From Candidatus Saccharibacteria bacterium CPR2 (GTDB lineage: Bacteria > Patescibacteriota > Saccharimonadia > Saccharimonadales > QWHN01): 64,000 nt of DNA. The position numbers were made by a program, and so were the translations under genes. Where the stretch lies: assembly GCA_021404905.1 (NCBI GenBank), contig QWHN01000001.1, positions 130,162 through 194,161 of the forward strand. The letters are read 5' to 3'. Of the stretch, positions 1 through 64,000 are shown piece after piece. How positions within the stretch are numbered: the stretch's first letter is position 1; every line of letters begins with the position of its first letter. A model generated the notes under the pieces. That model was not told the origin of the DNA. It made no database searches and saw only the letters and a program-made list of their open reading frames with translations.

Positions 1-927
1 GGCGCCCAGGGCAGTCACTCCTGCTGGAGTAAATGTACAGTTCGAAGAATTTGGAAGCGTGTTAATAGTGTAGCAATATGTCAGGTTACCCGCGCTTCCT
101 ACGAATGTGTTAGGCACGTCCCAATCAAAGGCGAATGAATTGGTTGTGTTACTAGTGGGTGAGGCGATTAGGTTAGTTGGTTCCGAAGGTGCACCGGAGG
201 TATTGATTTTTAACGCTGCTGTCACGTAACTTGTTGATACGTTGCCGGCGTTATCCCAGGTTCTAAAGTAGACGGTATTGATTCCTTCCGCCAAATTATC
301 ATAGTCTGGTGGATCTTGAGTTTGATAACTACCGTCATTCGTTAGCAAGTCGGTTTGGTCTTGGTTGCCATTGTGAGTATCCCCATACCATGGCGTACTT
401 GTACCGATTCGATATTGAAGGCCTTGTATTCCTGAGTTCGCGTCTGATGGAGCGTCTCCACCGCTCGTCGCCCAGGTCAGGGTCGCGCTTTTGGTGTTAA
501 TAAACCCAGATGGCGCGGTAATATACCCTGGGTTGCTTGGAACAGTGTTGTCAAACCTAAAGTAAAATTGAGCGCTAGAACCACTAAAGACATTACCAGC
601 GTTATCCATGGCTTTAATATTCAAATAATATGGGGTGCTCGAAGACGTCATGGCCGTTTGGATATAGCCCGAAACAACCGTGTCGATATTAGTCGGGGAA
701 ACCAGGAATTGGCAATGTCCGCCTGTGTACACTGGACTCGTGCCCAAAATGCCTTTTGTAGTTATGGGATCAGCCGTATCGGTTTGACCTAGATATAAAC
801 AATAGCCTTTTATCCCAGACCCGGCATCAGAACCCGCCGTCCATGAAAAATAAGGAGATGAGCCGTTAGTCCAAGCGTTTTGGCTCAAAGACGCTCCTCC
901 GTTGCTTTTCTTAACGTTACTCGCTGG
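1..927 (-). CDS. Partial ORF (309 codons, open to the window edge) encoding FN3/Ig-like repeat surface-protein sequence. It is either the frame-shifted continuation of the 885..4385 protein or a translationally coupled downstream gene starting at TTG 888.
   Basis: My own minus-strand translation, frame with codon starts at 927, 924 and so on: PASNVKKSNGGASLSQNAWTNGSSPYFSWTAGSDAGSGIKGYCLYLGQ...NTVPSNPGYITAPSG...ATLTWATSGG...SGIQGLQYRIG...PSEPTNLIASPTSNTTNSFAFDWDVP. There is no stop from 927 down to 1. The ORF track omits it because it has no in-window stop. A TAG at 930-928 closes the frame upstream. Confidence 0.6.
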
Positions 928-3900
928 CTACCATTTCCCTGCAAGACTGCCTGCCATTTAATGCCATAAAACGTCACCGGAAATGTCGGGATATTCGTGT
1001 TTATGGTACTAACTGAGTTTGAATCGCTATACGAAGAAGATGTTGCCCACGAGCTACCATTCCAATATTTCCAGGTTGTACCGCCGTCATCTGAGAGACG
1101 ATAAGTTATTGTACCGCCATTGGTAGTTTCGCTATCCCCGAACGTATCCCAACTGGCAACACCTTGCGTGCGCACAGCAGTCCCCAGAGTCACACCTTGG
1201 GCAGAAGTACTATATGGGGTTGTTTGGAAAGATGACCGAACATTGTCGCTAATCCTTATTTCATCCAGCAATCCTTGGAAATATCCGCGCGCTTTGCCTT
1301 GTTCTCGTCCTCCCCAGCTTGCGCCAACATATAAAGCCTTTGTGCTATCAGGCATTGTTAAGGAAGCGCTTTGCGAACCTACTTCACTACCGTCAATATA
1401 TATTTTCATGGTCGATCCATTATAAGTCGCGCCGATATGATGCCAATTGGTGTCAAAACTGGCGGTAGAGGATTGTACGAATCCATTATTGCCCCAAGAC
1501 CAAATTGATGGATCTTCAGTATTACCACTGTTACCATTACCAACGTAGAGCTTGCCTTTATATACGCTCAAGGCTTTGACCTCTTCGACATTCCCATCCC
1601 ACCCATTATTTAGCGTGTCGCCACCGATTTGTGTCCAGTCGTCAGTACCATTAAACTCCCATAGCTCCCCGTCGCCGTTTGGCGTATAACCCAATCCAGC
1701 GTAGAGTTTGCCATTATAAACGGTCATTGTTGGAATATATTCATAGGTGCCTGAACTCCAACTGCTGTTAACAGAGCTGGCGCCACCGCCAATTAGTTCC
1801 CACGTGCTACCATCATAAGTCCAAACTTCGGCATCACCGGCAGCATCACCTAAACCAACAACTAGCTTATCTCCAAAGTTTGTCATTGTCCGAATCGTTT
1901 CGTAATTGGTATTCCAGCTAGAAGAAACTGCATCGCCACCAACTTTTGTCCAGGCGGTTCCGCTACCGCTCCACTCCCATACTTCCGATTCGTTGGTTGT
2001 AACTCCTAGCCCAGCGTAGAGTTTTCCGTTATATACTGCCATAGACTGAACTCTATCAAATCCGGATGCGCCCCAGTTATCAGCGTTCAGTCCACCAATT
2101 TGAGTCCAGGCGGTTCCGCTACCGCTCCACTCCCATACTTCAGCGTCTCCAGCTCCTGTGCCAAGTCCAGCGTATAACTTTCCATCCATTACTGACATTG
2201 AAAGTACCATTTCATGAGTTGATGTGCCCCAGTTCCCACTTGAAGTGCCACCAATTTGAGTCCAGGTAGAGCCATCCCATTCCCAAACCTCACCATCACC
2301 AGCCGGGGTATAGCCAAGCCCCACGTAAAGCTTACCCCCTAAACTTGCCATGGAACTGACAGATTCGTAAGTAAATGCCGACCAGCTGGAATTAACACCT
2401 TGGCCACCAACAAGCTCCCAGTTGGAGCCATCAAAACGCCAAACCATGGCGTTTCCGGCCACGGTATAGCCCGTACCCGCGTAAAGATAGTCTCCAACCC
2501 ATTGCATTACTTCTAAGCTTTGCAGGTTATAACAACACCAGCTTTTATTCACGCCATTTCCACCCAAACGCGTCCAAGCCGATCCATTCCAGCTCCACAT
2601 TTGGCCAGTTCCTGCCGAATCGTAAGTACCGGCATAAACGGTCGTGCCATCATTGACCATTGTAAAGACGACGTCCCCTTCATTGGTGCTCCAACTGGAA
2701 TTAGATCCATCACCGCCCACTTTAGCCCAGCTTGATCCATTCCAACTCCAAACCTCACCATCACCATTACCGCTACCTAAACCCGCGTATATGTTTGTAC
2801 CGTCAGAAGCAATAGACTTAACATATTCATATGTACTAGCCGCCCACCCACTATTTAAACCATCACCCCCTATTTGCGACCAAGAAGGTGAGCTGGCGCA
2901 ATTAGTGCAACGATATATATCGGCGTCGTAGTCAGTACTTGTATTATTGTCACCCACACCTGCGTATAAGTACGTTCCATCGTGATATAAGCTTCTTACC
3001 ATTTCTAAGTTAGCGCCAAAACCACTGCCACTATCGGCCACTTTTGTCCAGGTAGATCCATTCCAGCGCCAGACTTCGGCTTCGCCAGCCGTGATGCCCA
3101 AACCTACGTATAGATTTGTGCCATCATTGGCCATCGAGTAAACATAATCGTAATTTGTCATCCACGCCGTGGTGTCACCACCAATCTTGGTCCAGGAACT
3201 ACCATTCCATCGCCATACCTCAGCGTCATTGGCACTAGCTCCTAAGCCCGCGTAAAGATTGCCTCCAAAATAATCCAAAGAGTAAACGCCCTCGTGCGTA
3301 CCAATACCCCACTGTGCGGGCGTTGCGGTGTCACCGCCAATTTTACTCCAGCTGCCGCTTGTAAATTTCCAGACTTCGGCGTCACCAGTTCCAGTACCCA
3401 AGCCCGCATAGATGTTAGTGCCGTCAGTCTCTAGGCTGAGTACATACTCATGCTCGCCAGACCAACTACTGTTTACCCCATCACCACCAACCTTACTCCA
3501 GCTACCACTACTGAATTTCCAGACTTCAGCGTCTTTTGTCCCAACACCTAGGCCCGCGTAAACGTCAGAACCCATCACTACAGATGAAGCAACTGCCGTC
3601 ATGCCATCCCAGTTCCAGCTATTATTTACGTCATCACCAGCCGCTTTGGTCCACCCACTAGCTGAACTATTTGCTAGTTCATAGGTTACTTTACCGGTTT
3701 CGTTATCAAAATAAAGCTGATAATCGCCCTTGTCGACAATGGTTTGTCGTTGAGTGTGTGAGCCGGCAGAAAAAGACGAATCAAATTTTGCCCAGCCTTC
3801 AATGGTGTTGTTTTGAGAAAGAGATAATGAAGCCGAATCCGGCACTGATATCTTTGATGTTGTCCCGTTTAGACTAAGCCCGTTATTAAGGTTGCCCGCT

Positions 3901-4385
3901 TGCCAGTTTTGACTGGTTACTGTGCCGTCGTTATTATTGCTTGAAGCATCATCGACAGGCGTGCCACTGGATTCATCCAGGTGATAAAGTGCCATAGTGT
4001 TGGTGTCTGATGTATAGTTTTGCGCTTTTAAGCGTGCTACTGTTCCAGATGCTTCCACCCCCGAGTCAAAACTATAATTTCCAGGAGTAGAAAAATCCCA
4101 GTTATCGTTTAAGTCTCCGGCAAACACGCCTTTCATGTTTGACAACAATACCGCGCCAATAATTAACAAATAAATTCCGAGAGTACCAAAATGAACATGT
4201 TTGTGATAATCCCAGTTGTGCCACCAGTTGTACCACTGCCATTTGTCCATAAATCGTTCATGATGCTTGCCAGCCGCATGCCAGTGTACTTTTTTTAAAT
4301 GGGGATGTACAAATACAGAAGCTGTCATTAGCCACTTTTTAATATTTGCTATGACTTGATCAAAAACTAAACCAAGTTGCCCCAT
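885..4385 (-). CDS. Giant membrane-anchored surface protein. It has a Trp/His-rich N-terminus, one TM helix, a LamG-like domain, about 14 beta-propeller-type repeats and a second LamG-like domain.
   Basis: 1166-aa ORF. TM segment FGTLGIYLLIIGAVLLSNM. About 14 repeats of 50-55 aa with the signature YAGLG..GDAEVW.W.GS.W..IGGDG.N..W. The C-terminal WHHIGATYNGSTMKIYIDG...GLLDEIRISDNVRS is typical of the concanavalin/LamG (Laminin_G_3) fold. Confidence 0.85.
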   Translation of the reverse strand: MGQLGLVFDQVIANIKKWLMTASVFVHPHLKKVHWHAAGKHHERFMDKWQWYNWWHNWDYHKHVHFGTLGIYLLIIGAVLLSNMKGVFAGDLNDNWDFSTPGNYSFDSGVEASGTVARLKAQNYTSDTNTMALYHLDESSGTPVDDASSNNNDGTVTSQNWQAGNLNNGLSLNGTTSKISVPDSASLSLSQNNTIEGWAKFDSSFSAGSHTQRQTIVDKGDYQLYFDNETGKVTYELANSSASGWTKAAGDDVNNSWNWDGMTAVASSVVMGSDVYAGLGVGTKDAEVWKFSSGSWSKVGGDGVNSSWSGEHEYVLSLETDGTNIYAGLGTGTGDAEVWKFTSGSWSKIGGDTATPAQWGIGTHEGVYSLDYFGGNLYAGLGASANDAEVWRWNGSSWTKIGGDTTAWMTNYDYVYSMANDGTNLYVGLGITAGEAEVWRWNGSTWTKVADSGSGFGANLEMVRSLYHDGTYLYAGVGDNNTSTDYDADIYRCTNCASSPSWSQIGGDGLNSGWAASTYEYVKSIASDGTNIYAGLGSGNGDGEVWSWNGSSWAKVGGDGSNSSWSTNEGDVVFTMVNDGTTVYAGTYDSAGTGQMWSWNGSAWTRLGGNGVNKSWCCYNLQSLEVMQWVGDYLYAGTGYTVAGNAMVWRFDGSNWELVGGQGVNSSWSAFTYESVSSMASLGGKLYVGLGYTPAGDGEVWEWDGSTWTQIGGTSSGNWGTSTHEMVLSMSVMDGKLYAGLGTGAGDAEVWEWSGSGTAWTQIGGLNADNWGASGFDRVQSMAVYNGKLYAGLGVTTNESEVWEWSGSGTAWTKVGGDAVSSSWNTNYETIRTMTNFGDKLVVGLGDAAGDAEVWTYDGSTWELIGGGASSVNSSWSSGTYEYIPTMTVYNGKLYAGLGYTPNGDGELWEFNGTDDWTQIGGDTLNNGWDGNVEEVKALSVYKGKLYVGNGNSGNTEDPSIWSWGNNGFVQSSTASFDTNWHHIGATYNGSTMKIYIDGSEVGSQSASLTMPDSTKALYVGASWGGREQGKARGYFQGLLDEIRISDNVRSSFQTTPYSTSAQGVTLGTAVRTQGVASWDTFGDSETTNGGTITYRLSDDGGTTWKYWNGSSWATSSSYSDSNSVSTINTNIPTFPVTFYGIKWQAVLQGNGSQRVTLRKATEERL

Positions 4386-4524
4386 ATTATTGTTTGTCTC
4401 TCGCTAAACGAATATACCTAAACATAGTATCAAAATGATTCAGCTAACTCAATCCGTTAATGGTTTTTAATTACAGATGTAAAAATATTTTTTCACAAAT
4501 ATTATGAGCAAATGCTAAAATTGG

Positions 4525-4761
4525 GTGATGTCTGAAAAAATTCTAACTTCTCTAAACTCAATTGACAAAAAATTAACCAAGCTCCTCAGCAAAAGGCAAG
4601 TTTTCATCAGGGGTGTCATTAGGGGCGTTGGATTTGCCATTGGCGCCGGTGTTGTTGCGGCAATAGTGTTATCTATTTTGGCTTGGGTGCTAAACGCAAT
4701 TGGCCACGTTCCTTTTCTTGACAAAATTATAGAATCAATGAATATTAAAGATTCTTTATAA
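4525..4761 (+). CDS. Small membrane protein (DUF5665-like)
   Basis: 78-aa ORF with a central hydrophobic segment, RGVIRGVGFAIGAGVVAAIVLSILAWVL. The family name is from memory and was not searched. Confidence 0.55.
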   Translation: MMSEKILTSLNSIDKKLTKLLSKRQVFIRGVIRGVGFAIGAGVVAAIVLSILAWVLNAIGHVPFLDKIIESMNIKDSL

Positions 4762-4763
4762 AA

Positions 4764-6953
4764 TTAATTAGCAAGTTTTTCAAGCAAACTCAGTACTTGG
4801 TCAACTCCCCGAACTCTATATTTAGCACAGGAATTACCTATTCCAACTTTGATAGAAATAGCTTTCTTTGGCAGAGCTAAAAACAAGTCTTCATCTGTAT
4901 AATCATCGCCTATTCCCATAACAAAATCGCTTGATTTATCTTTAAGCAATTTACGAACCGCGTCTCCTTTATTGATGTTAGTCGGTTTAATCTCAAGTAT
5001 TTTGCTTCCTTCATAGACCCCAAGATTCAGAGTATTGGTTAAATAATTCAGCTCTTCTTTTAATTCCTGTGTTCTAACGTCAGCTAAAGATTTTTCTACC
5101 TTACGGTAATGCCAAACCAGTGAAAATTCTTTTTCTTCCACAAACGAATTAGGCGTTCTGTTCGTAAAGTAAGCGAGGATTGGTTGAAGCGCTTTCTTCC
5201 AATCTTGTTTTTTCGTAAGCTCGGTGCTCCAGCGTTTTTTACTTTTACTTTTTATCCATGCGCCATGCTCAGCAATCAATGAAATAGGTAAGTGGCCAAG
5301 CCATTTTTCTAGAGTGTATTTATCCCTACCACTGACAATAACTGCTTCACAACCCTTTATTTTAGCCAGCTTAGATATGAGATTCACCAGATCCTTAGAA
5401 GGCGAAACTGCACCTGGATTTGATGAAAATTCTACTAAAGTACCGTCATAATCTAGAAATAAAAGCTTGTTTTTAGCATCCTGAAAATCTTTTTTAGTCT
5501 TGTTAATTTCCTTGGGGCCAATCATTACCGGGACATTTTTCTTGTTAGACTTTATTTCCTTGAGCGCTCGCATAAAATCATATGCCCAGCTCGAAACATC
5601 ATATTGTGATATTCGTTTTTGCATATGTTTCACTCTGGACTTTTGCTCAGCTGAAGGCATTTCAATAGCCTGCTTAATCGCGCTTGCTATGTCTACCTTG
5701 TCATTTGGATTCACGGTGATGGCCTCAGAGAGTTCGCTGGCAGCACCGGCCATTTCGCTTAATATTAACACTCCAGGAGACTTTTGTTTTGAGGCAATAA
5801 ATTCTTTAGCTACAAGGTTCATGCCGTCGCGAAGCGGTGTTATTAAGGCTATGTCTCCCACACTGTAAAAAGCCGTGACTTGTTCAAACGGAACCGAGCG
5901 AAACAAGTAATGCACCGGCGTCCAATTAACAGAAGAGTATGCTCCATTTATACGGCTAATTAATTGTTCAACGTTTTTTCGTAAATCCGCGTATGCGTTC
6001 ACGCCAGTCCTAGAAGGAACAGCCAGTATAATCATCATTATTTTTTTGTGATACTGAGGGTTTTTTTGTAGAAACATTTGATATGCCTTAAGACGCTGTA
6101 ATATCCCCTTGGTGTAATCAAGCCTGTCTATGGATACAATCACTTTCTGCTTTTTCGTGATCGCCCTTAATGCTTTTATCTCATTTTTTACAAGCTTTGA
6201 TTTTGATGCATTCGCAAATTTTTCATAGTCAATTCCTATTGGAAACGCATCAACCTTTACTTTATGATCCTTTACTAAAATTGTGCCCAGTTTATGTTCA
6301 TACCCAAGTAGTCTTGACGTGCTGCTTAAAAAATGCCTTGCATAATCATAAACGTGGAATCCCAGCAAGTCCGCGCCAAGTAGACCGTTAAGCAATTCTT
6401 TTCTGTAGGGTAAAAGACGGAATATTTCAAAAGACGGAAAAGGCACATGAAGGAAAAATCCAATTTTCTGCTCTTTTAGCTTCTTCCTTAGCTCTTGGGG
6501 CAAAAGCATTAAATGATAGTCGTGAACCCAAATCAAGCTGTCTTTGTTGGCGTATTTAATTGTCACGTTGCAAAATTGTTGATTAATCTTTTTATAAGCC
6601 TGCCAGTATCTATCTTCATACTCCGTGTAAAGTGAAAAATAATGGAACAGAGGCCAAAGAGTGCCATTGCAAAAGCCAAGGTAAAATTCTTTTATTTGTT
6701 TTTGGGAAAGAAAGACCGGTACGCAGTTTTGTTTTAATAATTCTTTAGTGATTTCCTTTTTCTCTTGATTGGTAAGGTCGTCTTCCGCGATACCCGGCCA
6801 CCCAATCCAGAGTTTTTCCTCTATATTGTCCACTGAAGCAAGGGCTGTAGCTAAACCTCCGCTACTAGAGGAATATGATATTTTATTGCCCACTTTACTT
6901 ACCGTAATTGGCAGACGATTTGAAACTATTATGAGCTTTGGCATACAAAACAA
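4764..6953 (-). CDS. otsA: Bifunctional trehalose-6-phosphate synthase (GT20) / trehalose-6-phosphate phosphatase (HAD) fusion
   Basis: 729 aa. The N-terminal part has OtsA hallmarks: IIVSNRLP, FCNGTLWPLFHYF, LIWVHDYHLMLLP. The C-terminal part has the HAD motif I, LFLDYDGTLV, and GIGDDYTDEDLF. The start is probably the Met of MPKLIIVSNRLP (about 6944). Confidence 0.9.
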   Translation of the reverse strand: MFCMPKLIIVSNRLPITVSKVGNKISYSSSSGGLATALASVDNIEEKLWIGWPGIAEDDLTNQEKKEITKELLKQNCVPVFLSQKQIKEFYLGFCNGTLWPLFHYFSLYTEYEDRYWQAYKKINQQFCNVTIKYANKDSLIWVHDYHLMLLPQELRKKLKEQKIGFFLHVPFPSFEIFRLLPYRKELLNGLLGADLLGFHVYDYARHFLSSTSRLLGYEHKLGTILVKDHKVKVDAFPIGIDYEKFANASKSKLVKNEIKALRAITKKQKVIVSIDRLDYTKGILQRLKAYQMFLQKNPQYHKKIMMIILAVPSRTGVNAYADLRKNVEQLISRINGAYSSVNWTPVHYLFRSVPFEQVTAFYSVGDIALITPLRDGMNLVAKEFIASKQKSPGVLILSEMAGAASELSEAITVNPNDKVDIASAIKQAIEMPSAEQKSRVKHMQKRISQYDVSSWAYDFMRALKEIKSNKKNVPVMIGPKEINKTKKDFQDAKNKLLFLDYDGTLVEFSSNPGAVSPSKDLVNLISKLAKIKGCEAVIVSGRDKYTLEKWLGHLPISLIAEHGAWIKSKSKKRWSTELTKKQDWKKALQPILAYFTNRTPNSFVEEKEFSLVWHYRKVEKSLADVRTQELKEELNYLTNTLNLGVYEGSKILEIKPTNINKGDAVRKLLKDKSSDFVMGIGDDYTDEDLFLALPKKAISIKVGIGNSCAKYRVRGVDQVLSLLEKLAN

Positions 6954-7057
6954 ATATTATTTATAAACATATTATCGGGAACTATTATATGCCTTTGGGC
7001 AATACTTACCAGAGGTTTATTGTAGCCACGTGTTTCGTGCTGTAGTAAGATGGAATC

Positions 7058-7282
7058 ATGATTAAACATTTACCGCTATTTGTCTATGGCATCATTGCAA
7101 CTTTTGGCGGTTTTCTGCTTATACTTACAGCCCGTTCAATTCAACAAACGGCTTTGCATACTTTCATAGATCAGCAACTTCTAGAAGCAGCAGTTTTATT
7201 TTTTGGAATATTCATAGGCGGTTTAGGATTATTTATGATTTTGATTTCACTGTTTATACAACAAACTAGCAAGCCTAGCTAA
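7058..7282 (+). CDS. Small two-TM membrane protein, hypothetical
   Basis: 74-aa ORF with two hydrophobic helices; no recognisable family. Confidence 0.45.
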   Translation: MIKHLPLFVYGIIATFGGFLLILTARSIQQTALHTFIDQQLLEAAVLFFGIFIGGLGLFMILISLFIQQTSKPS

Positions 7283-7310
7283 CACTTCCAACCTTCTCTT
7301 TGTAAACATA

Positions 7311-7850
7311 CTAAGAGTTACGTGAACGCAATGCAACCGCAACACTCACAGGACCAGCAACCAAAGCATAGACTCCTAGTACCCATACAAACGCCACGCC
7401 ACCCTCTAGAGGCTGCCTTAATAATATAATTCCAGCCAGTATGCCGATCACGCCTGTAACTACTAGAAGTGATTTTGTTTCTGAGTCCGTATTTGGATCG
7501 AACGCGTACGCTAATTCTAAGATCCCCCTAATCAAAAAGAATAAGCCAGTTATCAATATGAAAAGGCTGAGAGTGATTAGAGGACGACGCATCAAATACA
7601 CCCCAACACCTATTTGCGCCGCGCCAATCAAGATCTTTAACCACCAATAACTTCTTCCACCAATACCAAAGACCCCGCTCACTAAATCGACAATACCGAC
7701 TACCAGCACATATGCTGCCGTTAGCCACGCCAGAACCCCTAAAGTTAGCGCTGGCCACGAAATTGCTACTAATCCAAAAATGACTAGAGCAAAGGCTTTT
7801 ACCCAGGTTGCCCACATAGGCTCCTGAAGACCTGCTACGGATTCGTTCAT
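7311..7850 (-). CDS. HdeD/DUF308-family membrane protein
   Basis: 179 aa with repeated hydrophobic pairs and the pattern FGLVAISWP...VVGIVDLVSG...WWLKILIGAAQIGVGVYLMRRP typical of DUF308. Confidence 0.7.
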   Translation of the reverse strand: MNESVAGLQEPMWATWVKAFALVIFGLVAISWPALTLGVLAWLTAAYVLVVGIVDLVSGVFGIGGRSYWWLKILIGAAQIGVGVYLMRRPLITLSLFILITGLFFLIRGILELAYAFDPNTDSETKSLLVVTGVIGILAGIILLRQPLEGGVAFVWVLGVYALVAGPVSVAVALRSRNS

Positions 7851-7957
7851 AAAACCCTCCTCATTGTTTTAATGTCTATAGTATGCGTTATTTATGCAAA
7901 TAGCGCAATTATCTTATGCGGATAGTATTTACTTTCCAGTAGTATTATTGTGGATAT

Positions 7958-9037
7958 CTAGTGCTGAAGGGATTTCTTAAACGCTATATATGATTCGATG
8001 GTTGTCATAATCAAAATCATAATAATCGGCCCGTAGACCACACCCAGTAAACCAAAGAGTCTCACACCTGCCAACGCTGAAAGTATAGTCAACGACGCTG
8101 ATAACTTCGCTTCCTTTGGAACAAATCTTGGCCTAATGAAATTGTCTATGTTGGTAACAACAACGAAGTGAGTTAGCAAAATTACTAAACCTTGCCAAAT
8201 ATCACCAAACAAAATCGCGGCAATACCAATAGGTATTGTCATAATCCCGCTGCCAAGAGGTATCAAATTCATAACCGTAAACAGCACAATTAATATCGCC
8301 AGGAAATTTTCCCAACCTAGCACGATCAAACTAAGCGCTCCGGCAACTCCTTGAATAAACGCGATAAACAACTGGCCCTTAACCATGGACTTTGTCATTA
8401 AACCAACTTTTTGCAGATATATATCAGTCGTTTTTTTATCAAACGGAACTAAACCTCGAATATTATAAAGAAGTTTGTCCTGCCCTAAAAGAATTCCAAA
8501 ATAAACAAATAAAAATATTACTAGTTGCATAAAGAAAGTTGGAATGCCGCTAACAATGCCGATCACTAAATTTGCTAGTGCTTTAAATACTTGAGGTAAG
8601 TTACTTTTAACAAATTCCAGGACACTTTCTGCTTTAATTGCATTCGCTATTCCCGATACTTTTTCAATAACAACATTGATGCTATCTACGGATTTAAGTA
8701 TAAATTCCGAGATGTCTACATCACCGACAATAATTTGATTTAACCCTAACCGATCAACCAATTCTAAAGCTTGAAGCGCCATCAACGTAATTAAAATTAT
8801 TAAAGGTAAACCAACCAGCGCAAAAGCAATTAACCCAGTCATCGCTGCCGCTAATGTTTTTCGTTTTTTAAATTTCCGGCTTAACTTTTTATAAAGCGAG
8901 TTGGAAAGGTATGCGCTTAAAAGCGCTAGAGCTATTACATTAAGAAATGGTTTTAGGAATAAGTAGCCCCCGATTAAAGCGGCACCAATAGCAAAGACCC
9001 AAGCCCTTCTTAGTGAAACTTCTTCATTAGCACCCAT
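7958..9037 (-). CDS. AI-2E family transporter (PerM/UPF0118)
   Basis: 359-aa polytopic protein. The C-terminal IPLGSGIMTIPIGIAA...VVVTNIDNFIRPRFV matches the family signature. Confidence 0.85.
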   Translation of the reverse strand: MGANEEVSLRRAWVFAIGAALIGGYLFLKPFLNVIALALLSAYLSNSLYKKLSRKFKKRKTLAAAMTGLIAFALVGLPLIILITLMALQALELVDRLGLNQIIVGDVDISEFILKSVDSINVVIEKVSGIANAIKAESVLEFVKSNLPQVFKALANLVIGIVSGIPTFFMQLVIFLFVYFGILLGQDKLLYNIRGLVPFDKKTTDIYLQKVGLMTKSMVKGQLFIAFIQGVAGALSLIVLGWENFLAILIVLFTVMNLIPLGSGIMTIPIGIAAILFGDIWQGLVILLTHFVVVTNIDNFIRPRFVPKEAKLSASLTILSALAGVRLFGLLGVVYGPIIMILIMTTIESYIAFKKSLQH

Positions 9038-9080
9038 GTCTTGATGATACTCTAAAGTGTAATATCAAAAAACGACATTT

Positions 9081-10793
9081 TTAAAATCGTTTTCTCATAT
9101 GTTTTTTTGACCACTGCCAGTTAGAATCAGTCTTTTTGTGCGGATTAAATATATTCTGCGGATCAAAGACTGTTTTTACCTCCCTGAAAATCTTGACTAT
9201 CTTAGGGCTATAAATACGATCCAAAAATGGACTCCTTATCAGCCCGTCGTTGTGCTCTCCTGAAATTACACCATTATACTTTTTTACCAAATCAATAACT
9301 TCATTCAAACAAGGTTCGATCTTTGCCCTTTCTTTTGAATCGGCAAGATCCATAAGAGGAATTATGTGAAAATTACCATCACCTAAGTGCCCGGCAATGG
9401 TATAAAGAAGTTCATAACTATCCATAATTTTTTTTAATTTAGGCCAAAATTCCGCTAGATTTTCCGGTGGCACCACCAAATCATCTATAAATGGAGCTGT
9501 ATGTTTGTCTTTTACGTTATCGCGCAATAATTTAAAGCTTTTGCGTCTCATCATCCAGAATCGTTCGCTTTTTTCTTCATTTTCCGCTTCCTCCAAAGTT
9601 ATGCGCCAGTGTTTGATTTTTATATCTTTTCTTAAAGAGTCTATTTTGTGTTTAATATCGTCGTAGCTATTGCTATCAAAACTTGCTAAGAATATCATTC
9701 TGGGTATGCCGCGAAGTAAAATTAACGCGTCAGGTATAAGCCTTATAGCTAGTTTTGCAAGCCCAAGCCAACCAATGCCCTCACGAAATTGTAAAAAGAA
9801 TTTAAATGCGAATTTAAGCGTATACTCATCAAACGCTTCAACTGAAGTGGGGTTATGTCTCTTTAGAATTTGGATAATTTCCGCCATGTGGTCTAAATCT
9901 CTGGCATAACCAACTAAGACTCCCGAGTGTTTGGGCGCATCAACAAGTTTAAAATTAATCTCAGTTATCAAACCTAGAGTCCCTTGCGATCCAACAAAGA
10001 TTTGTGTTAGGTCAAAAATACCTTTATCTCTATCCCAAACATCCCAAATTTTATATCCAGTAGAGTTTTTCGAAACATTTGGTTTTGCTTTCTTAATTTC
10101 GTCGTAGTGGTTTTCTATTAACTGAAACGTTTTTTTATAGATTTGCCCCTCAAAATCTTTTTGCGCCATCTTTTTAGACAGTTCTTTTCTACTTAGAGGT
10201 TTAATTTCATATTCATTGCCATCGGCAAGCACTACTTTTAAGCTTTTGATGTAACTTTCTACTTTTCCATAAATTAGCGACTTTTCTCCGCCCGCATTAT
10301 TTGCCACCATACCCCCAACGGCACATAAATCTCTTGAAGCAGGATAGGCTGGCATTAACTTTCTTTTCCTGAGAGTTTTTTTCTCAAAGTCTCTATAATA
10401 AGCCCCTGGGCGAACTTTTATGCTATTACCGTTAACCTCGCCAATCTCATTAAAATATTTTTCAAAAACTAATATCAATGAGTCATTAATGGCACCGCCA
10501 GACATATCCGTGCCTGCGCTTCTTGGTGTTATTGAAAGACTGGGGTGGCTTTTTTTGTTTTCGGAAACGAACTTTACAAGTTTTTTAACATCCTCAACGT
10601 TTTTCGGAAATATTACTGCCTGGGGTAAAACCTCAAATAAGCTTGTATCGTGAGAAAAGTTATATAAAGTATTCTCGTCGGTATAAATATCTCCGTTAAT
10701 TTTAGAACTCATTGTTATAAAACTCTTGGTTAACCCAACTTCATTATTTATTTTTGCAAAACTTAAGCACAATGAAACTATATAAGATTGCAC
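9081..10793 (-). CDS. FAD-binding oxidoreductase (GlcD / D-lactate dehydrogenase-like FAD-linked oxidase)
   Basis: FAD_binding_4-like ITPRSAGTDMSGGAI and NAGGEKS motifs, plus a C-terminal FAD-oxidase_C-like ISGEHNDGLIR. The start is more likely Met-28 (MSSKING, about 10712). Confidence 0.85.
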   Translation of the reverse strand: MQSYIVSLCLSFAKINNEVGLTKSFITMSSKINGDIYTDENTLYNFSHDTSLFEVLPQAVIFPKNVEDVKKLVKFVSENKKSHPSLSITPRSAGTDMSGGAINDSLILVFEKYFNEIGEVNGNSIKVRPGAYYRDFEKKTLRKRKLMPAYPASRDLCAVGGMVANNAGGEKSLIYGKVESYIKSLKVVLADGNEYEIKPLSRKELSKKMAQKDFEGQIYKKTFQLIENHYDEIKKAKPNVSKNSTGYKIWDVWDRDKGIFDLTQIFVGSQGTLGLITEINFKLVDAPKHSGVLVGYARDLDHMAEIIQILKRHNPTSVEAFDEYTLKFAFKFFLQFREGIGWLGLAKLAIRLIPDALILLRGIPRMIFLASFDSNSYDDIKHKIDSLRKDIKIKHWRITLEEAENEEKSERFWMMRRKSFKLLRDNVKDKHTAPFIDDLVVPPENLAEFWPKLKKIMDSYELLYTIAGHLGDGNFHIIPLMDLADSKERAKIEPCLNEVIDLVKKYNGVISGEHNDGLIRSPFLDRIYSPKIVKIFREVKTVFDPQNIFNPHKKTDSNWQWSKKHMRKRF

Positions 10794-10826
10794 TTAATAA
10801 ATCCACATTGTCAACTTAGAACAATT

Positions 10827-11846
10827 TCAGAAAGGCAGTTGAATGACCGGTTGCCACGCTGGATCTGTTTCAGAATAATTCGGATCGTTGGTAAGAAACT
10901 GCATATTCTGACCATTTGCGTCCGCTATGGCTATATCCAGTTGAGCTGTGGAATTTGCTCTCCAGCCAAAAATAACTTTCATCCCGTCAGGCGACCCAGA
11001 CGGTGTGCGAATATGTCCGGTTGTCGGAACCTGCACTCCGTTGTTAACCGCGCCGTCTGGATCAAGCCTATACATCTTTTGATTACTGCCTTCGCGATAC
11101 AAAACTTTTCCAGATACCTCAACTGAAGGCGTGCCTTGATACTTACTGAGGTTAGTAAGTTGTTTTAGGTTTGAAGCTTTTTCGTTTTGCTGGCTGTAAT
11201 CAATTTTATATCTGAAAATATCAAAATTTCCATTTCTGTTTGAAGCAAATACAACATATTGGCCGTCTGGCGTAAAGCTTGCGCAACAATCTTCATAGTA
11301 TTTACCCGAGCCCTTCTTACCTGCGACATATTGAGGACTCGAGCCATCAGAATTCATAACCCAAATATCCAGGTTATTACTTCCTTTTCTCTGATTATAG
11401 ACAATCTTCGTCCCGTCAGGAGAGAACACTGGCCAACGCTCATTGCCTCCATTATCGAGAGCATCAGTTAAGTTTGTAGTTTCGCCGGTTGTTAAATCTT
11501 TAACCCATATATCAAAAGTGCCTGCAACGTTAGAAGCCCACACAATTTTGTTACCATCCGGAGAAAAACTTGGGCTAATATCTGCCTTATTGTTTGGAGC
11601 ATTTACCATTGTCGGAACCGCACCTAATGTTGGTTCTTGGATGAAAACATCAGTTGTGTTTTCCTCCGCGCTCCCACCGTCAAAAATTCCATTTTTGTTA
11701 CTATCAATTCCTTTTGTGTAGGCGATTTTTCCATTTGTAATTGCAGACTCAGCATGTGATTTGGAGCTTTCAAAGTTAAACGCATTAAAAACTAACAAAC
11801 TCATAACTGCCATTAAGACAGCCAAACTCACGAACAGATTCTTCAT
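10827..11846 (-). CDS. Secreted PD40/TolB-like beta-propeller repeat protein
   Basis: N-terminal signal-like helix. Repeated SPSFSPDGNKIVW, WPVFSPDGTKIVY, ASFTPDGQYVVF and SGSPDGMKVIF motifs (WD40-like PD40 repeats). Confidence 0.8.
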   Translation of the reverse strand: MKNLFVSLAVLMAVMSLLVFNAFNFESSKSHAESAITNGKIAYTKGIDSNKNGIFDGGSAEENTTDVFIQEPTLGAVPTMVNAPNNKADISPSFSPDGNKIVWASNVAGTFDIWVKDLTTGETTNLTDALDNGGNERWPVFSPDGTKIVYNQRKGSNNLDIWVMNSDGSSPQYVAGKKGSGKYYEDCCASFTPDGQYVVFASNRNGNFDIFRYKIDYSQQNEKASNLKQLTNLSKYQGTPSVEVSGKVLYREGSNQKMYRLDPDGAVNNGVQVPTTGHIRTPSGSPDGMKVIFGWRANSTAQLDIAIADANGQNMQFLTNDPNYSETDPAWQPVIQLPF

Positions 11847-11925
11847 ACGATTACCCCAAATATTTTAATTCAGTATAATAATATAACTATTAATGACTCT
11901 GGTCAATTTTATGCTAAAGATATTT

Positions 11926-12465
11926 CTAGCTGACAGTGGGTTGGGGTGGTTTAGGAGCCTGGGGAGTCTGAGGTGTATTTGTCATGTTAGAATTTATGGG
12001 AGGTTGATCACCAGATTGTGTTCCAAGTTGATATTTAGCATTTCCAAATCCCAAAATTGCATATCCAATAAAGCTAAATATTGTTAAACCTAAAATACCA
12101 AACACCTCACTTTTACCAAATGCTTTTGCAATATCTATAGAAACTAGGACTATCGCTACCAAATTAACTAATGGGATAAACATCAATAAGAACCAAAGAA
12201 TATCTCTCCCTGATATTTTTACAAGAATATACTGATTATAAATAGGGATAATTGCAGCCCAACCAGGCTGGCCAGCCTTCTCAAATACTTTCCACATTGC
12301 TATAACAGCTACAATGCCGACAGCAAGCCAAAAAAACAGCCAAATACCACTAAAGATTAGTATCCCTCCAATTACGCTATCATCCACACTAACATCACTG
12401 GTGTCCACTCTATATGATGTGTTTGTGTTGACTTGCGCTACCCAATTTAATAATGACATATTCAA
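11926..12465 (-). CDS. Membrane protein (DUF5684-like)
   Basis: 179 aa. PGWAAIIPIYNQYILVKISGRDILWFLLMFIPLVNLV is typical of that family (from memory). Pro/Gln-rich C-terminal tail. Confidence 0.55.
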   Translation of the reverse strand: MNMSLLNWVAQVNTNTSYRVDTSDVSVDDSVIGGILIFSGIWLFFWLAVGIVAVIAMWKVFEKAGQPGWAAIIPIYNQYILVKISGRDILWFLLMFIPLVNLVAIVLVSIDIAKAFGKSEVFGILGLTIFSFIGYAILGFGNAKYQLGTQSGDQPPINSNMTNTPQTPQAPKPPQPTVS

Positions 12466-12540
12466 ACTCCATTAATGCTGTAATTATAACATTATGCTTA
12501 AGGTTTGAATAACCTGTACTTCTATCGTCAAAATTTCACC

Positions 12541-12600
12541 GTTAATCTTTACTGATTCCTAGTTGCTATTTTCTAGTTGCCAATTCCCAGTTCCCGTACC
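12541..12600. repeat. Solo block of the dispersed 7-8-nt word repeat (reverse orientation)
   Basis: The reverse complement of ctgattcctagttgctattttctagttgccaattcccagttcc reads GGAACTGG GAATTGG CAACTAG AAAATAG CAACTAG GAATCAG. The same word family occurs at 59.7-60.0 kb and 63.1/63.6 kb. Confidence 0.6.
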
Positions 12601-12605
12601 GGGCT

Positions 12606-13235
12606 TCAACTAACCGAACTAATTGCCCACGCCAGAAATAAAATCATGCCAGCGATTGCGGATACATCAACGACAACATTCTTCCATTTCGGCAAAAGCT
12701 CAGGATCATGATGCTTTTGATCTATAATCTCATACACCCATAGCCCCGCCAAAGCAAAAATCCCCAGATAAATAACTCCTGCCAGCCAACTTTTAGATAG
12801 AAACAGTATTGATAACGCCATAATCACAATTATTGACTCGAGCGTAATGGCGCTATAAAGACTCAATTTTTGGCTATGAAACAGCCCTAAGTTTTGATCA
12901 AAATCATAATCGGGTTCGTGAACTCCCGGAAGCTCGGAGCGAATTTTAATAGCAATTTTCGACACTAGATGCCCGCCGTTTTCTTTTATTACTTGCATTG
13001 CGTCCTCAATAAATTCGCTTGCTAAAACTTGGTCGCCTCGAGCTTCATGCAAAATTGCCTGGAATTCATACAAGCAAGACTTTTTCGCCGAAGACACCCT
13101 ATGTTTGTTGTGGCTTGCAAATCCATCCAGCCAGGTTTGGTAATCCCTGATTTGTTGCGCGCTAATATCACGACCCATAAATTTAGAGTCAAATTCAATT
13201 AGTTTATCTTCGAGTTGATTATCAACTTCTTTCAT
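12606..13235 (-). CDS. Hypothetical membrane protein (soluble N-terminal domain plus about 3 C-terminal TM helices)
   Basis: 209-aa ORF in the same direction as its neighbours, with hydrophobic C-terminal helices. Confidence 0.55.
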   Translation of the reverse strand: MKEVDNQLEDKLIEFDSKFMGRDISAQQIRDYQTWLDGFASHNKHRVSSAKKSCLYEFQAILHEARGDQVLASEFIEDAMQVIKENGGHLVSKIAIKIRSELPGVHEPDYDFDQNLGLFHSQKLSLYSAITLESIIVIMALSILFLSKSWLAGVIYLGIFALAGLWVYEIIDQKHHDPELLPKWKNVVVDVSAIAGMILFLAWAISSVS

Positions 13236-13330
13236 AGAACTTATGTTTATATTAACATGGTGAACGTTGGAAATTTACGCGATCCTCCATTAAGAAATTT
13301 TTTTGCGCGTAGATATAACTCATTTTCAAT

Positions 13331-13663
13331 TTATTTGTTCAACCTAGCCGCAATTGCCATTTGCATAAAATAATTTTCTAACATCTTACTGTCTTCATTA
13401 TTAAACTCCTCCCCATAAATGTTTTGCAAAAATTGATCTTTTGCTCTGAGTATTTCCTTAACTCGATAGGGTTTTGTGGTTATTAAAACACTGACTGTCG
13501 CATCAAATAAATCTAAAGCTCTGCCAACCGCATAATTACAACTTTCTTCATCGCTTAGGCGCTTAGCCTTAAAAGCTCTGCCAACTTCACTGCCAATATT
13601 ACCCATTTGCTCAAATATACTCATCTTGGACCAGCGTTTTATATCAACGTTATACCCACTCAT
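13331..13663 (-). CDS. Hypothetical small alpha-helical protein
   Basis: 110-aa ORF. Its start overlaps the stop of the upstream gene by 4 nt (13660-13663), which indicates translational coupling. Confidence 0.5.
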   Translation of the reverse strand: MSGYNVDIKRWSKMSIFEQMGNIGSEVGRAFKAKRLSDEESCNYAVGRALDLFDATVSVLITTKPYRVKEILRAKDQFLQNIYGEEFNNEDSKMLENYFMQMAIAARLNK

Positions 13664-14001
13664 GCTGTAACAATTTCGTTTACAATATTAGTAATTTTTT
13701 TTCTGATTGATTCATCTTCAACGTCTCGTGACATATTTTGTTGTCGAGGACGAATATTTATCATTGAATCAAATTCGATAAAATCACCTTGGCCAAATTT
13801 ACTTGGGTATAGGTTTATTCCCCAGAGATCTTGTTGTTTTGAACCTCTTTCCAATAAGTATTGTTCTTCATCAACATGCAATTCAGCGTCAACTACGAAT
13901 GCTTTACTATTCACATCTACTACAGCTTTAACGAGATTTCCATACATTTTCTCTGCCATAACTGATAGTTCTTTAACGCTAATCGAATTTACTTGTTTCA
14001 C
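13660..14001 (-). CDS. DUF5674-like protein
   Basis: 113 aa. LVKAVVDVNSKAFVVDAELHVDEEQYLLERGSKQQDLWGINLYP resembles the DUF5674 pattern (from memory). Confidence 0.5.
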   Translation of the reverse strand: MKQVNSISVKELSVMAEKMYGNLVKAVVDVNSKAFVVDAELHVDEEQYLLERGSKQQDLWGINLYPSKFGQGDFIEFDSMINIRPRQQNMSRDVEDESIRKKITNIVNEIVTA

Positions 14002-14093
14002 AATATGATTTTATCACCACTACTGGCATGGTGAAATAATCGTTCCGCGTAAATGAAAGCTTTGAGGAACACTAAGACAAAACTATACTAAAA

Positions 14094-16127
14094 ATGGAGT
14101 TTAATATGCATAAGAACCACGAACACCGCCATATTCAAAAAGAACATGACAAACATGCTGGCCACTCGGTCGCTATGTTTCGCAGTAAATTTTGGGTTAG
14201 CCTTGTCCTAACCATCCCAATTCTTATCTATTCACCCAGTATTCAAGAATGGCTTAACTTTAACCCTGTAAATTTTCCAGGAGCCAATTATGTCCCCTTT
14301 ATTTTAAGTACTCTTATATTCTTTTATGGCGGTCTGGTGTTTCTTAAAGGCGCTGTAGCTGAGATAAAAGTACGGCTGCCTGGCATGATGACACTTATTG
14401 GCATGGCTATTACAGTTGCCTTTGTTTACAGCACTTTTGTGCAATTTGGTTTGGCAGGAGAGCCATTCTTTTGGGAGCTGGCAACGCTAATTACGATCAT
14501 GTTGCTTGGCCATTGGCTGGAAATGGTTTCAGTAAGTAAATCCGAAAATGCTCTTGAAGCTATATCAAAACTCTTGCCAGATAAAGCTGAGAAGCTGGTA
14601 AACGGCAAACCTCAGACTGTTTTGGTAAGCGATCTAAAAGTTGAAGATTTGGTTTTAATACGCCCAGGCGCAAACATTGCCGTTGATGGCGTTGTTGTTA
14701 ATGGAACGTCTTCAGTCAACGAAGCTGCTATTACTGGAGAATCCAAACCGGTTAATAAAACGGTTGGTGATGAAGTTGTAGCGGGAACTATAAATCAGGA
14801 CGGCTCATTAACGGTAAAAATAACCAAAATTGGCGAAGACACGGCTCTTGCGGGAATTAAACGGCTGGTCGCGGAGGCGCAAGTTTCAAAGTCTCATGTC
14901 CAAATTTTGGCAGATAAAGCTGCCCTTGTTTTAACCGTCATAGCTATAGTTGCTGGTTTAATTACCTTCATTGTATGGTTGGCTGTTAAAGATACCGGTT
15001 TTGCTCTGGAGCGTAGTGTAACAGTGCTTGTTATTGCCTGTCCTCACGCCCTTGGCTTGGCAGTTCCTTTAGTCGTATCTATCTCAACCTCTCTATCTGC
15101 TCGTAATGGTTTGCTAATACGAAGGCGATTGGCTTTAGAATCAGCCCGTAACCTTGATTGGGTGTTGTTTGATAAAACAGGCACTTTAACTCGCGGCGAA
15201 CATGGCGTAACCGATATTTGGCCGAGCAGCGGTTTTACGGAAAAAGACATTTTGCACATCTCAGCGAGTCTTGAGCAAAAGAGTGAACATATTATTGGCC
15301 GAGGAATTGTCATAGAAGCGCAAAAAAAGGGCATTGATTTAGATAAAGTTGAGAATTTTTCTGCTTTGCCAGGTTTAGGGGTTAAAGGCAGGTTGCACGG
15401 TAAAGATAATTTTGTAGCAGCTAGTTACCATTATGTTACTGAGAACAACTTAACTGTCCCTAAAAAAATTGAGCTTAACATCAAACAAGCAGCAAAAGCA
15501 GGCAAAACTGAAGTTTATATCGTAAAAGATAGGCAAGTTATAGGGGCTATTGCACTCGCTGACATTATTCGCAATGAATCGAAGCAAACTATATCAACAC
15601 TTAAGAAACTCGGCATAAAAACCGCTATGATAACTGGCGATTCAAAAGACGTTGCTAATTATGTTTCAAAACAACTGGGCTTGGATCATTATTTTGCTGA
15701 AGTTAAGCCAGAAGATAAAGCCGCCAAAGTTAAGGAATTGCAAGCAAGTGGTGAAAGTGTGGCCATGGTCGGAGATGGCATAAATGATGCTCCCGCTCTA
15801 ACACAAGCCGACATTGGCATTGCCATAGGCGCTGGAACTGATGTGGCTATTAAGTCGGCAGACATAATTTTAGTTAAAAGTGATCCTCGTGATGCGGTTA
15901 AGATTATTAAGTTATCCCAGGCTACCTACGGCAAAATGAAGCAAAATCTTATTTGGGCCACAAGTTATAACATATTCGCCATACCTCTCGCAGCAGGTGT
16001 ATTTTATAAATCAGGTATTATACTCGCGCCGGCTATGGGCGCGGTTTTGATGTCGGTTTCTACGATTATAGTAGCTCTAAATGCCCAGCTTCTTAGACGA
16101 TTAAGTTTACTTGAAATAAAAAATTGA
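14094..16127 (+). CDS. copB: Heavy-metal (copper) translocating P1B-type ATPase, CopB-like
   Basis: His-rich N-terminus HKNHEHRHIQKEHDKHAGH, TM CPH motif (VIACPHALGLAVP), DKTGTLT phosphorylation site, TGES, and the GDGINDAPAL hinge. Confidence 0.92.
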   Translation: MEFNMHKNHEHRHIQKEHDKHAGHSVAMFRSKFWVSLVLTIPILIYSPSIQEWLNFNPVNFPGANYVPFILSTLIFFYGGLVFLKGAVAEIKVRLPGMMTLIGMAITVAFVYSTFVQFGLAGEPFFWELATLITIMLLGHWLEMVSVSKSENALEAISKLLPDKAEKLVNGKPQTVLVSDLKVEDLVLIRPGANIAVDGVVVNGTSSVNEAAITGESKPVNKTVGDEVVAGTINQDGSLTVKITKIGEDTALAGIKRLVAEAQVSKSHVQILADKAALVLTVIAIVAGLITFIVWLAVKDTGFALERSVTVLVIACPHALGLAVPLVVSISTSLSARNGLLIRRRLALESARNLDWVLFDKTGTLTRGEHGVTDIWPSSGFTEKDILHISASLEQKSEHIIGRGIVIEAQKKGIDLDKVENFSALPGLGVKGRLHGKDNFVAASYHYVTENNLTVPKKIELNIKQAAKAGKTEVYIVKDRQVIGAIALADIIRNESKQTISTLKKLGIKTAMITGDSKDVANYVSKQLGLDHYFAEVKPEDKAAKVKELQASGESVAMVGDGINDAPALTQADIGIAIGAGTDVAIKSADIILVKSDPRDAVKIIKLSQATYGKMKQNLIWATSYNIFAIPLAAGVFYKSGIILAPAMGAVLMSVSTIIVALNAQLLRRLSLLEIKN

Positions 16128-16139
16128 ACTTTGCTATTG

Positions 16140-16265
16140 CTAAACAGCCCTATAAAAATTTTCTAAAAGTTTATAGACAACATAGGCAGCACACCATTCC
16201 TTCCAGTCATCCGCGCCACTAAGCTTCGCTTTTATCTCGAACCCAGGATCTTTTGCTTTTGTCAT
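16140..16265 (-). CDS. Possible 41-aa small protein
   Basis: MTKAKDPGFEIKAKLSGADDWKEWCAAYVVYKLLENFYRAV, preceded by a strong SD (AAGAGGAAGG, 6-nt spacer). The longer track ORF 16140..16424 would overlap the zinc-ribbon gene. Confidence 0.3.
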   Translation of the reverse strand: MTKAKDPGFEIKAKLSGADDWKEWCAAYVVYKLLENFYRAV

Positions 16266-16333
16266 AACATACCTTCCTCTTACTCCTCCATTTACTCCCT
16301 TGAGAGGTGTATAATTAAACACGTAAGGAGCTA

Positions 16334-16603
16334 ATGAATGTGACAAAGCAATGCCAAAGTTGCGGAATGCCACTTCAAACCAAAAAAGCTGGCGACTGTA
16401 GAGGTAACGAAGCAGATGGAACAAAAAGTGAGAAGTGGTGCAAGTTGTGCTACGAAAACGGTAGCTTCATTACGCCAAACTGCTCGCTTGATGAGATGAA
16501 AACAATAGTAGACAACGCGCTGAAAGAACAAGGCAGTGGCAGGTTAATGCGCTGGATGGCCCAGAAACAGCTTCCTCGACTTGAGCGATGGAAAGAAAAA
16601 TAA
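16334..16603 (+). CDS. Zinc-ribbon domain protein
   Basis: CQSCGMPL...(x)...WCKLCYENGSF is a two-CxxC-pair layout typical of the putative zinc-ribbon family. Confidence 0.7.
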   Translation: MNVTKQCQSCGMPLQTKKAGDCRGNEADGTKSEKWCKLCYENGSFITPNCSLDEMKTIVDNALKEQGSGRLMRWMAQKQLPRLERWKEK

Positions 16604-16646
16604 GTTAATCATTGAGTGGTTTAGTGGTTTCGCGTAACTATAAGTG

Positions 16647-16892
16647 TCACTTTTTGTATTTACGCAATCGGAAAAGCCCTTTAGATGGTTTGTAAACTTC
16701 ATCGGGAAATTTTTCTACGAGCTTCCAAACGCATCCGTTGACTGTTTTTGGGTGAAGGTTGGGGTCGGATTGCTTGATTTGCGTCAGGAGATCAGTCCAG
16801 CGAATTCCTTGCGGATTTTGTTCCAGCAACTCAAGCGCCTTTGCATTAATTCGCCCTGTAATTGTGGCAGTATTTATTCTTCTGTCTTTCAC
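16647..16892 (-). CDS. Small winged-helix DNA-binding-like protein (Mrr_N-like)
   Basis: 81 aa. ALELLEQNPQGIRWTDLLTQI...TVNGCVWKLVEKFPDEVYKPSKGLFRL resembles an N-terminal wHTH of restriction-system proteins. Confidence 0.5.
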   Translation of the reverse strand: MKDRRINTATITGRINAKALELLEQNPQGIRWTDLLTQIKQSDPNLHPKTVNGCVWKLVEKFPDEVYKPSKGLFRLRKYKK

Positions 16893-17068
16893 GCTATTAT
16901 CATACCCTAAATCGGATCCAGAAACTTTTTACCTTTACTTTAATCACAGCCAGGCTTACCACAACAGGTGATTGATCTAATAGAAAAAGCACTTTGACTC
17001 TTTAAATATTCTTGGAGAGCCTGACTCCCTGTACAGATCATGGATTAAAGTAAAAATTTAGACAACGA

Positions 17069-17887
17069 TTACTCACATATATCATCAATAATTTCTTGAT
17101 CCCCGTCCGAATTTGAATCGTATAGTGCTTGGTACACTTTTTGCTTATCTGAGCTATAAAGGTTATAAGGACAAGTAGCGTAACGATATTTGTCAGATGT
17201 TTTGACTATTGGATCGTCTTTGAATCTAGGGTTGGTTGTTAGAGATGTTTCCGGGCCTTTCAGATTTATGGCACCAAAATCAAAGCGAGCTTGGCCCTCT
17301 TGATTTGAATAGCCAACCAACTCACCGGCTTTGAGATCAAGTTTTTTAACTTCTACGCTTTGGGTGCCATTTTGTGGTTCAGCGGGAAAAGCTTCTTTAA
17401 TCTTTTCGGGTACGTCCACGATGTGATCAAGCCAAAAATTAACATCACAGCCATCATTAAAAGACAAAATATACTGAACTTTCGTTACCGGCTGTGGTCC
17501 CATGGTTTCCATGTAATTTGCTCCACCGCTCAGAGTAGCGTCCATGGGAGCATATACGGGAGATTTCTTGGACACCTCAATATATGAGTGAGTTTTTATA
17601 TTACTCCCACCAATAATTCTGATTGGGTTTTGTATCAATGTGACATTCGATAAATCAGTAACGTCACTGGTGAATAACCCAGCACTGGCAGGCTTGCAAC
17701 CAGTATCTGTTGATTTTTGGGAGTTATTATTTTGGATGTTATCCTGGGAGTCGTTGATTTGGACACTTTTTTGATCTTGGTTATTATTTTTGTAGTATAT
17801 CCGATAGCCGACGCCTGCAACCGCGGCGATAACAAGAATTATGATAATTAGCACCAAATGAGCGAAACCATGTTGATTCTTTCGCAT
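17069..17887 (-). CDS. Membrane-anchored extracytoplasmic protein, hypothetical
   Basis: 272 aa with an N-terminal anchor (HLVLIIIILVIAAVAGVGY) followed by an Asn/Gln-rich linker. LKAGELVGYS weakly recalls M23/LytM barrels, but no HxH motif is present. Confidence 0.6.
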   Translation of the reverse strand: MRKNQHGFAHLVLIIIILVIAAVAGVGYRIYYKNNNQDQKSVQINDSQDNIQNNNSQKSTDTGCKPASAGLFTSDVTDLSNVTLIQNPIRIIGGSNIKTHSYIEVSKKSPVYAPMDATLSGGANYMETMGPQPVTKVQYILSFNDGCDVNFWLDHIVDVPEKIKEAFPAEPQNGTQSVEVKKLDLKAGELVGYSNQEGQARFDFGAINLKGPETSLTTNPRFKDDPIVKTSDKYRYATCPYNLYSSDKQKVYQALYDSNSDGDQEIIDDICE

Positions 17888-17994
17888 AGTTTAAGCATAA
17901 GCGATAATGAGTATTGGTTCAATAAGTATGAAATAAATTCACTAATCCCTGCCCTAAATGCAACTTAATGGCAATGGCCACAAATGAACCTTCG

Positions 17995-18546
17995 CTATCC
18001 CTTATAGTTGTCAGGCTCTTCGTAATAATACGATTGTTCTATGCCTTTCATAAATACTTCGCGATCATCTATTTTGTCTGTTAATGCCGTACGTAGGAGC
18101 TCACGTAATTCAAGGTCGTTTACTGGGCTACGCTCCATAGCGTTAAAATAGTCATTCTTGTCAATTTTTTGCCAATCCACACATTGTTTTAGATTTTTCT
18201 TTAGAATTAAATCAAGCCAAATTCGTGTACTACGACCATTGCCCTCCATAAATGGGTGGGCAATATTCATCTCGACATACTTTTTGACGATTTCCTCAAA
18301 AGTTGTTTCAGGCATTTTCTCTATCTCAGACAAGCCTTTTCGTAAATAAATAGCAGATGCAAATGTAAAGCCACCTTTGCTAATGTTTTTTGAGCGAATT
18401 TTACCTGCGAACTTATATAATCCACCAAAAAGATATTTGTGAATTTGCTGTAAACCCTTTATTGTACCTACCTCAAAAGACGACAACTCTAGGCTACCAA
18501 AGAGTTTTATAGCTCGCTGTTTACTTATTTCGTCAATGTTTTGCAT
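17995..18546 (-). CDS. fic: Fic-family protein (AMPylase-type), probably class III with a C-terminal inhibitory helix
   Basis: Canonical Fic motif [12 protein letters not shown]. The C-terminal [10 protein letters not shown] fits the S-x-x-x-E inhibitory motif position. Confidence 0.9.
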
Positions 18547-18636
18547 GTCTATATTATAACAGAAAACGATAGAATTAACCCCTGTTAGATTGATCGATCA
18601 ATTCAGGAACCCAATCAGGTTTTTCACGACTCAATC

Positions 18637-18651
18637 TGGCTCCCGGGGCCG
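18637..18651 (-). repeat. Distal att core (displaced 3' end of tRNA-Asn)
   Basis: Exact 15-nt match to 28185-28199 in the same orientation. Identity stops on both sides. Confidence 0.8.
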
Positions 18652-18707
18652 AGACAAAGCACATCTTCAGCCGTGCTCAATGCAAGCATTGGCGCGCGGC
18701 TTTGATG

Positions 18708-18890
18708 ACCGAACCTCCGGTTCGATGTTCAGCTTCGCAGAACTTCAAAAGAAAAACCCAACCACAAGGGTCAGGCGTTTCTTTTGGCTCCCCCTACACT
18801 ACTCAATCAGCAACCTAACTTTGGAATACCAAGTGGATGGTGGCTACCTCAAAGATTTGACCAAACGGTTACGGGGCAGTACCATTTTAC
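18708..18890. repeat. Conserved non-coding left-end module, copy A (about 183 bp)
   Basis: Aligns with 19648-19830. The first 110 nt or so are near-identical (one 1-nt indel, one substitution); the rest is diverged. Contains the hairpins CGAACC-TCC-GGTTCG and CAAAAGAAA...TTTCTTTTG. Confidence 0.75.
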
Positions 18891-19147
18891 CCATATAACT
18901 GTGAATGCGTTCCTATTAGAGAAAAAATTATTACTTCACTGCCCTCTCTATAAAAAAGCGCTCGCAAATCGCCTGAAATATTTATGCTGTAATAGCCCGC
19001 GTACTTACCTCTTAACGGATGGAGTCTTAGGAGAGGATTGGTTTGATCGATCAAAAAAAGCTTTAAACGCTCATCAAATTGACTCTGAATTTTTGTCGGA
19101 AGTTTCTCGTATTGCTGTTTAAATTTTTTATCAAATCTAAGTATCAC
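18887..19147 (-). CDS. relE: Type II toxin, RelE/ParE superfamily
   Basis: 86 aa. LHPLRGKYAGYYSINISGDLRALFYREGSEVIIFSLIGTHSQLY fits the RelE/YafQ-type pattern. GTG start overlaps the antitoxin stop (GTGA). Confidence 0.85.
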   Translation of the reverse strand: MILRFDKKFKQQYEKLPTKIQSQFDERLKLFLIDQTNPLLRLHPLRGKYAGYYSINISGDLRALFYREGSEVIIFSLIGTHSQLYG

Positions 19148-19413
19148 GATTTAAGTTCTTTTAGAAAATCATCAACGTTATCGAAAGGCTTGCTTATCTC
19201 GCCATTTTCTCTGTCTCTTTCTACCTGCTCAATTAAACTTTCAAGCTTAGGTGTCATTTGTTCGGGAGCATATATCTCAATTCGTCTAGTAGCCACAATC
19301 TGCTTTAAGTAACTGTTAACTAAACTACTAAGTGTAATCCCAGCGTCACGTGCAAGCTGTTGAGCAGCTCTCTTAGTTTCGTCATCGGTCTTGATAGTAA
19401 TAACTTTACTCAT
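19144..19413 (-). CDS. relB: Type II antitoxin, RelB/DinJ family
   Basis: MSKVITIKTDDETKRAAQQLARDAGITLSSLVNSYLKQIV is a ribbon-helix-helix N-terminus. The track ORF extends to 19479, but the internal Met at 19413 gives the canonical N-terminus. Confidence 0.8.
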   Translation of the reverse strand: MSKVITIKTDDETKRAAQQLARDAGITLSSLVNSYLKQIVATRRIEIYAPEQMTPKLESLIEQVERDRENGEISKPFDNVDDFLKELKS

Positions 19414-19560
19414 AATACCGAGTATACACAAGGTATTACGTGTGTCAAGGAAAGCATGTATCTTTAATGGCTTCTTCATGACGACTGGTTCCTTGCAAGG
19501 ACGGTCCTTGCAAAACCAATTAACCAGTTTGGATTTGAATGGTAGTTATGTGATTTACGC

Positions 19561-19603
19561 CTCGCTTCATCTCTTGATAGTTATATATGGCACCGAGGCC
19601 GGA
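19561..19603 (+). pseudogene. Remnant of a recombinase 3' end plus a degenerate att-like core (right end of a decayed sibling element)
   Basis: ctcgcttcatctcttgatagttatatatggcaccgaggccgga aligns with 28158-28201, ctcgcttcgtgtcttgatagttctatatggctcccggggccgga. The encoded LASSLDSYIW compares with the recombinase C-terminus LASCLDSSIW. Weaker homology continues about 40 nt further upstream. Confidence 0.65.
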
Positions 19604-19647
19604 TATCGCGTTCACTCTATTCATACTCCTTCCTGCGCTCCTCGTCC

Positions 19648-19830
19648 ACCGAACCTCCGGTTCGATGTTCAGCTTCGCAGAACTTCAAAAGAAAAACCCA
19701 ACCACAAGGGGTCAGGCGTTTCTTTTGGCTCCCCCTACACCACTCAATCAGCAACCTATCTTTAGAGTATCAAGTTGATGGTAATTACCTCAAGGATTTG
19801 GCTAAACGACTAAGGTTACGGGGCAATTTA
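19648..19830. repeat. Conserved non-coding left-end module, copy B
   Basis: Direct repeat of 18708-18890; see that feature. Confidence 0.75.
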
Positions 19831-19860
19831 CTCGCTGGTGCAACTGTTTAGCGGACTAGT

Positions 19861-20130
19861 TTATAGCCCCTTGAACAGTTGTTCTAGCGAAATATCCAGC
19901 GATTTAGCAATCTTAAAGAGCGTTGATAGTGTTGGTTTACGGCGACCTTGCTCAATAAAGCCCATATGTGAGCGGTCAATTCCGCTGTTAGCCGCCAGTT
20001 TTTCTTGGCTCATACCATTAGAATTGCGAGCTTTTACGATACGCTTTCCTAGTTCAGTGTAGATTTGGTCAACAGATGATGCTTTCACATCTTTAGCGTA
20101 TTGATTACAATTGTAAGTAACCACTGACAA
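19861..20130 (-). CDS. XRE/Cro-CI-type HTH transcriptional regulator
   Basis: LGKRIVKARNSNGMSQEKLAANSGIDRSHMGFIEQGRRKPTLSTLFKIAKSLDISLEQLF is a canonical HTH_3 domain. The start is uncertain (TTG at 20130 or GTG at about 20088). Confidence 0.8.
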   Translation of the reverse strand: MSVVTYNCNQYAKDVKASSVDQIYTELGKRIVKARNSNGMSQEKLAANSGIDRSHMGFIEQGRRKPTLSTLFKIAKSLDISLEQLFKGL

Positions 20131-20137
20131 ATGTCAG
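20124..20137. promoter_or_regulatory. Candidate operator: perfect palindrome CTGACA-AA-TGTCAG in the XRE/ltp divergent region
   Basis: Read directly from the sequence. It sits between divergent genes and overlaps the longest XRE start; TATACAAT follows 9 nt downstream. Confidence 0.35.
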
Positions 20138-20171
20138 CAAAAGGTATACAATGTTATCAACTTAATATGTA

Positions 20172-20690
20172 ATGAAAGGTTTTGAAATGGCAGATAAAAA
20201 GCAAGGTAATTGGTTTGGAAGGCATAAAATCTTGACCGTCATTGGTGTAATTGTTCTTTTGGCAATTATCGGCGGTGCTGCTGGCGGCGGTAATACAAAT
20301 ACTTCAACAAGCAGTACGCCAACAAATAGCCAAACTACCCCAACTGCTGAAAGTAAGCCAGCTGCAAAAGAAGAACCTAAAGTACCTGCTGAATATAAAT
20401 CGGCATTAGCCCAAGCTGATACATATGCCAATCAACTACACCTGTCAAAGAAGGGTCTATACGACCAACTGGTTTCAGAGTATGGCGGTAAATTTAAGCC
20501 CGAAGCAGCACAATACGCAGTAGATAATGTTAAAGCTGACTGGAATGCCAACGCACTTGCCCAAGCAAAAACCTATCAAAATGATTTGCACCTATCGCCA
20601 GCTGGTATTCGTGACCAGTTAGTATCTGAACACGGCGGTCAATTTACGGCAGCAGAAGCCGATTACGCTGTTGCACACCTCAACGACTAG
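20172..20690 (+). CDS. Ltp-family surface protein (two Ltp repeats), membrane-anchored; phage-type superinfection-exclusion family
   Basis: TM anchor ILTVIGVIVLLAIIGGAAGGG. Two repeats: AEYKSALAQADTYANQLHLSKKGLYDQLVSEYGGKFKPEAAQYAV and NANALAQAKTYQNDLHLSPAGIRDQLVSEHGGQFTAAEADYAV. No lipobox Cys. The likely start is ATG 20187, preceded by an AAAGG SD. Confidence 0.8.
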   Translation: MKGFEMADKKQGNWFGRHKILTVIGVIVLLAIIGGAAGGGNTNTSTSSTPTNSQTTPTAESKPAAKEEPKVPAEYKSALAQADTYANQLHLSKKGLYDQLVSEYGGKFKPEAAQYAVDNVKADWNANALAQAKTYQNDLHLSPAGIRDQLVSEHGGQFTAAEADYAVAHLND

Positions 20691-20738
20691 GGGGGTAGTC
20701 GCCCTTCTTTTCTGTTATAGGTACTCCGCAGTGTAAAT

Positions 20739-20754
20739 GCCGAATTTTTTCGGC
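20739..20754. terminator. Bidirectional hairpin between convergent genes
   Basis: The palindrome GCCGAATTTTTTCGGC (GCCGAA + TTTT + TTCGGC) is flanked by A/T runs. Confidence 0.5.
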
Positions 20755-20782
20755 TGCAAAAATACCAAGCGTTTTTGGCGGC

Positions 20783-21424
20783 TTAATTTGATTGCTTTTT
20801 AGGCTTAGCTTTCTTTGCTTCTTCAATCAGTTTAGCTTCGCTAATCGCACATCTGTGAATTGGTCCATCGGCGTTTTCTCTATCAAATAGCAAGGACAGG
20901 TAGTGTCTGTCTTTACCGTTAAACCCAAAGATATTGACGATATTGAACCTACCCTCAGAAACTATTTTTGCTAACTCAGCTTCGTGTAAATCACCATCCA
21001 TATTGCAAAAGACGATTAAATGTCTATTTGCGGCATAGTTTTCGCCGTTAGACGATTTATCCTGAACACGGTCGGCAACGGTTTCAAGCAAGGTGTTATG
21101 CTTCTTGTTTCTATGTGTAGCAAGTGTCTGTTCCACATACACTGCTTCGCTTTCGCCCCGAACTAAACCGCCATCATCATTGTCTAGCATTTTGGCAACT
21201 CGCAAACTATCACCAGTCTTGTCCATAAGTGCAATGGCGTGGATGATAAGCCCAATCCATTCCCGTTTGCTCATATTTGTGTCAGTTATCTTGTCGCTAT
21301 CCTCAATCCAGTTTGGGTCATTTAAGCCAGGCAGCACGAACAATTTAAATGCTAGGTATGGGTCAATGGCAATGCCTTGTGCCTTTATGGGTACGCCTTT
21401 GGGTTTCCAAGTGTAGTCAGTCAT
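20783..21424 (-). CDS. Hypothetical protein, last gene of the element cargo operon
   Basis: 213-aa ORF. Its start (ATG 21424-21422) overlaps the stop of the upstream gene by 1 nt. Lys-rich C-terminal tail; no motif recognised. Confidence 0.6.
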   Translation of the reverse strand: MTDYTWKPKGVPIKAQGIAIDPYLAFKLFVLPGLNDPNWIEDSDKITDTNMSKREWIGLIIHAIALMDKTGDSLRVAKMLDNDDGGLVRGESEAVYVEQTLATHRNKKHNTLLETVADRVQDKSSNGENYAANRHLIVFCNMDGDLHEAELAKIVSEGRFNIVNIFGFNGKDRHYLSLLFDRENADGPIHRCAISEAKLIEEAKKAKPKKQSN

Positions 21425-21903
21425 TAGCCAACTTCAAACTCAACTACTGGCAAGCCTGATGATGCCATTTCAGTTTCAATGTGCTGTTGCATATTTTTGG
21501 CATCCTCAAATGATACGCCTCTTGCAGCAGTCCGTTCACGCAACAAATCATCGCCAATTTTCAAATGTACGATACGGTCAGCGTCTAATACCACTGTACC
21601 GAAGACAGGTTCGCCAGGTTTTACTTTGACCCGCTCTTTGGTCAATCGTGTCATAGTTTCACCAATTTCAGGTGTCCACGGTGTTTGGCAAACATAGTCG
21701 GCTTCGTCTTTGGTCAGTAGCGGAAACACCAGTTTGTCCATATCCTTAGCGTCAGCAAGATGTTCAATCAGTGTACTTTTGCCAGTGCAAGTACCGCCAA
21801 GCACCACAACTCGCTCGTCTTTGTACTGGTCTAAAACTGATTGAAGCTCGGCTGCCTGTCGCTGTTTTGCAACTTCTAACGACTGCTCACGCTCTGACAT
21901 CAC
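21424..21903 (-). CDS. Small P-loop NTPase / kinase-like protein
   Basis: Walker A motif VVVLGGTCTGKSTL. At 159 aa it has the size and layout of small nucleotide/nucleoside-kinase-like P-loop proteins. Confidence 0.65.
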   Translation of the reverse strand: MMSEREQSLEVAKQRQAAELQSVLDQYKDERVVVLGGTCTGKSTLIEHLADAKDMDKLVFPLLTKDEADYVCQTPWTPEIGETMTRLTKERVKVKPGEPVFGTVVLDADRIVHLKIGDDLLRERTAARGVSFEDAKNMQQHIETEMASSGLPVVEFEVG

Positions 21904-22663
21904 TTAATCTCTCAATGTATTCGGAAAATCCATCCTCAGTTACTAAGCCAATAACTTCGTTGGAAGCGGCTTTTAGTTCATCCACGGCGTTACCCATCGC
22001 CACTTTATGCTTTACCGCATTGAACAAATGAATATCGTTATGACCGTCACCAACACCAATAGTATCTTCTTGTTTGATTTTTAGTATTTTGAGTAGCTCG
22101 GCAATAGCGTGTTCTTTCGTGGCGTTACGATTTGTAACGTGAATATCATTAAAGCCAGCTCGTTGAGCAACAACCAAAGTAACCGCAACGCCGTCTATTT
22201 TTGATAGCTCAGCTACAATTTGGGGTGCAATCTCTTGTGGCACGAATATCAGTTCAAAGAAATATACTGGTTCGGTAATTTGTAAGTTAGCTACATCAAG
22301 ACCACCATTAAGGTAAGCGTCCTCATCGTTATCGTTATAAAGCACCTTATATTTTGGGTATTTTTTTGCAATGGCTAACGTAGCTGCTAGGTCAGCTTCG
22401 TCTATGTCACACTGCCACATAATTTCACCTGTTACTGGATTGCAAATCTGTGTTCCAGCCGAGATGATACAAGGGTCAACCAGCGACAAACCTTTTAATA
22501 CTGGCTCAGCAAATGTCCACACTCTGCCAGTAGCAGCACAGGCATAGTAGTCTTCCTCTAACTTGCGAATAGCTTGAACTAACCGCTCACTCGGCACTTT
22601 TTGTGAAGGTGAATTGATAGCAGTACCATCAATATCAAAAATCAGTGCTTTGTATTTTCTCAC
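21887..22663 (-). CDS. Cof-type HAD-IIB phosphatase
   Basis: Motif I FDIDGTAI, a cap-domain-sized insert, and motif IV GVGDGHNDIHLF. Confidence 0.85.
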   Translation of the reverse strand: MRKYKALIFDIDGTAINSPSQKVPSERLVQAIRKLEEDYYACAATGRVWTFAEPVLKGLSLVDPCIISAGTQICNPVTGEIMWQCDIDEADLAATLAIAKKYPKYKVLYNDNDEDAYLNGGLDVANLQITEPVYFFELIFVPQEIAPQIVAELSKIDGVAVTLVVAQRAGFNDIHVTNRNATKEHAIAELLKILKIKQEDTIGVGDGHNDIHLFNAVKHKVAMGNAVDELKAASNEVIGLVTEDGFSEYIERLSDVRA

Positions 22664-23115
22664 TTTCCTGCCTCAAAAATCTTTGCCTGAATAGCTTTGA
22701 GCTGTTCAGCTGACATTTGTGGACCTTCGGCTGTCGTAATATAGCCTTTATATTCTTCGGTAAATTCAGTATGGTCAGACCAAACATCGGTTTTGGCTGC
22801 TAACTCGCCGTGAAGCGGTATCAGTTTTGCGTGAACATAAGCAACGCCTGTGCCTTCAAACACCAAAGCAACCCTTGGCACACCCAGTGCTTCTTCAAGT
22901 ATCCTTGCTACATTCTTTGCTGCCAGCATCAAGTCTGAGTAGGCTTTATCGTCTAGGGTAAAAATATAGTCGCCGATGTTGGTTTTAGGTATTAGAACGG
23001 TAAATCCTGGCGTATTTGGAAATGGCGTTAAAAATGCCAGGTGCTTATCATCTTCCCAGACTTTGTAGCTATCCATTTCACCACGAACAATTTTGTCAAA
23101 AATAGTGTCACTCAT
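22660..23115 (-). CDS. HIT-like domain protein with a degenerate histidine triad
   Basis: The N-terminal IFDKIVRGEMDSYKVWEDDKHLAFL...GFTVLIPK matches the HIT fold. The triad position reads YVHAKLIPL instead of H-x-H-x-H-x-x. Confidence 0.65.
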   Translation of the reverse strand: MSDTIFDKIVRGEMDSYKVWEDDKHLAFLTPFPNTPGFTVLIPKTNIGDYIFTLDDKAYSDLMLAAKNVARILEEALGVPRVALVFEGTGVAYVHAKLIPLHGELAAKTDVWSDHTEFTEEYKGYITTAEGPQMSAEQLKAIQAKIFEAGK

Positions 23116-23501
23116 TACGCTAAGTTCTCGTCTAAGAATTGTTTTAGTGCGTTCATATCTTCTTTCGTGTGGTCATAGAAATATGTGGTAATACCAACCG
23201 ACTGAGCAGTCTTAGCCGCTTCTGCATTGTGTTCAAAATAGACAACATCTTCTGCTTTAAGTCCATATTTTTCAAGAAGTATTTTGAAGTATAGCGGGTC
23301 AGTCTTTTCAGGGTCGTGTTTAAGCGTAAATACCTCATACGGCACTTGGTCTAGCTTGAAATGTTTAAATTGCTCGTCGTTTGCACTCGTTAAAACCAAC
23401 TTTTTATTAGGGTAACCTTCTAACAGCTTGTGCATCGGTTCAAGGATGCTGCCATCTTCTAACACCAATCCATTTATAGCGTCTACTAAAATCGTTTTCA
23501 T
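23115..23501 (-). CDS. Small HAD-like protein (motif I D-x-I instead of D-x-D)
   Basis: 128 aa. The N-terminal ILVDAINGLV sits at the position of HAD motif I, and VVYFEHNAEAAKTAQSVGI resembles the motif III/IV region. First gene of the 5-gene operon. Confidence 0.5.
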   Translation of the reverse strand: MKTILVDAINGLVLEDGSILEPMHKLLEGYPNKKLVLTSANDEQFKHFKLDQVPYEVFTLKHDPEKTDPLYFKILLEKYGLKAEDVVYFEHNAEAAKTAQSVGITTYFYDHTKEDMNALKQFLDENLA

Positions 23502-23518
23502 TACTTCTTCACTCCTTC

Positions 23519-23701
23519 CTATTTGTGTTCCATAAATTTCACTAAATCTTCACGCTTGTATCGGCGTAAACCACGCTCGCCAATTCGCACTGCTCTCAAA
23601 ATACCTTTCTTGTCCCAGGCACGAAGTGTGTTGGGATGGACTTTTAGCAGCTCGCTGGCTTGCTTTAGGGTTAGTAATTCTTGCAATGGTTCTTGTGACA
23701 T
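23519..23701 (-). CDS. Excisionase/MerR-type HTH DNA-binding protein (candidate recombination directionality factor)
   Basis: 60 aa. LLTLKQASELLKVHPNTLRAWDKKGILRAVRIGERGLRRYKREDL is an HTH_17-type pattern. Confidence 0.75.
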   Translation of the reverse strand: MSQEPLQELLTLKQASELLKVHPNTLRAWDKKGILRAVRIGERGLRRYKREDLVKFMEHK

Positions 23702-23762
23702 ATTTACTCACTCTTGATAACATTATTATACAGCCATAAAGATGTAGTGAAAGTAGTAAAAG

Positions 23763-24788
23763 GTGTTACACGGCGAAGAAAAAATCTGGTTTCTGGTAAA
23801 TACGCTTGATAAAGAGCGTAAGGTCACGCCCAAGGGCAAGCCCGTGGCATTGCACCCAATGAATGACCTAAACAATCACTACTCCAAATTGGATTTTATT
23901 GACCTGTTTGAAACGCTTGAACAAGACAAAGTCGCCAAGTTACTTAACCAGCTACCGACTGACCAAACCTACGGCAAGTACCAAATCCAGCTATTACCAG
24001 GATTTGATGGCTATGTTGAAAAGCTAGAAGAAAACCCAGAATATCTTGAATGGTCAGGCAAAAAGCCCAAACCTAAAAACTACTTTAGCCCAGAACGGCG
24101 TGTTGACTTTTCTAAGCCCAAAGAAGAAAACAAGGATAAGTACATATCGGTTGGTCAGATTGAAGAATTGATGAAAATGCCCAAGGATGAACGGGCAAAG
24201 ATTGAAAAGAATAGCCTGACCCAAGAACACCTTAACGACATTACAGAGTTTCAAGATGGTTTGGCAAAAGCCAGCAAAGCACTTAAACAAAAGATGGATG
24301 CAGCAGTTAAAGACCTAGTACCTAAAATTAACTTCCCCGATGTTATGAAAACCGACCACATAGCCATAACTCCACCACCAAACTATCAGGCACAATCCGT
24401 CGGGCTTTTAAAGCAGCTTGTTGAGCAGCAAAAGCAGCAAGACAAGCAGGATAATAAAGCTGTGCTAAAAATAACCTACACCAGCTCACGCCAGGTTATG
24501 TTGAACGGCGTATTTCAACTTGCAAGACCATCCCTCAATGGTACAAATGACCTTGTTTTCAACCATCTGTACCAAAACCCAGGCAAGTCATTTTCCAAGC
24601 AGCAGTTAGAAGCAGCTATCGGACAAAAAATTAGCAAGACCCTACATAAGATAGTTGAAAACCTTGGCTTTAAAGGTGATTTAGCCAAAGCCTTCTTTTC
24701 GGTATCAAAAAATAACATTGTATTTAGAAACCCGATTACCCGTGATGAACTAAACGATATGGGCTTGGGCAATATAAAGTTAAGCTGA
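23763..24788 (+). CDS. Hypothetical protein (GTG start); Lys/Gln-rich centre, possible C-terminal winged helix
   Basis: 341-aa ORF divergent from the Xis-like gene; no motif recognised. Confidence 0.6.
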   Translation: MLHGEEKIWFLVNTLDKERKVTPKGKPVALHPMNDLNNHYSKLDFIDLFETLEQDKVAKLLNQLPTDQTYGKYQIQLLPGFDGYVEKLEENPEYLEWSGKKPKPKNYFSPERRVDFSKPKEENKDKYISVGQIEELMKMPKDERAKIEKNSLTQEHLNDITEFQDGLAKASKALKQKMDAAVKDLVPKINFPDVMKTDHIAITPPPNYQAQSVGLLKQLVEQQKQQDKQDNKAVLKITYTSSRQVMLNGVFQLARPSLNGTNDLVFNHLYQNPGKSFSKQQLEAAIGQKISKTLHKIVENLGFKGDLAKAFFSVSKNNIVFRNPITRDELNDMGLGNIKLS

Positions 24789-24860
24789 TAACCATTCCCA
24801 AATGTTCCCATCTTTGCCCGCTCAGGCGAGCAATTGCTTCTATTTAGTTAAGTTGGCTGT

Positions 24861-25031
24861 ATGGATAAGCAGCCACCAAGTAGCACAGCAAAAGCCAGCC
24901 AAGAAAAACCTTGGTCTGATGCTGAACTGCGGCGTGTTGCCCGTGTGTTTGACTTGCTCATAAGGATAGACCAGCGTAAACGAGGAAAAGGTAATGAAGA
25001 AAAACCAGTCAGCAAGCCCAAAACTAGTTAA
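24861..25031 (+). CDS. Possible 56-aa ORF (below the ORF-track cutoff)
   Basis: My translation is MDKQPPSSTAKASQEKPWSDAELRRVARVFDLLIRIDQRKRGKGNEEKPVSKPKTS. It overlaps the next ORF by 38 nt, so only one of the two starts may be real. Confidence 0.25.
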   Translation: MDKQPPSSTAKASQEKPWSDAELRRVARVFDLLIRIDQRKRGKGNEEKPVSKPKTS

Positions 25032-25269
25032 GAAGTGCAACGACTGTAAGTTAATTGAAGCAAAAGCTATCATCTGGAATAACGAAGCTGAAACGCTCAG
25101 CAAAATTATAGACGAAATACAAGGCTTTATGCCGACCTACGGTATTGATGTAAAACTTATCAACCGAATTAAGGAAAGCTGTGAAGAATTGCTTGAAGAA
25201 AGATTGAACTTTCTAGATGGCTACTTAGATTTTTGGCAGGAATGTACTGATGAGCATCACCGAAATTAA
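24994..25269 (+). CDS. Hypothetical small protein
   Basis: 91-aa ORF with an AGGAAAAGG SD upstream. Overlaps the next gene by 20 nt. Confidence 0.45.
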   Translation: MKKNQSASPKLVKKCNDCKLIEAKAIIWNNEAETLSKIIDEIQGFMPTYGIDVKLINRIKESCEELLEERLNFLDGYLDFWQECTDEHHRN

Positions 25270-25549
25270 CATTACGGCCGTCAAGCCAAAAGACGGGCTT
25301 GTTGGCTTTGCCAGCTTCGTGTTTGCTGGTGCGTTGTACTGCGGCTCTGTCGGCATATTTAGCCGTCCTAGCGGCGGTTATAGGCTCGTATACCCTACCA
25401 AGCTAGTTGCAGGTCGTCAGCTAGATGTGTACCACCCAATAACGGGTGCTGTCGGCAGACAGATTGAAGAAGCTGTAATAACTAAATTTGAAGAAGTAAT
25501 GAACAATGCTCGGAATAGACACAGTAGTGCTGAACTTTTATCCCAATGA
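25250..25549 (+). CDS. SpoVG-like protein
   Basis: ITEINITAVKPKDGLVGFASFVFAGALYCGSVGIFSRPSGGYRLVYPTK...YHPIT parallels the SpoVG N-terminal pattern (..KLKAFASVT.D..F.V.DI.V..G..G.FVAMPSRK...HPI). Confidence 0.65.
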   Translation: MSITEINITAVKPKDGLVGFASFVFAGALYCGSVGIFSRPSGGYRLVYPTKLVAGRQLDVYHPITGAVGRQIEEAVITKFEEVMNNARNRHSSAELLSQ

Positions 25550-26660
25550 GTTTGCCATATTGCGACCTTGGGATTTTACGCCCAACACAAACCGCATTAC
25601 GGCTATTGAGCCGAAGGATTTGGGAAAAGGACGCTATATGCAAGCAACACGCAACCCAAACAAGCAAGAAACAGCCCAGACAGGTTATCTACCGTACCTG
25701 ACCTTTTATAAAGGCATACGGGCTGGCGGCGTTACCACGGGCTTGCGAGTGCAGTTTTCTGTGCCAAAGCTGATTTACGGCAATAACTTTGATGAACTGG
25801 TTGAAGCTGACCTAGACCAAGTCTATGAGCGGCTGTTTGAAGGTTTAAAGTTCTATGGCGTACGGTTCTTCAAGGGCATAGAAACGGTCAAAAATGCCAA
25901 GGTAGCCACAATCCACTTCGCCAAGAACTTTCCGCTCAGTAACTATATGACCGCTCACGAAGCGATTACCGAAATACAGAAGTGCGATGTGACGACCTGG
26001 CGTGATGTAAGCCAAAGCGATTATGTGAACAATGGACACGGCTTTAAGACGCACTCCAAGCACTACGAGCTGGCTTTTTACGACAAGATAGCCGAGTACC
26101 ACAAAGGCAAACGCAACCAGCCTGTGTTTGATACAGACTTGCAGTTGCAGATGGATTTGTTTGGCAACAATCAAATTGTTCAGCCTTTTGAAGTGCTTCG
26201 TATGGAAGCTCGTCTAAATAACCAAAGAATTATCAAATCAACACTCAAAAAGGCTGGCTTTGAAGGTGCAGAAGTTACGCTTGCGGCACTCTGCAAAAAG
26301 GATATTTCACAAGCCGTCTTGAAGCAGCAGCTTGCCGAGCTATATTCACGCTACCCAAAAATCAGCGATGCCAAAGCACCTGATTTACACGCCCTATTTA
26401 GCCAGCTGTATGTTCAAAATCCAGGTCGCAATATGACCACACTACTTTCGGCTGTCGGGTTACGAGCCTTAAATCAAGAACACGGCACACGAAGGCTTAA
26501 AGACATAGTTGGTCCACGGGGCAGCCCAGCACTGCTCCGCCAAGCCAAAAAGATAAACCACGAATTAGCTTACAGGTTTGAGCAACCAGAGGTATTTCAA
26601 ATGCTAGATGAGCAGCTGGATAGGTTCTTGCCCGTTAAGTTAGCTAACTTCGTAAATTGA
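25506..26660 (+). CDS. Putative replication initiation protein (phage/plasmid gene II/X or CRI-like); function uncertain
   Basis: 384-aa ORF. The N-terminus MLGIDTVVLNFYP.. resembles the MIDxLxLxxP start of rolling-circle/filamentous-phage initiators. It sits in an operon with the SpoVG-like gene directly upstream of the recombinase. Confidence 0.4.
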   Translation: MLGIDTVVLNFYPNEFAILRPWDFTPNTNRITAIEPKDLGKGRYMQATRNPNKQETAQTGYLPYLTFYKGIRAGGVTTGLRVQFSVPKLIYGNNFDELVEADLDQVYERLFEGLKFYGVRFFKGIETVKNAKVATIHFAKNFPLSNYMTAHEAITEIQKCDVTTWRDVSQSDYVNNGHGFKTHSKHYELAFYDKIAEYHKGKRNQPVFDTDLQLQMDLFGNNQIVQPFEVLRMEARLNNQRIIKSTLKKAGFEGAEVTLAALCKKDISQAVLKQQLAELYSRYPKISDAKAPDLHALFSQLYVQNPGRNMTTLLSAVGLRALNQEHGTRRLKDIVGPRGSPALLRQAKKINHELAYRFEQPEVFQMLDEQLDRFLPVKLANFVN

Positions 26661-26693
26661 TGACAAATGTAAGTTATAATAGGAGTAAATACT

Positions 26694-28226
26694 ATGAAAA
26701 AAGCCGTAATACTAGCAAGAGTATCAACTAAGAAACAAGAGCAAGAAGGCTTATCGCTGGAAGAAATTCAGCTCCCAGCAATGCGTGAATACGCTGAGCT
26801 ACACGACTTTGAAATTGTAAAGGAATATGTGTTTAGCGAAAGTGCTGATATGGGCATACGCAAGAAGTTCAACGAAATGATGGACTATGTAAAAAAGCAC
26901 AAAGACATTGAAGCCATTATAGCGTTTCGTGTTGACCGAGCTACCCGCAACTTTGCCGACCACGTTGCTATGGATAACCTGCGGACCGAGTACAACAAGG
27001 AATTACATTTTGTTCACGATAGGCTAACTATAACTGCTCGCTCGGTTGGGCGTGATATTACCGACTGGGACACTAAAGTATACCTAGCCAAACAAATCAT
27101 AAATCGTCTTAAAGAAGATGCCCATAACTCACGCTACGCCAAGCTGCGTGATGGCGAGCTGCCAGGTATTGCACCGTATGGCTATAAGAACGAAGCGATT
27201 GATAAACGCAACAAAACTGTTGTGCCTGTGCCCTTCAAAGCCAATATCGCCCTCAAAACATTTGAGCTGTACGCTACTGGTACATTTTCGTACAAATCCT
27301 TAGCCAAACGAATGAAGACTGACTACGGTGTTGATATGCCTTGGAGCAGCTTCGGCACGATACTCAAAAATCGCTTCTACATTGGCGAGATTTACGATAA
27401 GGCTACGGACAACTACTATCAGCATCACTACGAACAATTCGTGCCATACGAGCTGTTTTGGCAGGTTCAGGATGTAATTGCTGGTCACGGCAAGAAAAAG
27501 ATTAAGTACAAAGGTTTGCCGTTTACTTACCGTGGCTTGCTGCACTGTAAAAAATGCGGCTGTGCCATCACGCCCGAAGCCAAGCACAAGAAACAGAAGA
27601 ACGGTAACAAGCACAGCTACGCCTATTACCACTGCACGGGCAAAAGCAAAGCCTACGGCAAACACAAGGACACTGAATGGCTTGAAGAAAAGGAACTGGA
27701 TGGCATACTCGCCCAGCTGTTTGACGACTGCAAAATACCAGAAAACGAATTACCACGCCTTGAACAAATACTAAAGGAAGCCCACGGCGGCAAGGTTGTA
27801 TTCAATAAAGAACAGGTTAAATATCACAATACCGAAATTTCAAAGCTACAAAATCGGATTGAAGTAGCCTATGAGGATAAGTGCGATGGTAGTATTACCC
27901 AAGCAGAATATGACAAGAAGCGTTCTAAATGGCGTCAGCAGCAGAAGCTACACGAACGCAAATTGGCACGGCTCTCGGAAGTTGATGAACAATACTATGT
28001 TACGGTTGCCTATCTGTTAGAAATAGCTGCCCGTGGTAGCGAGCTATTTATAGCTGCTGAACCAAACGAAAAGCGAGAGTTAATTGGTTTGCTTGGTCAG
28101 AACCTGCTTTTGGATGGTAAATCCGTGCAAATAACCCTTTACAAACCGTTTGATACTCTCGCTTCGTGTCTTGATAGTTCTATATGGCTCCCGGGGCCGG
28201 ACTCGAACCGGCAACCTCGAAGTTAA
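26694..28226 (+). CDS. Large serine recombinase (resolvase catalytic domain, recombinase domain, zinc ribbon, coiled coil)
   Basis: AVILARVSTKKQ holds the catalytic Ser. AFRVDRATRN is present. Zinc ribbon CKKCGCAITPE...YYHCTG. AGGAG SD upstream. The last 14 codons run antisense through the att core and tRNA-Asn. Confidence 0.93.
   Translation: MKKAVILARVSTKKQEQEGLSLEEIQLPAMREYAELHDFEIVKEYVFSESADMGIRKKFNEMMDYVKKHKDIEAIIAFRVDRATRNFADHVAMDNLRTEYNKELHFVHDRLTITARSVGRDITDWDTKVYLAKQIINRLKEDAHNSRYAKLRDGELPGIAPYGYKNEAIDKRNKTVVPVPFKANIALKTFELYATGTFSYKSLAKRMKTDYGVDMPWSSFGTILKNRFYIGEIYDKATDNYYQHHYEQFVPYELFWQVQDVIAGHGKKKIKYKGLPFTYRGLLHCKKCGCAITPEAKHKKQKNGNKHSYAYYHCTGKSKAYGKHKDTEWLEEKELDGILAQLFDDCKIPENELPRLEQILKEAHGGKVVFNKEQVKYHNTEISKLQNRIEVAYEDKCDGSITQAEYDKKRSKWRQQQKLHERKLARLSEVDEQYYVTVAYLLEIAARGSELFIAAEPNEKRELIGLLGQNLLLDGKSVQITLYKPFDTLASCLDSSIWLPGPDSNRQPRS
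28185..28199 (-). repeat. Proximal att core (3' end of the intact tRNA-Asn)
   Basis: Identical to 18637-18651. Confidence 0.8.
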
Positions 28227-28259
28227 CAGCTTCTTGCTCCACCATTGAGCTACCCGGGA
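28185..28259 (-). tRNA. tRNA-Asn (GUU), CCA encoded
   Basis: Manual fold of TCCCGGGTAGCTCAATGGTGGAGCAAGAAGCTGTTAACTTCGAGGTTGCCGGTTCGAGTCCGGCCCCGGGAGCCA. It has a 7-bp acceptor stem with U1-A72 and G73, D stem GCTC/GAGC, anticodon loop CU-GUU-AA and T arm GCCGG-TTCGAGT-CCGGC. There is one A27:G43 mismatch. Confidence 0.92.
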
Positions 28260-28321
28260 ATACTACTGAATCTAGGGTAAAATTATAGATACCGCAACAG
28301 ATTTGGTCAATTCGCTATTTT

Positions 28322-28609
28322 TCAGGCGATTAGTTTCAATTTCAAATGTGCTGCAATTTGTTCAATTTGTCGCTCAAGCCTATCAACCTTTTTCCCCAAT
28401 GCCAGCATCTCTTGCATGTACGTTTCCGCTTGTTTTGCATACGCATCAACCGCCCGCGCATAAACATCGATGGACTGTTTTACTTCATCACGAACATTTT
28501 GTCTATCTTTAGCAGCATCAGCAAATCCTTTGACCATCAGCTTTGCCATACGCTCTAGATGATCGTCGATGTTATTTAGTCTTTTTTCTAGTGTATTAGC
28601 AGTTGACAT
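28322..28609 (-). CDS. Hypothetical coiled-coil protein
   Basis: 95-aa ORF with heptad-like charged/hydrophobic periodicity. Confidence 0.5.
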   Translation of the reverse strand: MSTANTLEKRLNNIDDHLERMAKLMVKGFADAAKDRQNVRDEVKQSIDVYARAVDAYAKQAETYMQEMLALGKKVDRLERQIEQIAAHLKLKLIA

Positions 28610-28658
28610 ACTATTATTTTATCACCTGTTCTATTTACTCAAAGCACAAGCGTAAATA

Positions 28659-29099
28659 TTATTTATTTTTCAAGTTAGACAAGCGCGAGGCAAAAGCTAC
28701 GTATGCTCCATCCAGTTCCAATACTTTAAGAGCACCAACCAAGACGTAAAGCTTATCGATATCCTTTTGAGTCGGTTTACCTTTTTCGGCTTTTTCAAAA
28801 TCTTTATCAATTTTATTTACCAGCCATTTTTCCTGGCTTTTATTAGGCATATCTGCCCCGCCTGAGCTCATACTGGTATTCTTCACAACCTCAAGTGAAC
28901 GCGCTGAATAAGTTCTTTTTTGCAAATGGCCGCGCTTTATTAAATTATTTACGTGAGTTGCCACGGTAGAGACAGAGTTATACCCCAACCCAGATCTAAT
29001 TTCGCGAAAACTTGGGCTGTATCCATGCCCGGCAATGAAATTTTCAATAAAGCTAAGTATTTCTTTTTGTTTTTTCGTCGGACGAACTGATTGAGCCAT
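28659..29099 (-). CDS. LexA-N-terminal-domain DNA-binding protein lacking the S24 peptidase domain
   Basis: KKQKEILSFIENFIAGHGYSPSFREIRSGLGYNSVSTVATHVNNLIKRGHL is a LexA_DNA_bind wHTH. The remaining 75 aa or so are helical with no Ser/Lys dyad region. Confidence 0.75.
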   Translation of the reverse strand: MAQSVRPTKKQKEILSFIENFIAGHGYSPSFREIRSGLGYNSVSTVATHVNNLIKRGHLQKRTYSARSLEVVKNTSMSSGGADMPNKSQEKWLVNKIDKDFEKAEKGKPTQKDIDKLYVLVGALKVLELDGAYVAFASRLSNLKNK

Positions 29100-29122
29100 A
29101 TCTTAATTATATCCTGCTCAGT

Positions 29123-30439
29123 CTACAGCCTGTACCACAACCCAGCCATACCCCACCAAGTGAGCGCAATTTCTTCGTTTGCCCAACCATGGAGAAAGAG
29201 ATTTACGACTAAAATTCCCGTGAAACTTGCCATTAACACCCTGGGCCAAGTTTGGCTTTTTTGTTGCCATAAATTAAGCATTACTAACCAATTGATTATC
29301 AAAAATAATGTCAGCCCAATTATCCCTACCTCTTGCGTGATTTGTAGATAATAATTTTCGCTGTAACGAGTCACCTCGCCATTGTGCGCGGATGCAGGAC
29401 CGGCCGTACCCGGCCCATCGCCCATTGGATTTTTAATTACATCTTTAGTCGCATCACCGAGAGCCCTAAAATGCACTTGTGTTGAATCTTCGTCTTGCGA
29501 TTCGGACGGGTTAGTGTGTAAAAAAATATTTTGTAAATAGTAAGAACTGCCTACCGATTTAATCGCAAAGGGCAGTAAAATAACAAACACAATAAAAATC
29601 CCCACCAAACTTTTTTTTAACAAACCCTTGTTCAAGTAAAAGAGGGCCAAGACCAAAGCGCTCACCAAAGTTCCCAACCACGCGCTCCTGGAATGCGAAC
29701 CGAACAAAGTGATGAGGTAAGGAATTAGTATGAACAGATATCTCCAGTCTTTTTTCTGAAAGGCAAATGCAATAATCATCGATATTGGAAGTATTAGATA
29801 CATCCCTAGGGGGTTTGGGCCACGTAAAGTTGAATTAATGCGAGCGAATTCCTGGTTTTCATCGATAGTATAAAACGGTTTTATGGTTTCGCTACTGTAT
29901 CCAAAATTACTTAAAAAGTTGTTTGGCAAAACAAAAATTTGAAGTGCCCCAAAAAGCACCACAATCATCGAAGTTATGAAAATAATCTTGGTAGCCGTTT
30001 TTTGAAGTTTGACTCTGCTGTAATAATGAACTAGCACCTGCGCTAAAACAAAAAATATCAGAAACCGAAGGTTAAGCATGATCCCAGCAGCGGCGGCGTC
30101 CGCTTCCGGTCGCCATAATATCCACCAACCTAAATGTAAAAGAGAATATAAAATTATTGCTCTGTTTACCCTCCTTTTTAGAAGTTTTTTACGTAGTTTT
30201 TCATCTCTTGCTAATAAGGAAACAAGCAACAGACAAAAAAGAAATAGCAAAATCTCTTTCCAAATTTTCGTAAGAAGCAAATTTCCACTGAGAGTTCCGA
30301 TCCACGTGCTTAAGAAACCATGAAAAGGTATGAGCACAAGAATCAAAAAAAATAATGCGTAAAAAGTTTTTTGAGCACTTATGCTTTTTTGCATGATAAC
30401 AGTGTACTTGATAAGTGTTACAATATCGACTATAGGCAA
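29123..30439 (-). CDS. O-antigen ligase/polymerase-family (Wzy_C-like) polytopic membrane protein
   Basis: 10 or more TM helices with a loop containing GSHSRSAWLG, typical of the O-antigen ligase family. The likely start is Met-16 (about 30394). Confidence 0.7.
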   Translation of the reverse strand: MPIVDIVTLIKYTVIMQKSISAQKTFYALFFLILVLIPFHGFLSTWIGTLSGNLLLTKIWKEILLFLFCLLLVSLLARDEKLRKKLLKRRVNRAIILYSLLHLGWWILWRPEADAAAAGIMLNLRFLIFFVLAQVLVHYYSRVKLQKTATKIIFITSMIVVLFGALQIFVLPNNFLSNFGYSSETIKPFYTIDENQEFARINSTLRGPNPLGMYLILPISMIIAFAFQKKDWRYLFILIPYLITLFGSHSRSAWLGTLVSALVLALFYLNKGLLKKSLVGIFIVFVILLPFAIKSVGSSYYLQNIFLHTNPSESQDEDSTQVHFRALGDATKDVIKNPMGDGPGTAGPASAHNGEVTRYSENYYLQITQEVGIIGLTLFLIINWLVMLNLWQQKSQTWPRVLMASFTGILVVNLFLHGWANEEIALTWWGMAGLWYRL

Positions 30440-30444
30440 AGAAT

Positions 30445-31890
30445 ATGCGAAAAAACACCGTACTTATATACACAGTTTTATTGCTGGCCGGTGATTTCCT
30501 GGCAATACTCAGCTCGTTCGTTATAGCCTACATTTTGCGCGTCTCTATTGACCCAAGGCCATTAATCGAACAGGTTCCGGCACTAACATATTTGAGATTA
30601 TTTTTGTCGTTGCTGCCTTTTTGGCTAATAATATTCGCTTTCTTGGGGCTATATCGCCAAGAAGTTTACACAAGACGCGTTAAAGAAATGGTTTTAGTCT
30701 TTGTTGGGACGTTTATTGGAATTTTATATATCATCGCCTACGAATTTGTTTCGGGCGAAACAATAATTCCAGCTCGGCTCATAGTAGTTTACGCATTTAT
30801 TCTGGGTTTTTCTCTTTTGGTGCTGGTACGAAACGTTCTTTGGCAAATCAGAAAATTATTCTTTAAGCGCGGGATTGGGGTAAATCGAACTATGATAATC
30901 GGTTCAGCCGAAACAACCAAAGAGATTGCTAACCTGTTACACAACACGCCGACTTCGGGTTACTACATTGCGGCAATTGTAGGCGGAGAGTCGATAATAC
31001 CAAAATGGTTTAAGGGATTTCATTACACAAAAATTGAGAGAGCGCTAAAAGACATTGCTCAGCATAAAATTGACACGGTTATCCAAACAAAACTTTATGA
31101 CTCAAGTGAAATTAATCGAAAGATACTTGATGCAGCACGCAATAATCATGTTGATTACAAATATATTCCCGCGGAAAGTGAGTTTTATGCCGGCAAGAGT
31201 TCTATTGAACTTTTCCATTATTTCCCCGTTATATCCGTGCATCCAACTCCATTGCTCGGTTGGGGGCGAGTAGTAAAGCGTGTTTTTGATTTAGCAATGA
31301 GCTTTGTTTTTTTAGTAATCACCTCGCCTCTGATGTTGCTGACAGCCGTAGCTATAAAAATTACTGATTCAGGCCCGATTTTTTTCAAACAAAAACGGCT
31401 GAGCAGGTATGGCAAAAAAGTGTATGTTTATAAATTTAGAACCATGAAGCAGGAATTTTCCGGTAAAGATCCAAAAAATGTTTTCAAGCAGCTTGGCCGA
31501 GACGACTTAGTCAAACTTTTGGATAACGGAGAAGATTCCCAAATAGAAAATGATCCCCGCCTGACAAAAATTGGAAGCTTTTTAAGAAGAACCAGTATCG
31601 ACGAGTTGCCCCAATTCATTAATGTATTTAAGGGAGATATTAGCCTGATAGGCCCAAGGGCGATTACGCCCGAAGATATGGAGCTATACAGCAAAGGCGC
31701 CGGAGCGTTAATGCTCAATGTTAAGACTGGCATAACCGGACTTGCTCAAATTGCCGGACGAAGTGATCTTTCTTATGAAGAGCGTGCCAGGCTAAATCTA
31801 TATTACGTCCAAAATTGGACGTTTTGGTTAGACATCAAAATCCTATTAAAAACCATTCCGGTAGTATTGCTTGGTAAAAATAGTAAGTAG
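30445..31890 (+). CDS. Polyprenyl glycosylphosphotransferase (WbaP/CpsE-type initiating sugar transferase)
   Basis: N-terminal TM bundle plus a Bac_transf domain: KRVFDLAMSFVFLVITSPLMLLTAVAIKITDSGPIFFKQKR...DELPQFINVFKGDISLIGPR. Confidence 0.9.
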   Translation: MRKNTVLIYTVLLLAGDFLAILSSFVIAYILRVSIDPRPLIEQVPALTYLRLFLSLLPFWLIIFAFLGLYRQEVYTRRVKEMVLVFVGTFIGILYIIAYEFVSGETIIPARLIVVYAFILGFSLLVLVRNVLWQIRKLFFKRGIGVNRTMIIGSAETTKEIANLLHNTPTSGYYIAAIVGGESIIPKWFKGFHYTKIERALKDIAQHKIDTVIQTKLYDSSEINRKILDAARNNHVDYKYIPAESEFYAGKSSIELFHYFPVISVHPTPLLGWGRVVKRVFDLAMSFVFLVITSPLMLLTAVAIKITDSGPIFFKQKRLSRYGKKVYVYKFRTMKQEFSGKDPKNVFKQLGRDDLVKLLDNGEDSQIENDPRLTKIGSFLRRTSIDELPQFINVFKGDISLIGPRAITPEDMELYSKGAGALMLNVKTGITGLAQIAGRSDLSYEERARLNLYYVQNWTFWLDIKILLKTIPVVLLGKNSK

Positions 31891-31905
31891 TAATAAGTAT
31901 TTAAC

Positions 31906-33042
31906 ATGAAATACAAATCTTTAGAAAAAAGCCCTGCGAGTTTAAAGAATCTTAAAGTCGCTATAGTTTGTGACTGGCTAACTAACATGGGCGGTGCCGA
32001 GAGAGTTGTTTATGAACTTCACCAAATGTTTCCCGATGCCCCAATTTATACTTCACTTTTTAATAAACAAAAAATGCCACTATTCAAGAATGCGAACATT
32101 AGGACTTCTTTTATTCAAAGGATTCCCGGCGCATACAAAAAACACCAGCTATTCCCGCTTTTAAGAGAACAATATTTTGAAAACTTAAATTTAGATAAAT
32201 ACGACCTTGTAATTAGTTCGTCAGGAGCAGAAGCAAAGTCTGTCAAAACAGGAAGCAGTACACTACACATCAATTATTGCCACTCGCCTACTCATTATTA
32301 TTGGGTTCGTCCAGATGAGTATATAAAGAACCCTGGTTTTGGCCCTTTAAATCCATTTATGAGAGGCTCCTTAAAAACTTTACTCAAACGTCAGCGAAAT
32401 TGGGATTTTGAAGCCGCACAAAGGCCGGATTACATCGTTGCCAACTCAAGTGTTGTAAAAGAACGAATAAAAAAATTCTACAATCGAGACTCTAGTGTAA
32501 TTCACCCACCCGTAGATATTGACCGTTTCAAATCAAAGAGAGAGGTAAAAAGAAGTGGGTTGTTAGTTGTAGGGCGACAGGTTCACTACAAACGCATTGA
32601 TCTGGCTGTTAGCGCATGCACTAAATTGAGTTTGGATTTAACAGTAATTGGCAATGGGCCGGAACATAACAAGTTAATAAAATCCGCAGGGCCAACCATT
32701 AGATTTTTAACTAATGTAACGGACGGAGAAATAATTAAACATTTTCAAGGAGCAGAAGGTTTTATATTCCCCGGAGAGGAGGATTTTGGGATAGTCGCGG
32801 TTGAAGCGCTCGCAGCCGGCATTCCAGTGATAGCTTACAAAGCCGGGGGCGCTCTTGACTACATTCAGGAAAACAAAAACGGCTTGTTTTTTGATGAACA
32901 AACCGTTGATTGTCTAGTATCGAAGCTTAAAGAATTTCAAGCAATTAAATTTGATAATAAAAAAGTGTCTAATTCGGCAAAAAAATATTCAAGAGACGAA
33001 TTTCACAAAAATATAGAAAAATTTATTCTAGCCAAGCTTTAA
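31906..33042 (+). CDS. Glycosyltransferase family 4
   Basis: N-terminal VAIVCDWLTNMGGAERV and C-terminal FIFPGEEDFGIVAVEALAAGIPVIA (E-x7-E region). Confidence 0.85.
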   Translation: MKYKSLEKSPASLKNLKVAIVCDWLTNMGGAERVVYELHQMFPDAPIYTSLFNKQKMPLFKNANIRTSFIQRIPGAYKKHQLFPLLREQYFENLNLDKYDLVISSSGAEAKSVKTGSSTLHINYCHSPTHYYWVRPDEYIKNPGFGPLNPFMRGSLKTLLKRQRNWDFEAAQRPDYIVANSSVVKERIKKFYNRDSSVIHPPVDIDRFKSKREVKRSGLLVVGRQVHYKRIDLAVSACTKLSLDLTVIGNGPEHNKLIKSAGPTIRFLTNVTDGEIIKHFQGAEGFIFPGEEDFGIVAVEALAAGIPVIAYKAGGALDYIQENKNGLFFDEQTVDCLVSKLKEFQAIKFDNKKVSNSAKKYSRDEFHKNIEKFILAKL

Positions 33043-33076
33043 AATACGCAGACAGAAATTCGAAACTTTACAGTAA

Positions 33077-34099
<1,023 letters not shown>

Positions 34100-34101
34100 T
34101 T

Positions 34102-34677
34102 ATGTCAGAATTTGAACCCAGCCAATATTCAGAGCTTAAAGTGAGAGAAACTTCAATCCCCGGCTTACTGGAAGTGTGTTTAGTTGTGCACGGAGATAAT
34201 CGTGGTTGGTTCAAAGAAAACTACCAACGCGAAAAGATGGTCGAACTTGGTTTGCCTGAGGAGTTTGTGGTTGTGCAAAACAACATTTCTTTTAATGCCG
34301 AGCGGGGCGTAACTCGCGGTATCCACGCTGAACCGTGGGAAAAATTTATTTCGATAGCCCATGGATCAGTTTTTGCCGCAATCGTAGATTTCCGCGAAGG
34401 CGAGAGTTTTGGAAAAGTTGAAACTTTCACGCTTAATCCGGGCAAGGCAATCTTCGTGCCAAGGGGTTGTGGTAACTCATTCCAAACACTAGAGCCAAAC
34501 ACGGTTTATACTTATCTGGTTAATGAACACTGGTCAACTGACGCAAAATATACCCTAGTAAATTTAGCTGATGAAGATATAGCTATTGATTGGCCTATTT
34601 CTCTCGAGGAAGCAATAATTTCCGACAAAGACAAAGGTCATCCTCGTTTGCGTGAAATCAACCCAATGGAGGTTTAG
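34102..34677 (+). CDS. rfbC: dTDP-4-dehydrorhamnose 3,5-epimerase
   Basis: GDNRGWFKENY...RGIHAEPWEKF..VPRGCGNSFQTL is the RmlC cupin pattern. Confidence 0.92.
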   Translation: MSEFEPSQYSELKVRETSIPGLLEVCLVVHGDNRGWFKENYQREKMVELGLPEEFVVVQNNISFNAERGVTRGIHAEPWEKFISIAHGSVFAAIVDFREGESFGKVETFTLNPGKAIFVPRGCGNSFQTLEPNTVYTYLVNEHWSTDAKYTLVNLADEDIAIDWPISLEEAIISDKDKGHPRLREINPMEV

Positions 34678-34679
34678 AA

Positions 34680-35531
34680 ATGAATCAGGAAAAGATGCTT
34701 ATTCTTGGAGCAAATGGTCAACTCGGCAGAGCTTTGCAAGAACAATATCCCAACGCTCAAAAAACAAGCTCTGAGGAACTAGATATTACTAATGAAGAAG
34801 CTGTCAGAAACTACGATTGGTATTCCGTAGAAACTATTATCAATGCCGCTGCTTACACTAATGTAGATGGCGCCCAAACACCAGAAGGCCGCGTAGCTGC
34901 TTGGGATACTAATGCTAGAGCGGTCACTTTGCTTGGCAATATTGCTATTTCAAACGGCCTAACTATTGTTCACATTTCTTCCGATTATGTATTTGATGGG
35001 ACTCAAGATAGGCATACTGAGGATGAGCCACTCAGCCCACTTTCTGTGTATGGAGCAAGCAAAGCTGCTGGGGATATTGCCGCCAGCATGGTTCCCAATC
35101 ATTATATTCTTCGGACTTCTTGGGTAATTGGTGAAGGTAAAAATTTCGTGCGCACAATGCTGGGACTTGGCCAAAAAGGGGTTGAACCATCTGTGGTAGC
35201 CGATCAAGTTGGCCGTCCTACATTTACCAATGAACTCGCGAGAGGCATTGACCACCTGTTGACTCAAAAGTCACCTTACGGCACTTATAACATTAGTAAT
35301 GATGGCGACAAGACGAGCTGGGCTGATCTCACACGAGCTATTTTTGAAATAGCGGGATTTGATTTAAAAGTCACCGACACCTCAACAGCCGAATATTTCG
35401 CCAGCAAACCAGAAGCCGCCCCAAGACCCTTACAAAGCACCTTGGAGCTGAGTAAAATTCAAGGAACAGGTTTTAAATCAACTGACTGGAGAGATGGTTT
35501 ACAAAAGTACATTCAGAAGGAATCCCGTTAG
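34680..35531 (+). CDS. rfbD: dTDP-4-dehydrorhamnose reductase
   Basis: ILGANGQLG, INAAAYTNVD, HISSDYVFDG and YGASKAAG motifs. Confidence 0.92.
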   Translation: MNQEKMLILGANGQLGRALQEQYPNAQKTSSEELDITNEEAVRNYDWYSVETIINAAAYTNVDGAQTPEGRVAAWDTNARAVTLLGNIAISNGLTIVHISSDYVFDGTQDRHTEDEPLSPLSVYGASKAAGDIAASMVPNHYILRTSWVIGEGKNFVRTMLGLGQKGVEPSVVADQVGRPTFTNELARGIDHLLTQKSPYGTYNISNDGDKTSWADLTRAIFEIAGFDLKVTDTSTAEYFASKPEAAPRPLQSTLELSKIQGTGFKSTDWRDGLQKYIQKESR

Positions 35532-35535
35532 AGCC

Positions 35536-35799
35536 ATGTTCTGCGTATACGTGCTGCGCAGTGAAACTAACAATCAATTCTACACCGGATATACTGCGGA
35601 TCTGAGAAAACGATTCCTACAGCACACAGAAGGTAAAAGTACCTACACAAAAAATCGTGGACCGTATCAACTGATATACTATGAAGCATGTCTAAACAAT
35701 AAAGATGCATTGGCACGAGAAAGATACTTAAAGTCAGGAATGGGTAAAAGATACTTAAATAATCGTATGAAGCGTTTTTTGGAGGCTCTAACGGGATGA
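35536..35799 (+). CDS. Small GIY-YIG nuclease-family protein wedged between rfbD and rfbA
   Basis: [30 protein letters not shown]...[24 protein letters not shown] is the GIY-YIG (UPF0213-like) pattern. It starts 5 nt after the rfbD stop, and its stop overlaps the rfbA ATG (ATGA). Confidence 0.85.
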
Positions 35800-36665
35800 A
35801 GGGAATTATTTTGGCTGGTGGTTCCGGTACACGTTTATATCCAATAACCAAGGGAATTTCAAAACAGCTAATGCCTATTTATGACAAACCGATGGTGTAT
35901 TATCCGCTAAGCACACTTATGCAAGCAGGCTTGAGAGATATTTTGATCATTACAACCCCGGAAGATCAACCGCAATTTCAACGTCTCCTGGGAAATGGGT
36001 CTGACTGGGGTATAAACCTTTCTTATGCCGCACAATCCGCTCCTGAGGGGTTGGCGCAAGCTTTCATTATCGGGGAAAGCTTTATTGGCAACGATAAGGT
36101 TGCGCTTGTTTTAGGCGACAATATTTTTCATGGAAATGGGTTTGACGAAGAGTTAAAAAGTTGTACTGATCCAGATGGAGGCATAGTTTTTGCATACCAG
36201 GTTGCCGACCCTGAACGTTATGGCGTAGTTGAATTTGATGAAAACATGAAAGCACTTTCTATAGAAGAAAAACCAGCTGATCCTAAGTCTAATTATGCAG
36301 TTGTAGGATTATATTTTTATGACAACGACGTCATTGAGATAGCAAAAAGCCTTAAGCCTAGCGACAGAGGAGAACTGGAAATTACATCTGTAAATGAAGA
36401 ATATCTAAAGCGCGGCAAGCTTCAAGTCAAGCCCATGAGCCGAGGCTCAGCCTGGCTCGACACTGGTACATTCGAGAGCATGAACGCCGCGAGCGAATAT
36501 GTACGGGTAATAGAAAAACGTACTGGCCTCAAACTTGGCTGTGTCGAAGAAGTTGCTTATCGACAGGGTTTCATACAATCTTCGCAACTTAAGGAAATCG
36601 CCCAACCTCTTATAAAATCTGGTTATGGTAGATATATGATGCGCATCATAGAAAACACTGATTAA
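35796..36665 (+). CDS. rfbA: Glucose-1-phosphate thymidylyltransferase
   Basis: [36 protein letters not shown] is the canonical RmlA N-terminus. Confidence 0.95.
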
Positions 36666-36742
36666 AAGCTAGTTCTCTAATCTAGACAGATAAAATATTT
36701 GTTATTATGTATACATAAAAGAAACGAGAGGTTTGCGCTTCC

Positions 36743-37453
36743 ATGCACAAGAATAGCACTATAGCTATAGTTATTCCGGCATACAATGAAGGTGTTGCGA
36801 TAAAAGAGGTTATAAAAAAACTTAGAGAAACATTGGCGAAAAGAAAGCTTAACTTTGAAATTATTGTCGTTGATGACGGATCAAAGGATAATACTGCCGA
36901 GCAAGCCCGTGAAGCAGGAGCGCATGTTATTCAACATATATTAAATGCTGGTACTGGAGCAGCAACAGCGACAGGTTTATATTACGCGCAGCAAAATCAG
37001 TTTGATATTGCAGCTACATTAGATGCCGATGGGCAACATGATCCTGAAGATGTTATTACAGGAATTAAACTTATGCTTTTTAAAGAAGGAGATTTATTAA
37101 TTGGTAGCAGGCTTATAAATTCTGAAGGTATGTCAAAAGTTAAGATACTCGGCAATAAGGGCTTAAGCTTTATTACCTATATGCTTTTTGGTATTAGTGT
37201 CACTGACTCGCAATCAGGTTTGCGCATATTTTCGAGAAATGCGCTTGACCATTTAAAATGGAGAACTAATGGGTTTGAGTTTTGCTCAGAAATGTTATGG
37301 CGAGCAAAACAAAAAGGCATGGTAATCAAAGAATATCCCATAAAAGCAATTTACACCGACTACTCAAAAGGTAAAGGCCAAAATAACTGGAACGCTGTGA
37401 ATATTATTAAGTCTCTTATACAAAGACGAGTTATGGAGCTATTCGGTGAGTAG
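36743..37453 (+). CDS. GT2 polyprenol-phosphate glycosyltransferase (DPM1/GtrB-like)
   Basis: IAIVIPAYNEG..VVDDGSKDNT..DADGQHDP. Confidence 0.87.
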   Translation: MHKNSTIAIVIPAYNEGVAIKEVIKKLRETLAKRKLNFEIIVVDDGSKDNTAEQAREAGAHVIQHILNAGTGAATATGLYYAQQNQFDIAATLDADGQHDPEDVITGIKLMLFKEGDLLIGSRLINSEGMSKVKILGNKGLSFITYMLFGISVTDSQSGLRIFSRNALDHLKWRTNGFEFCSEMLWRAKQKGMVIKEYPIKAIYTDYSKGKGQNNWNAVNIIKSLIQRRVMELFGE

Positions 37454-37808
37454 ATATTTTATTTTAATTATCTTGAATACGCCTCTTATTGTCGCAGCAA
37501 TTTTAAACGCGACAGTTGCTTATAAACTCAAGCGCACAAATAAACGGCGGTTTATATTTAGAGTTTTATTTTGGCTAAGTATATTTGCCGGATTAATTTT
37601 CGCCCAACCAATTTACGTGTTTTTGTTTTCCAATAATCTTACTCAAACCGAACCCTTAAGTCTTTTTGATGTTATACAAATTACTGGTATAATTTTTTCT
37701 CTATTCATTGTTAATCAAGCCTACGCAAAAGTAGATCGTCTGGAGCAAAGGTTTCAAAACCTTCATCAAGAGCTTTCTATTATGTTGTCTAGGATAAAAT
37801 CAAAGTAG
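37446..37808 (+). CDS. Small membrane protein (DUF2304-like) coupled to the GT2
   Basis: 120 aa, 3-4 TM helices plus a C-terminal amphipathic helix. 8-nt overlap with the GT2 stop; the family pairing is recalled from actinobacterial loci. Confidence 0.55.
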   Translation: MSRYFILIILNTPLIVAAILNATVAYKLKRTNKRRFIFRVLFWLSIFAGLIFAQPIYVFLFSNNLTQTEPLSLFDVIQITGIIFSLFIVNQAYAKVDRLEQRFQNLHQELSIMLSRIKSK

Positions 37809-37849
37809 TATTTGGCAAAAAATTGTATTAAATCTTACAATAACTGCGC

Positions 37850-38836
37850 TTATTCATAAAATATCCGCATGAGTTGCCGACCGACTTGATATGCATCATG
37901 TCTAATCAAGGTGCGACGAATAACTTTATCATTCGGATCTTGCAAAGCTAATTCTTTAGCCACCAAAGAAGCTCCTATAGTAATGGCTCCGATTTCGCTG
38001 AATCTCTCAGGATTTGTATCAACCGGAAATTCACCTTCCGCTGCATATTTTTCCAATAGTTCTTTACTTGGCGGCTCATTATTATATAAAGCATAATCAA
38101 TTTGATCCTTGCCAATGCGTTGCTCAAAGGCTTTTACATAATCAGCTACGTGCCAGCCATCAGTTTGGCCAGGCTTATTAACAAGATTTGATATAGCAAT
38201 TTTTTTGGCGCGAGATGCTTCGAGTGCTTCCTTTAAACCATCGACCACCATAACAGGCAAAAGTGAGCCATACAAATTACCTGGGGCAATAACAACTAAA
38301 TCAGATTTTTCGATCGCTTGGGCTGCTTCAGGGTTAATATTGGCTGGTGGATCAAGCTTAATGGTTACTTCAGGGTTTTTTATTTCCCTGTGACCTATTA
38401 TATATTCCCCTCTCACAGTCTCATCACCATCTTGCATGACCAAAGTATGGTTTTCCAGTGTCGCAGGTATAACCTGGCCGGTAATATGAAGGATCGCACT
38501 TGCTACTTTTACAGCCTTTGCGAAACTTCCGTGTTGGAGTTCAAGCCCTGAGAGAATGATATTACCCAGTGATTGGCTCTCAAACCTTCCTCGGTCAAAA
38601 CGATAGCTAAACAAATCCCGGACTTCCGGAGTATCACTCAGAGCAACTAAGCATTGTCTTACATCGCCGGGAGGTAACACACCAAGCTCATCGCGCAATA
38701 CTCCTGTTGAACCTCCATCGTCGCACATATTAACAATAGCTGAAATATTAGGCGTAAATTCCTTTAGCTCTTGTAACAACGTAAAGCTGCCAGTACCCCC
38801 ACCGATAACTGTAATTTCTGGCTGATTAACACTCAT
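37850..38836 (-). CDS. yvcK: YvcK/CofD-family (UPF0052) gluconeogenesis-factor-like protein
   Basis: VIGGGTGSFTLLQELK...VNMCDDGGSTGVLRDELGVLPPGDVRQCLVALS. Confidence 0.88.
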   Translation of the reverse strand: MSVNQPEITVIGGGTGSFTLLQELKEFTPNISAIVNMCDDGGSTGVLRDELGVLPPGDVRQCLVALSDTPEVRDLFSYRFDRGRFESQSLGNIILSGLELQHGSFAKAVKVASAILHITGQVIPATLENHTLVMQDGDETVRGEYIIGHREIKNPEVTIKLDPPANINPEAAQAIEKSDLVVIAPGNLYGSLLPVMVVDGLKEALEASRAKKIAISNLVNKPGQTDGWHVADYVKAFEQRIGKDQIDYALYNNEPPSKELLEKYAAEGEFPVDTNPERFSEIGAITIGASLVAKELALQDPNDKVIRRTLIRHDAYQVGRQLMRIFYE

Positions 38837-38906
38837 AGGGTATCAATGTATCAATAAATTAATAAGAATCAAGCTTAAGCATGTATAAAATATTAATAAT
38901 TTTCAG

Positions 38907-39998
38907 TTATTCTGGTATAGAACGATAATAGCTGAGTACAATTCTAACTACCGTATCGCTTACGTTTGATTTTAAATAATCAGTTGGGGCGATCCAGTTA
39001 TTGTCCGCATTTACTACCGTATCTATAGCTAATTTTATTTTTTCTGGGTTGGCACCGGACAGAAAAATACTGCCAGCATCAATAGTTTCAGGTCGCTCAA
39101 TGGCATCTCTTAAGGCCACAGCAGGAACCCCAAAAATACTGCATTCTTCGGGCGCAGTACCGCTGTCGCTAAGTACACAATAAGCATTTTTTTGTAAATT
39201 ATTAAATTCAAAGAAACCAAGTGGCTCAGATACCACGATGCCGCTACGGACTTTGAGTTTAGGGTTCTCGTCGAGGCGTTTTCTGGTATGTGGATGAACG
39301 CTCCATATCATTGGTAATTTATACTTGTCGTAAACTTCATTAAACGCTTGAACAAATTTAGCCAGTCGTTCTTCTTTATCAACGTTTTCTGAGCGATGCA
39401 AAGTCATTAGAAAAAACTTGCCTTTTTCTAGGTTCAATTTTTCCATAACATCGCTTCCATCAATTTGCGGCATGAAGTGGTCTATTACCTCTTTAATGGG
39501 ATTGCCAGTTACATAAATTCGATTACTAGCTATTCCGTCGCGAATTAGATGTTCATGGCTACGTTCAGAATATGGCAACAAGATATCACTTTGGCTATCA
39601 ATAATTCGGCGATTGTTTTCTTCTGGAATTCTATCATCAAAACTTCTGTTGCCAGCTTCCATATGAAAGACGCGCACGCCCATGCGTTTTGCCATAATAG
39701 CACCGAGGCTGCTATTGGTGTCGCCAAGTACCAAAAAAGCATCTGGTTTTTCTTTAGGAATAATTTTTTCCAGCTTGCTTAAAATAATGCCAGCTTGCTC
39801 GCCAAAAGAACCCTTCGCATTTAGGTAATAATCCATTTTGCGGTAACCTAGCTGATCTAAAAAGACATCGTTCAAATTCGGGTCGTAATTTTGGCCGGTA
39901 TGGACCAAAACCTGGTCACATAATTTGTCTAGTTTCTTAACTATCAAACTCAAGCGAATTAACTCTGGGCGAGTACCTAAAATAGTCATTACCTTCAC
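38907..39998 (-). CDS. UDP-N-acetylglucosamine 2-epimerase-family enzyme (WecB/FnlC-Cap5G type)
   Basis: ILGTRPELIRLS...VHTGQNYD...LGDTNS...HMEAGNRSFD...TLHRSENVD. Confidence 0.87.
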   Translation of the reverse strand: MKVMTILGTRPELIRLSLIVKKLDKLCDQVLVHTGQNYDPNLNDVFLDQLGYRKMDYYLNAKGSFGEQAGIILSKLEKIIPKEKPDAFLVLGDTNSSLGAIMAKRMGVRVFHMEAGNRSFDDRIPEENNRRIIDSQSDILLPYSERSHEHLIRDGIASNRIYVTGNPIKEVIDHFMPQIDGSDVMEKLNLEKGKFFLMTLHRSENVDKEERLAKFVQAFNEVYDKYKLPMIWSVHPHTRKRLDENPKLKVRSGIVVSEPLGFFEFNNLQKNAYCVLSDSGTAPEECSIFGVPAVALRDAIERPETIDAGSIFLSGANPEKIKLAIDTVVNADNNWIAPTDYLKSNVSDTVVRIVLSYYRSIPE

Positions 39999-40927
39999 TA
40001 TTTTTGACCTTTCTTTGGAAAGCCATAGCTTGCTACTTCGAACACCATTTGCTCAATTGTCGGCGGAATACTATAACCGGCCGCAGACCAAATTTCTTTA
40101 TTCAGTTTTTCGTTACTGGTCGCGAGAGTACGGTCTACAACTGTTGGTGCTTTTACTGAGTTAATCTTAATGTCGCCGCGCCCAAATTCTTTAGCAAAAC
40201 TTTTAAGTAAATCTGATTTTGCAATGGAGTTGCCTGGAATTACATGCTGAATATGGGGCAACTTGATGCTGTTTTTGATTATGCCTTGGCAAATGCGAGC
40301 AAAATGCAGTGTTGTTACACCATTCCATTGATGATTGGTGAAACCATTAAGTTCAGCTTTCTTTGGGTTGCCCAGAAACCAATCCATTAATGATAGATGT
40401 CCTTTAAGTTCTGGCCCGATAATAGAACATCGTACATGATGGATGTTGTCAAAATGAGCTTCACCTAAGCTTTTAGTTTTACCATAAACATCCAAAGCAT
40501 CGTGCGCATCGGATTCTACATACTGACCTTTTTGCCCGGAGTAAACACAATCAGTAGCAATTTGGATAATTTCGGCTCCAGTTTTTTGCGCCGCTTTGGC
40601 TAACAAGTGTGGGAAAAGAGCATTGATGCGAGTAGCTCGCTCTACCTCAGCAGCATTATCATCGTGAATATATGGCTTGATCACGCCAATGGCATTAACT
40701 ACCCAATCAATCCCGTTAATTGTTTCGGCAATTTCATCTTCAGTACCTTTCTCAGTATCAAGAACCCGAAAATCTACACCCAAATAACCCTTTATAAATT
40801 CTTCGGCTTCAGCGCTTTTTCGATAAGTTGCCACCACTTCAAAATCACCGCTCTGCACAAAAGAATCAAGCGTGATGGCCCCTAACATACCTGTGCAACC
40901 TAGTATTGCGACTTTGAACTTTTGCAT
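39998..40927 (-). CDS. SDR-family sugar-nucleotide reductase (RmlD-substrate-binding-like)
   Basis: N-terminal VAILGCTGMLG Rossmann motif and a YGKTKSLGE catalytic Y-x3-K. The start overlaps the downstream epimerase boundary at 39998. Confidence 0.72.
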   Translation of the reverse strand: MQKFKVAILGCTGMLGAITLDSFVQSGDFEVVATYRKSAEAEEFIKGYLGVDFRVLDTEKGTEDEIAETINGIDWVVNAIGVIKPYIHDDNAAEVERATRINALFPHLLAKAAQKTGAEIIQIATDCVYSGQKGQYVESDAHDALDVYGKTKSLGEAHFDNIHHVRCSIIGPELKGHLSLMDWFLGNPKKAELNGFTNHQWNGVTTLHFARICQGIIKNSIKLPHIQHVIPGNSIAKSDLLKSFAKEFGRGDIKINSVKAPTVVDRTLATSNEKLNKEIWSAAGYSIPPTIEQMVFEVASYGFPKKGQK

Positions 40928-40967
40928 GATTATTAATTACTCCTTATATCAACCCTAAAACTTAAAT

Positions 40968-41432
40968 TTATCTTTCCTCTACTGTCCAAATATCCCAATG
41001 ACGAGCGTGGTAGCGAATATCATCGTTTAGTGATTCTTCAAGTGTTGATGTCGAGAAAAATATTATTTGAGTATCGCCCGTTAGGGACATAAACCCATTA
41101 GCATAACCCGCAGGTATGTATAGAATTTTTGGAGTCTTTTCTGACAATACAAAACGCTTAACTTCAGTTTGCTTCGAGGGCGTATTCCAATCATCAATTT
41201 CTACCGCCCCTACTAAAGCAGAGCCCTTTACAACAAGCACGTATTTAGCTTCTTTCTTGTGAGCGTGCCAAGCACGTACGAATCCTTGCCCGTGATTTGA
41301 CACCATGTAAAATCTTTTTACATCACTGAAATCAAACTCGTTAGCAAAAGTAACCTGGCCACGATCATCAACCGCCAAACCTCCTTCAATAATTTCTGCG
41401 TTCTTGGGTTTTTGCTTCGACTTATCAGCCAT
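40968..41432 (-). CDS. Cupin-fold sugar-nucleotide isomerase/epimerase (WxcM/FdtA-like)
   Basis: VKRFYMVSNHGQGFVRAWHAHKKEAKYVLVVKGSA...LYIPAGYANGFMSL. Confidence 0.68.
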   Translation of the reverse strand: MADKSKQKPKNAEIIEGGLAVDDRGQVTFANEFDFSDVKRFYMVSNHGQGFVRAWHAHKKEAKYVLVVKGSALVGAVEIDDWNTPSKQTEVKRFVLSEKTPKILYIPAGYANGFMSLTGDTQIIFFSTSTLEESLNDDIRYHARHWDIWTVEER

Positions 41433-42389
41433 TTATTTCTCCTCTCCAAAATAATGATGTGTGTTAAACATTGTTAAGAAGCTTTGGTTTGAATATCGTG
41501 GATTGTTGACATCTTTAATGCGCCTTTCTTCAATTAGTTTTTTAACCTCCACAATTCCGTCTTCAGCTGTAAATTTAGGGTTGAAACCAAGAGTTTTGCG
41601 AGCTTTGTCGCTGTTAACTTTGTAGTTGCGGGCATCCTGGAATTTTATGTCAACGATTTCCATCTTGACGCTCGGAATATGCTTCTTAACTTGATTGGCC
41701 AGATCAATTATTTTAACGTTTTCCTGGTGAAGGTTATAAACGCCGGTGTGCTTAGTTTCTAGGTTGTCGGCCACAGCTTGCGCGGCATCTCTGACATGCA
41801 AAAGTGGTCTCCATTGCTCACCACCAAAAACCTTAAACTCTCCGTCTATAATTGCGCGGGTAGTAAGCGTGTTAAGCACCAAGTCCAATCTGATTCGGGC
41901 AAAATTGTCGCCAAGACCAAAAATCGTACCAAGTCGAAATATAATTGCATTCTTGTTTTTCAAGTAATCTTCAGCAGCCAATTTGGTGCTAGCGTAAACC
42001 GATAGAGGGTTGGTTGGAGCATCTTCGTCAAGCACTTTATCGTGTTCTCCATAAACTGAACAGGTAGACATAAAGACAATGCGGCCATCATAGTTATCTG
42101 CCAGCCATTTGACCATATCTTGATTAAGCTCAGTCGAAATTTCAGGGTTTAGAGCGCAAGCACCATCACCTACTAAAGCTGCTAACCAAACTACAGCATC
42201 AGCCCACTTTAATTGTTCTTTCAAATGTTCCTTGTTTCGTATATCGCCAAAAACGAAAGGTACGTCTTTTAAGTATGATTCTTCAAATAACAATGCGTCG
42301 TAAACACGGACTTCATGCTTAGTTTTAAGTAAAATGTCAGTTAAAGCGCCACCAATATAACCAGCGCCGCCAACAATTAGTATTTTCAA
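41433..42389 (-). CDS. NAD-dependent sugar-nucleotide epimerase/dehydratase (extended SDR)
   Basis: ILIVGGAGYIGG Rossmann motif, MSTCSVYG and YASTKLAAE (Y-x3-K). Confidence 0.85.
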   Translation of the reverse strand: MKILIVGGAGYIGGALTDILLKTKHEVRVYDALLFEESYLKDVPFVFGDIRNKEHLKEQLKWADAVVWLAALVGDGACALNPEISTELNQDMVKWLADNYDGRIVFMSTCSVYGEHDKVLDEDAPTNPLSVYASTKLAAEDYLKNKNAIIFRLGTIFGLGDNFARIRLDLVLNTLTTRAIIDGEFKVFGGEQWRPLLHVRDAAQAVADNLETKHTGVYNLHQENVKIIDLANQVKKHIPSVKMEIVDIKFQDARNYKVNSDKARKTLGFNPKFTAEDGIVEVKKLIEERRIKDVNNPRYSNQSFLTMFNTHHYFGEEK

Positions 42390-42417
42390 GACAGGCCTCC
42401 TTTAGTTCGCTTTATTA

Positions 42418-43254
42418 TTGCATAAATTAATTTGGTATATCAAATGCCAACATTTTTGCATGATTTCGTATGATATTATTGTTTACAAAACAGTGAGGGA
42501 AACTAGATTGGGAAGTAAAGAAACCAACAAGGAATATTACGAAATTTATTGGAACGAAAACATGGTCAAGTATCTACGCCAAAGCGCAGGCGGGAGATGG
42601 TTTGACTATCTTTTAAAGTTAACACTGGCTGAAATACCGCGTAAATCTATAACATCGGTAGCAGACATCGGTTGTGGAGTGGGTAATAAAACAGCATTTA
42701 TGGCTAGCTATTTTGGAAATGCTCATGTTGAAGGTTACGATTTTTCTAAAACAGGAGTTAGAACTGCAAGAAAGTTCCATAAAAGAAAAAACCTTAAATT
42801 CGCCACCCAAGACATTACTGAATCAAATTACAATAGAACGTTTGATTTAATAACGGCTTTTGATCTTCTAGAACATATTGAGGACTGGAAAGGTCTAACT
42901 AAGAAATTAATTAAGGCTAATAACAAGTATATGTTGATATCATCTCCGGTAGGCAAAATGCGTCCTTATGAAGTGCATATTGGTCATGTCAGAAATTTTA
43001 AGGTAGGTGAGATTGAAGAGTTTATGGAATCCCAAGGCTATAAAACAAAGAAAACTTTTTATGCTGGCTTCCCTTTCCATGACCCAATACTAAGAGAGCT
43101 AACAAATATTTTCTACAAGAATTATGCCCAGCTTCCTCAAGCTGAAATGGGATTTTTATCAAGACGGCTACATGACATTTGGTATTTCTTGTTTCGCTAT
43201 TGCTCCTCGAAAAAACGCGGCGATATTTTTGTAGGATTATTTGAAAAAATATAA
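42418..43254 (+). CDS. Class I SAM-dependent methyltransferase
   Basis: Motif I VADIGCGVGNKT and motif II-like FDLITAFDLLEHI. The real start is probably TTG at about 42508, preceded by a GAGGGA SD. Confidence 0.8.
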   Translation: MHKLIWYIKCQHFCMISYDIIVYKTVRETRLGSKETNKEYYEIYWNENMVKYLRQSAGGRWFDYLLKLTLAEIPRKSITSVADIGCGVGNKTAFMASYFGNAHVEGYDFSKTGVRTARKFHKRKNLKFATQDITESNYNRTFDLITAFDLLEHIEDWKGLTKKLIKANNKYMLISSPVGKMRPYEVHIGHVRNFKVGEIEEFMESQGYKTKKTFYAGFPFHDPILRELTNIFYKNYAQLPQAEMGFLSRRLHDIWYFLFRYCSSKKRGDIFVGLFEKI

Positions 43255-43264
43255 AGTATGAAAA

Positions 43265-44503
43265 GTGGCTTCTAAAAATAACCCAAAAAAAATATTAATA
43301 GTAACCCAGCACTTTTGGCCGGAGAATTTTAGGGTTAACGATATCAGCGATTTTTTGATTGAGAAGAACTGCGAAATCGAAGTGCTTTGTGGCATCCCAA
43401 ACTACCCTAAAGGCCAGTTTTTTGACGATTACAGCTGGTTCAAAAACCGCCGGCAAACACATAAAGGAATTAAAATCCGGCGTGCCTTTGAAATTCCACG
43501 CGGCTCAAACACTAACTTTAGGGTTTTTATTAACTATGTTTCTTTCCCTTTGGCCAGCCTATTCCATATACCACGTCTGCTTACTAAAAAATACGACCGG
43601 ATTTTTATTGCTCAATACTCGCCGGTTCTGATGGGTATTGCCGGTATTCTCGTTGGAAAAATCAAGAAAATTGACACTACTATGTATGTTTTTGACCTAT
43701 GGCCGGAAAACTTATTTTCGGTTCTACCCGTTAAAAATAAATTTTTGTGTGATTTAGCCACCAAGGTTTCGCACTGGCATTACAAAAAAGTAAATAAACT
43801 GGTAGCTTTGAGCGAAAGAATGAAGAATCACTTGCAAGAGATCACTAAATTGCCAGATAACAAAATCATGGTTTTACCGCAAGTGTGTGAAAAATTATAC
43901 GAGCAAGATATTGAAGACAAGGATTTAGCTAAGCGATTCAAGAATGGTTTTAATATTCTATTTACCGGAAGCATTACGCCAGCTCAATCTTTCGAAACTA
44001 TAATAAATGCTGCAAAGTTACTAAAAAAAGATGGTATAGACGACATTAACTGGATAATTGTAGGTGATGGTATGTCTCGAAAATGGTTGGAGGGGGAAGT
44101 AAAAAAAGCTGGGCTTTGGGATAGTTTTTATTTTGAAGGCATGAAGCCAATGGAAGACATCCCGCGTTACACCACTATGGCTGATTTACTGGTTGGCTGC
44201 CTGGTAAAAAGCGATCTGCTTGAAGCTACCATTCCAGCTAAAGTCATGTCATACTTCGCAGCAGGACGCCCTATGGTGCTAGCCATGGACGGCGAGGTTC
44301 GAGATCTAGTAAACAACACTGTCAAATGCGGTTTAGCTGGACCAACTGAAGACTTTAAATCTCTAGCTGAAAACATTAAGAAAATCCACGCCTTATCAAA
44401 GACAGAAAGAGAAAAAATGGGCCAACGCGGCCGGGCTTATCACTTCAAGCACTTTGAAAGAAACATGAATCTACAGAAACTGTACGATTTTACCTTTAGC
44501 TAA
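43265..44503 (+). CDS. Glycosyltransferase family 4 (WbuB/WcaI-like)
   Basis: KILIVTQHFWPENFRVNDI N-terminus. GTG start. Confidence 0.82.
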   Translation: MASKNNPKKILIVTQHFWPENFRVNDISDFLIEKNCEIEVLCGIPNYPKGQFFDDYSWFKNRRQTHKGIKIRRAFEIPRGSNTNFRVFINYVSFPLASLFHIPRLLTKKYDRIFIAQYSPVLMGIAGILVGKIKKIDTTMYVFDLWPENLFSVLPVKNKFLCDLATKVSHWHYKKVNKLVALSERMKNHLQEITKLPDNKIMVLPQVCEKLYEQDIEDKDLAKRFKNGFNILFTGSITPAQSFETIINAAKLLKKDGIDDINWIIVGDGMSRKWLEGEVKKAGLWDSFYFEGMKPMEDIPRYTTMADLLVGCLVKSDLLEATIPAKVMSYFAAGRPMVLAMDGEVRDLVNNTVKCGLAGPTEDFKSLAENIKKIHALSKTEREKMGQRGRAYHFKHFERNMNLQKLYDFTFS

Positions 44504-44525
44504 ATTTCTCGTACAATGATCTAAA

Positions 44526-44882
44526 ATGTCAAAAATAATTTTACCTTTATATGTACTGACCACATCTTTTGGTTTAGTCTTGTTAAAATTAGGCTCAGCC
44601 GATGGTTTACCTATAAAGTACTTAAACAGTAAACTACAGTTTAATATCAACTTGTATACAATTGCTGGCATCGTTCTTTATGGAATAAGTTTCTTGCTTT
44701 ACATGTACTTAATTTCAAAAAATGACCTTGGTTATATAATTCCAGTAACAGCTTCTTTCGTATATGTGCTAATTTTTGTTGCTTCTTACTTTATCTTTCA
44801 CGAAGTCTTCACGGCATTAAAAATAGTGGGCATCTCATTAATAGTTATTGGGTTGGTTTTTCTTAACTACAGCCGCAAATAA
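44526..44882 (+). CDS. Small 4-TM membrane protein (EamA/SMR-like; possible lipid-linked sugar flippase subunit)
   Basis: 118 aa with four hydrophobic helices. The functional guess rests on context between a GT and large membrane proteins. Confidence 0.5.
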   Translation: MSKIILPLYVLTTSFGLVLLKLGSADGLPIKYLNSKLQFNINLYTIAGIVLYGISFLLYMYLISKNDLGYIIPVTASFVYVLIFVASYFIFHEVFTALKIVGISLIVIGLVFLNYSRK

Positions 44883-44887
44883 ATGTA

Positions 44888-46885
44888 ATGAGCTCTGATA
44901 AAGCTAGTATAAGTATCCTTAGTAGACTAATGGAATTGGTTAAAAAGTTTGGAAAAAGCGTTTGGGTTTTTCCTGCACTTCTTCTTATAGTAGTAGTGGG
45001 ATTAACTTTATTTGAGGTTAACGGAAGCTCTATTGGCGCTTTTCGTAAAATTTTGTACGGGAATATTAGCGAGGATCCTTATTTAATAGCTAATGAAGCA
45101 AGACCTATCCGCTCAGATGAATGGCTCGTTAATACTCAGGAAACTATAGCCCAGTCTCAAAATGACTTTGTTCGAATCAACAAAAATATAGGTGAGGGGC
45201 AGGATATGTCCACGGTAGACGTTCCTTATAAAGACTGGAGCACGATATTTAAGCCGCATAACTTGGGTTTTCTTGTTCTGTCTCTAAACAAAGCATTCGC
45301 GCTTAAATGGTGGTTAATGGGCTATTTACTAATTATTAGTTGTTACTTTTTTGTTTTAGCTTTGCTGCCCAGAAAAAGACTATTGGCTAGCTTACTGGCT
45401 TTGTCTTTATTTTTTAGCACTTTTGTGCAGTGGTGGTATGCCTATGGAACAATCGGTCCACTTTATTATTCACTTTTTATTGCCGCAAGTATTATATATC
45501 TATGTCAGCAAGACAATAAAAAGAAAAAACTTTTTTGGTCAGTTTTGTTGGCTTATTTGATAACTTGTTTTGCTCTGGTACTTTACCCACCATTTCAGAT
45601 TGGCTGTGGCTTGGTTCTCGCTGCATTCTTAATAGGCTACGGGATACAAAATTACCCCAAATGGGGCAAGAAAAAATTCTTACAAAATACCCTATTTTTA
45701 ATGTCCGCCGGAATTGTTGGTTTGGCTATTGTTGGTTTATTTATATTTACGCGCCTGGAGGTTGTCAGAACCATTAACAACACTGCCTACCCAGGACAAC
45801 GTTCTGTGAATAGTGGCACATTTTTCCCGTTACACTTTATGTCCTCGCATCTTGGTTATCAATTTTTATCTGAAAAAAATACTGCTAAATACTTAATAGA
45901 TGACAAGAATCCTTCAAATCAAAGCGAAACGTCTAATTTCCTTCTTTTAATACCGTTTTTGATACTGCCGTCTTTATTTTTGATCTACCAAAGTTATAAA
46001 AATAATCGCAAAGTTGATTGGCCTCTTTTGGGACTTTTGGCATTATTTATAATCTTTTCATTACACCTTTTTGCCCCATCATTTACCCCACTAAATAAGT
46101 TTATTATGTTGAACAAAGTTGGCGACGCTCGCCTTTTGCTGGGCATGGGACTATTAAATTTTTTCGCAGTAACTTTATTTATCCATAATTACTCTAAAAC
46201 AAAGCGCACTCTACCATCTGTTCTAATCGTGATTTATTCTTTGAGTATATTAACTATCGAGTTGCTGCTAAGTCTACGCGCCTACCAAAATTTTGATGGT
46301 TTTATTTCTTTAAAAAGGGCTATTTTGTTTTCTTTGCCGCTGCCTTTAGTCACTTATCTTTTGCTTAAAAAGTATTTTGTGTGGGCGATAGGAGTTTATT
46401 TAGCTTTTTCGGTTTTCATATCAATTCATGTTAATCCCTTATACAAAGGCCTGGATGTGATAACTAAAGACCCTCTAAGTACTGCGGTAAAAGATTTGGG
46501 TATAAAATCCGACAAAAAATGGATAAGTGATGGCGGATATTTGGAAAATATTGCGTCTATTAATGGCGAACCGTCTATAGCAGGAACTTATTTATACCCT
46601 CAGTTTAACCTCTGGTCAAATATTCCTGGTGTGCAAGAATCTATTTATAACCGATATGCTCATGTTGGCTTTCAATTCCTCGATAATACTACTGGCCCTA
46701 CGCAATTGACTTTAGTTACCTACGATAGTTTTGTTGTCAAAACTCCGGTTTGCGGAGAGTATCTACAAAAACTAGATGTAGGTTTTGTAATCAGTTCTGC
46801 TGTATTAAAAAACACCTGTGCCAAATTACAAAAAACAATTTCTTATCCACTTAACACACTCTATGTGTATGAATTACAGTTCTAG
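44888..46885 (+). CDS. Large polytopic membrane protein, paralog 1 (possible GT-C-type glycosyltransferase/polymerase)
   Basis: 665 aa with 12 or more TM helices. It has a first-loop acidic motif IRSDEWLVNTQ, a conserved YPGQRSVNSG loop and a C-terminal soluble domain. Confidence 0.75.
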   Translation: MSSDKASISILSRLMELVKKFGKSVWVFPALLLIVVVGLTLFEVNGSSIGAFRKILYGNISEDPYLIANEARPIRSDEWLVNTQETIAQSQNDFVRINKNIGEGQDMSTVDVPYKDWSTIFKPHNLGFLVLSLNKAFALKWWLMGYLLIISCYFFVLALLPRKRLLASLLALSLFFSTFVQWWYAYGTIGPLYYSLFIAASIIYLCQQDNKKKKLFWSVLLAYLITCFALVLYPPFQIGCGLVLAAFLIGYGIQNYPKWGKKKFLQNTLFLMSAGIVGLAIVGLFIFTRLEVVRTINNTAYPGQRSVNSGTFFPLHFMSSHLGYQFLSEKNTAKYLIDDKNPSNQSETSNFLLLIPFLILPSLFLIYQSYKNNRKVDWPLLGLLALFIIFSLHLFAPSFTPLNKFIMLNKVGDARLLLGMGLLNFFAVTLFIHNYSKTKRTLPSVLIVIYSLSILTIELLLSLRAYQNFDGFISLKRAILFSLPLPLVTYLLLKKYFVWAIGVYLAFSVFISIHVNPLYKGLDVITKDPLSTAVKDLGIKSDKKWISDGGYLENIASINGEPSIAGTYLYPQFNLWSNIPGVQESIYNRYAHVGFQFLDNTTGPTQLTLVTYDSFVVKTPVCGEYLQKLDVGFVISSAVLKNTCAKLQKTISYPLNTLYVYELQF

Positions 46886-48875
46886 GGTAGCTAAAAAATT
46901 AAGCGCTATAAAAAATCTAAAAGACAGTATTTGGCTGTTCCCAGTAATTATGGCTATTCTACTTATACTCCTTACTGTCTTTCGAATTAGTGGCAGCTCT
47001 ATTGGAACCTACCATAAAGTTTTCTATGGCGGCGTAAAAGACCCACATTTATTATTCGGCATTCCTCGAGATATACGCTCAGATGAATGGCTTGTAGATA
47101 CCCAAATGACCATTGCTCAAAAAAATAACAGTTTCGAGGAAATCAATCAGAATATAGGCAATGGTGAAAATCTTTCTTTGCTGGCCGATGCTCCATATAA
47201 AGATTGGTCGGTGCTATTCAAGCCACATCTTTTAGCATATTTTGTTTTACCCTTCGATAATGCTTTCGCCTTTAGATGGTGGTTTATGGCGTATTTATTG
47301 ATTATGAGTTGTTATTTTCTGGTTCTAGAAATTTTGCCTGGCAGACGACTCTTCGCCAGTTTAATTTCTCTGGCGTTCTTTTTGAGTCCTTTCATTCAGT
47401 GGTGGTATCTATTTGGAACATTGGGTGTAATTTACTATAGCTTGCTTGGAGTCGTAGTATTTTTGAAGCTAATAAAAGAAAAGGGGTTAACAAAAAGAAT
47501 TTTTTGGGGCCTAGCGTTGTCATATTTGGCGACTTGTTTTGTTTTGGTGCTTTATCCCCCGTTTCAAATACCTTGCGCCATTGCAGTTTTGGTTTTTGTT
47601 GCAGGTTACTTAATTGAAAAATTCAAAGGCATACCCCGACGTATTATTTTTCAAAAATTTTCTATTATTGTTGGTTCTTTGGTAGTTGCAGGTTTTATAT
47701 CATTTACTTTTGTGCGCTCAAGACAAGACATAATAAATACGGTCCAAAACACAGCCTATCCAGGTAATCGCATAGTAAAAAGTGGGGGCTTTGATGCGCC
47801 CCACTTATTCTCTAGTCATCTTGGGGCACAGTTTCAGTTTGAGTCTAAATCTAAGAACCATTCATTGCCAAAAGTTGGTTTAACAAACCAAAGTGAGAGT
47901 TCAAATTTTATTTTACTACTGCCCTTTTTGTTGTTGCCAAGTCTATATTTAGTTTATAAGTATCGCAGCAAGGAAGGTCGTCTAGATTGGCCTCTAATAC
48001 TTATGCACTTGGCTTTTTTATTCTTGCTAGCCTGGCTATTTGTTCCAAATTTAGATTTTCTTGGCAACCTAACACTGTTAAAAATCGTTCCTCATCAGAG
48101 ACTGCTGATTGGCCTTGGAATATTAAACATCCTGCAGCTGATACTTTTTGTGCGACGTTATGAAAGTTTTAAGTCAGCCATAATAAGGAAAAATTGGATT
48201 ATATTTTACGTGCTTATCGTATTTTTCATTGAAGTCGTTTTGGGGTTATACGCTCATTACAAATTCCCGGGGTTTATTAGTATAGGACGTATTTTAATAT
48301 TTTCACTGCCGATTCCTTTATTAATTTACTGTCTTTTTCAGAAAAAGCTGGTGTTGGCTGGTGGAATATTTTTGGTTTTTTCACTTATGATGACTTTTCG
48401 TATCAATCCAATCTATCAGGGCACGGATATTATAACCAATGGGCAACTATCTAAAAAAATACAAGAAATTGGCGCAAATGATAATTATGTTTGGGCAACG
48501 GATCAATTATTGCTTGAAAACTTTGCTGCCATGAACAATGAACGTTCATTGTCGGGTGTATACACTTACCCTCAAATGAAAATATGGCAGACAGCAGATC
48601 CCGAAGCGGATCAGGATATTTATAATCGATATGCCCATATTGTGTTTAGTTTTGATCGCGACTTAGCAACCAACATACCGACGCGTTTATCGCTTGTAAA
48701 CGGAGCGAGTCTTAATGTTAACACAGAGCCATGCAGCCAATTTTTAAAGGACTACGGGGTGCGTTATTTACTTAGCTCATCCACACTAAACCCGGCAGAA
48801 AAGTGTTTATCACTTATAGATCAAGTTGATTATCCAAATCAAAGATTCTATATTTACCAACTTAGTTTCAATTAA
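46818..48875 (+). CDS. Large polytopic membrane protein, paralog 2
   Basis: Collinear with paralog 1: IRSDEWLVDTQ, PYKDWSVLFKPH, FIQWWY, YPGNRIVKSGG, NRYAHIVF. By eye, roughly half the residues are identical in the best blocks. The likely start is ATG 46869 (MNYSSRV). Confidence 0.75.
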   Translation: MPNYKKQFLIHLTHSMCMNYSSRVAKKLSAIKNLKDSIWLFPVIMAILLILLTVFRISGSSIGTYHKVFYGGVKDPHLLFGIPRDIRSDEWLVDTQMTIAQKNNSFEEINQNIGNGENLSLLADAPYKDWSVLFKPHLLAYFVLPFDNAFAFRWWFMAYLLIMSCYFLVLEILPGRRLFASLISLAFFLSPFIQWWYLFGTLGVIYYSLLGVVVFLKLIKEKGLTKRIFWGLALSYLATCFVLVLYPPFQIPCAIAVLVFVAGYLIEKFKGIPRRIIFQKFSIIVGSLVVAGFISFTFVRSRQDIINTVQNTAYPGNRIVKSGGFDAPHLFSSHLGAQFQFESKSKNHSLPKVGLTNQSESSNFILLLPFLLLPSLYLVYKYRSKEGRLDWPLILMHLAFLFLLAWLFVPNLDFLGNLTLLKIVPHQRLLIGLGILNILQLILFVRRYESFKSAIIRKNWIIFYVLIVFFIEVVLGLYAHYKFPGFISIGRILIFSLPIPLLIYCLFQKKLVLAGGIFLVFSLMMTFRINPIYQGTDIITNGQLSKKIQEIGANDNYVWATDQLLLENFAAMNNERSLSGVYTYPQMKIWQTADPEADQDIYNRYAHIVFSFDRDLATNIPTRLSLVNGASLNVNTEPCSQFLKDYGVRYLLSSSTLNPAEKCLSLIDQVDYPNQRFYIYQLSFN

Positions 48876-48981
48876 TATAAATGGACATGTGCCGACAAAG
48901 CGGGGTTACCCCTTAACATGTACTTGACAAAACGCTTATATTAAATTATTGTAGAATTAGTTGTTAACTTAACACAAAAAT

Positions 48982-49584
48982 ATGAAAAAATTTCAATCAA
49001 ATCGAGCCTTACACTCAAGAAGACCTTACAAAAAGTTAACCATCTCTGTTTTGGCTATTGTTGTAGTTGCTGGCAGTTTAATTATTTTAGATGCTTTTAA
49101 TGTTTTGGACTTACCCTTTTTCAAAGATAAGATTAAGGTCCAAGAATCAACCAATACCAACAATGGTATAAATTATGGTCCTCCTACCGAAGAAGAAAAG
49201 AAAGAGACTGAAGCATTCAAAGAAAGTCAGGGTTCAGGCAATGACAGCCCATCAATAACCCCGTCAGTGCCGGGGCAAATAAAAACCGTAACGCCCGTCA
49301 TTACAAGCTGGGGGCAAAATCCTCAAACAAAAGATGTTGAGGTTAGTGGTTTTGTCCCTGGGGTTATAGAAAATGGTGGCTCTTGCACTGTGACACTAGA
49401 AAAAGACGGGCAAAAGGTCACTAAATCTGCTACTGGAACTGCCAATGCTCAAAATGTTAGTTGTGGGTTGATAACAATTCCTTTTAGCGAAATCAGTGCA
49501 GGAACTTGGAATATACTTTTGTCATATAGTTCTTCAACAGCAAGTGGTAGTTCATCACAAAATGTAAGTCTAGAGGTACAATAA
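48982..49584 (+). CDS. Membrane-anchored extracytoplasmic protein, hypothetical (beta-sandwich-like C-terminus)
   Basis: 200 aa. N-terminal anchor LTISVLAIVVVAGSLIIL, then a low-complexity linker. Confidence 0.6.
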   Translation: MKKFQSNRALHSRRPYKKLTISVLAIVVVAGSLIILDAFNVLDLPFFKDKIKVQESTNTNNGINYGPPTEEEKKETEAFKESQGSGNDSPSITPSVPGQIKTVTPVITSWGQNPQTKDVEVSGFVPGVIENGGSCTVTLEKDGQKVTKSATGTANAQNVSCGLITIPFSEISAGTWNILLSYSSSTASGSSSQNVSLEVQ

Positions 49585-49588
49585 AGAT

Positions 49589-51313
49589 ATGTTTAAGCGT
49601 TTTCACTACCTGATTGCAGCTTTGATAGTAAACATAGCGCTGTTTGTTTCCTTCACACAAGTCAACGCAGTTTCAGGCAGTGAATTTCAAGCTGGTCGAA
49701 TTATAGATGATAGCAAGTTTTTTAGCGGACCTACTATGTCTGTAAATGACATTCAGCTTTTCTTAAATGCGAAAGTGCCCGTATGTGACACGTGGGGCAC
49801 TCAGCCATATGCGGGCACAACTAGAGCAGCATACGCGGCGAGCCGTGGTGTATCAACACCTTTTATTTGTCTAAAAGACTATCACATGAGTATACCCTAT
49901 AAGGCACCTGAATCCGGGCTTTGTAACGGCATAACCGCGTCCGGAGCATTCGCTTCTGAAGTGATTTCTTGGGTAGCTCAAAGTTGCGGTATAAACCCAC
50001 AAGTATTGATAGTTCTTCTTCAAAAAGAACAGTCACTAATAACTGATGACTGGCCATGGCCAATACAATACCGTAGTGCTACGGGATACGGTTGCCCAGA
50101 TGGTGCTCCGTGTGACGAAGAATATTACGGTTTTTTCAACCAAGTTTATAATGCTGCCAGGCAATTCAAACGATATGGTAGAGATTCTTACTTATTTAAT
50201 TATCATGCAAACGCGAATAATTATATTCAATACAACCCAAACGCTGGATGTGGTGGATCAGTAGTGTATATACAAAATCAAGCAACCGCAGGTCTTTATA
50301 ATTACACGCCCTACCAACCAAATGCTGCGGCATTAAACAACTTATATGGTACGGGTGATGGCTGTAGCGCCTATGGTAATCGTAACTTCTGGCGTATTTT
50401 TAACGATTGGTTTGGCAGTACATTTGGTCCTCCAGATTACTCTTGTAAAAACAGTGTTAATGTAAGTGGAGCATCAACCGGTGAAAAAGTCATTCCAAAC
50501 CAATTTAATCATTCAGGTTACGCGACTTTTTCTCTAGTTCTTCCCAATAATACTGGCTCGGCATGTATGGAAGCACATACTTGGCATCCTAACCTACAAT
50601 CGTGGATTACGAATGTTGCCACAAATCACCCCTCTGTAAACCCGGCAGATGGCGAAGTAGTATCTGCTAATGTGCATGGCAGTACAAAATCTGAGCTCAA
50701 CTTCATCAAATACCGCAACACTGGCAGTGGACGCATTGAAATACACACGTGGGACGATTCATATCAAAGATGGGTTTACAATATTGCCACAAATCATCCG
50801 GCTATTGATCCCGCAGACGGTGAAGTAATTGCTGGAGATATGACGGGCGACGGACGTGACGAATTAATCTTCATCAAATACCGCAACACTGGCAGTGGAC
50901 GCATTGAAATACACACGTGGACGCCAGATAAACAAGGTTGGATTTCCAATGTTGCTACTAATTTACCGGCTATTGATCCCGCAGACGGACGAGTCATAGC
51001 AGCCAATCTTTATGGCGATAATCGTGACGAATTAATCTTCATCAAATACCGCAACACTGGCAGTGGACGCATTGAAATACACACGTGGGCTCCTGGTCAA
51101 CAAACATGGCTCAGCAATGTTGCGACTAATCATACAACGGTGAGTACCGATGATAATGAAGTTATATCTGCCAATATATTCGACAATGAAGCCGATGAAT
51201 TAATCTTCATCAAATACCGCAACACTGGCAGTGGACGCATTGAAATACACACGTGGGCTCCTGGTCAACAAACATGGCTCATGAATGCAGTTACAAACAT
51301 GAGTAGCTTTTAA
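49589..51313 (+). CDS. Secreted protein: N-terminal putative cell-wall/glycan-binding or hydrolase-like domain plus five FG-GAP/propeller-like 56-aa repeats
   Basis: Signal-like N-terminus. INPQVLIVLLQKEQSLITD resembles lysin/glucosaminidase-associated segments (weak). The C-terminal repeats end in ELIFIKYRNTGSGRIEIHTW. Confidence 0.7.
   Translation: MFKRFHYLIAALIVNIALFVSFTQVNAVSGSEFQAGRIIDDSKFFSGPTMSVNDIQLFLNAKVPVCDTWGTQPYAGTTRAAYAASRGVSTPFICLKDYHMSIPYKAPESGLCNGITASGAFASEVISWVAQSCGINPQVLIVLLQKEQSLITDDWPWPIQYRSATGYGCPDGAPCDEEYYGFFNQVYNAARQFKRYGRDSYLFNYHANANNYIQYNPNAGCGGSVVYIQNQATAGLYNYTPYQPNAAALNNLYGTGDGCSAYGNRNFWRIFNDWFGSTFGPPDYSCKNSVNVSGASTGEKVIPNQFNHSGYATFSLVLPNNTGSACMEAHTWHPNLQSWITNVATNHPSVNPADGEVVSANVHGSTKSELNFIKYRNTGSGRIEIHTWDDSYQRWVYNIATNHPAIDPADGEVIAGDMTGDGRDELIFIKYRNTGSGRIEIHTWTPDKQGWISNVATNLPAIDPADGRVIAANLYGDNRDELIFIKYRNTGSGRIEIHTWAPGQQTWLSNVATNHTTVSTDDNEVISANIFDNEADELIFIKYRNTGSGRIEIHTWAPGQQTWLMNAVTNMSSF
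50701..51280 (+). repeat. Intragenic tandem repeat, period exactly 168 nt, with an identical 52-nt core in four copies
   Basis: CTTCATCAAATACCGCAACACTGGCAGTGGACGCATTGAAATACACACGTGG occurs at 50701, 50869, 51037 and 51205. Copies 3 and 4 additionally share GCTCCTGGTCAACAAACATGGCTC. Confidence 0.9.
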
Positions 51314-51317
51314 CAAA

Positions 51318-52319
51318 CTAATAGCCTCTTCTCATTAATGTCCAGAGATATCTTTCGTCTACTTGGGCACGCTTTCGCATTTTAATACGTTTTAAAGAGA
51401 AAACTGGTAATCTCAGTAGTCCAACTAATCGTCCTTTTATAACCTTGTAGCTGGCTGATTTTTTCCCAATCTTTCGCAGCGTTCTGATTGTATCGATGTC
51501 TCCACGAATGAGTTTTGGTAAGATGCGCAAGATCATCATAAAAGAGAAATTCTTAAATAACATACAGCTGTTATTGCGAAAAGTCATATATAACGAAAAC
51601 CCTGGGTTTTTACCTGAAGATGCTGAACCCATATGATATGCCCGTGCTCCAGGTACCAGATAGTTATCCCAGCTCAAAATCGTTGCACGTGCTGCAAGAT
51701 CTATATCTTCTAGGTACATGAACATAGCTTCGTCAAATATTTCCCTGCCAAATGGTTGGGACTCAATGAATGAACGACTTATCATACAAGCTGCCGCATT
51801 GACTCCAAATACTTTTTTCGGACCTTTCTCATTTGTCACGTAGTACCGCCAGTTGCCTTGTGTGCCCTGTCCATTATGAGATACAAAAATATGCGTTGAA
51901 TCAATTATTCGATGGTTGTAGTAATCTAGGGTTGTTCCTTGGAATAATGCGCCCTTGGGTTTTTGTTTTGCAAAATTAACCATTGTTTCAACCCACCTTT
52001 TTTCAACTCGCGCGTCAGAATTAAGCAAAACTACGTATTTCACGTCTGGATCGTTCAGAGCATCTTCGATACCAATATTATTGCCTTTAGCGAATCCTGT
52101 ATTTTCTGGTTGAGCTAAAATTTTAACTGATTGATAGTTTTCCTGCACCCACTGAACAGATCCGTCCGCTGATGCATTATCAACATAAATAGTTGTAATG
52201 TTGCTATAGGTTTGCTCTTCAATGGAATCAAAGCATTCAGTTAGTAAATCTTTGTTATTCCAGCCTACAATTATAAAAGCTACTTTTTCATTTTCGTTTT
52301 CAATCTTTGGCGCGCTCAT
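51318..52319 (-). CDS. Glycosyltransferase family 2 (rhamnosyltransferase-like)
   Basis: FIIVGWNNKDLL..VDNASADGS..ENTGFAKGNNIG. Confidence 0.85.
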   Translation of the reverse strand: MSAPKIENENEKVAFIIVGWNNKDLLTECFDSIEEQTYSNITTIYVDNASADGSVQWVQENYQSVKILAQPENTGFAKGNNIGIEDALNDPDVKYVVLLNSDARVEKRWVETMVNFAKQKPKGALFQGTTLDYYNHRIIDSTHIFVSHNGQGTQGNWRYYVTNEKGPKKVFGVNAAACMISRSFIESQPFGREIFDEAMFMYLEDIDLAARATILSWDNYLVPGARAYHMGSASSGKNPGFSLYMTFRNNSCMLFKNFSFMMILRILPKLIRGDIDTIRTLRKIGKKSASYKVIKGRLVGLLRLPVFSLKRIKMRKRAQVDERYLWTLMRRGY

Positions 52320-54018
52320 ATCCTTCTCCCCAATTATCTACGTGCATGGTAACTGTAGGCGTGTATTTAAAAAGCTGGACATTATGAAAATGATCTTCTC
52401 CGCACGGCTTTAGAACGCCTTTATATTTGAATGGTGTATGCGACCAAACTACAAAATTAATCTTGTTTTTCTCTAGATTATTAGAAGATGTAAAAGCTCT
52501 TAAACTGTTTGTCCTTGCATAATTATGACTCGATTCTAGCAATGAAGAAAAATTCTCATGACGAGTTGCAATAATGTTTGTACTTAAGTCTGAGACATTG
52601 CGCACCCATTCTGTGGATCCAAAATATGTATTTTTTCCAAATTTATAACTTTCAAAAATATGTTTAGGTGAATATTTAGAACCGACCATGCCCGCATCTA
52701 GAATAGTTCTATCATCGCTGAATATTATGGGTGCAACTACTGTGTTTTTGCTGCCCGCCGCTACAGCTGCTAAGTGCGACAATCCATTGGTATCCATAGT
52801 CGGTAGCGCAGCCATTTTAAAGCAAACTGCTACTGGTTTAGTTACTTTTTTGGCAGCAAGTTGCCAAAATTCACTAGAATTATTGTGTTCAATATATATA
52901 ACTTTTGCTCTATTTTTAATGTTGTCTGGGTGTAGTTCATACCAATTACCAATGATTATTTCAATTTTACTGAGTTTTACGCTCTTTATTAGATCTTTAA
53001 GCCACAATGCACATGCAGTTTGATTGGAACGCGATACTGGGCCAACTATTATTGAAAAGGGTGTTTCCTCGTATATTAATTTATACCATCCCGGACGATT
53101 ACTAATTGAGGAAACTTTTGCGTTAATATTATTGCGCTCTAAATGATCACTAATTGCTTTTATGCCTGCCTTAAATATGTAAGTTTTAGTAGATATATCG
53201 CTTGCTGTTGATGTCTCTGCTGCCCGCCAATGGTATAAAACTCGTGATATGTGATTTATGCTTGCATTCTCAGGTTTTGTATCTATAGCTCTTAGCAGTA
53301 GGTCATAATCTTGAGCACCATCGCATTGCGCCCTCAAGCCCCCCACTTGGTTCAATAATGTACGTTTCATAACCACAAGGTGGTTTATATAATTAACATT
53401 TCTTAGCAAATCAGGAGAAAATCCTGGTTTGCAATTAGGCTCAAAATAAAGAGTGTTGTCAGAATTAACCTTATCTTCATCCGTATAAATAATTTCTGGC
53501 TTATTTTCGGATTGAAGACGGTCAACAACCGCATGAATAGCACAAGGATGAAGCATATCATCGTGGTCCAGAAATGCAACGTATTCACCCGTGGCATGTT
53601 TTATACCGTAATTGGTATTTCCTGAAATTCCTTTGTTGCCACCAGGATCTACTACTTTTATGCGATTATCAATCTTTGCACATTCGTCTATGTTGTTTTT
53701 GGATCGTTTATTAGTGGATGCATTAACTAAAATAAGTTCCCAGTTATCATAATGTTGGTTCACTACGGAATAAACCATTTCCAGTAAATGAAACTGGTCT
53801 GTATTAAAGGCTGGGCAAACAATACTTACAACAGGTTTAAAATGCTGTTCTTTTTCAACAAAACACATTTCTTCATTTTGTGTTGCCCAACTATTATATG
53901 TTTCATCAGGCAGCAATTCTTTATACTTATCATAGTATTTTTTGAATAGCCTCATTAGCGGTTTTAAAGGCTTAATAGCAATTTTTACCAGTTTCATTAA
54001 GCGGGGATGTTTTTGCAT
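52300..54018 (-). CDS. Glycosyltransferase family 2 with a C-terminal extension of about 300 aa and unknown function
   Basis: VSIVCPAFNT...NWELILVNAS...FLDHDDML in the N-terminal half. The C-terminal half is unassigned. Confidence 0.8.
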   Translation of the reverse strand: MQKHPRLMKLVKIAIKPLKPLMRLFKKYYDKYKELLPDETYNSWATQNEEMCFVEKEQHFKPVVSIVCPAFNTDQFHLLEMVYSVVNQHYDNWELILVNASTNKRSKNNIDECAKIDNRIKVVDPGGNKGISGNTNYGIKHATGEYVAFLDHDDMLHPCAIHAVVDRLQSENKPEIIYTDEDKVNSDNTLYFEPNCKPGFSPDLLRNVNYINHLVVMKRTLLNQVGGLRAQCDGAQDYDLLLRAIDTKPENASINHISRVLYHWRAAETSTASDISTKTYIFKAGIKAISDHLERNNINAKVSSISNRPGWYKLIYEETPFSIIVGPVSRSNQTACALWLKDLIKSVKLSKIEIIIGNWYELHPDNIKNRAKVIYIEHNNSSEFWQLAAKKVTKPVAVCFKMAALPTMDTNGLSHLAAVAAGSKNTVVAPIIFSDDRTILDAGMVGSKYSPKHIFESYKFGKNTYFGSTEWVRNVSDLSTNIIATRHENFSSLLESSHNYARTNSLRAFTSSNNLEKNKINFVVWSHTPFKYKGVLKPCGEDHFHNVQLFKYTPTVTMHVDNWGEGYERAKD

Positions 54019-55289
54019 TATGTCTTTGTTTTATTTGATTTTTTATAAGTAACTGTGCTGCTGTGATGAGGGTGGGTTGTGGCATGTGCAAGTTTGTGTC
54101 CGCCGATCATAAATTTATGCATGTATTCAATGCGGTCATAAATAAGCGTAAATTCCTCATTTTCTATAGCACACGTAATAGTAAATTCTCCATCTGTGAA
54201 AACATTATCTACAATAGTTTCATAGATTATCTCGTCGCTCTTATTTACCGGCTGTGTTTGAGTATCTGTTATCCAGTTGTTTGTGGCAAATACTGTGATG
54301 TCCTGTTGGTCTTGAAATATAAAACCAAGAGAAGGGCGTGGAATTGTTTTATTAACCTTAAAGGATATTCTTACTCCTATTTTTTCATCTTGCATGAATG
54401 TATTCTGTGATTTTTTACTATCAACATTAAATGTTTCAACCAAGCTAATTTCGGCTTCTCCTGTCCCCTGCCGTTTTTGTTTTAATTTATCCTTTTTTTC
54501 TTGTGGTTGTTGTAGTCGTTTCTCAGCAAGCCTAAGATTTATATTTTCGTACATTTCAGCAATTTCGTTAGCACTACCAATCTTTTTTATTTTTCCTTTA
54601 TCAATAAGGGCTCCTTTTGAACAAAAGCGACGAACAGCTGACATATCATGAGTAACCAATATTACGGTTCTATTTTTTCGTTTTAAATTATAGAAGTAGT
54701 TATAGCATTTCTTTTGAAAATCAAGATCACCAACTGCTAATACTTCGTCTATCAACAAGATGTCGGAGCGTGCACGAATTGCAATTGAAAAAGCTAGACG
54801 CACTTGCATGCCCGAAGAATAATTTTTAAGTTTCTGGTCCATAAAGCGCCGCAATTCTGAAAAATCAACTATGTCATCATACATTCCTAACATTTCTTGG
54901 CGTGTAAATCCCAGTAGCGCTCCGTTTAGGAAAATGTTTTCTCGGCCAGTGAGTTCAGGATTAAACCCAACACCAAGTTCTATAAACGGAGTCAGGCTGC
55001 CGTTAACCGTAATTTCACCGCTGTTTGGTGTGTAAATTCTGGCTAAAAGCTTTAGTAATGTGCTTTTACCGCTACCATTACGTCCAATAATTCCGAAAAA
55101 CTCTCCTTTTTTAACGTCTAAGGATATGTCTTCTAGCACGCATTGTGTTTCAAATTCTCTGTGTTTAAATATGTTGATTACGGTATCCTTAATTGAGCTG
55201 CGTTTCTCGTGTGGCAGTTGAAAACTCTTGCTAACATTGCTGACTTTTATAGCTATCTCTTGGTCAGACATTTTATATATTCTCCGCAA
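54018..55289 (-). CDS. Polysaccharide ABC exporter ATP-binding protein (Wzt/TagH-type) with a C-terminal extension
   Basis: Walker A GRNGSGKSTLLK, signature YSSGMQVRL, Walker B LLIDEVL. A C-terminal beta-rich domain of about 170 aa fits a glycan-binding Wzt_C role. Confidence 0.88.
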   Translation of the reverse strand: MRRIYKMSDQEIAIKVSNVSKSFQLPHEKRSSIKDTVINIFKHREFETQCVLEDISLDVKKGEFFGIIGRNGSGKSTLLKLLARIYTPNSGEITVNGSLTPFIELGVGFNPELTGRENIFLNGALLGFTRQEMLGMYDDIVDFSELRRFMDQKLKNYSSGMQVRLAFSIAIRARSDILLIDEVLAVGDLDFQKKCYNYFYNLKRKNRTVILVTHDMSAVRRFCSKGALIDKGKIKKIGSANEIAEMYENINLRLAEKRLQQPQEKKDKLKQKRQGTGEAEISLVETFNVDSKKSQNTFMQDEKIGVRISFKVNKTIPRPSLGFIFQDQQDITVFATNNWITDTQTQPVNKSDEIIYETIVDNVFTDGEFTITCAIENEEFTLIYDRIEYMHKFMIGGHKLAHATTHPHHSSTVTYKKSNKTKT

Positions 55290-56109
55290 AGTATTTTGAT
55301 TCTTTTCTGAAGTAAATAGTTCCGATAAAAATTACGCCTAGAGTAAATATAAAAGGAATAAAAGAATACCAACCGCCATCGAATACTTGATGTATTGTTA
55401 CGGCTTGATGAGTTACTACTTCATACCGAGCATCTTGTATGGTTTGTGTCATAGGGTTCATAAACAAAAGTTTCTGAACATTTTCATTGGTGATTAGTGA
55501 TATTGGGTAAAGTATGGGTGTCGCATAAAACCCTGCTTGCAAAACTACTTCCCATATATAGTTAACGTCACGGTATTTTACGAAAAGTGCCGCCAAAAAC
55601 AGTGAAACTCCTAAAGCAAAAACATATATTTGTATTAAGGTTAGGGGAAAGAATAATATTGTTCTTGAAACATCTACATCATTAACTACCATAAACACAC
55701 CTATAACTACTAGATTAAGCAACAAATTAATCAATGCCGATATACTACTAGAAAGCACAATGATCCACCTGGGTATACGAATTTTTCTTATCAAATCTCC
55801 CCTTCCGACAATTGACCCGAGGCTTTGAACTGTCATTTCTAAAAAGAAGTTCCAAATAACTATTCCTAGCAACAAATAGACCGGAAAGTGGGGAATATCG
55901 CCACCAATTTTAAGAAATTTCACGAAAACAATATAAAGAATTAGAAAAAGTAAAAGAGGGCGCAATAAAGACCATGTGTAACCCAAAACTGAACCTTGAT
56001 ATCGTAACTTAAAATCAGTCCTTACCAGTTCACTTAACAGCGCCCTGTTTTGCTTGGAAAAAATTTGTTTCATAAGACAATCACTAGATATACAGTATAT
56101 TCCATTCAC
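55273..56109 (-). CDS. Polysaccharide ABC exporter permease (Wzm/TagG, ABC-2 type)
   Basis: 278 aa with 6 TM helices; RTDFKLRYQGSVLGYTWSLLRPLL is an ABC-2 signature. Overlaps wzt by 17 nt. Confidence 0.85.
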   Translation of the reverse strand: MNGIYCISSDCLMKQIFSKQNRALLSELVRTDFKLRYQGSVLGYTWSLLRPLLLFLILYIVFVKFLKIGGDIPHFPVYLLLGIVIWNFFLEMTVQSLGSIVGRGDLIRKIRIPRWIIVLSSSISALINLLLNLVVIGVFMVVNDVDVSRTILFFPLTLIQIYVFALGVSLFLAALFVKYRDVNYIWEVVLQAGFYATPILYPISLITNENVQKLLFMNPMTQTIQDARYEVVTHQAVTIHQVFDGGWYSFIPFIFTLGVIFIGTIYFRKESKYFAENI

Positions 56110-56145
56110 AGCATTCGTTAAAGATATACTACAATTAAGCTATAT

Positions 56146-57159
56146 ATGAAAAAGCACCAGACCTATATCGTTATACCCAACTGGAATGGAGAGAGTTTAA
56201 TAGCTGCATGTCTTGATTCGCTGATACACCAAACCGTAAAAGCAAGCATTGTTGTGGTAGATAATGGCTCCAACGATAAATCCGTTGAGATTATTAAAAA
56301 ACACCCAGTAAAACCTGAGTTGATCCAACACGGTGTCAACAAGGGTTTTTCAGGAGGAGTCAACTCTGGTATTAAGCATGCAATGAAAAAAGGAGCAGAT
56401 TTTGTATTATTATTTAATAACGACGCAATCGCTCCAACAAATATGGTGGAGTTATTACAAAAAGCCTTGGATGAGCCGTTAGTCGGAATGGCAACAGCAA
56501 AATTTGTTAGTAGAGATGGTAGGTACTTGGATAGTACGGGTGACTTTTACTCAACTTGGGGGTTGTCCTTTCCTCGCGGCAGAGGAGAATCAGATTTGAA
56601 TAAATACGACGATAAACGGGATGTCTTCGGTGTTTCTGGCGGAGCAAGCATTTATAAAGTTGTTATGTTGAAACAAATTGGATTATTTGACGAAGATTTC
56701 TTTGCCTATTATGAGGATGTTGATGTAAGTTTCCGTGGGCAACTTGCCGGCTGGAAAGCAAGGTTTGTTCCAGAGGTAGTAGTAAAGCATCATATTAGTG
56801 CAACAACAAGTAAATTTAAGGGGTTCTCTACATATCATACATTCAAAAATTTACCCCTGCTTTATCTAAAAAATATGCCTCGACCTTTATACTGGAAATA
56901 TATGTTTAAATTTAAAACCATTTATACACTTCTTTTCTTGAGTGCTGTTAAAAATGGTAAAGGATGGTACGCCTTAAGGGGTGGGTGCGTAGCTCTTATT
57001 ATGCTCATACCAAAAAAAATAAAAGAACGATTAGCAATACAACGGTCTCGAAAAGTTACCGCTACTTACATAGACAATATCCTGTACCACGGGATACCGC
57101 CAACTGCAAAAAAGTTAAGGAAAGCGTTTCCATTTGCCCGCCATGAAGATTGTAATTGA
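56146..57159 (+). CDS. Glycosyltransferase family 2 (WbbL-like)
   Basis: YIVIPNWNG..VVVDNGSNDKS..NKGFSGGVNSG..FAYYEDVD. Confidence 0.85.
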   Translation: MKKHQTYIVIPNWNGESLIAACLDSLIHQTVKASIVVVDNGSNDKSVEIIKKHPVKPELIQHGVNKGFSGGVNSGIKHAMKKGADFVLLFNNDAIAPTNMVELLQKALDEPLVGMATAKFVSRDGRYLDSTGDFYSTWGLSFPRGRGESDLNKYDDKRDVFGVSGGASIYKVVMLKQIGLFDEDFFAYYEDVDVSFRGQLAGWKARFVPEVVVKHHISATTSKFKGFSTYHTFKNLPLLYLKNMPRPLYWKYMFKFKTIYTLLFLSAVKNGKGWYALRGGCVALIMLIPKKIKERLAIQRSRKVTATYIDNILYHGIPPTAKKLRKAFPFARHEDCN

Positions 57160-58237
57160 TGCGCGAGAATTAAGATCAAGCACAGGGAGATATATTGAGC
57201 GCTTGCTTTACTATTTGCAGAAGATAAATTCAAACCATCAATTTGTTGTTTTGTTGAAGCCTGGTGATTTTGATAGTTGGACCCCATCGGGAAGTAATTT
57301 TTCTAAGTTGGCCTGCCCCCATAAAGAATTCGGGGCTGGGGAACAGATTGGGTTTTTAAAGCAGCTAAAAAGTATTGATGCTAATTTGGTTCATTTTGGC
57401 ATGGTTCAACAGCCGGTATTTTATGGTGGCCCTAAAGTTACAACAATTCACGATTTAACTACGACCAAGTTCAACAATCCCAGCAAAAATCCTATTGTTT
57501 TTAAATTTAAGCAAGAGGTATACAAATGGCTGATAAAAAAGGTCTCCCGAGATTCGCGCTTTATAATCACCCCGTCAAACTTCGTAAAAAAAGATTTAAT
57601 TCAATTTACAGGTGTTAGTGAAGAAAAAATATTCGTCACTTATGAAGCGGCTGATAAAATATCGGATTCGCCCCAGCCGATTAATGAATTAGTAAACAAG
57701 AAATTCTTAATGTATGTTGGCAGGCCAAACCCGCACAAAAATTTAGCCAGGCTAATCGAGGCATTTGAAATTGTTAGATCTAATAATCCAGACTTAAAGC
57801 TTGTTATCGCCGGAAAAAAAGACTTTCTCATGCAAAAACACGAACAAGACGCGCAAAAACGAGATTTATTAGGCAGTTCGGTTGTTTTTACAGGTTTTGT
57901 CAGCGAAGGAGAGCTGAGATGGCTTTATGAAAATACTCTCGCGTATGTGTTCCCCTCTTTGTCTGAAGGGTTTGGCCTGCCTGGGCTCGAAGCTATGACG
58001 CATGGAGCTCCGGTTATTAGCAGCAACGCGACTTGTTTACCTGAAATTTATAAAGATGGAGCACATTATTTTAATCCAAACGACAAAAACGACATAGCAA
58101 GCAAGATAAAGGATGTTATCAATAACGAAAAACTAAGAAAAGAGCTTATTAATAAGGGAGGTGCTATTGCTGAGAAATATTCATGGCAAAAAATGGCAGA
58201 ACAAACTTTAAATATTTATGAAAAAGCTTTGTCTTAG
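57134..58237 (+). CDS. Glycosyltransferase family 4
   Basis: The likely start is MKIVIDAREL (about 57143). C-terminal FPSLSEGFGLPGLEAMTHGAPVI. Confidence 0.85.
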   Translation: MPAMKIVIDARELRSSTGRYIERLLYYLQKINSNHQFVVLLKPGDFDSWTPSGSNFSKLACPHKEFGAGEQIGFLKQLKSIDANLVHFGMVQQPVFYGGPKVTTIHDLTTTKFNNPSKNPIVFKFKQEVYKWLIKKVSRDSRFIITPSNFVKKDLIQFTGVSEEKIFVTYEAADKISDSPQPINELVNKKFLMYVGRPNPHKNLARLIEAFEIVRSNNPDLKLVIAGKKDFLMQKHEQDAQKRDLLGSSVVFTGFVSEGELRWLYENTLAYVFPSLSEGFGLPGLEAMTHGAPVISSNATCLPEIYKDGAHYFNPNDKNDIASKIKDVINNEKLRKELINKGGAIAEKYSWQKMAEQTLNIYEKALS

Positions 58238-58253
58238 GGCAAGCTATTCTTTT

Positions 58254-58736
58254 TTATTTATCATTTCCTTCAGGAAGCAGCTCTGGCTTTATTACAATGT
58301 GTCTTTCCCTGCCCTCACCCATGGATTCGGTTGTGACTCCACCTATATCTGATATAGTTCGGTGCACTATGCGCCTGTCGGCTGAGTTCATGGGCCTTAG
58401 TCTCATCTCTTCTTCGCTGCTCTTCACGTCTTCGGCCCATTTCTCCACTTTTCGGGCCAATCTTTCGTTGCGATGCTGTTTGTAATCGGCAACATCAATA
58501 TTAACCCGAGTTATCTTATGGTCATTGTTCTTCAGGGCCGAGCCAACTAGAAATTGGATAGATCTTAGTGTTTCACCTCTTTGGCCTATTAAGAAACCAT
58601 TCAGATGAGTAGAGGGTATGGATAATTCTATTATCTCCTCATCTTCGTCGCAGGTTGCTTTGACATCTATATTAAGACCAAAAAATGTTAGCAAATCTTC
58701 CAGATATTGCTTTGCGTAAGAAATTGGGTCTTGCAT
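58254..58736 (-). CDS. jag: Jag/KhpB-type RNA-binding protein (KH + R3H)
   Basis: FLIGQRGETLRSIQ (KH GXXG) and ADRRIVHRTISD (R3H); conserved position downstream of yidC. Confidence 0.88.
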   Translation of the reverse strand: MQDPISYAKQYLEDLLTFFGLNIDVKATCDEDEEIIELSIPSTHLNGFLIGQRGETLRSIQFLVGSALKNNDHKITRVNIDVADYKQHRNERLARKVEKWAEDVKSSEEEMRLRPMNSADRRIVHRTISDIGGVTTESMGEGRERHIVIKPELLPEGNDK

Positions 58737-58739
58737 GGT

Positions 58740-59669
58740 TCATCCTTTCTTTTTCTTAGAGGATGAGCGCTTTTTCTTTTTAGTTTTTTGATTTTTGGGT
58801 TTGGATGTATCGTCAGAGCTTTGATTCGCTTTATTGTTGTCGCTGTTAGCTTTAAGTTTTTCCATATCTTCGACATCTTTATTCAAAATAACTTTTTGCT
58901 GCCAGACGGCTACTGCAGAGCTTGCCGTCCAGTATAGGGCCAAGGAACCCGGAAATGTAGCAGCAAAGAATCCTGACAACAATGGAAAAAAGAAGCGCAT
59001 GTTTCTACCCATAGCCGCATTGATTTCTGATTGAGAGTTTTTTTTGCCCTGGGACTCTTCTTTTAATATTTGCCTAAGTGTCTTTGAGTCTTTTTGCTCC
59101 GGCATTAGCTGCTTGGACTGATAAAACTGCAGGATTACAGCGCCAATCGCAAGAACAAGTAATGGAATATATACGCTTCCGTTACTGATTGCGGTTTTTG
59201 ATAGATCGATAAAGCCAAAAAGGGTTTGCTGAAACTCAACGTTTCCGTTGATTATGTCCGGCAAAATACCTAGTTTCTTAATGAATCCGTAGGTAAAGTC
59301 CGTAAAGTGGCTTGGGTCGTTAGTGATTTTCCGCATTCCCTGAAACAGGCCGATAAGTATTGGGATTTGTACAAACAAAATCCCAATCGAGCTAAATGGA
59401 TTGATTTCTCGTTCTTTATAAAGCTCCATTAGAAGTTGAGATTCTTTTTGTTTATCACCTTTGCTCTTTTGCTTTATTTTTTGTATTTCAGGCTGAAGTT
59501 CACGCATAGCCCGACTGTGGTGAAGTTGTTTTTTAACAAGCGGCCACATTAGTACCCTTATTAATATTGTAAAGATAATAATTGCCAACCCAAAGTCATG
59601 CCCGGGAATCACGGCATAAACAAAAACGAGCAAATTAAAAATAGGTTGGACTATAAAAGTTTCCCACAT
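58740..59669 (-). CDS. yidC: Membrane protein insertase YidC (short form) with a Lys-rich C-terminal tail
   Basis: GLAIIIFTILIRVLMWPLVKKQ...ELQPEIQKIKQK...EINPFSS. C-terminal KPKNQKTKKKKRSSSKKKKG. Confidence 0.9.
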   Translation of the reverse strand: MWETFIVQPIFNLLVFVYAVIPGHDFGLAIIIFTILIRVLMWPLVKKQLHHSRAMRELQPEIQKIKQKSKGDKQKESQLLMELYKEREINPFSSIGILFVQIPILIGLFQGMRKITNDPSHFTDFTYGFIKKLGILPDIINGNVEFQQTLFGFIDLSKTAISNGSVYIPLLVLAIGAVILQFYQSKQLMPEQKDSKTLRQILKEESQGKKNSQSEINAAMGRNMRFFFPLLSGFFAATFPGSLALYWTASSAVAVWQQKVILNKDVEDMEKLKANSDNNKANQSSDDTSKPKNQKTKKKKRSSSKKKKG

Positions 59670-59690
59670 ACTGAAATATATAATAACGCA

Positions 59691-60030
59691 TAAACTGAAA
59701 ACTGAAAATTAGCAATCAGCAACTCAACTAGCAATTGGGAATTGGAAAATAGGAACTAGTTAGAAGTTATAAAGTTCCTAAAGCTATCAAGCCCATAAAG
59801 ACTTACCATTTCTCATTTGCCACTTCTCAATTATCAATTAACATTCATTGGTTCAATAAAACATTTATCATTATTATATTAAAGTATCTCATTAGTTAAA
59901 TGACTAAATAAATGGCAACTGGTAAATGATAAATAGGAACTAGGAATTGGCAATTAGGAAATAGAAAATAGTATATTTTTAAAAACTAATTACTAGTTTC
60001 TAATTGCTGTTTTCTAATTTCTATACTCTA
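59691..60030. repeat. Non-coding gap filled with blocks of the 7-8-nt word repeat in both orientations (imperfect long hairpins)
   Basis: Forward blocks lie at 59691-59768 and 59921-59975, for example AGGAACTAG GAATTGG CAATTAG GAAATAG AAAATAG. Reverse blocks lie at 59808-59840 and 59981-60026. Stops occur in all six frames. Confidence 0.75.
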
Positions 60031-60036
60031 TAAGAT

Positions 60037-60174
60037 CTAGTGTGTTAGTCGAACACGGCTTTTTAGTTTTCGCGCCTTAATAACGGCCCGGCCTGCTTTT
60101 GTAGCCATGCGCGCCCTAAAACCGTGCACCTTTTTCTTGTGTCTGACTTTTGGTTGAAACGTTCTCTTTGGCAT
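60037..60174 (-). CDS. rpmH: 50S ribosomal protein L34
   Basis: My translation is [45 protein letters not shown] (45 aa, TAG stop at 60037-60039). It is below the ORF-track cutoff and sits in the canonical position upstream of dnaA on the opposite strand. Confidence 0.93.
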
Positions 60175-60234
60175 AACTTGTGTTAGTTTACTTTAATTAT
60201 TTATAAGTGACAAACTCTAGTAAATTATATCAAC

Positions 60235-60353
60235 TTTTCCACAGTAATCAACAAGGTTTCCACATAATAACTGGGGTGGCTTGTTTCTGTGTACAAATTT
60301 ACCCTTGTTGTTTTTTGCTGATTCACAAAAACACATTTTTGGGTTGTGGAAAA
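60235..60353. promoter_or_regulatory. DnaA-box-like cluster upstream of dnaA
   Basis: Compared with TTATCCACA: TTTTCCACA at 60235-60243 (1 mismatch), GTTTCCACA at 60256-60264 (2), TGATTCACA at 60319-60327 (2) and TGTGGAAAA at 60345-60353 (reverse box, 1). Confidence 0.5.
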
Positions 60354-60407
60354 ATTAGAAGTTTGTGTATATTCTATTAGTATAAGTTTATTTTTGGATG
60401 GAGGGAG

Positions 60408-61778
60408 ATGGATAACGCCGTTTGGCATACTGTTTTGGGTGAAATTGAGTTGACTGTGTCCAGAGCGACTTTTGCGACTTGGTTTAAAAATACGCACTTT
60501 TTAGGATACGATGGCGGTAATGTTCGTGTTGGTGTGCCTAATGTTTTTGCTAAACACCAGCTGGAAGTAAAGTTTAATCAGCAAATAGTCGGAATCTTAA
60601 AAAAGAATGGGGTTAAATTTGAGTCAGTCGAGTATATAATTCATTCTTTACCTTCAAAGAAATCAACCGGTTCAAGTTATTTAAAAAGTAATTCAACTTT
60701 AGCTTCCACATTATCTTCAAGTAATAAATATTCCCTCGCTTCAAGCAAGCTAACAAAAAAAACTCCTCACACGCTTAATAGAAGATATACTTTTGATGAG
60801 TTTATTGTTGGGTCCGGCAATGATTTGGCTTATACGGCCTGCCAAGCAATTGTTAAATATCCGGGTACAAAATATAATCCCCTTTTTGTTTATGGTGGAG
60901 TCGGCCTTGGAAAGACACATTTAATCCAGGCCGTGGGTAATGCGGTCTTGGACAAAAACCCTGACGCGAAAGTCTATTACATTAGTACGGAGACATTCGT
61001 TAATGAGTTTTTGGAAAGTATTAGATTTAAGAAAAAATCATTTTCTGGAAAATACCGAGATGCTGACGTTTTGATAGTTGACGACATGCAGTTTATTACA
61101 GGAAAAGAAAAAACCCAGGAAGAATTTTTCCATACTTTTAACGCCCTGCATCAAGCAAACAAGCAAATCATTATTTCCAGCGATAAACCGCCAAAGGCAA
61201 TCCCTACTTTAACAGAAAGGTTACGATCCAGGTTTGAGTGGGGAATGACTGTTGATATACAACCGCCGGATTTTGAAACTAGAGTAGCTATTTTACAAAC
61301 TAAGGCAAATGTAAGTGGCGTTACTTTACCGCCGGACTGTGTAGAGTATTTAGCGACTCATATCCAAACAAATATCAGGGAGCTAGAGGGCGGGTTAAAC
61401 CAACTACTAGCATATTGTGAGATGCGCGGTATAGAGCCAGATCTTCAGATCGCCATGGGGTTAATTGAAAACACCAGGTCACGACCTCGACACATTACTC
61501 CGAAACAAGTTATAGAGAGAACCGCTAGACATTTTCAGCTTGATCTTGATGATATTTTGGGGCCAAAGAGAGATAAAGATATTGTTCTGCCGCGTCAAAT
61601 CGCAATGTATCTGCTTCGAAGCGAATTACACCTCAGTTTTCCTAAGGTGGCTAAAGAACTGGGGAGAAAAGACCACACAACCGCTATACATTCGGTTGAC
61701 AAAATAGAAAAAAATATAAGACTAGATCAAATAATTAGACAGCATGTAAATGAGATTAGGGATAGAATTTATGCTTAA
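60408..61778 (+). CDS. dnaA: Chromosomal replication initiator DnaA
   Basis: YTFDEFIVGSGNDLAY, Walker A GGVGLGKTHL, the box VII region, and C-terminal DNA-binding domain DHTTAIHSVDKI. Confidence 0.96.
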   Translation: MDNAVWHTVLGEIELTVSRATFATWFKNTHFLGYDGGNVRVGVPNVFAKHQLEVKFNQQIVGILKKNGVKFESVEYIIHSLPSKKSTGSSYLKSNSTLASTLSSSNKYSLASSKLTKKTPHTLNRRYTFDEFIVGSGNDLAYTACQAIVKYPGTKYNPLFVYGGVGLGKTHLIQAVGNAVLDKNPDAKVYYISTETFVNEFLESIRFKKKSFSGKYRDADVLIVDDMQFITGKEKTQEEFFHTFNALHQANKQIIISSDKPPKAIPTLTERLRSRFEWGMTVDIQPPDFETRVAILQTKANVSGVTLPPDCVEYLATHIQTNIRELEGGLNQLLAYCEMRGIEPDLQIAMGLIENTRSRPRHITPKQVIERTARHFQLDLDDILGPKRDKDIVLPRQIAMYLLRSELHLSFPKVAKELGRKDHTTAIHSVDKIEKNIRLDQIIRQHVNEIRDRIYA

Positions 61779-62033
61779 TAGTTGTGTGAAACTTGTTGAG
61801 AGTTTGTGTATAAGTTTTAAGGATTTTAAAAAGTTTGGAATTTTAAAATTTATATGTGGAATAAACATGGTTTATTCACAAACTTATTCAGGACTTTTAA
61901 ATAGTTTTTTCTCAGCTTTTTCACAAAAGAATAAAGATTTTTCAGATGTAATTTTTAGTAATCCACAAAATTTACAAAAACTACTATTACTACTACGAAG
62001 TTTTAATTTAATTAATATTTATGGAGAAAATTT
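61779..62033. promoter_or_regulatory. Candidate oriC (dnaA-dnaN intergenic): DnaA boxes plus an AT-rich unwinding stretch
   Basis: TGTGTATAA at 61805-61813 (1 mismatch to TGTGGATAA), TGTGGAATA at 61855-61863 (2), TTATTCACA at 61872-61880 (1) and TAATCCACA at 61959-61967 (1). An AT-only run lies at about 62001-62020. Confidence 0.55.
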
Positions 62034-63137
62034 ATGAAACTTTCCACCACGCAAGAAAACCTTTCAAAAGCACTTAATATTGTCTGTAGAGTCGCTGGCA
62101 GCAAAACTACTTTACCGATATTAGCGAATATAATGCTTAAAACCGTAAAAAACAGGCTTCAAATATCAGCAACTAACTTAGAAGTTGCTATCACTCAATT
62201 TATTGGCGGAAAGATTGACAGTAATGGTTCTATAACCGTACCAGCAAGGTTGATGAGTGACTTTGTGTCTAGTCTTCCTAAAGATACAATCAATATGGAG
62301 CTTGAAAAAAACAAACTACATATAAAAACCAAACAATACCAATCAACCATTAATGGAATAGCGGCTGATGATTTCCCTTCTATTCCAAAACTCCAAAATA
62401 AAAATACTATAAAAATTCCAATTTCAGATTTAAAAAAGGCTCTGCAACAGGTTATATTTACAGCTTCAAATGACGATTCCAGACCGGTACTAACGGGAGT
62501 GTATTTCTCCTCACAAAATGGAAGGCTGTTTATTACAGCAACAGACAGCTATAGGTTAGCGGAAAAACAAATAATAAAAATCCAAGAAAACTTATCTTGC
62601 ATCGTGCCTGTGAGTTCACTTCAACACCTACTTCGAATTTTAAGTGAAGACATAGAGGAAAATGAAGTAAATATTTCTTACGACCAAGCACAAATCCTGT
62701 TTACCTTGCAAGACATAGAGCTTGTTTCAAGATTAATAGACGGGCAATATCCAGATTATCAGAGGCTTATACCATCTAAAAGTGACGTCAACATTACATT
62801 AAACAGAGAGGATTTTATAAACATTACCAAAGTCGCGAGTTTATTTGCAAAAGAGAGCGCAGGCAGTATAACGATATCTGTTTCGGAAGAAGACCAAGAA
62901 GTCTCTATAACATCAGTGGCTTCACAAGTCGGTGAAAATATATCCAGAGCAGAAGCAAAAATTAAAGGTAGCGGTGAGGTTACACTAAACTCGAGGTATT
63001 TACTGGAGGCTTTGAACGCCATTAATGACGATAAAGTAACATTTAGGTTTAGCGGAAAGATTAGCCCGTGCGTGCTAACCCCAGCTGATTCAAAAAACTC
63101 AGACTATCTTCACATTATAATGCCTCTGAAAAGCTAG
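62034..63137 (+). CDS. dnaN: DNA polymerase III beta sliding clamp
   Basis: 367 aa. MKLSTTQENLSKALNIV...LPILANIMLK...DSYRLAE...LIDGQYPDYQRLIP. Confidence 0.95.
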   Translation: MKLSTTQENLSKALNIVCRVAGSKTTLPILANIMLKTVKNRLQISATNLEVAITQFIGGKIDSNGSITVPARLMSDFVSSLPKDTINMELEKNKLHIKTKQYQSTINGIAADDFPSIPKLQNKNTIKIPISDLKKALQQVIFTASNDDSRPVLTGVYFSSQNGRLFITATDSYRLAEKQIIKIQENLSCIVPVSSLQHLLRILSEDIEENEVNISYDQAQILFTLQDIELVSRLIDGQYPDYQRLIPSKSDVNITLNREDFINITKVASLFAKESAGSITISVSEEDQEVSITSVASQVGENISRAEAKIKGSGEVTLNSRYLLEALNAINDDKVTFRFSGKISPCVLTPADSKNSDYLHIIMPLKS

Positions 63138-63140
63138 GCC

Positions 63141-63180
63141 ACCAGGAGTTAGGAATTAGCAATTAGAAAACAGGAAATAA
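63141..63180. repeat. Word-repeat block (forward) flanking the four-helix-bundle gene on the left
   Basis: ACCAGGAGTTAGGAATTAGCAATTAGAAAACAGGAAATAA. Confidence 0.65.
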
Positions 63181-63184
63181 TAAA

Positions 63185-63571
63185 ATTTTAAATAATAAAA
63201 TAACATCTTTTAAAGATCTCGAGACATGGAAGCAGGCGCATAATCTTGTTAAATTAATATATGAGATCACAGATAATTTTAATAGGGCTGATATGTTTGG
63301 AATTACATCTCAAATGCAAAGATCTTCTCTCTCAGTATCTTCAAATATAGCCGAGGGGTTTGGCCGCCAATCCAAAAAAGACACTCTACACTTTTATATA
63401 ATGGCAAGAGGGTCATTAACAGAGCTACAAAATCAGCTGATTGTTTGTAGAGACACAAATAAAATTTCTACCGAACAATATGTCGAACTGGAGAAACAAT
63501 CTGTTCTTACTCATAAACTATTACATGGATTAATAAGATCAACAGACAGGAACAATACTAGTGATAACTAA
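63185..63571 (+). CDS. Four-helix-bundle protein (23S rRNA intervening-sequence protein family); no ATG at the family-typical N-terminus
   Basis: The track ORF (63293..63571) starts mid-domain. The frame is open from 63167 and encodes ..ITSFKDLETWKQAHNLVKLIYEITDNFNRADMFGITSQMQRSSLSVSSNIAEGFGR.., the full family pattern. The only plausible start is ATT 63185 (AGGA SD 8 nt upstream) or ATA 63200. Confidence 0.6.
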   Translation: MLNNKITSFKDLETWKQAHNLVKLIYEITDNFNRADMFGITSQMQRSSLSVSSNIAEGFGRQSKKDTLHFYIMARGSLTELQNQLIVCRDTNKISTEQYVELEKQSVLTHKLLHGLIRSTDRNNTSDN

Positions 63572-63604
63572 TTTCTTTTTCCTAGTTCCTGTTTCCTAGT
63601 AGGA
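63572..63604. repeat. Word-repeat block (reverse) flanking the four-helix-bundle gene on the right
   Basis: The reverse complement of TTTCTTTTTCCTAGTTCCTGTTTCCTAGTAGGA reads ..CTAGGAAACAGGAACTAGGAAAAAGAAA. It forms an imperfect inverted repeat with 63141-63180, with about two-thirds of positions matching by eye. Confidence 0.6.
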
Positions 63605-63607
63605 ATA

Positions 63608-64000
63608 ATGTATTCATCTCTTCGTCTTCAAAACTTTAGGTCATATAAAGACTACTCTTTAGAGTTGGGGCCTGGTGTAAATATAATTGTTGGGCCAAAT
63701 GCCAGTGGAAAAACCAATCTGCTAGAGGCGCTTTACGTTATTTCAACCGGAAGATCCTTTCGTGTAAAAGATGAGGATCTAATAAATTTCAATTCTGATT
63801 GGTCTAGGCTTGACAGTCGTTACGGAAGCACAGAGAGGGTCATTAAAATTGCAAGAAACAACGGTCGCCTTAACAAAACACTTACGATAGATGATTTACC
63901 AAACAATAAGATAAAACCAACCAATCTTATACCAATAACTCTGTTTGAGCCTCAAGATCTAAGGTTGTTTGGCGATCCCCCCGAAGCTCGTCGGAATTAC
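63608..64000 (+). CDS. recF: DNA replication and repair protein RecF (partial; continues past the window)
   Basis: My translation is MYSSLRLQNFRSYKDYSLELGPGVNIIVGPNASGKTNLLEALYVISTGRSFR..., a RecF N-terminus with Walker A. It is in frame to position 64000. Confidence 0.9.
   Translation, partial: MYSSLRLQNFRSYKDYSLELGPGVNIIVGPNASGKTNLLEALYVISTGRSFRVKDEDLINFNSDWSRLDSRYGSTERVIKIARNNGRLNKTLTIDDLPNNKIKPTNLIPITLFEPQDLRLFGDPPEARRNY

Follow-up and report, generated by a model that had tools for sequence, protein, structure and literature searches.

A probable decayed, relBE-carrying relative of a serine recombinase element beside tRNA-Asn in Saccharimonadales

The region 18785-19594 of the window (the whole 64-kb stretch of DNA that was analysed) is most probably a decayed, non-autonomous relative, here called E1, of the neighbouring Saccharimonadales element E2 (19726-28191), driven by a large serine recombinase (LSR). 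From the sequence we give this reading a probability of about 0.7. E1 measures ~0.8 kb and has been left with both recombination ends and a toxin-antitoxin pair, and its intact 8.5-kb relative adjoins it. Decay of this kind is already known; what it reveals here is that the "left-end module" of the region corresponds to the detached last 40 codons of the recombinase gene. An earlier note on this DNA had proposed that a second, recombinase-less and decayed relative sits distal to the large element at the same tRNA-Asn, and this was borne out, both ends and an intact relBE having been kept. The boundaries and the "core" of that tandem-element reading had nevertheless to be revised from 11 sibling loci. 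The features of the region are the following:

18637-18651, plus strand: outer direct repeat, an exact 15-nt antisense copy of the tRNA-Asn 3' end
18652-18707: spacer b, 56 nt, unique, between the tRNA fragment and F1
18708-18784, minus strand: F1, 77 nt, ~99% identical to F2 (98.7% over 78 nt)
18785-18898, plus strand: attL1 core TGGCTCC and P' arm of E1, with a detached recombinase 3' coding segment (WLPLHYSISNLTLEYQVDGGYLKDLTKRLRGSTILPI, stop)
18887-19147, minus strand: relE-type toxin, 86 aa, YafQ/ParE fold family (PF15738, 2.2e-7; PF05016, 3.6e-5)
19144-19479, minus strand: relB antitoxin, longest open reading frame 111 aa (PF04221, 2.2e-6)
19490-19513: TCCTTGCAA twice in direct orientation, upstream of relB, read from the sequence
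19561-19587, plus strand: P arm of E1, 27 nt from the end of a recombinase gene, up to the core (peptide LASSLDSYI)
19588-19603, plus strand: mutated core TGGCACC and decayed tRNA-Asn 3' fragment (TGGCACCGAGGCCGGA), the right side of attR1
19604-19647: spacer i, 44 nt, unique
19648-19725, minus strand: F2, second terminator-bearing block of 77/78 nt, B arm of attL2
19726-19851, plus strand: attL2 core TGGCTCC and P' arm of E2, with an intact detached recombinase tail (WLPLHHSISNLSLEYQVDGNYLKDLAKRLRLRGNLLAGATV, stop)
19726-28191, plus strand: E2, intact 8.47-kb integrative element
26694-28226, plus strand: LSR, which has 510 aa when integrated and closes with 12 codons (LPGPDSNRQPRS) of antisense tRNA-Asn
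28185-28259, minus strand: tRNA-Asn(gtt), with the attR2 core TGGCTCC at 28185-28191

The decayed element and its toxin-antitoxin pair

E1 is flanked by att sites of the E2 type, attL1 being F1-TGGCTCC-P'1 (18785) and attR1 being P1-TGGCACC-tRNA fragment (19561-19603). The remnant of the recombinase 3' end described earlier stood up to formal alignment, since 19561-19604 matches 28158-28201 with 38/44 identities and one gap (blastn E 7e-8), and the local score of 56 compares with 17.9 +/- 2.2 (maximum 28) in 500 shuffles. No more recombinase sequence was detected upstream of 19561, where the score was 19 (about chance) and tblastn returned only LASSLDSYIW. The P remnant has diverged from the end of the recombinase gene (24/27). 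The middle core TGGCACCGAGGCCGG at 19588-19602 reads as previously quoted and the right-hand core is mutated, TGGCACCGAGGCCGGA showing two substitutions and one deletion relative to the tRNA. The end of the P' arm of E1 is also decayed in comparison with the siblings, with a 6-nt deletion, a 5-nt insertion and corrupted last codons.

Between these ends only relE and relB are present; genes for recombination or transfer are lacking, and just 27 nt of the recombinase are left. Having no recombinase and a changed core, E1 should no longer be able to excise alone. It is uncertain whether the T-to-A change in TGGCACC acts as a block to recombination, since the reconstructed attP has only weak dyad symmetry (~8/20 vs ~5/20 by chance), which does not place the crossover dinucleotide. 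At most, E1 would exit jointly with E2, through attL1 (18785) x attR2 (28185). The proposal that the mutated middle core locks the two elements together is not supported, because both sites of E2 are intact (19726 and 28185); E2 should thus be able to excise and can presumably leave alone, and only E1 would be stranded.

The relE-relB pair is present and intact as had been reported, judging from the open reading frames and from the Pfam matches to YafQ_toxin/ParE_toxin and RelB. The two frames overlap by 4 nt with the antitoxin gene upstream, both are intact and the matches are above threshold, which is the layout of a type II RelBE module. An alternative start of relB at 19413 gives a protein of 89 aa, a sigma-70-like promoter for relB (11/12 matches) lies on the minus strand at 19448-19421, and the direct copies of TCCTTGCAA upstream are a possible operator. 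An identical 908-nt contig carrying relBE was found in six samples. No full-length sibling with relBE was found, either by exact protein look-up or by tblastn on 42 loci. The predicted relBE may stabilise the E1 remnant by post-segregational killing, so that retention by addiction can reasonably be supposed. It could also be that relBE is a later insertion instead of retained cargo.

Element boundaries and repeats at the tRNA-Asn gene

In 11 sibling loci the left-end homology begins exactly at TGGCTCC-CCCTACA. At L001, L004, L008, L014, L034, L037 and L040 the left start is exactly this one and attR has the form P-TGGCTCC-tRNA, and at L041:789, L031:1374 and L033:1624 the P' arm begins at TGGCTCC straight after a recombinase remnant. 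The left ends of L001 and L004 lack any tRNA repeat of at least 9 nt. The most similar sibling, L034, is ~92% identical to E2 across 19726-28190 and unrelated beyond, the homology stopping at 19725/19726. The heptamer TGGCTCC is common to attL and attR in E2 and in eight sibling pairs and is exact in six of these, the exceptions being attR TGGCTCA in L034 and a position 1 nt from the entered coordinate in L040. Its flanks are unrelated between hosts. A short core of this kind, with attL and attR as attP/attB hybrids that lack long identical repeats, is typical of LSR elements. These comparisons indicate that the LSR family recombines at the 7-nt core TGGCTCC, which includes the antisense of the CCA end of tRNA-Asn, and not at the 15/16-nt tRNA piece. 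Since the sibling homology starts at TGGCTCC, the mini-element formerly given as 18652-19605 becomes 18785-19594, and the large element starts at 19726.

With this core, the circle junction of E2 is predicted to read ...GATAGTTCTATA-TGGCTCC-CCCTACACCACTC and its empty site ...GGCGTTTCTTT-TGGCTCC-CGGGGCCGGACTC. A composite circle (attL1 x attR2) would read ...GTTCTATA-TGGCTCC-CCCTACACTACTC, and a circle of E1 alone ...GTTATATA-TGGC(A/T)CC-CCCTACACTACTC. An empty site was not found among the same-species contigs: in a 98%-identical strain (L015) the match breaks off exactly at the 3' end of the tRNA and other DNA follows, and the remaining contigs end at the tRNA or within F. When the tRNA flank of L015 was compared by eye with the left-hand flanks of L001 and L014, no more than short motifs were shared, and BLAST did not support them.

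The ~180-nt direct repeat described earlier is real, as 18708-18890 aligns with 19648-19830; the copies agree fully over their first 63 nt, then differ by a 1-nt indel, and show ~80% identity over the final ~100 nt. It occurs twice in the window (shuffles expect 0) and is not a widespread genomic repeat, its 3' half turning up only where sibling elements have their left ends. That these similarities arise by chance, or that the module is some generic repeat with no relation to element ends, was tested and rejected; with the shuffle controls, the two copies in the window and the presence of the 3' half at left ends in 11 other loci, such an explanation has practically no probability left. The second copy does not follow the degenerate core immediately, as had been stated, and actually starts 45 nt downstream. 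Moreover, the "conserved left-end module", although a true repeat, is a composite of 5' 77 nt (F) and 3' ~115 nt (the P' arm). F is absent from every sibling, L034 included, and the siblings diverge from the window exactly at the border between F and the core, so that F1 seems to behave as the B (non-element) arm of attL1. On the tRNA strand F folds into a terminator-like hairpin abutting the core (-33.6 kcal/mol, z = -3.3). A 22-mer of F had no exact match in IMG/VR, GTDB representative genomes or JGI metagenomes.

Two other identities of the module were considered and rejected. An independent small gene starting at ATG 18725 is ruled out by the frameshifting indel between the copies, which lies upstream of the conserved part, and by the conservation in siblings only from TGGCTCC onward. 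The module is not a known RNA family either, since the Rfam scan of the window gave the tRNA alone above the gathering threshold, and a permissive scan of 18500-20000 gave only sub-threshold ctRNA_p42d matches (E 1.6-3.3) that fall on the terminator hairpin.

The outer core was read correctly in the earlier note: two exact copies of the 15-mer TGGCTCCCGGGGCCG are present, one at 18637-18651 and one at 28185-28199, the latter forming the 3' end of tRNA-Asn(gtt). If taken literally, that note implies a head-to-tail tandem that uses the 15/16-nt tRNA pieces (at 18637, 19588 and 28185) as functional cores, in which spacer, F and P' are all element DNA, the mini-element spans 18652-19605 and the mutated middle core fuses both elements into one unit. 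The products of such 15-nt cores would be ...GTTCTATA-TGGCTCCCGGGGCCG-AGACAAAGC and CACGACTCAATC-TGGCTCCCGGGGCCGG-ACTCG. A composite version places an LSR element beside the remnant of another element, the whole unit having once been moved through a 15-17-nt core by a different recombinase. The exactness of the outer repeat and the order core-spacer-F-P', which is found twice, speak for this model in either version, as do the tandem islands with 23-26-nt tRNA-Asn repeats that adjoin siblings at L040, L008 and L014 and indicate that a second element type with a longer core at tRNA-Asn is real. However, the 15-nt repeat does not serve as a boundary in sibling elements, which start at TGGCTCC-P' without F and spacer even when ~92% identical (L034). 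In addition, spacers b and i are unrelated despite F being ~99% identical, the sequence to the right of the 18637 core is unlike a P' arm, and the LSR is the sole recombinase found in or near the region, with no second LSR in the window (a search directed at LSRs). Nor is the junction that of a head-to-tail tandem, because 19588-19725 consists of the decayed tRNA fragment, the 44-nt spacer and F with no P-P' joint, and the cores of E1 and E2 lie 131 nt apart, with the remainder of the tRNA fragment, spacer i and F2 between them; true, attP-like P-P' junctions exist at L031:1374, L033:1624 and L041:789. We therefore consider the model unlikely in both versions.

The reading of E1 as a decayed relative of E2 also leaves part of the region unexplained. 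A unit of 138-148 nt (tRNA 3' fragment, unique spacer and F) precedes each of E1 and E2, and the exact 15-nt outer repeat together with the duplicated F is not accounted for by LSR recombination alone, which counts against this reading. The outer tRNA fragment is perfect and the inner one decayed, a poor fit to simple sequential insertion into the tRNA. With low confidence, these units may be scars of another element kind that uses a 15-17-nt tRNA-Asn core. Spacer b matched only contigs of the same strain among the fetched loci, and showed no similarity to spacer i beyond chance. The same structure was seen in several samples, and assemblies break 30 nt into F. Samples containing this strain include SRR8954568, SRR8556133, SRR7663064 and SRR8109491.

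The similarity of the two arms bears on whether E1 was ever an element of its own. Identity is ~80% between P'1 and P'2, many of the changes being synonymous, as against ~99% between F1 and F2, which argues for E1 as a distinct lineage; it would be the descendant of a distinct sibling element that has lost its interior. Conversely, E1 may never have been independent, if a local duplication or gene conversion of attL (F plus P') and of the recombinase end was followed by insertion of a relBE cassette between the copies. The near identity of F1 and F2, as after a recent duplication or conversion, would agree with this, and so would the failure of exact look-up and of tblastn on 42 loci to find a sibling that carries relBE. 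Nevertheless, a recent copy would give the P' arms the similarity of F1 and F2, whereas they differ by ~20%, mostly at third codon positions, and P'1 is separated from P'2 by roughly the same distance as from arms in other genomes. The P remnant is diverged too (24/27), and comparable remnant-P' junctions occur independently in L031, L033 and L041, where decayed upstream elements are likewise fused to a P' arm. A duplication origin thus appears quite improbable.

The recombinase gene and its detached tail

Besides the LSR, E2 carries an XRE HTH gene, genes for an Ltp-like lipoprotein and for HAD/HIT/kinase-like proteins, SpoVG and a Phage_CRI-type Rep; its HTH_17 gene (23519-23701) is a candidate excisionase or directionality factor. 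The resolvase catalytic, recombinase and zinc-ribbon domains of the LSR (PF00239, PF07508 and PF13408) are all above their cut-offs. In the AlphaFold model of a full-length homologue (P0069) long helices at 340-444 lie between zinc-ribbon strands, as a coiled-coil insertion. The body of this model is confident and the tail has a pLDDT of 36-59, so that the model is uninformative about any function of the tail.

The P' arm encodes a conserved C-terminal tail of ~40 aa in the frame of the recombinase, which places attP inside the recombinase ORF and means that integration swaps the tail for antisense-tRNA codons. Across codons 11-32 of 13 distinct arms, the differences by codon position are 546/371/911, and synonymous and non-synonymous differing codons number 517/638 in the recombinase frame vs 100/1038 and 90/1050 in the other frames. 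On the free circle the recombinase gene would accordingly read through the core into the conserved tail of ~40 codons; upon integration this tail would be stranded at the left end of the element, and the recombinase would end in ~12 antisense-tRNA codons. The recombinase of the window closes with W followed by an antisense-tRNA peptide, and so do at least 67 of 120 homologues.

A circular relative (L043) has the gene complete. It is a contig of 9,569 nt whose ends overlap by 8 nt and which holds no tRNA, and the ORFs at its two ends combine in frame to give a canonical N6_Mtase + TaqI_C protein. Its full-length recombinase gene encodes 527 aa, with a tail that aligns gap-free to that of the window. 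For the circle of the window's own element, a degenerate P-P' pattern had no match in JGI metagenomes and IMG/VR, a weak negative because the pattern also missed a known JGI contig (L031), the collection being a subset. No relatives of the recombinase were found in viral contigs; homologues at ~47% identity include Dehalococcoidia and Chloroflexota proteins.

The mini-element itself can be seen as an ordinary decayed island remnant with a toxin-antitoxin pair at a tRNA hot spot. Its importance is that it exposes the build of a large, mostly unannotated group of serine recombinases in Saccharibacteria, other CPR and Chloroflexota, with attP in the gene. As a consequence, annotated proteins of this group carry meaningless antisense-tRNA residues at their ends, and their true C-terminus appears in annotations as separate "hypothetical proteins" on the opposite side of the island. 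The element boundaries are corrected, and exact attP/attB sequences are now given for recombinases whose native hosts are difficult to manipulate. Moreover, tRNA-Asn in these genomes gathers layered arrays of at least two element types.

A more speculative reading, which we put forward tentatively and regard as doubtful, is that the ~40-aa tail is a built-in state sensor of this widespread CPR/Chloroflexota recombinase family, and that remnants of the E1 type re-complete the enzyme of a neighbour or ride out with it. If this were true, full-length enzyme would come only from the circle or from a copy upstream of another P' arm, and the antisense-tRNA tail of the integrated copy would alter activity or directionality. 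Remnants like E1, with att half-sites and a P' arm that looks intact, would then not be inert, since they could exit via attL1 x attR2, relBE holding them in place.

Comparison with known systems

Type II modules of the RelBE and YafQ-DinJ kind are typical stabilisers of islands. The pair described here resembles them in the antitoxin gene lying upstream of, and overlapping, a gene for a RelE/ParE-fold toxin, and differs in having no close homologue in sibling elements.

Cis-mobilizable elements (CIMEs) and the accretion-mobilization of streptococcal ICEs/IMEs, reviewed in PMC5704250, were reportedly the subject of work by Pavlovic in 2004 and Bellanger in 2011. Streptococcal CIMEs involve tyrosine integrases and have identical cores at all three sites. 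E1 is like them in being short, flanked by att sites of the neighbour's type, devoid of recombination genes and in tandem at a tRNA-type hot spot, and by analogy it could in principle be mobilisable only together with its neighbour. In contrast to CIMEs, the recombinase is here of the serine type, the inner site is mutated and extra DNA separates both elements.

In split integrase genes of the SSV type attP lies within the integrase ORF. In the myxophage Mx8 (intP/intX) attP is also inside the integrase ORF and the prophage enzyme receives a different C-terminus, a change that altered activity in experiment (PMC6070905). The position of attP is thus shared with both systems; they employ tyrosine integrases, and here the arrangement is known from sequence.

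The ssrA islands of Dehalococcoides, compared by description, have the serine recombinase DsiB at their edge, with an ORF that always crosses att into the RNA gene or the neighbouring island, and form tandem arrays at one RNA gene (McMurdie et al. 2011, PMC3146451). Divergent C-termini were reported in the same paper, together with 15 ssrA islands without an integration module, read as cis-mobilizable or fixed remnants, and with the proposal that only the circle, or a position beside an island supplying the 3' fragment, might make the recombinase complete (PMC3146451). The likeness lies in the edge LSR across att, the tandem arrays and the integration-less remnants. However, the elements described here target the CCA/acceptor end of tRNA-Asn and share a 7-nt core, whereas DsiB islands use the tmRNA T-loop and a 20-bp repeat; there is a single recombinase without a DsiA partner, and the hosts are Saccharimonadales (CPR bacteria) and not Dehalococcoides. 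Going beyond the DsiB report, the detached 3' fragment proves here to be conserved at the protein level and the gene was found complete on a circular form, so that the question raised in 2011, whether DsiB is complete only on the circle, becomes directly testable.

The tRNA-Asn gene and the large element

The sole tRNA gene within the window, tRNA-Asn(gtt), is entered from the left by an ORF of 510 amino acids whose final 12 codons are antisense to the 3' end of that tRNA. Since this ORF carries Resolvase, Recombinase and Zn_ribbon_recom domains it was assigned to the large serine recombinases (LSR), and its nearest relatives (68-99% identity) are found in Candidatus Saccharimonadales MAGs.

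Features of the window around the relBE mini-element (E1) and the large neighbouring element (E2)
17995-18546, minus strand: Fic-domain gene
18637-18784: unit 1, preceding E1; tRNA 3' fragment (15 nt), spacer b (56 nt) and block F (77 nt)
18785: attL-type site, left end of E1
18887-19147: relE, Pfam match
19144-19479: relB, Pfam match
19588-19725: unit 2, preceding E2; tRNA 3' fragment (16 nt), spacer i (44 nt) and block F (78 nt)
26694-28226, plus strand: LSR ORF, 510 aa
28185-28259, minus strand: tRNA-Asn(gtt)

Upstream of the LSR, domain matches were obtained for a Phage_CRI-type Rep, SpoVG, an HTH_17 protein, cargo genes, an Ltp-like lipoprotein and an XRE regulator. The cargo at 20172-20690 and 21424-23501 includes a double Ltp-type surface lipoprotein, whose family has been tied to superinfection exclusion in phages, and a series of enzymes acting on small molecules (an AAA_28-like kinase, a Cof-type HAD, a HIT protein and another HAD-like protein). 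A possible operator, the perfect 14-nt palindrome ATTGATCGATCAAT (18589-18602), separates the outer tRNA fragment from the start of the Fic-domain gene; a Fic-domain gene is also present left of the element in the related locus L001.

The observations of the earlier note were confirmed, and its interpretation is partly supported. The direct repeat that it named the left-end module (18708-18890 and 19648-19830) occurs in just two copies within the window, the first 63 nt being identical and, after a 1-nt indel, the remainder about 80% identical. Both relE and relB are intact and match their Pfam families, with a 4-nt overlap between the two genes. Moreover, the remnant at 19561-19604 aligns to the recombinase 3' end and tRNA start (28158-28201) with 38/44 identities and a score of 56, against 17.9 +/- 2.2 for shuffled sequence, and the outer 15-mer repeat TGGCTCCCGGGGCCG has exact copies at 18637 and 28185 and no others in the window.

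Element boundaries and the mini-element

The module did not hold as one element-end unit when sibling elements were retrieved via the recombinase. In L001, L004, L008, L014, L034, L037, L040 and L041 the similarity is limited to its 3' half (the P' arm) and starts exactly at TGGCTCC followed by CCCTACA, and sibling right ends read recombinase 3' end (P), TGGCTCC, tRNA. No tRNA repeat of at least 9 nt was found at the left side of L001 and L004, so that the common core is TGGCTCC alone. The decisive case is L034, whose DNA is about 92% identical to E2 over 19726-28190 and unrelated beyond either point; together with the sibling starts this argues that E2 is 19726-28191. By the same logic, E1 would extend from TGGCTCC at 18785 through a mutated TGGCACC at 19588-19594. 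The proposal of two related elements at one tRNA stands in that E1 is a decayed relative keeping both arms and relBE, although its boundaries differ from those first drawn.

Every sibling element examined lacks the 5' half of the module, F (18708-18784 and 19648-19725), and three collections (IMG/VR, GTDB representative genomes and JGI metagenomes) contain no copy of a 22-mer taken from it. Its copies are about 99% identical whereas the adjoining P' arms are about 80% identical. On the tRNA strand F forms a terminator-like hairpin (-33.6 kcal/mol, z = -3.3) at the very point that the 3' end of a tRNA would adjoin, and hairpins occur at the equivalent position in several sibling left flanks. 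The absence from siblings, the difference in identity and the hairpin position suggest that F is not element DNA and acts as the B (non-element) arm at two distinct attL sites. LSR recombination alone cannot have duplicated it. The E1 arrangement recurs in several samples: contigs of the assemblies end 30 nt inside F, which is expected of a repeat at k = 31, and a 908-nt relBE contig is present in six samples. Starting from the recombinase remnant, the frame can be read without a stop across the decayed tRNA piece, spacer i and F into the P' tail of E2 (19561-19851, 97 codons); the matching frame in copy 1 is broken, and this is probably a coincidence.

In E1 the end of the P' arm is corrupted relative to siblings (a 6-nt deletion and a 5-nt insertion), relE and relB have a promoter-like site, exactly 27 nt of the recombinase 3' end are left, and the variant core is joined to the decayed 16-nt tRNA piece. 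Since its P' arm is about as far from that of E2 as from the arms of other genomes, E1 appears to descend from a distinct sibling and not to be a copy of E2. Decayed upstream elements were independently fused to a P' arm in L031, L033 and L041, which indicates that accretion with later decay is recurrent in this LSR family. In L041 (156-797), about 220 C-terminal residues are present of a distant recombinase (30% identity), truncated where the contig starts, and they run straight into a type-A P' arm at L041:789; this upstream recombinase appears to borrow the tail of the next element.

The attachment site within the recombinase gene

The P' arm codes for protein in the recombinase frame, with TGG as a Trp codon on either side of the core, and its peptide reads WLPLHxSISNLSLEYQVDGNYLKDLAKRLGLR... 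Across 13 distinct arms, codons 11-32, which are beyond any plausible att half-site, showed 546/371/911 differences by codon position, and synonymous/non-synonymous differing codons numbered 517/638 in this frame vs 100/1038 and 90/1050 in the other two. Joining of P and P' would therefore extend the recombinase by about 28 residues relative to its integrated copy, and these comparisons place attP within the recombinase ORF.

A relative that is likely circular, of about 9.56 kb, would be the free form with the complete gene. This 9,569-nt contig (L043, Logan SRR12022142_181) has an 8-nt end overlap, and the partial ORFs at its two termini can be joined, in frame, to give a canonical N6_Mtase + TaqI_C methylase (HTH-fused DNA methylase cargo). 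No tRNA was found in it and the family backbone is present (SpoVG, a Rep-sized gene and HTH_17). Its recombinase is full length (527 aa), and the tail LPLKDLFLNQELEFDMSISEMKIFMENLGLS aligns gap-free to that of the window; the AlphaFold model is confident for the body and not for the tail (pLDDT 36-59).

Among 120 homologues of the recombinase (P0001-P0120; 45-90% identity; CPR and Chloroflexota), at least 67 terminate in W plus the antisense-tRNA peptide (WL[PR]xxDSNxxP), another 32 stop 2-3 residues past that W and about 14 have other long tails. The first two types of ending imply that database annotations of this family carry artefactual C-termini. Other tail types after the conserved W (LTTIEEVITVIK.., LPLLDMLRVKYYDAVV.., LPLLDAIRTGEF..; L034 11492-11560, P0125, P0131, P0133, P0130, P0140 and P0124) are probably P' arms of further sub-families joined in tandem arrays; in L034 such a tail lies downstream of the recombinase instead of a tRNA. 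ORFs running from host flank through the core into a P' tail (window 18590-18898; P0128, P0142, P0143) are database "hypothetical proteins" and are read-through artefacts of attL sites.

Likely assembly of the array, and known systems

According to the comparisons, elements of this LSR family insert at TGGCTCC in the 3' end of tRNA-Asn, which splits the recombinase ORF, and E1 is a remnant retaining both arms. E2 presumably excises alone, as both its sites and the recombinase are intact, perhaps with the HTH_17 protein as a candidate directionality factor. E1 would be unable to do so if the crossover includes the mutated T; recombination between its left site and the right site of E2 (attL1 x attR2) could free both jointly, and relBE may stabilise the remnant.

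The spacers of the two units are unrelated to each other, and of the two tRNA fragments the outer is perfect and the inner decayed. As a working guess, the units are scars of other elements using longer tRNA-Asn cores, and at least one composite of a unit and an LSR element moved through a 15-17-nt core; part of the picture in the earlier note would thereby survive as a rival reading. Element types with longer tRNA-Asn cores do adjoin siblings. In L040 (11484-13001) a 1.4-kb island with a 26-nt tRNA-Asn repeat at its borders separates the recombinase from tRNA-Asn. The island encodes an antitoxin, a metallophosphatase and a ParE-like toxin, and its left-end sequence (..ATTTTAGGCTCGCTTTA..) is found again right of the recombinase in L008 (7894-8000) and L014 (10086-10200). 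This indicates that a second element type uses the same tRNA-Asn.

Other occupants of this tRNA were also seen. A strain that matches the window at 98% identity as far as the 3' end of the tRNA (L015 10426-20288) has wholly different DNA beyond it: a 460-nt non-coding stretch, ABC-F and APH genes, a 426-aa serine recombinase, a terminase and a ParB-methylase. The third occupant (L016-L018) is a sibling element with different cargo including ApeA/HEPN.

E1 is best described as a decayed, possibly cis-mobilizable remnant within a tandem island array, a known kind of element; of more interest, as a by-product, are the division of the recombinase gene and the revised att architecture. CIMEs and accretion are among the subjects of a review (PMC5704250), and Mx8 intP/intX is a tyrosine-integrase analogue (PMC6070905). 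The closest precedent is given by the ssrA islands of Dehalococcoides, in which the gene of the serine recombinase DsiB invariably extends over the att site at its 3' end, tandem arrays are formed and 15 islands without an integration module were read as cis-mobilizable or fixed; the authors of that work suggested that the DsiB gene may be complete only on the circle or beside an island supplying the 3' fragment (PMC3146451). Here, in contrast, the target is the CCA end of tRNA-Asn with a 7-nt core, the host belongs to the Saccharimonadales, the recombinase is single, and positive evidence exists for conservation of the detached tail as protein and for a circle carrying the complete gene.

Follow-up and report, generated by a model that had tools for sequence, protein, structure and literature searches.

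A direct repeat next to a tRNA-Asn gene in a Saccharibacteria genome probably marks the attL junctions of two tandem serine recombinase elements

Results

Layout of the locus

We analyzed a 64,000-nt stretch of a Candidatus Saccharibacteria genome (hereafter the window), which includes a tRNA-Asn(GTT) gene at 28185..28259 on the minus strand. [quoted passage not shown] E2 is an intact integrated element of about 8.5 kb (19726..28192, plus strand). It encodes an HTH_3 protein, an Ltp lipoprotein, AAA_28, HAD and HIT proteins, a 60-aa HTH_17/MerR protein that is a candidate RDF (23519-23701, minus strand), a SpoVG-like protein, a Phage_CRI Rep (25506-26660) and the integrated form of the recombinase (26694..28226, plus strand, 510 aa). 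The recombinase carries the Pfam domains Resolvase (PF00239), Recombinase (PF07508) and Zn_ribbon_recom (PF13408) and has PDB matches to the A118 and TP901-1 integrases; no relatives were found in IMG/VR. Its gene overlaps tRNA-Asn, the attB target, whose CCA end is the complement of the W codon of the recombinase. E1 (18785-19587) is a remnant that keeps the RelBE module only. The RelE/YafQ-ParE toxin (18887-19147, minus strand) and the RelB antitoxin (19144-19479, minus strand) are its sole remaining genes, followed by a 3' remnant of the E1 recombinase gene (…LASSLDSYIW, 19558..19587, plus strand).

The Y units measure 140-180 nt and comprise a chromosomal-side flank, T', a variable hairpin spacer, X, and a displaced tRNA-Asn 3' fragment of 15-18 nt. 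Fragment A, at the outer edge of Y_A (18637..18651, minus strand), is identical to 28185-28199 at 15/15 positions, an identity that ends in the T-loop; the corresponding 15-nt repeat, found at 18637 and 28185, is TGGCTCCCGGGGCCG. Fragment B (TGGCACCGAGGCCGGAT, 17 nt, 19588..19604, minus strand) is degenerate, having CA instead of CT in the core and one nucleotide deleted, and most resembles the variant of tRNA-Asn found in other Saccharibacteria. An exact 15-nt fragment at 18637 and a degenerate 17-nt one at 19588, in direct orientation, form the signature of a tDNA island. The fragments lie 56 and 43 nt upstream of the copies of the repeat described below. The intervening spacers are unrelated to each other: X_A (18652..18707) is GC-rich with a long imperfect hairpin, and X_B (19605..19647) resembles the X of both Y units of another locus, L001. 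An earlier note on this DNA had overlooked both tRNA fragments, as well as the recombinase remnant at ~19558-19587.

The element boundary lies inside the repeat

What that note had seen was a direct repeat at 18708-18890 (copy A) and 19648-19830 (copy B), and our analysis bears it out. The first 63 nt of both copies are 100% identical, after which copy B has one extra G (GGG to GGGG, 18768-70). The copies remain near-identical up to about nt 110, and the less-conserved remainder is ~81% identical, with a 6-nt insertion, ACTAAG, in copy B relative to copy A. The left edge of the repeat is sharp, at ACCGAACC, and the sequences further upstream are unrelated between copies. The hairpins that had been named all exist in the sequence. 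Among them, CGAACC-TCC-GGTTCG is at 18710-18724, GTTC..GAAC at 18727-18743, and the stem CAAAAGAAA/TTTCTTTTG, which encloses ACCC..GGGT, at 18746-18786.

The repeat had been taken for a single conserved non-coding module, and here our results differ. Comparison with 26 homologous element ends places an element boundary inside it, at TGGCTCC (18785 and 19726), and the repeat is thus a composite. This motif is complementary to the CCA end of tRNA-Asn; the core TGGCTCC(C) occurs at 18785, 19726 and 28185, and its presence within the repeat had gone unnoticed. In nine Saccharibacteria loci, homology to the related elements begins exactly at 18784/5 and 19725/6, and 20 further left ends from metagenomes have the same boundary. 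To the left of the boundary lie the two copies of the chromosomal-side flank, which is the B arm of attL: T'_A (18708..18784, minus strand, 77 nt) and T'_B (19648..19725, minus strand, 78 nt), which equals T'_A at every aligned position and has the one extra G. To the right, the E1 attL consists of the core TGG-CT-CC, a P' half-site and a decayed tail ORF of 37 codons (18785..18898, plus strand). That of E2 has the core, the P' half-site and an intact tail ORF, WLPLHHSISNLSLEYQVDGNYLKDLAKRLRLRGNLLAGATV followed by a stop codon (19726..19851, plus strand), in phase with the recombinase across attP. The attP that we reconstructed, TTGATAGTTCTATATGG-CT-CCCCCTACACCACTCAA, has 10 of 17 symmetric positions on inspection of the sequence, and the crossover dinucleotide is probably the CT of TGG-CT-CC. 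We therefore regard it as highly likely that the repeat represents the attL junctions of two related LSR elements in tandem at tRNA-Asn, each a composite of element tail and chromosomal flank.

This boundary bears directly on the proposal that all 183 bp form one non-coding module, borne by the element and acting in the excised circle, as an ncRNA, a rolling-circle origin (dso/sso) or an accessory site. The left 78 nt are outside the element and have no counterpart in related elements. At one locus (L047), the left end is identical to E2 over an 87-aa HTH product and the tail, but the flank is different. Because T' is absent from related elements and L047 joins an E2-identical left end to another flank, T' would not be part of the excised circle. 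Among the options in the note, that of a recombination site is essentially correct, as the repeat has an attL core and the P' half-site of a large serine recombinase at its center; the reading as an ncRNA, origin or regulatory RNA fails. A dso/sso origin is contradicted by the position of T' outside the element and by the coding character of the tail region, although E2 does have a Phage_CRI-type Rep gene. The hairpins are real, Y_A is GC-rich with a low folding energy (z about -2.7 on both strands), and the hairpins of T' are conserved in a second lineage with five compensatory pairs (see below). These features speak for such a module, but the position of the boundary, the other flank in L047, a right part that is coding and lacks covariation, and the lack of any Rfam match make it extremely improbable.

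The RNA-based analyses agree on this point. We scanned the whole window with Rfam at the gathering threshold, and the region 18300-20200 and four Y-bearing loci at permissive E-values. This returned only tRNAs and chance matches (ctRNA_p42d, E=2). ARAGORN identified no tRNA or tmRNA in it. X and T' were also considered as fragments of tmRNA, SRP RNA or RNase P, and neither matched a model. In the right part, the GATGGT..ACCTC hairpin, described in the earlier note as kept between the copies, shows 0 compensatory changes in homologs. The tail as a whole has 0 compensatory pairs, its pairing equals the shuffled value, and RNAalifold gave no consensus structure for it. The covariation that had been proposed as a check is thus lacking in the right part, while an in-frame coding region covers its 114-126 nt.

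A reading frame under selection continues the recombinase across attP

The right part of the repeat (18785-18898 and 19726-19851) combines the P' arm of attP with a frame of 37-41 codons in phase with the recombinase (…SSIW-LP). The earlier note had argued that the indel shifts every frame and precludes conserved coding. This fails, since the 6-nt indel preserves the frame; the 1-nt indel occurs ahead of the TGG frame (which starts at 18785 and 19726), so it does not rule out coding either. In 22/22 homologs the TGG frame stays open, and each of the remaining frames of both strands contains 30-103 stops. As an att half-site, the initial ~30 nt of the tail are under constraint as DNA too, and our search pattern had preset 26 nt at its start; over nt 28-93, pN/pS is 0.29 in the TGG frame vs 1.37 and 1.52 in the other two. 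Third codon positions hold 25.5 of 46 bits of entropy (permutation p < 5e-5), and the position of the stop codon is conserved (after …GATV). The circular junction across attP was reconstructed from the sequence, and the frame is continuous there at 22/22 element ends. On these comparisons, the 3' end of the recombinase gene contains attP, in a frame that is continuous and under purifying selection.

One might instead see in this frame an untranslated extended attP arm or accessory site, or an independent small gene. In favor of the former, the initial ~30 nt hardly vary and resemble a tRNA, as a half-site would, but past nt 28 the variation is mostly in third positions and the low pN/pS is confined to one frame, with a conserved stop position. 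Moreover, LSR att half-sites are ~25 bp long vs 120 here. As for a small gene, an ATG at 18725 in copy A opens a 57-aa ORF, and gene callers do predict ORFs running from flank to tail (P0032, P0156, P0157). Yet this ATG lies in T' and is absent from other elements, copy B is frameshifted relative to it, the N-termini of the flank ORFs are unrelated, and there is no conserved start codon within the tail. Both variants appear very improbable. The 57-aa and 101-aa ORFs of the module matched no Pfam family.

The preferred reading, a recombinase gene that runs through attP, can be compared with the proteins encoded by integrated and related elements. In the integrated recombinase of the window the last 11 residues (GPDSNRQPRS after W-L-P) come from the tRNA antisense, and the protein ends in …WLPGPDSNRQPRS. 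Among the 120 best recombinase homologs, at least 46 have such a W-L-x-x-x-D-S-N… ending, corresponding to the tRNA T-loop in antisense, and some of the remaining ones have related native tails. A recombinase C-terminus is fused in frame to this tail in L008, L036 and P0025, all three of which are remnants of a diverged paralogue. A recombinase fused to its own cognate tail was found in no assembly and in no database protein searched, so the evidence for translation of the tail is entirely its evolutionary signature.

The flank carries a probable terminator and tRNA-like sequence

On the minus strand, T'_A consists of a terminator-like hairpin followed by two hairpins with tRNA-Asn-like sequence (GAAGCTG..AAC..GGTTCGGTCAT). 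A terminator scan located the terminator-like hairpins on this strand at 18776->18756 and 19717->19696, each followed by TTTTCTTTTG; with the T run, they extend over 18776->18746 and 19717->19687. They lie downstream of relE and of the HTH gene, respectively, on the same strand. On the tRNA-sense strand, a GC-containing stem and then TTTTTCTTTT come directly after the CCA/core, and similar hairpins are found after CCA in an empty site and in other flanks. The position of T' suggests that it functions as a terminator in the integrated state, where it would stop the leftward transcripts of the elements (RelBE and HTH). T' is best interpreted as chromosomal-side DNA made up of a terminator and of sequence derived from a tRNA.

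The three hairpins of T' are all kept in L001_Y2, the second Y unit of L001, which is ~70% identical to T'. The comparison gives five compensatory pairs and 94.9% pairing, for two independent lineages only and with 4/5 of the pairs in the terminator. Given these changes in conserved hairpins, T' could have a role beyond transcription termination. No exact match was found for a 25-mer of T' in viral contigs or for a 24-mer in JGI metagenomes. Contigs assembled from short reads break within T'. X and T' were also considered as the native trailer of tRNA-Asn in the species. This was ruled out by L010, whose empty site (10400-10470), from the same species, has a different trailer.

The inner part of Y resembles tRNA-Asn, with p about 0.002 in L031 and L035 and a marginal p of about 0.06 in the window. 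In a marginal alignment, this pseudo-tRNA lacks exactly T35 and T36. Group I introns of patescibacterial tRNA-Asn sit at position 35/36 (PMC13011429). The read-through of the recombinase into Y_B was rejected as a coding extension: it is open in copy B, but we attribute this frame to chance because stops interrupt it in both copy A and L001 and its phase does not match in L004.

Y units as scars or landing pads

Y units occur at 7/26 left ends (6/25 contigs, in four genomes besides that of the window) and are pairwise homologous. In the explanation that we favor, they would be scars of earlier events at a tRNA hot spot, and each Y would provide a T'-core junction into which an LSR element inserted. 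This explanation does not account for three features: T'_A and T'_B match throughout, save for one 1-nt indel, whereas X_A and X_B are unrelated; the homology breaks off exactly in the pseudo T-loop; and the nature of X.

The Y unit might also be functional in itself, as a tRNA-derived landing pad (a pseudo-attB with a terminator), as a small mobile or cis-mobilisable unit, or as a structured RNA with a tRNA-like 3' end. These units do form a homologous family with a conserved layout, in five genomes including that of the window, and are GC-rich within an AT-rich genome. Both in the window and in L001 they occur twice in tandem with an insert at each core, and the E1 recombinase remnant adjoins fragment B, which would fit a use of the core of this fragment as attB. 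Furthermore, Y is present in L039 and absent from L028 and L044 despite a homologous flank, but deletion between direct repeats of 8-17 nt could explain this distribution. Hairpins are kept with compensatory changes, which as noted come from two lineages and mostly from the terminator, while the X parts are not conserved. The 476 kb of loci yielded neither a promoter nor an Rfam family, and no copy of Y outside tRNA-Asn sites. On balance, we consider a function of Y as a unit unlikely.

Discussion

Integration state and the C-terminus of the recombinase

Returning to the reading in which attP interrupts the recombinase gene, the following sequence of events can be proposed. In the circular element, the tail frame would extend the gene past attP, to a protein of 538 aa. 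Integration would then swap the native tail (…WLPLHHSISNL…LLAGATV) for 11 residues encoded by the tRNA antisense. Hence, the native tail of ~38 aa would be made only from the free or tandem form, and the tRNA-encoded tail from the integrated form. By analogy with Mx8 IntP, the C-terminus of the recombinase would depend on the integration state. The native tail may act as a regulatory helix, or its nonpolar end (A-T/A/S-V) may resemble a degron.

The results can be combined in a broader, more tentative explanation, which we regard as possible rather than probable. It holds that a widespread LSR family (Saccharibacteria, other Patescibacteria and Chloroflexota) aims at the CCA ends of tRNA genes and has its attP in its own 3' coding end. 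The tail would act as an integration-state switch on stability or directionality, and the Y units would be reusable landing pads that build tandem arrays.

The new ncRNA or origin module that had been proposed for this repeat does not hold, and covariance-model searches for it can be spared. To our knowledge, the mobile elements of Saccharibacteria have barely been described, and for one family of small integrative elements in these organisms the true boundaries and the att core are now set. An integrase gene that runs through attP has a C-terminus that varies with the integration state, and such arrangements are regulatory in Mx8 and in mycobacteriophages. LSRs are used in genome engineering, where enzymes with a conserved tRNA 3' end as attB and a detachable tail could have practical interest.

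Comparison with known systems

The recombinase shares the Resolvase, Recombinase and Zn-ribbon architecture and a short core identity with the integrases of A118/LI, Bxb1, phiC31 and TP901-1. As in these canonical serine integrases, small att sites with a 2-bp crossover are presumed here, and the HTH_17 protein is a possible RDF. We know of no classic serine integrase whose int ORF runs through attP. The present locus also documents serine integrases aimed at a tRNA gene. One survey describes these enzymes as "not known to target tRNA genes" (PMC4383910), and another has tRNA-targeting serine integrases in only 14/297 predicted cases, flagged as unproven (PMC7192596).

The locus resembles Islander-type islands and CIME-ICE accretion in its full tRNA gene, displaced 3' fragments in direct orientation, tandem elements and decayed remnants. 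It differs from these by its serine recombinase with an 8-nt core, and by fragments of 15-18 nt lying in Y units of 140-180 nt without an integrase. Similarly, T' is like a Rho-independent tRNA terminator in having a stem and a T run after CCA, but here it is cut off from the tRNA by the inserted elements and follows their genes.

In the mycobacteriophages BPs and Brujita, attP also falls within a coding gene and overlaps the 3' end of a tRNA. The gene running across attP is that of the repressor, and the integrase is of the tyrosine type, whereas here the recombinase gene itself runs across attP. The Int of these phages itself carries a tag (PMC9262239). The tails described here have nonpolar ends (A-T/A/S-V) that can be likened to this tag, and a role as degron is for now a hypothesis. 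The "suicidal" integrases of SSV type are described as having the recombination site in the ORF of the integrase itself, whose gene is rearranged as a result upon integration (PMC7253208). They belong to the tyrosine family and are archaeal, and their gene is split into two inactive parts, whereas the serine recombinase studied here exchanges no more than a short tail and retains all its catalytic and DNA-binding domains.

The closest parallel in layout is Mx8 IntP, with attP inside the 3' coding end of the integrase and a C-terminus changed by integration. Mx8 targets the 3' end of a tRNA gene, and its integration exchanges more than 100 C-terminal residues. The account of this phage places attP in the 3' part of the integrase gene and describes how a recombinant gene encoding a different C-terminus arises on integration (PMC6070905). 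The integrase of the prophage form is reported to be active but altered (PMC6070905; the Islander paper, PMC4383910, also mentions this case). Mx8 Int is a tyrosine recombinase for which the consequence has been demonstrated, whereas here about 38 residues change in a large serine recombinase. The recombinase of the window works like the systems in which the integrase gene spans attP (Mx8 and SSV) and is not a member of them, given its serine chemistry. We view the arrangement as their serine-recombinase analogue. If the switch proposed above is real, it would be the first case among serine integrases that parallels Mx8 IntP and integration-dependent immunity.

Structure of the repeat and its surroundings

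The two copies of the repeat lie exactly at 18708-18890 and 19648-19830, as the earlier note had placed them. They are identical over the first 63 nt, after which copy B has one extra G, and stay near-identical up to about nt 110; beyond this point identity is around 81%, with a 6-nt indel. The left edge is sharp, the copies being unrelated upstream of ACCGAACC, and no further repeat-like sequence was found elsewhere within the 64-kb window. Two repeats of another kind, a 168-nt unit in four tandem copies that are 69-79% identical (50597-51297) and a family spaced roughly 150 nt (1520-3568), probably represent repeated domains within large proteins and have no relation to the attL repeat.

The repeat is duplicated because two large serine recombinase (LSR) elements, the remnant E1 (18785-19587) and the intact E2 (19726-28192), stand in tandem, each attL adjoining one copy of T', the near-identical left part (18708-18784 and 19648-19725). 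E2 carries HTH_3, Ltp, AAA_28, HAD, HIT, HTH_17/MerR, SpoVG-like and Phage_CRI Rep genes, together with a 510-aa LSR (26694-28226) with Resolvase, Recombinase and Zn_ribbon_recom domains, kin to the A118 and TP901-1 integrases. The 3' end of this gene overlaps tRNA-Asn(GTT) (28185-28259, minus strand): its C-terminus, W-L-P-G-P-D-S-N-R-Q-P-R-S, is the tRNA 3' end read antisense, and its W codon, TGG, complements the tRNA CCA. The first 15 nt of the overlap, TGGCTCCCGGGGCCG, occur again at 18637. The two copies enclose no genes other than those for a RelE/YafQ-type toxin and a RelB antitoxin; at about 19558-19604, a recombinase 3'-end remnant (…LASSLDSYIW) runs directly into a tRNA-Asn fragment, 17 nt long and degenerate. 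At this junction (19588-19594) the core is TGG-CA-CC instead of TGG-CT-CC and lacks one G. Should CT be the crossover dinucleotide, this junction can no longer recombine with the other cores, and the E1 remnant would be locked in place.

Directly outside the outermost tRNA fragment there is a Fic/DOC-family gene (17995-18546, minus strand); the end of a Fic-like gene also adjoins the element in the related locus L034. The empty-site strain (L010) does not share the sequence to the left of 18637, so more islands may lie leftward.

Only the right part of the repeat belongs to the element

Nine related loci, all from Saccharibacteria MAGs, were obtained via the recombinase, whose gene abuts tRNA-Asn in eight of them. 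Those loci that extend to the far end become similar to the window exactly at 18784/5 and 19725/6, at TGGCTCCCC. Scanning metagenomes with the first 26 nt of the element left end yielded 20 additional left ends, with the identical boundary and unrelated left flanks. The left end of L047 is identical to that of E2 (87-aa HTH product and tail DNA) but follows a different flank, ATGAATGCCTGATCGTTTTTATT before TGGCTCC. In L010, from the same species and 98% identical on the tRNA side, the site is empty and a different hairpin-plus-T-run trailer follows the tRNA. Shared boundaries at TGG with differing flanks imply that, of the repeat, the element includes the diverged right part only. The earlier note had proposed a single element-borne module, which would wrongly include the left 78 nt, T'.

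Public assemblies show the tRNA-Asn locus of this species in at least three states: empty in L010 (10351-10500; trailer GAAATTTTGCAACAGAGGTAGACCTGGTTCCTAGACCAGGTCTTTC), occupied by E2 in the window (tRNA 28185-28259), L014 and L015, and occupied in L011-L013 by another LSR element with cargo including ApeA/HEPN, a short-chain dehydrogenase and a cupin. In L007, 26-nt direct repeats of the tRNA-Asn 3' end bound a 1.4-kb island (11483-13001) that holds a toxin-antitoxin-like pair and a metallophosphatase; the LSR element lies on one side of it and the intact tRNA on the other. The same tRNA is thus also used by a different class of element, whose identity block is longer and of which no integrase remains.

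The right part is a reading frame continuing the recombinase

From TGG onward, the element left end reads WLPLH.SISNL.LEYQVD..YL.DLA.RL…, mostly ending in …LLAGATV* (six of the six copies first compared), and 19 of the 20 metagenomic copies have the same peptide. Over 22 distinct sequences this frame has no stops, against 30-103 in the other five. Outside the 26 nt fixed by the search pattern, pN/pS is 0.29 in the TGG frame versus 1.37 and 1.52 in the remaining two, and 25.5 of the 46 bits of entropy across columns fall on third positions (permutation p < 5e-5). On these sequence signatures, the right part is coding. Coding had been dismissed on the grounds that the indel shifts all frames; the 6-nt indel is in fact an in-frame Leu-Arg insertion, and the 1-nt indel lies within T', upstream of the tail frame. 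Every hairpin named before is found in the repeat, but the reading as ncRNA or origin is unsupported, the right part being coding and the left 78 nt lying outside the element. The GATGGT..ACCTC hairpin, though present, shows no compensatory change, its pairing equals the shuffle mean, and RNAalifold predicts no structure.

The tail frame is that of the recombinase (gene, …SSIW-LP; element end, WLP…). Because the tail lacks a conserved start codon, translation would have to enter across the core. Natural in-frame fusions of recombinase C-terminus and tail occur in L008, L036 and the database protein P0025, all of them tandem remnants of a diverged paralogue; none of the databases searched contained the cognate circular junction. 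The first ~30 nt of the tail are also the P' half-site, which is tRNA-arm-like (…ACTCAATCAGCAACCT vs …ACTCGAACCGGCAACCT) and forms with the gene end a weak dyad centred on TGG-CT-CC.

The left part belongs to a larger unit, Y, with a tRNA-Asn 3' fragment

On the minus (tRNA-sense) strand, T' has a terminator-like hairpin followed by TTTTTCTTTT, directly after the core. This is the 9-bp-stem structure described before, which is real but reads as a terminator rather than as an ncRNA or origin; G·U pairs lengthen its stem on that strand only. T' is the segment nearest the core in a larger unit, Y. Within Y, a variable hairpin spacer, X, separates T' from a 15-18-nt tRNA-Asn 3' fragment whose end lies in the T-loop. 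Y units are 148 and 138 nt long in the window and 98-178 nt at the ends of L001, L004, L031, L035 and L039, and are homologous to one another pairwise. L028 and L044, whose flank is homologous to that of L039, lack the Y that L039 has. In the inner part of Y, similarity to tRNA-Asn extends from the D or anticodon arm through a variant T-loop, TTCGGTCAT, that the window, L031 and L035 have in common (p ~0.002 for L031 and L035; p ~0.06 for the window). Just past Y in L035, the host flank (934-1148, plus strand) matches the cobalamin riboswitch below threshold (26.4 bits; gathering score, 31.5; E=0.007).

The tRNA-like stretch of T' (18727-18743 and 19667-19683, minus strand) reads GAAGCTG--AACATCGA against GAAGCTGTTAACTTCGA in the real tRNA (28259-28185), the missing nucleotides being exactly anticodon positions 35 and 36. 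Group I introns in patescibacterial tRNA-Asn insert at positions 35/36 (PMC13011429). This agreement may be a coincidence, as the alignment is only marginally significant (p ~0.06).

A profile search revealed a second Y in L001 (1874-1986), with ~70% identity to T' and collinear as far as TGGCTC, where an unrelated 640-bp insert sits at the core; the layout is Y-insert-Y-insert, as in the window. It keeps all three T' hairpins (94.9% of cells paired, versus 27-51% when slid); in five pairs, of which four belong to the terminator, both partners have changed, in a comparison of two independent lineages only. The recombinase end of L001 (11490-11510) is joined to non-tRNA DNA, TGGCTC then ACCACGATAG; the older Y (1981-1990) continues as TGGCTC then AGCATAGTGG, and the 21-kb locus contains no tRNA-Asn. 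A core-core rearrangement, use of a secondary site or chimerism of the MAG contig may explain these junctions.

History of the array

The best-supported history is a scar array with successive insertions. The tRNA-Asn scars Y_A and Y_B would have formed first; their T'-core junctions would then have acted as attB or pseudo-attB for the entry of E1 and later of E2, and E1 would have decayed to its addiction module. Alternatively, E1 and Y_B may have been excised via the fragment core and have re-entered by homologous recombination in T'. Aligned, the two T' copies differ by a single 1-nt indel only, the spacers X_A and X_B are unrelated, and homology stops exactly in the pseudo T-loop. Neither model accounts for the match of T' beside unrelated spacers, nor for the breakpoint in the pseudo T-loop.

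The recombinase family and known systems

Among the best 120 recombinase homologs, from Saccharibacteria, other Patescibacteria and Chloroflexota, at least 46 by strict pattern (~60 by eye) have the C-terminus W-L-x-x-x-D-S-N…. The ending W-L-x-x-x-D-S-N-x-x-P, present in about half of these 120 (P0036-P0155), is the tRNA T-loop/T-arm read antisense, with an invariant W codon complementing CCA. Another group has longer, native-looking tails with the loose common pattern W-L-x-L-x-D-x-F/I-R…. Judging from these two kinds of endings, tRNA CCA ends appear to be the integration sites of the whole family, and attP appears to lie within the recombinase gene itself. The W-L-x-x-x-D-S-N-x-x-P signature could serve for the automatic finding of tRNA-targeting serine integrases.

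We found no paper describing these Saccharibacteria elements. One survey states that tRNA genes are not known as targets of serine integrases (PMC4383910), and a later one placed 14 of 297 predicted cases at tRNA genes, "not reported previously" and in need of proof (PMC7192596). Integrase genes extending across attP are described for Mx8 and SSV (PMC4383910, PMC6070905, PMC7253208), and in mycobacteriophages a C-terminal tag is lost upon integration (PMC9262239). All of these systems involve tyrosine recombinases, whereas the enzyme in the window is a large serine recombinase. Hence, the arrangement is a variant on the known theme of an integrase gene running across attP, and not a new kind.

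Follow-up and report, generated by a model that had tools for sequence, protein, structure and literature searches.

RnpA is among the few gene products that are essential in almost all bacteria, and the position of rnpA after rpmH is among the most conserved of bacterial gene orders. To our knowledge, Aquifex species are the only well-studied bacteria in which rpmH is directly followed by the yidC end of the cluster. Their arrangement is rpmH-yidD-yidC; both RNase P genes, rnpA and rnpB, are absent, the protein-only enzyme HARP is used, and the arrangement itself preceded the discovery that both genes had been lost (PMC10941002). The episymbiont Nanoarchaeum equitans, as cited in the same article, has no RNase P, and its tRNA transcripts lack leaders. 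The locus analyzed here lies in a window of 64,000 nucleotides, by which we mean the whole stretch of DNA that was examined. It has the same gene order as the canonical rpmH-rnpA-(yidD)-yidC-jag cluster of E. coli, B. subtilis and nearly all Saccharibacteria seen, with a divergent dnaA and DnaA-box-like motifs, but differs from it in that 367 nt of hairpin-forming non-coding DNA are found where the canonical cluster has rnpA.

Judged by its YidC homologues, the source organism belongs to the Saccharibacteria (TM7), order Saccharimonadales, and the window locus is the replication-origin region of this Saccharibacteria (TM7) genome. The minus strand carries, in order, rpmH, the 367-nt gap, yidC and jag, and dnaA diverges from them on the plus strand; rpmH, yidC and jag thus keep the usual order on one strand beside dnaA, and rnpA is lacking between rpmH and yidC. 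The rpmH gene (60037–60174, minus strand; ORF call and tblastn) is intact and encodes ribosomal protein L34 of 45 aa, with 50–82% identity to the rpmH of 70 related loci (tblastn). Also intact is yidC (58740–59669, minus strand), identified through its homologues and PF02096 as encoding a short-form membrane insertase of 309 aa; YidC has 5449 homologues at E ≤ 1e-20, PF02096 occurs in 120 of the 120 matches listed, and the start codon and N-terminus are conserved. The gene usually found 3′ of yidC, jag/khpB (KH and R3H), occupies 58254–58736 on the minus strand according to tblastn, and Pfam assigns PF13083 and PF01424 to its orthologues in L001 and L003.

The divergent dnaA gene (60408–61778, plus strand; ORF and motif scan) has DnaA-box-like motifs on either side. 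Ten matches to TTWTNCACA occur in the window, five of which fall within the two intergenic regions bordering dnaA (60235–60243, 60345–60353, 61805–61813, 61872–61880 and 61917–61925), an arrangement that resembles a bipartite oriC. The AT-rich gap was considered as part of oriC and rejected in this role, as it contains no DnaA-box-like motif and the clusters flank dnaA. A 95-aa ORF between dnaA and dnaN (61750–62037) is annotated as a gene in relatives but overlaps the second DnaA-box cluster and has no Pfam match, and is possibly spurious. It was rejected as a replacement for RnpA because of this overlap, the lack of a Pfam match and its presence in relatives that carry rnpA.

To place the gap among related genomes, 80 Saccharibacteria yidC loci from GTDB with 45–56% YidC identity were compared, and all GTDB counts given here refer to the matches listed. 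Of the loci listed, 67 have rpmH and yidC on one strand, and in all 67 the two genes enclose an ORF that bears the RnpA signature (..RFHG..AVVVSKKV.KSAV.RNRIRRR..). Where rpmH is inverted, in three GTDB loci, rnpA is still beside rpmH, and all 70 listed loci with rpmH and yidC retain a neighbouring rnpA. The distance from rpmH to yidC in the 67 relatives is mostly ~400–530 nt and rnpA is ~345–400 nt long; the intervening stretches hold the rnpA ORF alone, with no space for a separate yidD. The next-closest relatives of the window species (63% and 59% YidC identity) likewise have a PF00825 gene directly 5′ of yidC. The sister species (L001, Logan ERR4450749; 86% YidC identity) has rpmH, a 197-nt gap and yidC, with no rnpA, on an uninterrupted 49-kb contig, and no intermediate relative (65–85% YidC identity) was found among the 5.8 billion proteins searched. 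Among the Saccharibacteria loci examined, the rnpA hole is common only to the window species and this sister.

Since distant relatives keep rnpA and only the 86% sister shares the hole, the absence is, on this comparison of sequences, derived and limited to a two-species clade. The initial annotation of this DNA had noted the lack of rnpA at its canonical position, which is confirmed, and had called the rpmH-rnpA-yidC order near-universal, in agreement with the 67 of 67 same-strand Saccharibacteria loci listed, in which rnpA is present in that order. It had also allowed beforehand for a synteny comparison in which the gap turns out to be the ancestral state; for the phylum this is not the case, as the more distant relatives keep rnpA. 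The locus is a variant of a very conserved gene cluster, with a derived, lineage-specific deletion.

The non-coding gap at the slot of rnpA in other Saccharibacteria (59670–60036, minus strand, 367 nt) was characterized by ORF, profile and Rfam scans. Its G+C content is 0.26, vs ~0.36–0.44 across most of the window. A 1166-aa ORF at 885–4385, made of many repeats of the GxGDAEVWxWxGSxWxxIGG type, has a G+C content of 0.47–0.49, clearly higher than the ~0.36–0.44 found elsewhere. Stop codons number 9–19 per frame in the six frames of the gap, and no ORF of at least 25 aa with a start codon lies wholly within it. RnpA would be expected as an ORF of ~110–130 aa with the basic RNR motif (..VVVSKKV.KSAV.RNRIRRR..), and none is present in the gap. 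A profile was built from the 67 Saccharibacteria RnpA sequences and run with all filters off (--max) on stop-to-stop stretches of at least 12 codons in the six frames of the window and of L001–L006; at this maximum sensitivity no RnpA remnant was matched in any of the six frames of the gap, even at E = 100. The Rfam search for a known RNA in the gap (E ≤ 10) returned noise only, with an irrelevant miRNA model as the best match (E = 0.49).

These scans bear on the possibility of an rnpA that decayed where it stood, in which case the gap would be an unrecognizable pseudogene. The 367 nt of the gap are indeed near the length of rnpA in relatives, but no frame yields a profile match, the greater part of the gap is taken up by self-complementary word repeats, and the sister's 197-nt gap aligns with that of the window only over the last ~60 nt and one 30-nt block; we attach practically no probability to decay in place. 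The gap filler is fast-evolving AT-rich hairpin sequence and not a decayed gene.

Two long imperfect stem-loops make up much of this sequence. Hairpin 1 (59928–60028, minus strand), located by an inverted-repeat search, begins 9 nt 3′ of the rpmH stop codon and has a minimum free energy of −19.5 kcal/mol (z −3.7 vs shuffles). Its arms (59985–60024 and 59933–59972) are 40 nt each and 75% complementary, and are composed of purine-rich words (TAGAAA, TTAGAAA, CAGCAA) and their complements. Hairpin 2 (59804–59931, minus strand; −33.2 kcal/mol, z −3.4) has no counterpart in the alignment with the sister L001, and the whole gap compared with shuffles gives a z of −2.9. In L001, one non-homologous hairpin of similar style stands at the same site after rpmH (z −4.5), i.e., a hairpin right after rpmH is conserved in position, not in sequence, across the two species, and structured spacers 3′ of rpmH were found in 10 of the 37 assessable relatives. 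Hairpin 1 is probably a 3′-end or terminator structure of the rpmH transcript. A scan of the minus strand over 59500–60500 found no intrinsic terminator with a G+C-rich stem of at least 5 bp and a U-tract, and the gap hairpins are long, A+U-rich and imperfect, unlike the canonical terminator with a GC stem and a U-tract.

No second full copy of the hairpin repeat occurs in the 64-kb window, and the core of hairpin 1, searched in JGI metagenomes as a test for a dispersed repeat, gave no matches. Single arms in the purine-rich word style, without a complementary partner, are present at 12548–12595 and 63143–63175 (GGAATTGGCAACTAGAAAATAGCAACTAGGAA; AGGAATTAGCAATTAGAAAACAGGAAAT), both intergenic, the latter just 5′ of a gene for a four-helix bundle of the 23S-rRNA-IVS type (63293–63571) whose frame is open from 63167. 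A 27-nt inverted repeat lies at 19832–19890, within a small addiction-module-like cluster (17995–20133) that comprises Fic/DOC (17995–18546), a RelB-like antitoxin (19144–19479) and an HTH_3 regulator (19861–20133). In another lineage, a different word-repeat region (CATTGATCATTGAACATAGATCATTGATTTAACATTGACCATT...; L070:30–190) is placed between an intact rnpA and yidC; it folds no better than shuffles (z −0.45). Intergenic sequence in the word style is therefore not confined to the clade without rnpA.

The description of the gap in the initial annotation is accurate in several respects: the coordinates and the 367-nt spacing between rpmH and yidC agree exactly with the ORF calls, there are stops in all six frames, 9–19 in each, and the gap consists largely of word-repeat hairpins, in the form of the two long imperfect stem-loops that fold better than shuffles. 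Its emphasis on an rnpA-sized hole, however, rests on a coincidence of length, because the gap of the sister species is only 197 nt, and the gap contains no rnpA-like sequence. Nor do the data agree with its suggestion that insertion of a repeat cassette destroyed rnpA, as no remnant is detected by the profile (best E = 3.9), the sister gap is about half the length, and similar word-hairpins stand beside an intact rnpA in L070.

The long hairpins also mark the places where short-read assemblies break. Independent short-read (Logan) contigs from other samples match 59670–59979 exactly, with one mismatch in a second strain, and independent contigs match 60003–64000 exactly. None of the Logan contigs retrieved spans 59980–60002, the central 23 nt of hairpin 1: contigs that reach hairpin 1 end at 59979 on the yidC side and start at 60003 on the dnaA side, in at least 7 samples and two strains (L003, L005, L006, L094–L096; L090, L092, L093). 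A further contig, L004, breaks off sooner, at 59806, where hairpin 2 has its base. The recurring break points to a 23-nt centre that is either repeated elsewhere in the genome or polymorphic in the population, and a look-up of the rpmH protein for contigs that cross the hairpin gave no record.

In another reading, rnpA is present and the assembler skipped it at a repeat in hairpin 1, and the fact that no retrieved short-read contig crosses 59980–60002 is compatible with an artefact of this kind. The contigs on the yidC side, however, hold 310 nt of hairpin sequence and no rnpA, and those on the dnaA side end 34 nt 3′ of rpmH; the complementary arms of hairpin 1 are divided between the two contig sets, as expected of adjacent sequences, and the sister has the same rnpA-less order on one unbroken contig. 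An artefact is accordingly most improbable, and a mis-join that hides rnpA very unlikely.

Outside the hairpins, the flanks of the gap carry putative promoter elements. Upstream of rpmH, a consensus scan located a putative promoter at 60224–60251 (minus strand) with TTGATT, a 16-nt spacer and a TG-extended TATAAT (10/12 matches plus TG). Its sequence is conserved in the sister locus L001, and we infer that it serves rpmH. Within the gap, alignment with the sister species, read by eye, reveals a conserved block A at 59761–59790 on the minus strand (TTGATAGCTTTAGGAACTTTATAACTTCTA), and alignment and promoter scan define a block B at 59670–59718 (minus strand) that is ~90% identical to the sister. 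Block B contains TTTTCA, a 17-nt spacer and TATTAT, the −10 element ending 10 nt 5′ of the yidC ATG, and looks like yidC's own promoter. No Shine-Dalgarno sequence precedes yidC in block B, and with the −10 element 10 nt from the ATG, the predicted yidC mRNA is thus nearly leaderless.

The same feature recurs in relatives. The 63% relative (L089) has TG-a-TATTAT at the same 10-nt distance from the yidC ATG, and TGnTAnnnT is found 17–45 nt 5′ of yidC in about three quarters of the related loci (L007–L086), despite an rnpA immediately upstream, the commonest variant of the extended −10 element being TGnTATAGT. This distribution suggests a promoter dedicated to yidC across the phylum, in which case the removal of rnpA would be harmless to yidC.

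Indirect evidence on whether RNase P is still needed in this organism comes from the only tRNA gene in the window, a tRNA-Asn (28185–28259, minus strand; ARAGORN and Rfam). A consensus scan places its promoter, TTGACC-17-TATAAT with 11/12 matches, at 28282–28310. With 22 nt from the end of the −10 element to the mature 5′ end, the transcript is predicted to carry a 5′ leader of ~15 nt. Given this predicted leader, RNase P activity appears to be still needed, as far as one tRNA gene and a predicted promoter can tell. The leader is at odds with the reading in which RNase P is lacking altogether, with RnpA and RNase P RNA both dispensable and tRNAs leaderless as in Nanoarchaeum equitans. The similar lifestyle of a tiny episymbiont, with the precedent as cited in PMC10941002, and the missing rnpA at the locus would fit such a state, but the promoter of the window's tRNA gene is near consensus and predicts the ~15-nt leader, and we regard an RNase P-free organism as very improbable. 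Around the tRNA gene, a block at ~23700–29100 has a strongly positive AT skew (0.17–0.19 at 24–28 kb) and ORFs without family matches, and ends at the tRNA-Asn. It includes a SpoVG-like gene (25250–25549) and a LexA-type repressor gene (28659–29099), and an ORF at 26694–28226 overlaps the tRNA-Asn with its 3′ end; the block looks like a mobile element integrated at a tRNA gene.

The accessible DNA was also searched for RNase P components beyond the gap. In addition to the run with all filters off, the RnpA profile was applied with default filters (E ≤ 1e-3) to stretches of at least 30 codons, including those of L090–L093, which extend 7.8 kb past the right end of the window, so that ~72 kb were inspected in total. 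No rnpA was found in these ~72 kb of the genome (the window and 7.8 kb) or in 13 kb of the sister, the best profile match having an E of 3.9, i.e., noise, compared with 1e-39 to 1e-50 for the same profile on the relatives. A protein-only RNase P would be recognizable as a PIN-like metallonuclease of ~190 aa (HARP) or as a protein that combines PPR and NYN (PRORP). Pfam detected no Ribonuclease_P (PF00825), PIN, NYN, PRORP or HARP-like domain in 30 small or unannotated window ORFs (90–340 aa), and RNase P RNA (Rfam RF00010/RF00011) gave no match at the gathering score in the 64-kb window, L001, L090 and L003. The species' own rnpA was also sought among the 5.8 billion proteins with RnpA of the closest rnpA-bearing relative as the query; matches were ranked by AT-rich amino-acid composition, and three Logan-only candidates present on several contigs were looked up. 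These candidates (P0195, P0177 and P0143) were rejected as the rnpA of the window species, since they come from other organisms in other samples; two stand in canonical context and one after an unrelated gene.

One reading of these results is a true loss of RnpA, with pre-tRNA processed by a protein-only enzyme (HARP, PRORP-like or new), by RNase P RNA alone or with another protein partner. Loss would require a single deletion, the simplest event; rpmH and yidC are still adjacent and exactly rnpA is gone, which is the pattern of A. aeolicus and A. pyrophilus (PMC10941002), and neither rnpA in the 72 kb and 13 kb of the sister nor RNase P RNA in the same DNA was detected. On the other hand, nearly all bacteria other than the Aquificaceae possess rnpA, an essential gene (PMC10941002), the other Saccharibacteria loci examined have it, and none of the 30 small window ORFs has a PIN, HARP or PRORP domain. 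The absence of RNase P RNA says little, as less than a tenth of the genome is covered. Moreover, the cluster is broken in ~15% of the related rnpA loci, which makes relocation common enough as an alternative, and we consider true loss unlikely.

Breakage of this kind is seen in 80 metagenome loci centred on rnpA, of which 64 are canonical, ~12 lack rpmH and/or yidC beside rnpA, and one (L137) has neither. Relocation is further supported by a GTDB locus with lepB, not rnpA, before yidC (L065:1–428). Other departures from the canonical cluster were observed as well: no rnpA within 200 nt of yidC (L017:1–203), an inverted rpmH, with rnpA where visible (L040 and L058, visible in L040), rnpA-yidC without rpmH (L097, L146), and rnpA alone (L137), with L097–L099 among the Saccharibacteria-like loci in which the cluster is rearranged. 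There are also a restriction-enzyme-like gene between rnpA and yidC (L158), a 306-codon ORF that starts with an RnpA domain (L112), and inserts of ~730 nt between rpmH and rnpA (L055, L071). Two points argue against relocation, namely that a clean single-gene deletion is simpler than a move, which amounts to duplication plus deletion, and that no relocated rnpA was found in the ~72 kb. As pre-tRNAs still seem to require RNase P, its protein is nevertheless most likely encoded elsewhere, and we consider a relocated or second rnpA copy elsewhere in the genome probable.

The explanation we favour overall, and hold to be moderately probable, joins a clean deletion of rnpA, hairpins in its place and an rnpA elsewhere. 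In the ancestor of the window species and its sister, rnpA alone would have been deleted, leaving the dnaA / rpmH-rnpA-yidC-jag cluster otherwise intact. The space would then have been taken by fast-evolving AT-rich sequence with one hairpin in the sister and two in the window genome, which probably form the 3′-end or terminator structure of a now monocistronic rpmH transcript. The two short conserved blocks would follow the hairpins, the last being the putative yidC promoter that was already there in most relatives, and the RNase P protein would be encoded by a moved or second copy outside the ~72 kb inspected. A promoter of yidC's own in the phylum would explain how the middle gene could be lost without harm to its neighbours.

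The hairpins of the gap may be compared with REP/MITE-like elements or with long AU-rich 3′ stem-loops. Like these, they are imperfect inverted repeats of 40–60 nt, lie in an intergenic region immediately 3′ of a highly expressed gene and interrupt short-read assembly graphs. They differ from REP/MITE-like elements in that the 64-kb window holds no second full copy, no target-site duplications and no terminal repeats, and in that not even the sister species shares the hairpin sequence.

At the level of the gene cluster, the other broken Saccharibacteria clusters (L065, L040, L058, L097, L146, L137) are similar in reflecting repeated rearrangement in the phylum. In those clusters, however, rnpA is visible in its new neighbourhood, whereas in the window clade rnpA is the only member missing and the rest stay together. 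Compared with Nanoarchaeum equitans, the window organism is likewise a reduced-genome episymbiont without an RNase P component at the expected place, but differs in that the promoter of its tRNA-Asn predicts a leader of ~15 nt.

The closest likeness in gene order is to Aquifex, where rpmH is likewise followed by the yidC side and precisely rnpA is gone. For Aquifex, the lack of both RNase P genes is established from the whole genome and HARP was identified biochemically, whereas the window species is known from ~72 kb only; Aquifex is a hyperthermophile, whereas the window organism is a low-G+C Saccharibacterium with no HARP-like gene among the ORFs scanned. There is a small chance that the two-species Saccharibacteria clade has truly lost RnpA, as known only for Aquificaceae. 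If so, the 5′ ends of its tRNAs would be matured by RNase P RNA alone, by RNase P RNA with another protein partner or by an RNA-free enzyme, a situation that would be without precedent among non-thermophiles and within the Candidate Phyla Radiation. In Aquifex, the oddity of rpmH next to yidC led to the discovery of an RNA-free RNase P; the same signature is now found, as a derived state, in a Saccharibacteria clade, where it would stand either for a routine relocation or for a second occasion on which bacteria independently lost the RNase P protein.

Follow-up and report, generated by a model that had tools for sequence, protein, structure and literature searches.

Tandem heptamer arrays flank an intervening-sequence protein gene and fill the rpmH-yidC spacer near the replication origin of a Saccharimonadales bacterium

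Heptamer arrays and their setting

The DNA analysed here, a stretch of 64,000 nt referred to throughout as the window, comes from a member of the Saccharimonadales (Candidatus Saccharibacteria, CPR) according to its DnaN homologues, and its last 5 kb correspond to the neighbourhood of the replication origin. In this region, jag/khpB (58254-58736), yidC (58740-59669, with its start codon at 59669) and rpmH (60037-60174) are encoded on the minus strand, whereas the plus strand encodes dnaA (60408-61778), dnaN (62034-63137, with its stop at 63137), a gene of the PF05635 family (from 63170 or 63185 to 63571) and recF (from 63608). Ten matches to the DnaA-box-like motif TTWTNCACA were found in the window, a number that is not above chance, and only their clustering is notable, as five of the ten lie in the rpmH-dnaA and dnaA-dnaN spacers (60235-60353 and 61805-61925), an arrangement that fits a bipartite oriC. 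A 95-aa ORF (61750-62037) that overlaps the end of dnaA and spans the dnaA-dnaN spacer is called in all the relatives described below; its product has no Pfam match and is 47% identical to that of the closest relative (L085), but 13-16% identical to those of L086 and L087, two relatives with about 60% DnaN identity. As the protein is not conserved, this ORF probably represents stop-free origin DNA and no gene.

Two other features were observed far from the origin. A tandem repeat of 168 nt (50701-51277; 3.4 copies, 79% matches) lies within a 574-aa ORF (49589-51313); it apparently encodes a 56-aa protein module several times over, for which Pfam gave no convincing match. At positions 1-4000, the GC content is 47-49% versus 36-44% elsewhere, and this stretch, which coincides with a 1166-aa ORF (885-4385, minus strand) carrying a Laminin_G_3/ConA-like lectin domain, may be a foreign or surface-protein gene.

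A first-pass annotation of the window had described seven blocks of back-to-back words of 7-8 nt, called here A to G, that were considered to be neither CRISPR-like, nor coding, nor a simple microsatellite. All seven are present where they had been placed, and all were also found by a detector that makes no use of the word and requires a lag-7 self-match of at least 18/28 that is at least 5 above those at lags 1-6 and 8-10. The regions detected were 12540-12600, 59674-59727, 59723-59772, 59801-59849, 59908-59982, 59978-60039, 63138-63186 and 63562-63598, with a noise of 0.5 matches per shuffled window. One extra region (45311-45352) lies within a coding ORF (44888-46885) at noise level and was set aside as doubtful. 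The unit is 7 nt long and was written as VAAHYRG with an optional extra base, while the alternative length of 8 nt had to be abandoned, as words of that length use one and the same G in two neighbouring units. The three negative descriptions were right: the units follow each other head to tail with no spacers, which is not the arrangement of a CRISPR, and the blocks are neither coding nor a plain microsatellite.

Words are in clear excess in the rpmH-yidC spacer, with 18 of them inside 59670-60036 versus 2.1 expected (maximum of 7 in 1000 shuffles). Over the whole window, the single word VAAHYRG is not enriched (422 versus 396 ± 18), and therefore the non-random signal is its tandem arrangement: runs of at least three words were observed five times, against a mean of 0.02 (maximum of 1) in 200 shuffles that preserve dinucleotides, and runs of at least four words were observed four times, against none in the shuffles. 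Tandem Repeats Finder reported period-7 arrays at 59692-59708, 59934-59964, 59986-60023 and 63144-63166 and a period-14 array at 12555-12592, and no further array of either period in the whole window. A search for promoters and terminators gave none that coincides with any block, and the GC-rich stem plus T run of an intrinsic terminator was not found in them.

Block A (12540-12600, minus strand) is a solo array, G-rich on the minus strand, where its units read GGAACTGG GAATTGG CAACTAG AAAATAG CAACTAG GAATCAG. It begins 5 nt past the stop of a 209-aa ORF (12606-13235, minus strand) and lies upstream of a DUF5684 gene (11926-12465, minus strand). An inverted-repeat search gave no complementary partner for it, and its fold is no better than that of shuffles (z -1.6). 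The other blocks are arranged in pairs (B/C, D/E and F/G), in each of which a G-rich array precedes a C-rich one, an order that is the same on either strand.

Blocks B to E fill the 367-nt spacer between rpmH and yidC, where no ORF of at least 30 aa was found on the coding strand, and they make up two ORF-less hairpins, B/C and D/E. Block B (59674-59772, plus strand) is a G-rich-type array in two parts, with AAACTGA units at 59688-59726 followed by CAACTAG CAATTGG GAATTGG AAAATAG GAACTAG; it abuts the yidC start codon, and its first 80 nt or so are conserved in L085. Its weak partner, block C (59801-59849, minus strand, of C-rich type on the plus strand), pairs also with the left end of block D (59803-59834 with 59908-59939, 75%), and the B/C fold is weak (z -1.45). 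Block D (59908-59982, plus strand) and block E (59978-60036, minus strand, ending at the rpmH stop) are the G-rich and C-rich arms of the second hairpin, and the complementarity first noticed between them was confirmed at 75% over 40 nt, with a 12-nt AT loop between the arms. The accompanying suggestion that G-U pairs would rescue several mismatches in RNA applies to plus-strand RNA only and fails on the minus strand, where the flanking genes lie. In agreement with this, D/E is predicted to fold at -28.7 kcal/mol as plus-strand RNA (z -5.2) and at -19.5 kcal/mol as minus-strand RNA (z -2.7), so that the better fold is that of the strand which does not encode rpmH and yidC. An Rfam scan of the window at the gathering threshold gave a tRNA only and no rRNA, and the matches near the spacer were sub-threshold ones to plant miRNA precursors, as for a generic hairpin.

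A second heptamer family (AAAGTTN/AAAGCTN) is present at 59757-59795, in the loop between B and C. The same family is also the arm unit of the different cassette found in L085 (7860-7890 and 11130-11160 of that contig), which hints at remnants of a cassette type or at exchange between cassette types. Independent public short-read assemblies of the organism (L001, L003 and L004) begin at 60003, within block E, and a contig carrying a related cassette (L094) ends in the 3' array of that cassette. Contig ends inside the arrays indicate that heptamer arrays break de Bruijn assemblies, and the same breaks have been noted for Elizabethkingia (MacGregor 2015; PMC4679880).

The cassette between dnaN and recF and its turnover in relatives

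The third pair of arrays brackets a gene. Block F (63138-63186, plus strand), the G-rich 5' arm, begins 1-4 nt past the dnaN stop, and block G (63560-63607, minus strand), the C-rich 3' arm, overlaps the stop of the enclosed gene and ends at the recF start codon, so that the unit fills the spacer exactly. The gene between the two arms encodes a four-helix bundle protein of the PF05635 family (23S rRNA intervening-sequence protein, IVP or S23p), with a Pfam match (E 3e-34) over profile positions 1-105 of 106 that starts at residue 10 of the translation begun at 63185; the closest solved structure is PDB 2GSC (E 6e-16). Arm F, the IVP gene and arm G constitute one complete element in the dnaN-recF spacer. 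The arms lie 389 nt apart and are complementary at 73% over 30 nt, and the MFE and centroid folds of 63130-63615 both have F paired with G; the fold of the whole 486-nt cassette is no better than that of shuffles (z -1.5).

The IVP gene has ACA at 63170, where a homologue of 80% identity (L094) has ATG, and its next in-frame ATG, GTG or TTG is the ATG at 63293, within helix 1 at residue 37 of the translation from 63185. The substitution has one of two causes: translation begins at a non-canonical codon, ATT at 63185 or a later ATA, or the start codon was lost very recently. The reading frame is nevertheless unbroken, and a dN/dS of 0.11 in the comparison with the L094 homologue indicates that the protein is under purifying selection. 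Neither in the window nor in the other loci examined does a recombinase or transposase adjoin the cassettes, no integrase was seen among the annotated neighbours of the cassettes, and no target-site duplication was seen at them.

A DnaN protein scan of metagenome contigs gave no relative, and relatives were obtained via a protein database and exact-sequence look-ups. In five of them, with 57-61% DnaN identity, the dnaN-recF spacer is 19-48 nt long and has no IVP gene, and no period-7 array was detected in their 54 kb of comparable base composition. As judged from the spacers compared, the F-IVP-G unit is an insertion relative to these five. The closest relative, L085, shows 81% identity to the window in DnaN and 77% in the N-terminal part of RecF, and it carries an IVP gene at the same dnaN-recF site, although its product is 43% identical to that of the window and its cassette uses a different heptamer (AAAGTTT/AAACTTT). 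As the window IVP is closer to many IVPs of other CPR phyla (50-64% identity) than to that of L085, this turnover at one site corresponds to replacement or independent insertion and not to vertical divergence. The short contig L094 has an orthologous cassette after dnaN, with an IVP that is 80% identical and arms of the same word family. The window and its relatives are not alike in the copy number of the array units.

The rpmH-yidC spacer also differs between relatives. In four of them, with about 60% DnaN identity, rnpA lies next to yidC, between rpmH and yidC where rpmH is called (L086, 3499-3849; L096, 2041-2385; L097, 1959-2303; L098, 2125-2472), whereas the window (59670-60036) and L085 have heptamer hairpins at this site instead of rnpA, blocks B to E occupying a gap of rnpA size. 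By tblastn, rnpA homologues were detected neither in the 64 kb of the window nor in 21 kb of L085.

Heptamer arms at IVP genes of other genomes

To assess the generality of this architecture, an IVP alignment was used to scan GTDB genomes, one for each species, and the best 80 loci were kept, with 83 analysable genes. Among these best 80 loci, period 7 was the strongest period in 78 of 83 upstream and 79 of 83 downstream flanks of the IVP genes, and control segments had no preferred period. The two arms form inverted repeats with a median of 31 nt at 84% identity, versus 12 nt with shuffled partners (83 genes), and their polarity is fixed, the upstream arm being G-rich (G 497 versus C 76 in the 83 cassettes). 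The heptamer itself varies, with 2.62 differences out of 7 between cassettes versus 1.15 out of 7 between the arms of one cassette. A weak but non-random relation was detected between IVP similarity and heptamer similarity (Spearman -0.20, matched by 0 of 500 permutations), heptamers being slightly more alike where the proteins are more alike, and the two closest homologues of the window IVP use the word family of the window. Of the 74 cases that could be assessed, 58 have the IVP gene in the same orientation as its two neighbours and none has it antisense to both, and the median distance from the upstream stop to the IVP gene is 39 nt, that is, just the array. Heptamer arms of fixed polarity around a gene in strict co-orientation with its host operon are therefore general across these 80 other genomes.

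In contrast to the argument made at first for D/E, the mismatches between the arms of the 83 cassettes had no G-U bias: they are mostly A/T transversions, with no excess of sense-strand G-U (56 sense-compatible versus 83 antisense-compatible), and the duplex energies of sense and antisense strands did not differ (p 0.54). Together with the strand preference of D/E, these results speak against selection on an RNA helix, or at least lend it no support, and they are compatible with a role at the DNA level or in protein binding.

Arrays were also found apart from IVP genes, with 96 of them in 379 kb of these loci, and array density near the IVP genes is about 26-fold above that in the rest of the loci. 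When adjacent arrays away from IVP genes form inverted pairs, the G-then-C order predominates as well (7 R-to-Y versus 1 Y-to-R), and ORF-less hairpins with the same polarity were found in at least 10 other genomes, so that hairpins like D/E are common in these genomes. Among the CPR loci (L023, 3569-3694; L053, 211-422 and 1549-1661), some carry much longer pure arrays, such as ATAACGC in about 16 copies, and in others several different heptamer families directly follow one another over a few hundred bases that contain no IVP gene.

On plasmids, IVP genes were encountered almost only in cyanobacteria and Riemerella, and arrays of period 6 or 7 adjoin the gene in five of six such loci, usually in inverted orientation and in direct orientation in one. 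In the latter, a Pseudanabaena plasmid (L091; NZ_CP112875.1, 46268-46627), the IVP gene has about 14 CTAAAAG units before it and about 10 CCAAAAG units behind it. In this plasmid and in one of Picosynechococcus (L092; NZ_CP016476.1), the IVP gene with its heptamer arrays is part of a cas operon, enclosed by cas6 and cas4 or by cas10 and cmr3.

Interpretation and comparison with known systems

The results above make it very probable that the blocks are heptamer arms of elements resembling the intervening sequences (IVSs) of 23S rRNA. The fuller proposition, that the arrays are the stems of IVS-type elements located outside rRNA and that these are cut by RNase III, we consider rather more probable than its negation, and for the cutting step itself, which is carried over by analogy, we see slightly less than an even chance. 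The interpretation given in the first-pass annotation was partly right. Of the three roles that it suggested, two fit the data, namely stems for RNase III-type processing and the termini of a small mobile cassette, as F and G bracket a PF05635 gene and pair around it, the unit is inserted relative to five relatives, and heptamers lie at the RNase III cut in Coxiella. The results speak neither for nor against the third, repeated protein-binding sites. The annotation had passed over the gene between F and G, the strictness of the 7-nt period, the fixed polarity of the arms and the gap of rnpA size.

In this proposal, the elements would be co-transcribed with their host operon, as suggested by the lack of a promoter or terminator of their own, and the strict co-orientation together with the absence of an array-tied promoter or terminator fits an IVS-type co-transcribed element. 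The arms would fold into an interrupted duplex of about 30-40 bp that RNase III may cut, as it does in the heptamer stem of the Coxiella IVS, and the outcome would be that the cistrons on both sides are separated and that the IVP message is released or inactivated. The hairpins without an ORF could derive from elements that once had it, or could be the same stem with no passenger. A possible rationale for the fixed polarity and the period of 7 is that, as 7 is coprime to 3, an array made of T, A and G only would offer stop codons, ATG and a purine-rich ribosome-binding sequence in each frame to anything that enters the element from either side. A signature motif of RNase III (ERLEFLGD-like) is absent from the 64 kb, an extent that says nothing for the whole genome.

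Several of these observations would also suit an element acting on DNA, in which the inverted arrays serve a mobile or recombining cassette as its ends or as its recognition sites, in analogy to REP/REPIN-RAYT or attC systems; we regard this as rather unlikely. It would account for the replacement of one cassette by another at one site between close relatives, for the unit type shared by the arms of a cassette, for the covariation of IVP and heptamer, including the word family common to the two closest homologues, and for the absence of the strand asymmetry that an RNA helix would be expected to leave, and the direct arrays of L091 speak for it too. The arrays would then be protein-bound, possibly by a pentameric IVP, and the ORF-less hairpins would be non-autonomous copies, to which we attach the same low probability, even if the abundance of arrays and hairpins away from IVP genes is in its favour. 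However, neither a recombinase or transposase adjoining the cassettes nor a target-site duplication was seen, the covariation might merely mirror common descent, and the absolute co-orientation with host operons (58 versus 0) points to a constraint at the level of expression; moreover, the IVP is a helical bundle of 120 aa for which no catalytic activity was found (PMC4990558, PMC10053308). Another possibility is that the arrays are binding sites in single-stranded RNA and that their pairing is incidental, as binders have been proposed for heptamers at start codons (MacGregor 2015; PMC4679880). The solo block A, the AAACTGA units of block B that abut the yidC start and the ends of arrays a few nt from start codons would agree with such sites, but the inverted arrays of the same unit placed 400 nt apart around IVP genes would be left unexplained, as would the fixed G-then-C polarity and the huge diversity of units between cassettes, and for this we find it quite improbable.

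That the arrays are functionless microsatellites produced by replication slippage and piling up in the AT-rich spacers of a reduced genome appears very improbable. The degenerate units, the copy numbers that vary between the window and its relatives and among Coxiella strains, and the assemblies that break in the arrays are what slippage could leave behind, but it is the tandem arrangement and not the single word that is enriched, array density is about 26-fold higher around a single gene family than in the rest of the loci, the arrays form inverted and unit-matched pairs with a fixed polarity, and relatives of comparable base composition have none. Finally, as blocks B to G flank dnaA and lie within 1-2 kb of the DnaA-box clusters, a function as DnaA-binding or unwinding repeats of the origin was considered. 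Since the boxes cluster in other spacers without overlap with the arrays, block A is 47 kb distant, IVP genes of 80 genomes have such arrays at their flanks in contexts unrelated to the origin and relatives with the same origin layout lack them, this idea is contradicted by the distribution of the arrays and was rejected as extremely improbable.

Returning to IVS-type elements outside rRNA, a broader and speculative extension, which we consider unlikely, would be that IVP genes and heptamer arrays form one very widespread self-propagating family present in CPR, Cyanobacteria, Bacteroidota and the IVSs of rRNA, whose pentameric protein may recognise its own arrays as DNA or RNA and promote their spread, exchange or maintenance; its non-autonomous progeny would then include the hairpins without an ORF as well as the classical STRR (short tandemly repeated repetitive) heptamers of cyanobacteria. 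Genes for PF05635 four-helix bundles are common, small and of unassigned function, and they turned up here in CPR, Cyanobacteria and Bacteroidota. Heptamer repeats of the STRR type have appeared in catalogues since 1990 and are not known to have been given a function, and we know of no settled mechanism for the spread of rRNA intervening sequences. The IVP gene lies almost always between inverted arrays of its own heptamer, with a fixed polarity and with turnover between close relatives, which links the rRNA IVSs, with their measured RNase III cut in a heptamer stem, to a far larger set of elements outside rRNA. Stem-loop elements of the IVS type and STRR-like heptamers were already known; apparently new here are the location in operon spacers, the ORF-less copies in place of rnpA and the near-universal heptamer architecture at IVP genes. 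For annotation, such spacers should not be taken for promoters, terminators or CRISPR, and they account for recurrent contig breaks in CPR assemblies.

The STRR repeats of heterocystous cyanobacteria, reportedly described by Mazel et al. in 1990, are dispersed, intergenic tandem heptamers that can often form hairpins between genes. They share with the arrays of the window the dispersed intergenic location and the 7-nt tandem unit, but differ in unit sequence (here VAAHYRG) and phylum, the window arrays having neither a cyanobacterial host nor the canonical units. No link between STRR repeats and IVP genes was found in the literature searched. REP/REPIN-RAYT systems consist of a gene flanked by inverted short repeats plus many dispersed, intergenic hairpin doublets without an ORF. 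In the cassettes, the flanked gene is PF05635 and there is no Y1 (IS200/IS605-like) transposase, and instead of the single palindrome of REP/REPIN there are tandem heptamer arrays with a unit that differs per cassette.

Intergenic direct repeats of the heptamer TAACTGA near start codons have been described in Beggiatoaceae, Cyanobacteria and Bacteroidetes, and no link to IVP genes was drawn (MacGregor 2015; PMC4679880). Like the arrays reported here, they are near start codons, are mixed with other heptamers and cause contig breaks (PMC4679880), but they are direct repeats of one unit with one inverted case, whereas here they form inverted pairs of many units and are tied to IVP genes. In the window, AAACTGA is present in only 2.4 copies at 59692-59708, on the strand opposite to yidC, and the other units differ. 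A further comparison concerns bAvd, the accessory protein of diversity-generating retroelements (DGRs), a homologous pentameric four-helix bundle, as PF05635 resembles Avd (2GSC versus 4DWL; PMC10053308). The Pfam match of bAvd to the window IVP is weak (E 4e-4, below the cut-off), and no reverse transcriptase, template repeat or variable repeat of DGR type was found near the IVP gene.

The closest resemblance is to the IVSs of 23S rRNA. In Coxiella burnetii, the stem-loop of the IVS carries an S23p (PF05635) ORF, whose ATG is directly preceded by GACAGAT heptamers in tandem, two or three of them depending on the strain, and the 5' cut by RNase III maps to the start of the first heptamer (PMC4990558). 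Excision of IVSs by RNase III is known for Coxiella, Leptospira and Salmonella (PMC4990558), and IVP ORFs are also found in rRNA insertions of CPR bacteria (PMC11270868). In the literature searched, whose coverage is incomplete, no general link between IVP genes and heptamer repeats was found beyond this observation in the single species Coxiella. As in the 23S rRNA IVSs of Coxiella and Leptospira, the F/G element has a PF05635 gene in the loop of a stem closed by terminal inverted repeats. Such repeats are present both in F/G (30 nt, 73%) and in D/E (40 nt, 75%), while the ORF is found in the loop of F/G only and not in those of B/C and D/E. Tandem heptamers adjoin the start of the ORF, as reported for Coxiella only. 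The stems are more degenerate (73-75%) than the near-perfect 28 bp of the 23S IVS, the window IVP is under purifying selection (dN/dS 0.11), in contrast to the Coxiella ORF, reported as decaying, and RNase III cleavage has been shown in the Coxiella repeat stem, whereas the elements described here are known from their sequence. Instead of being inserted in rRNA, they lie between dnaN and recF and between rpmH and yidC, and the sporadic and horizontally patchy distribution described for IVSs has its counterpart here in gain, loss and replacement between relatives.
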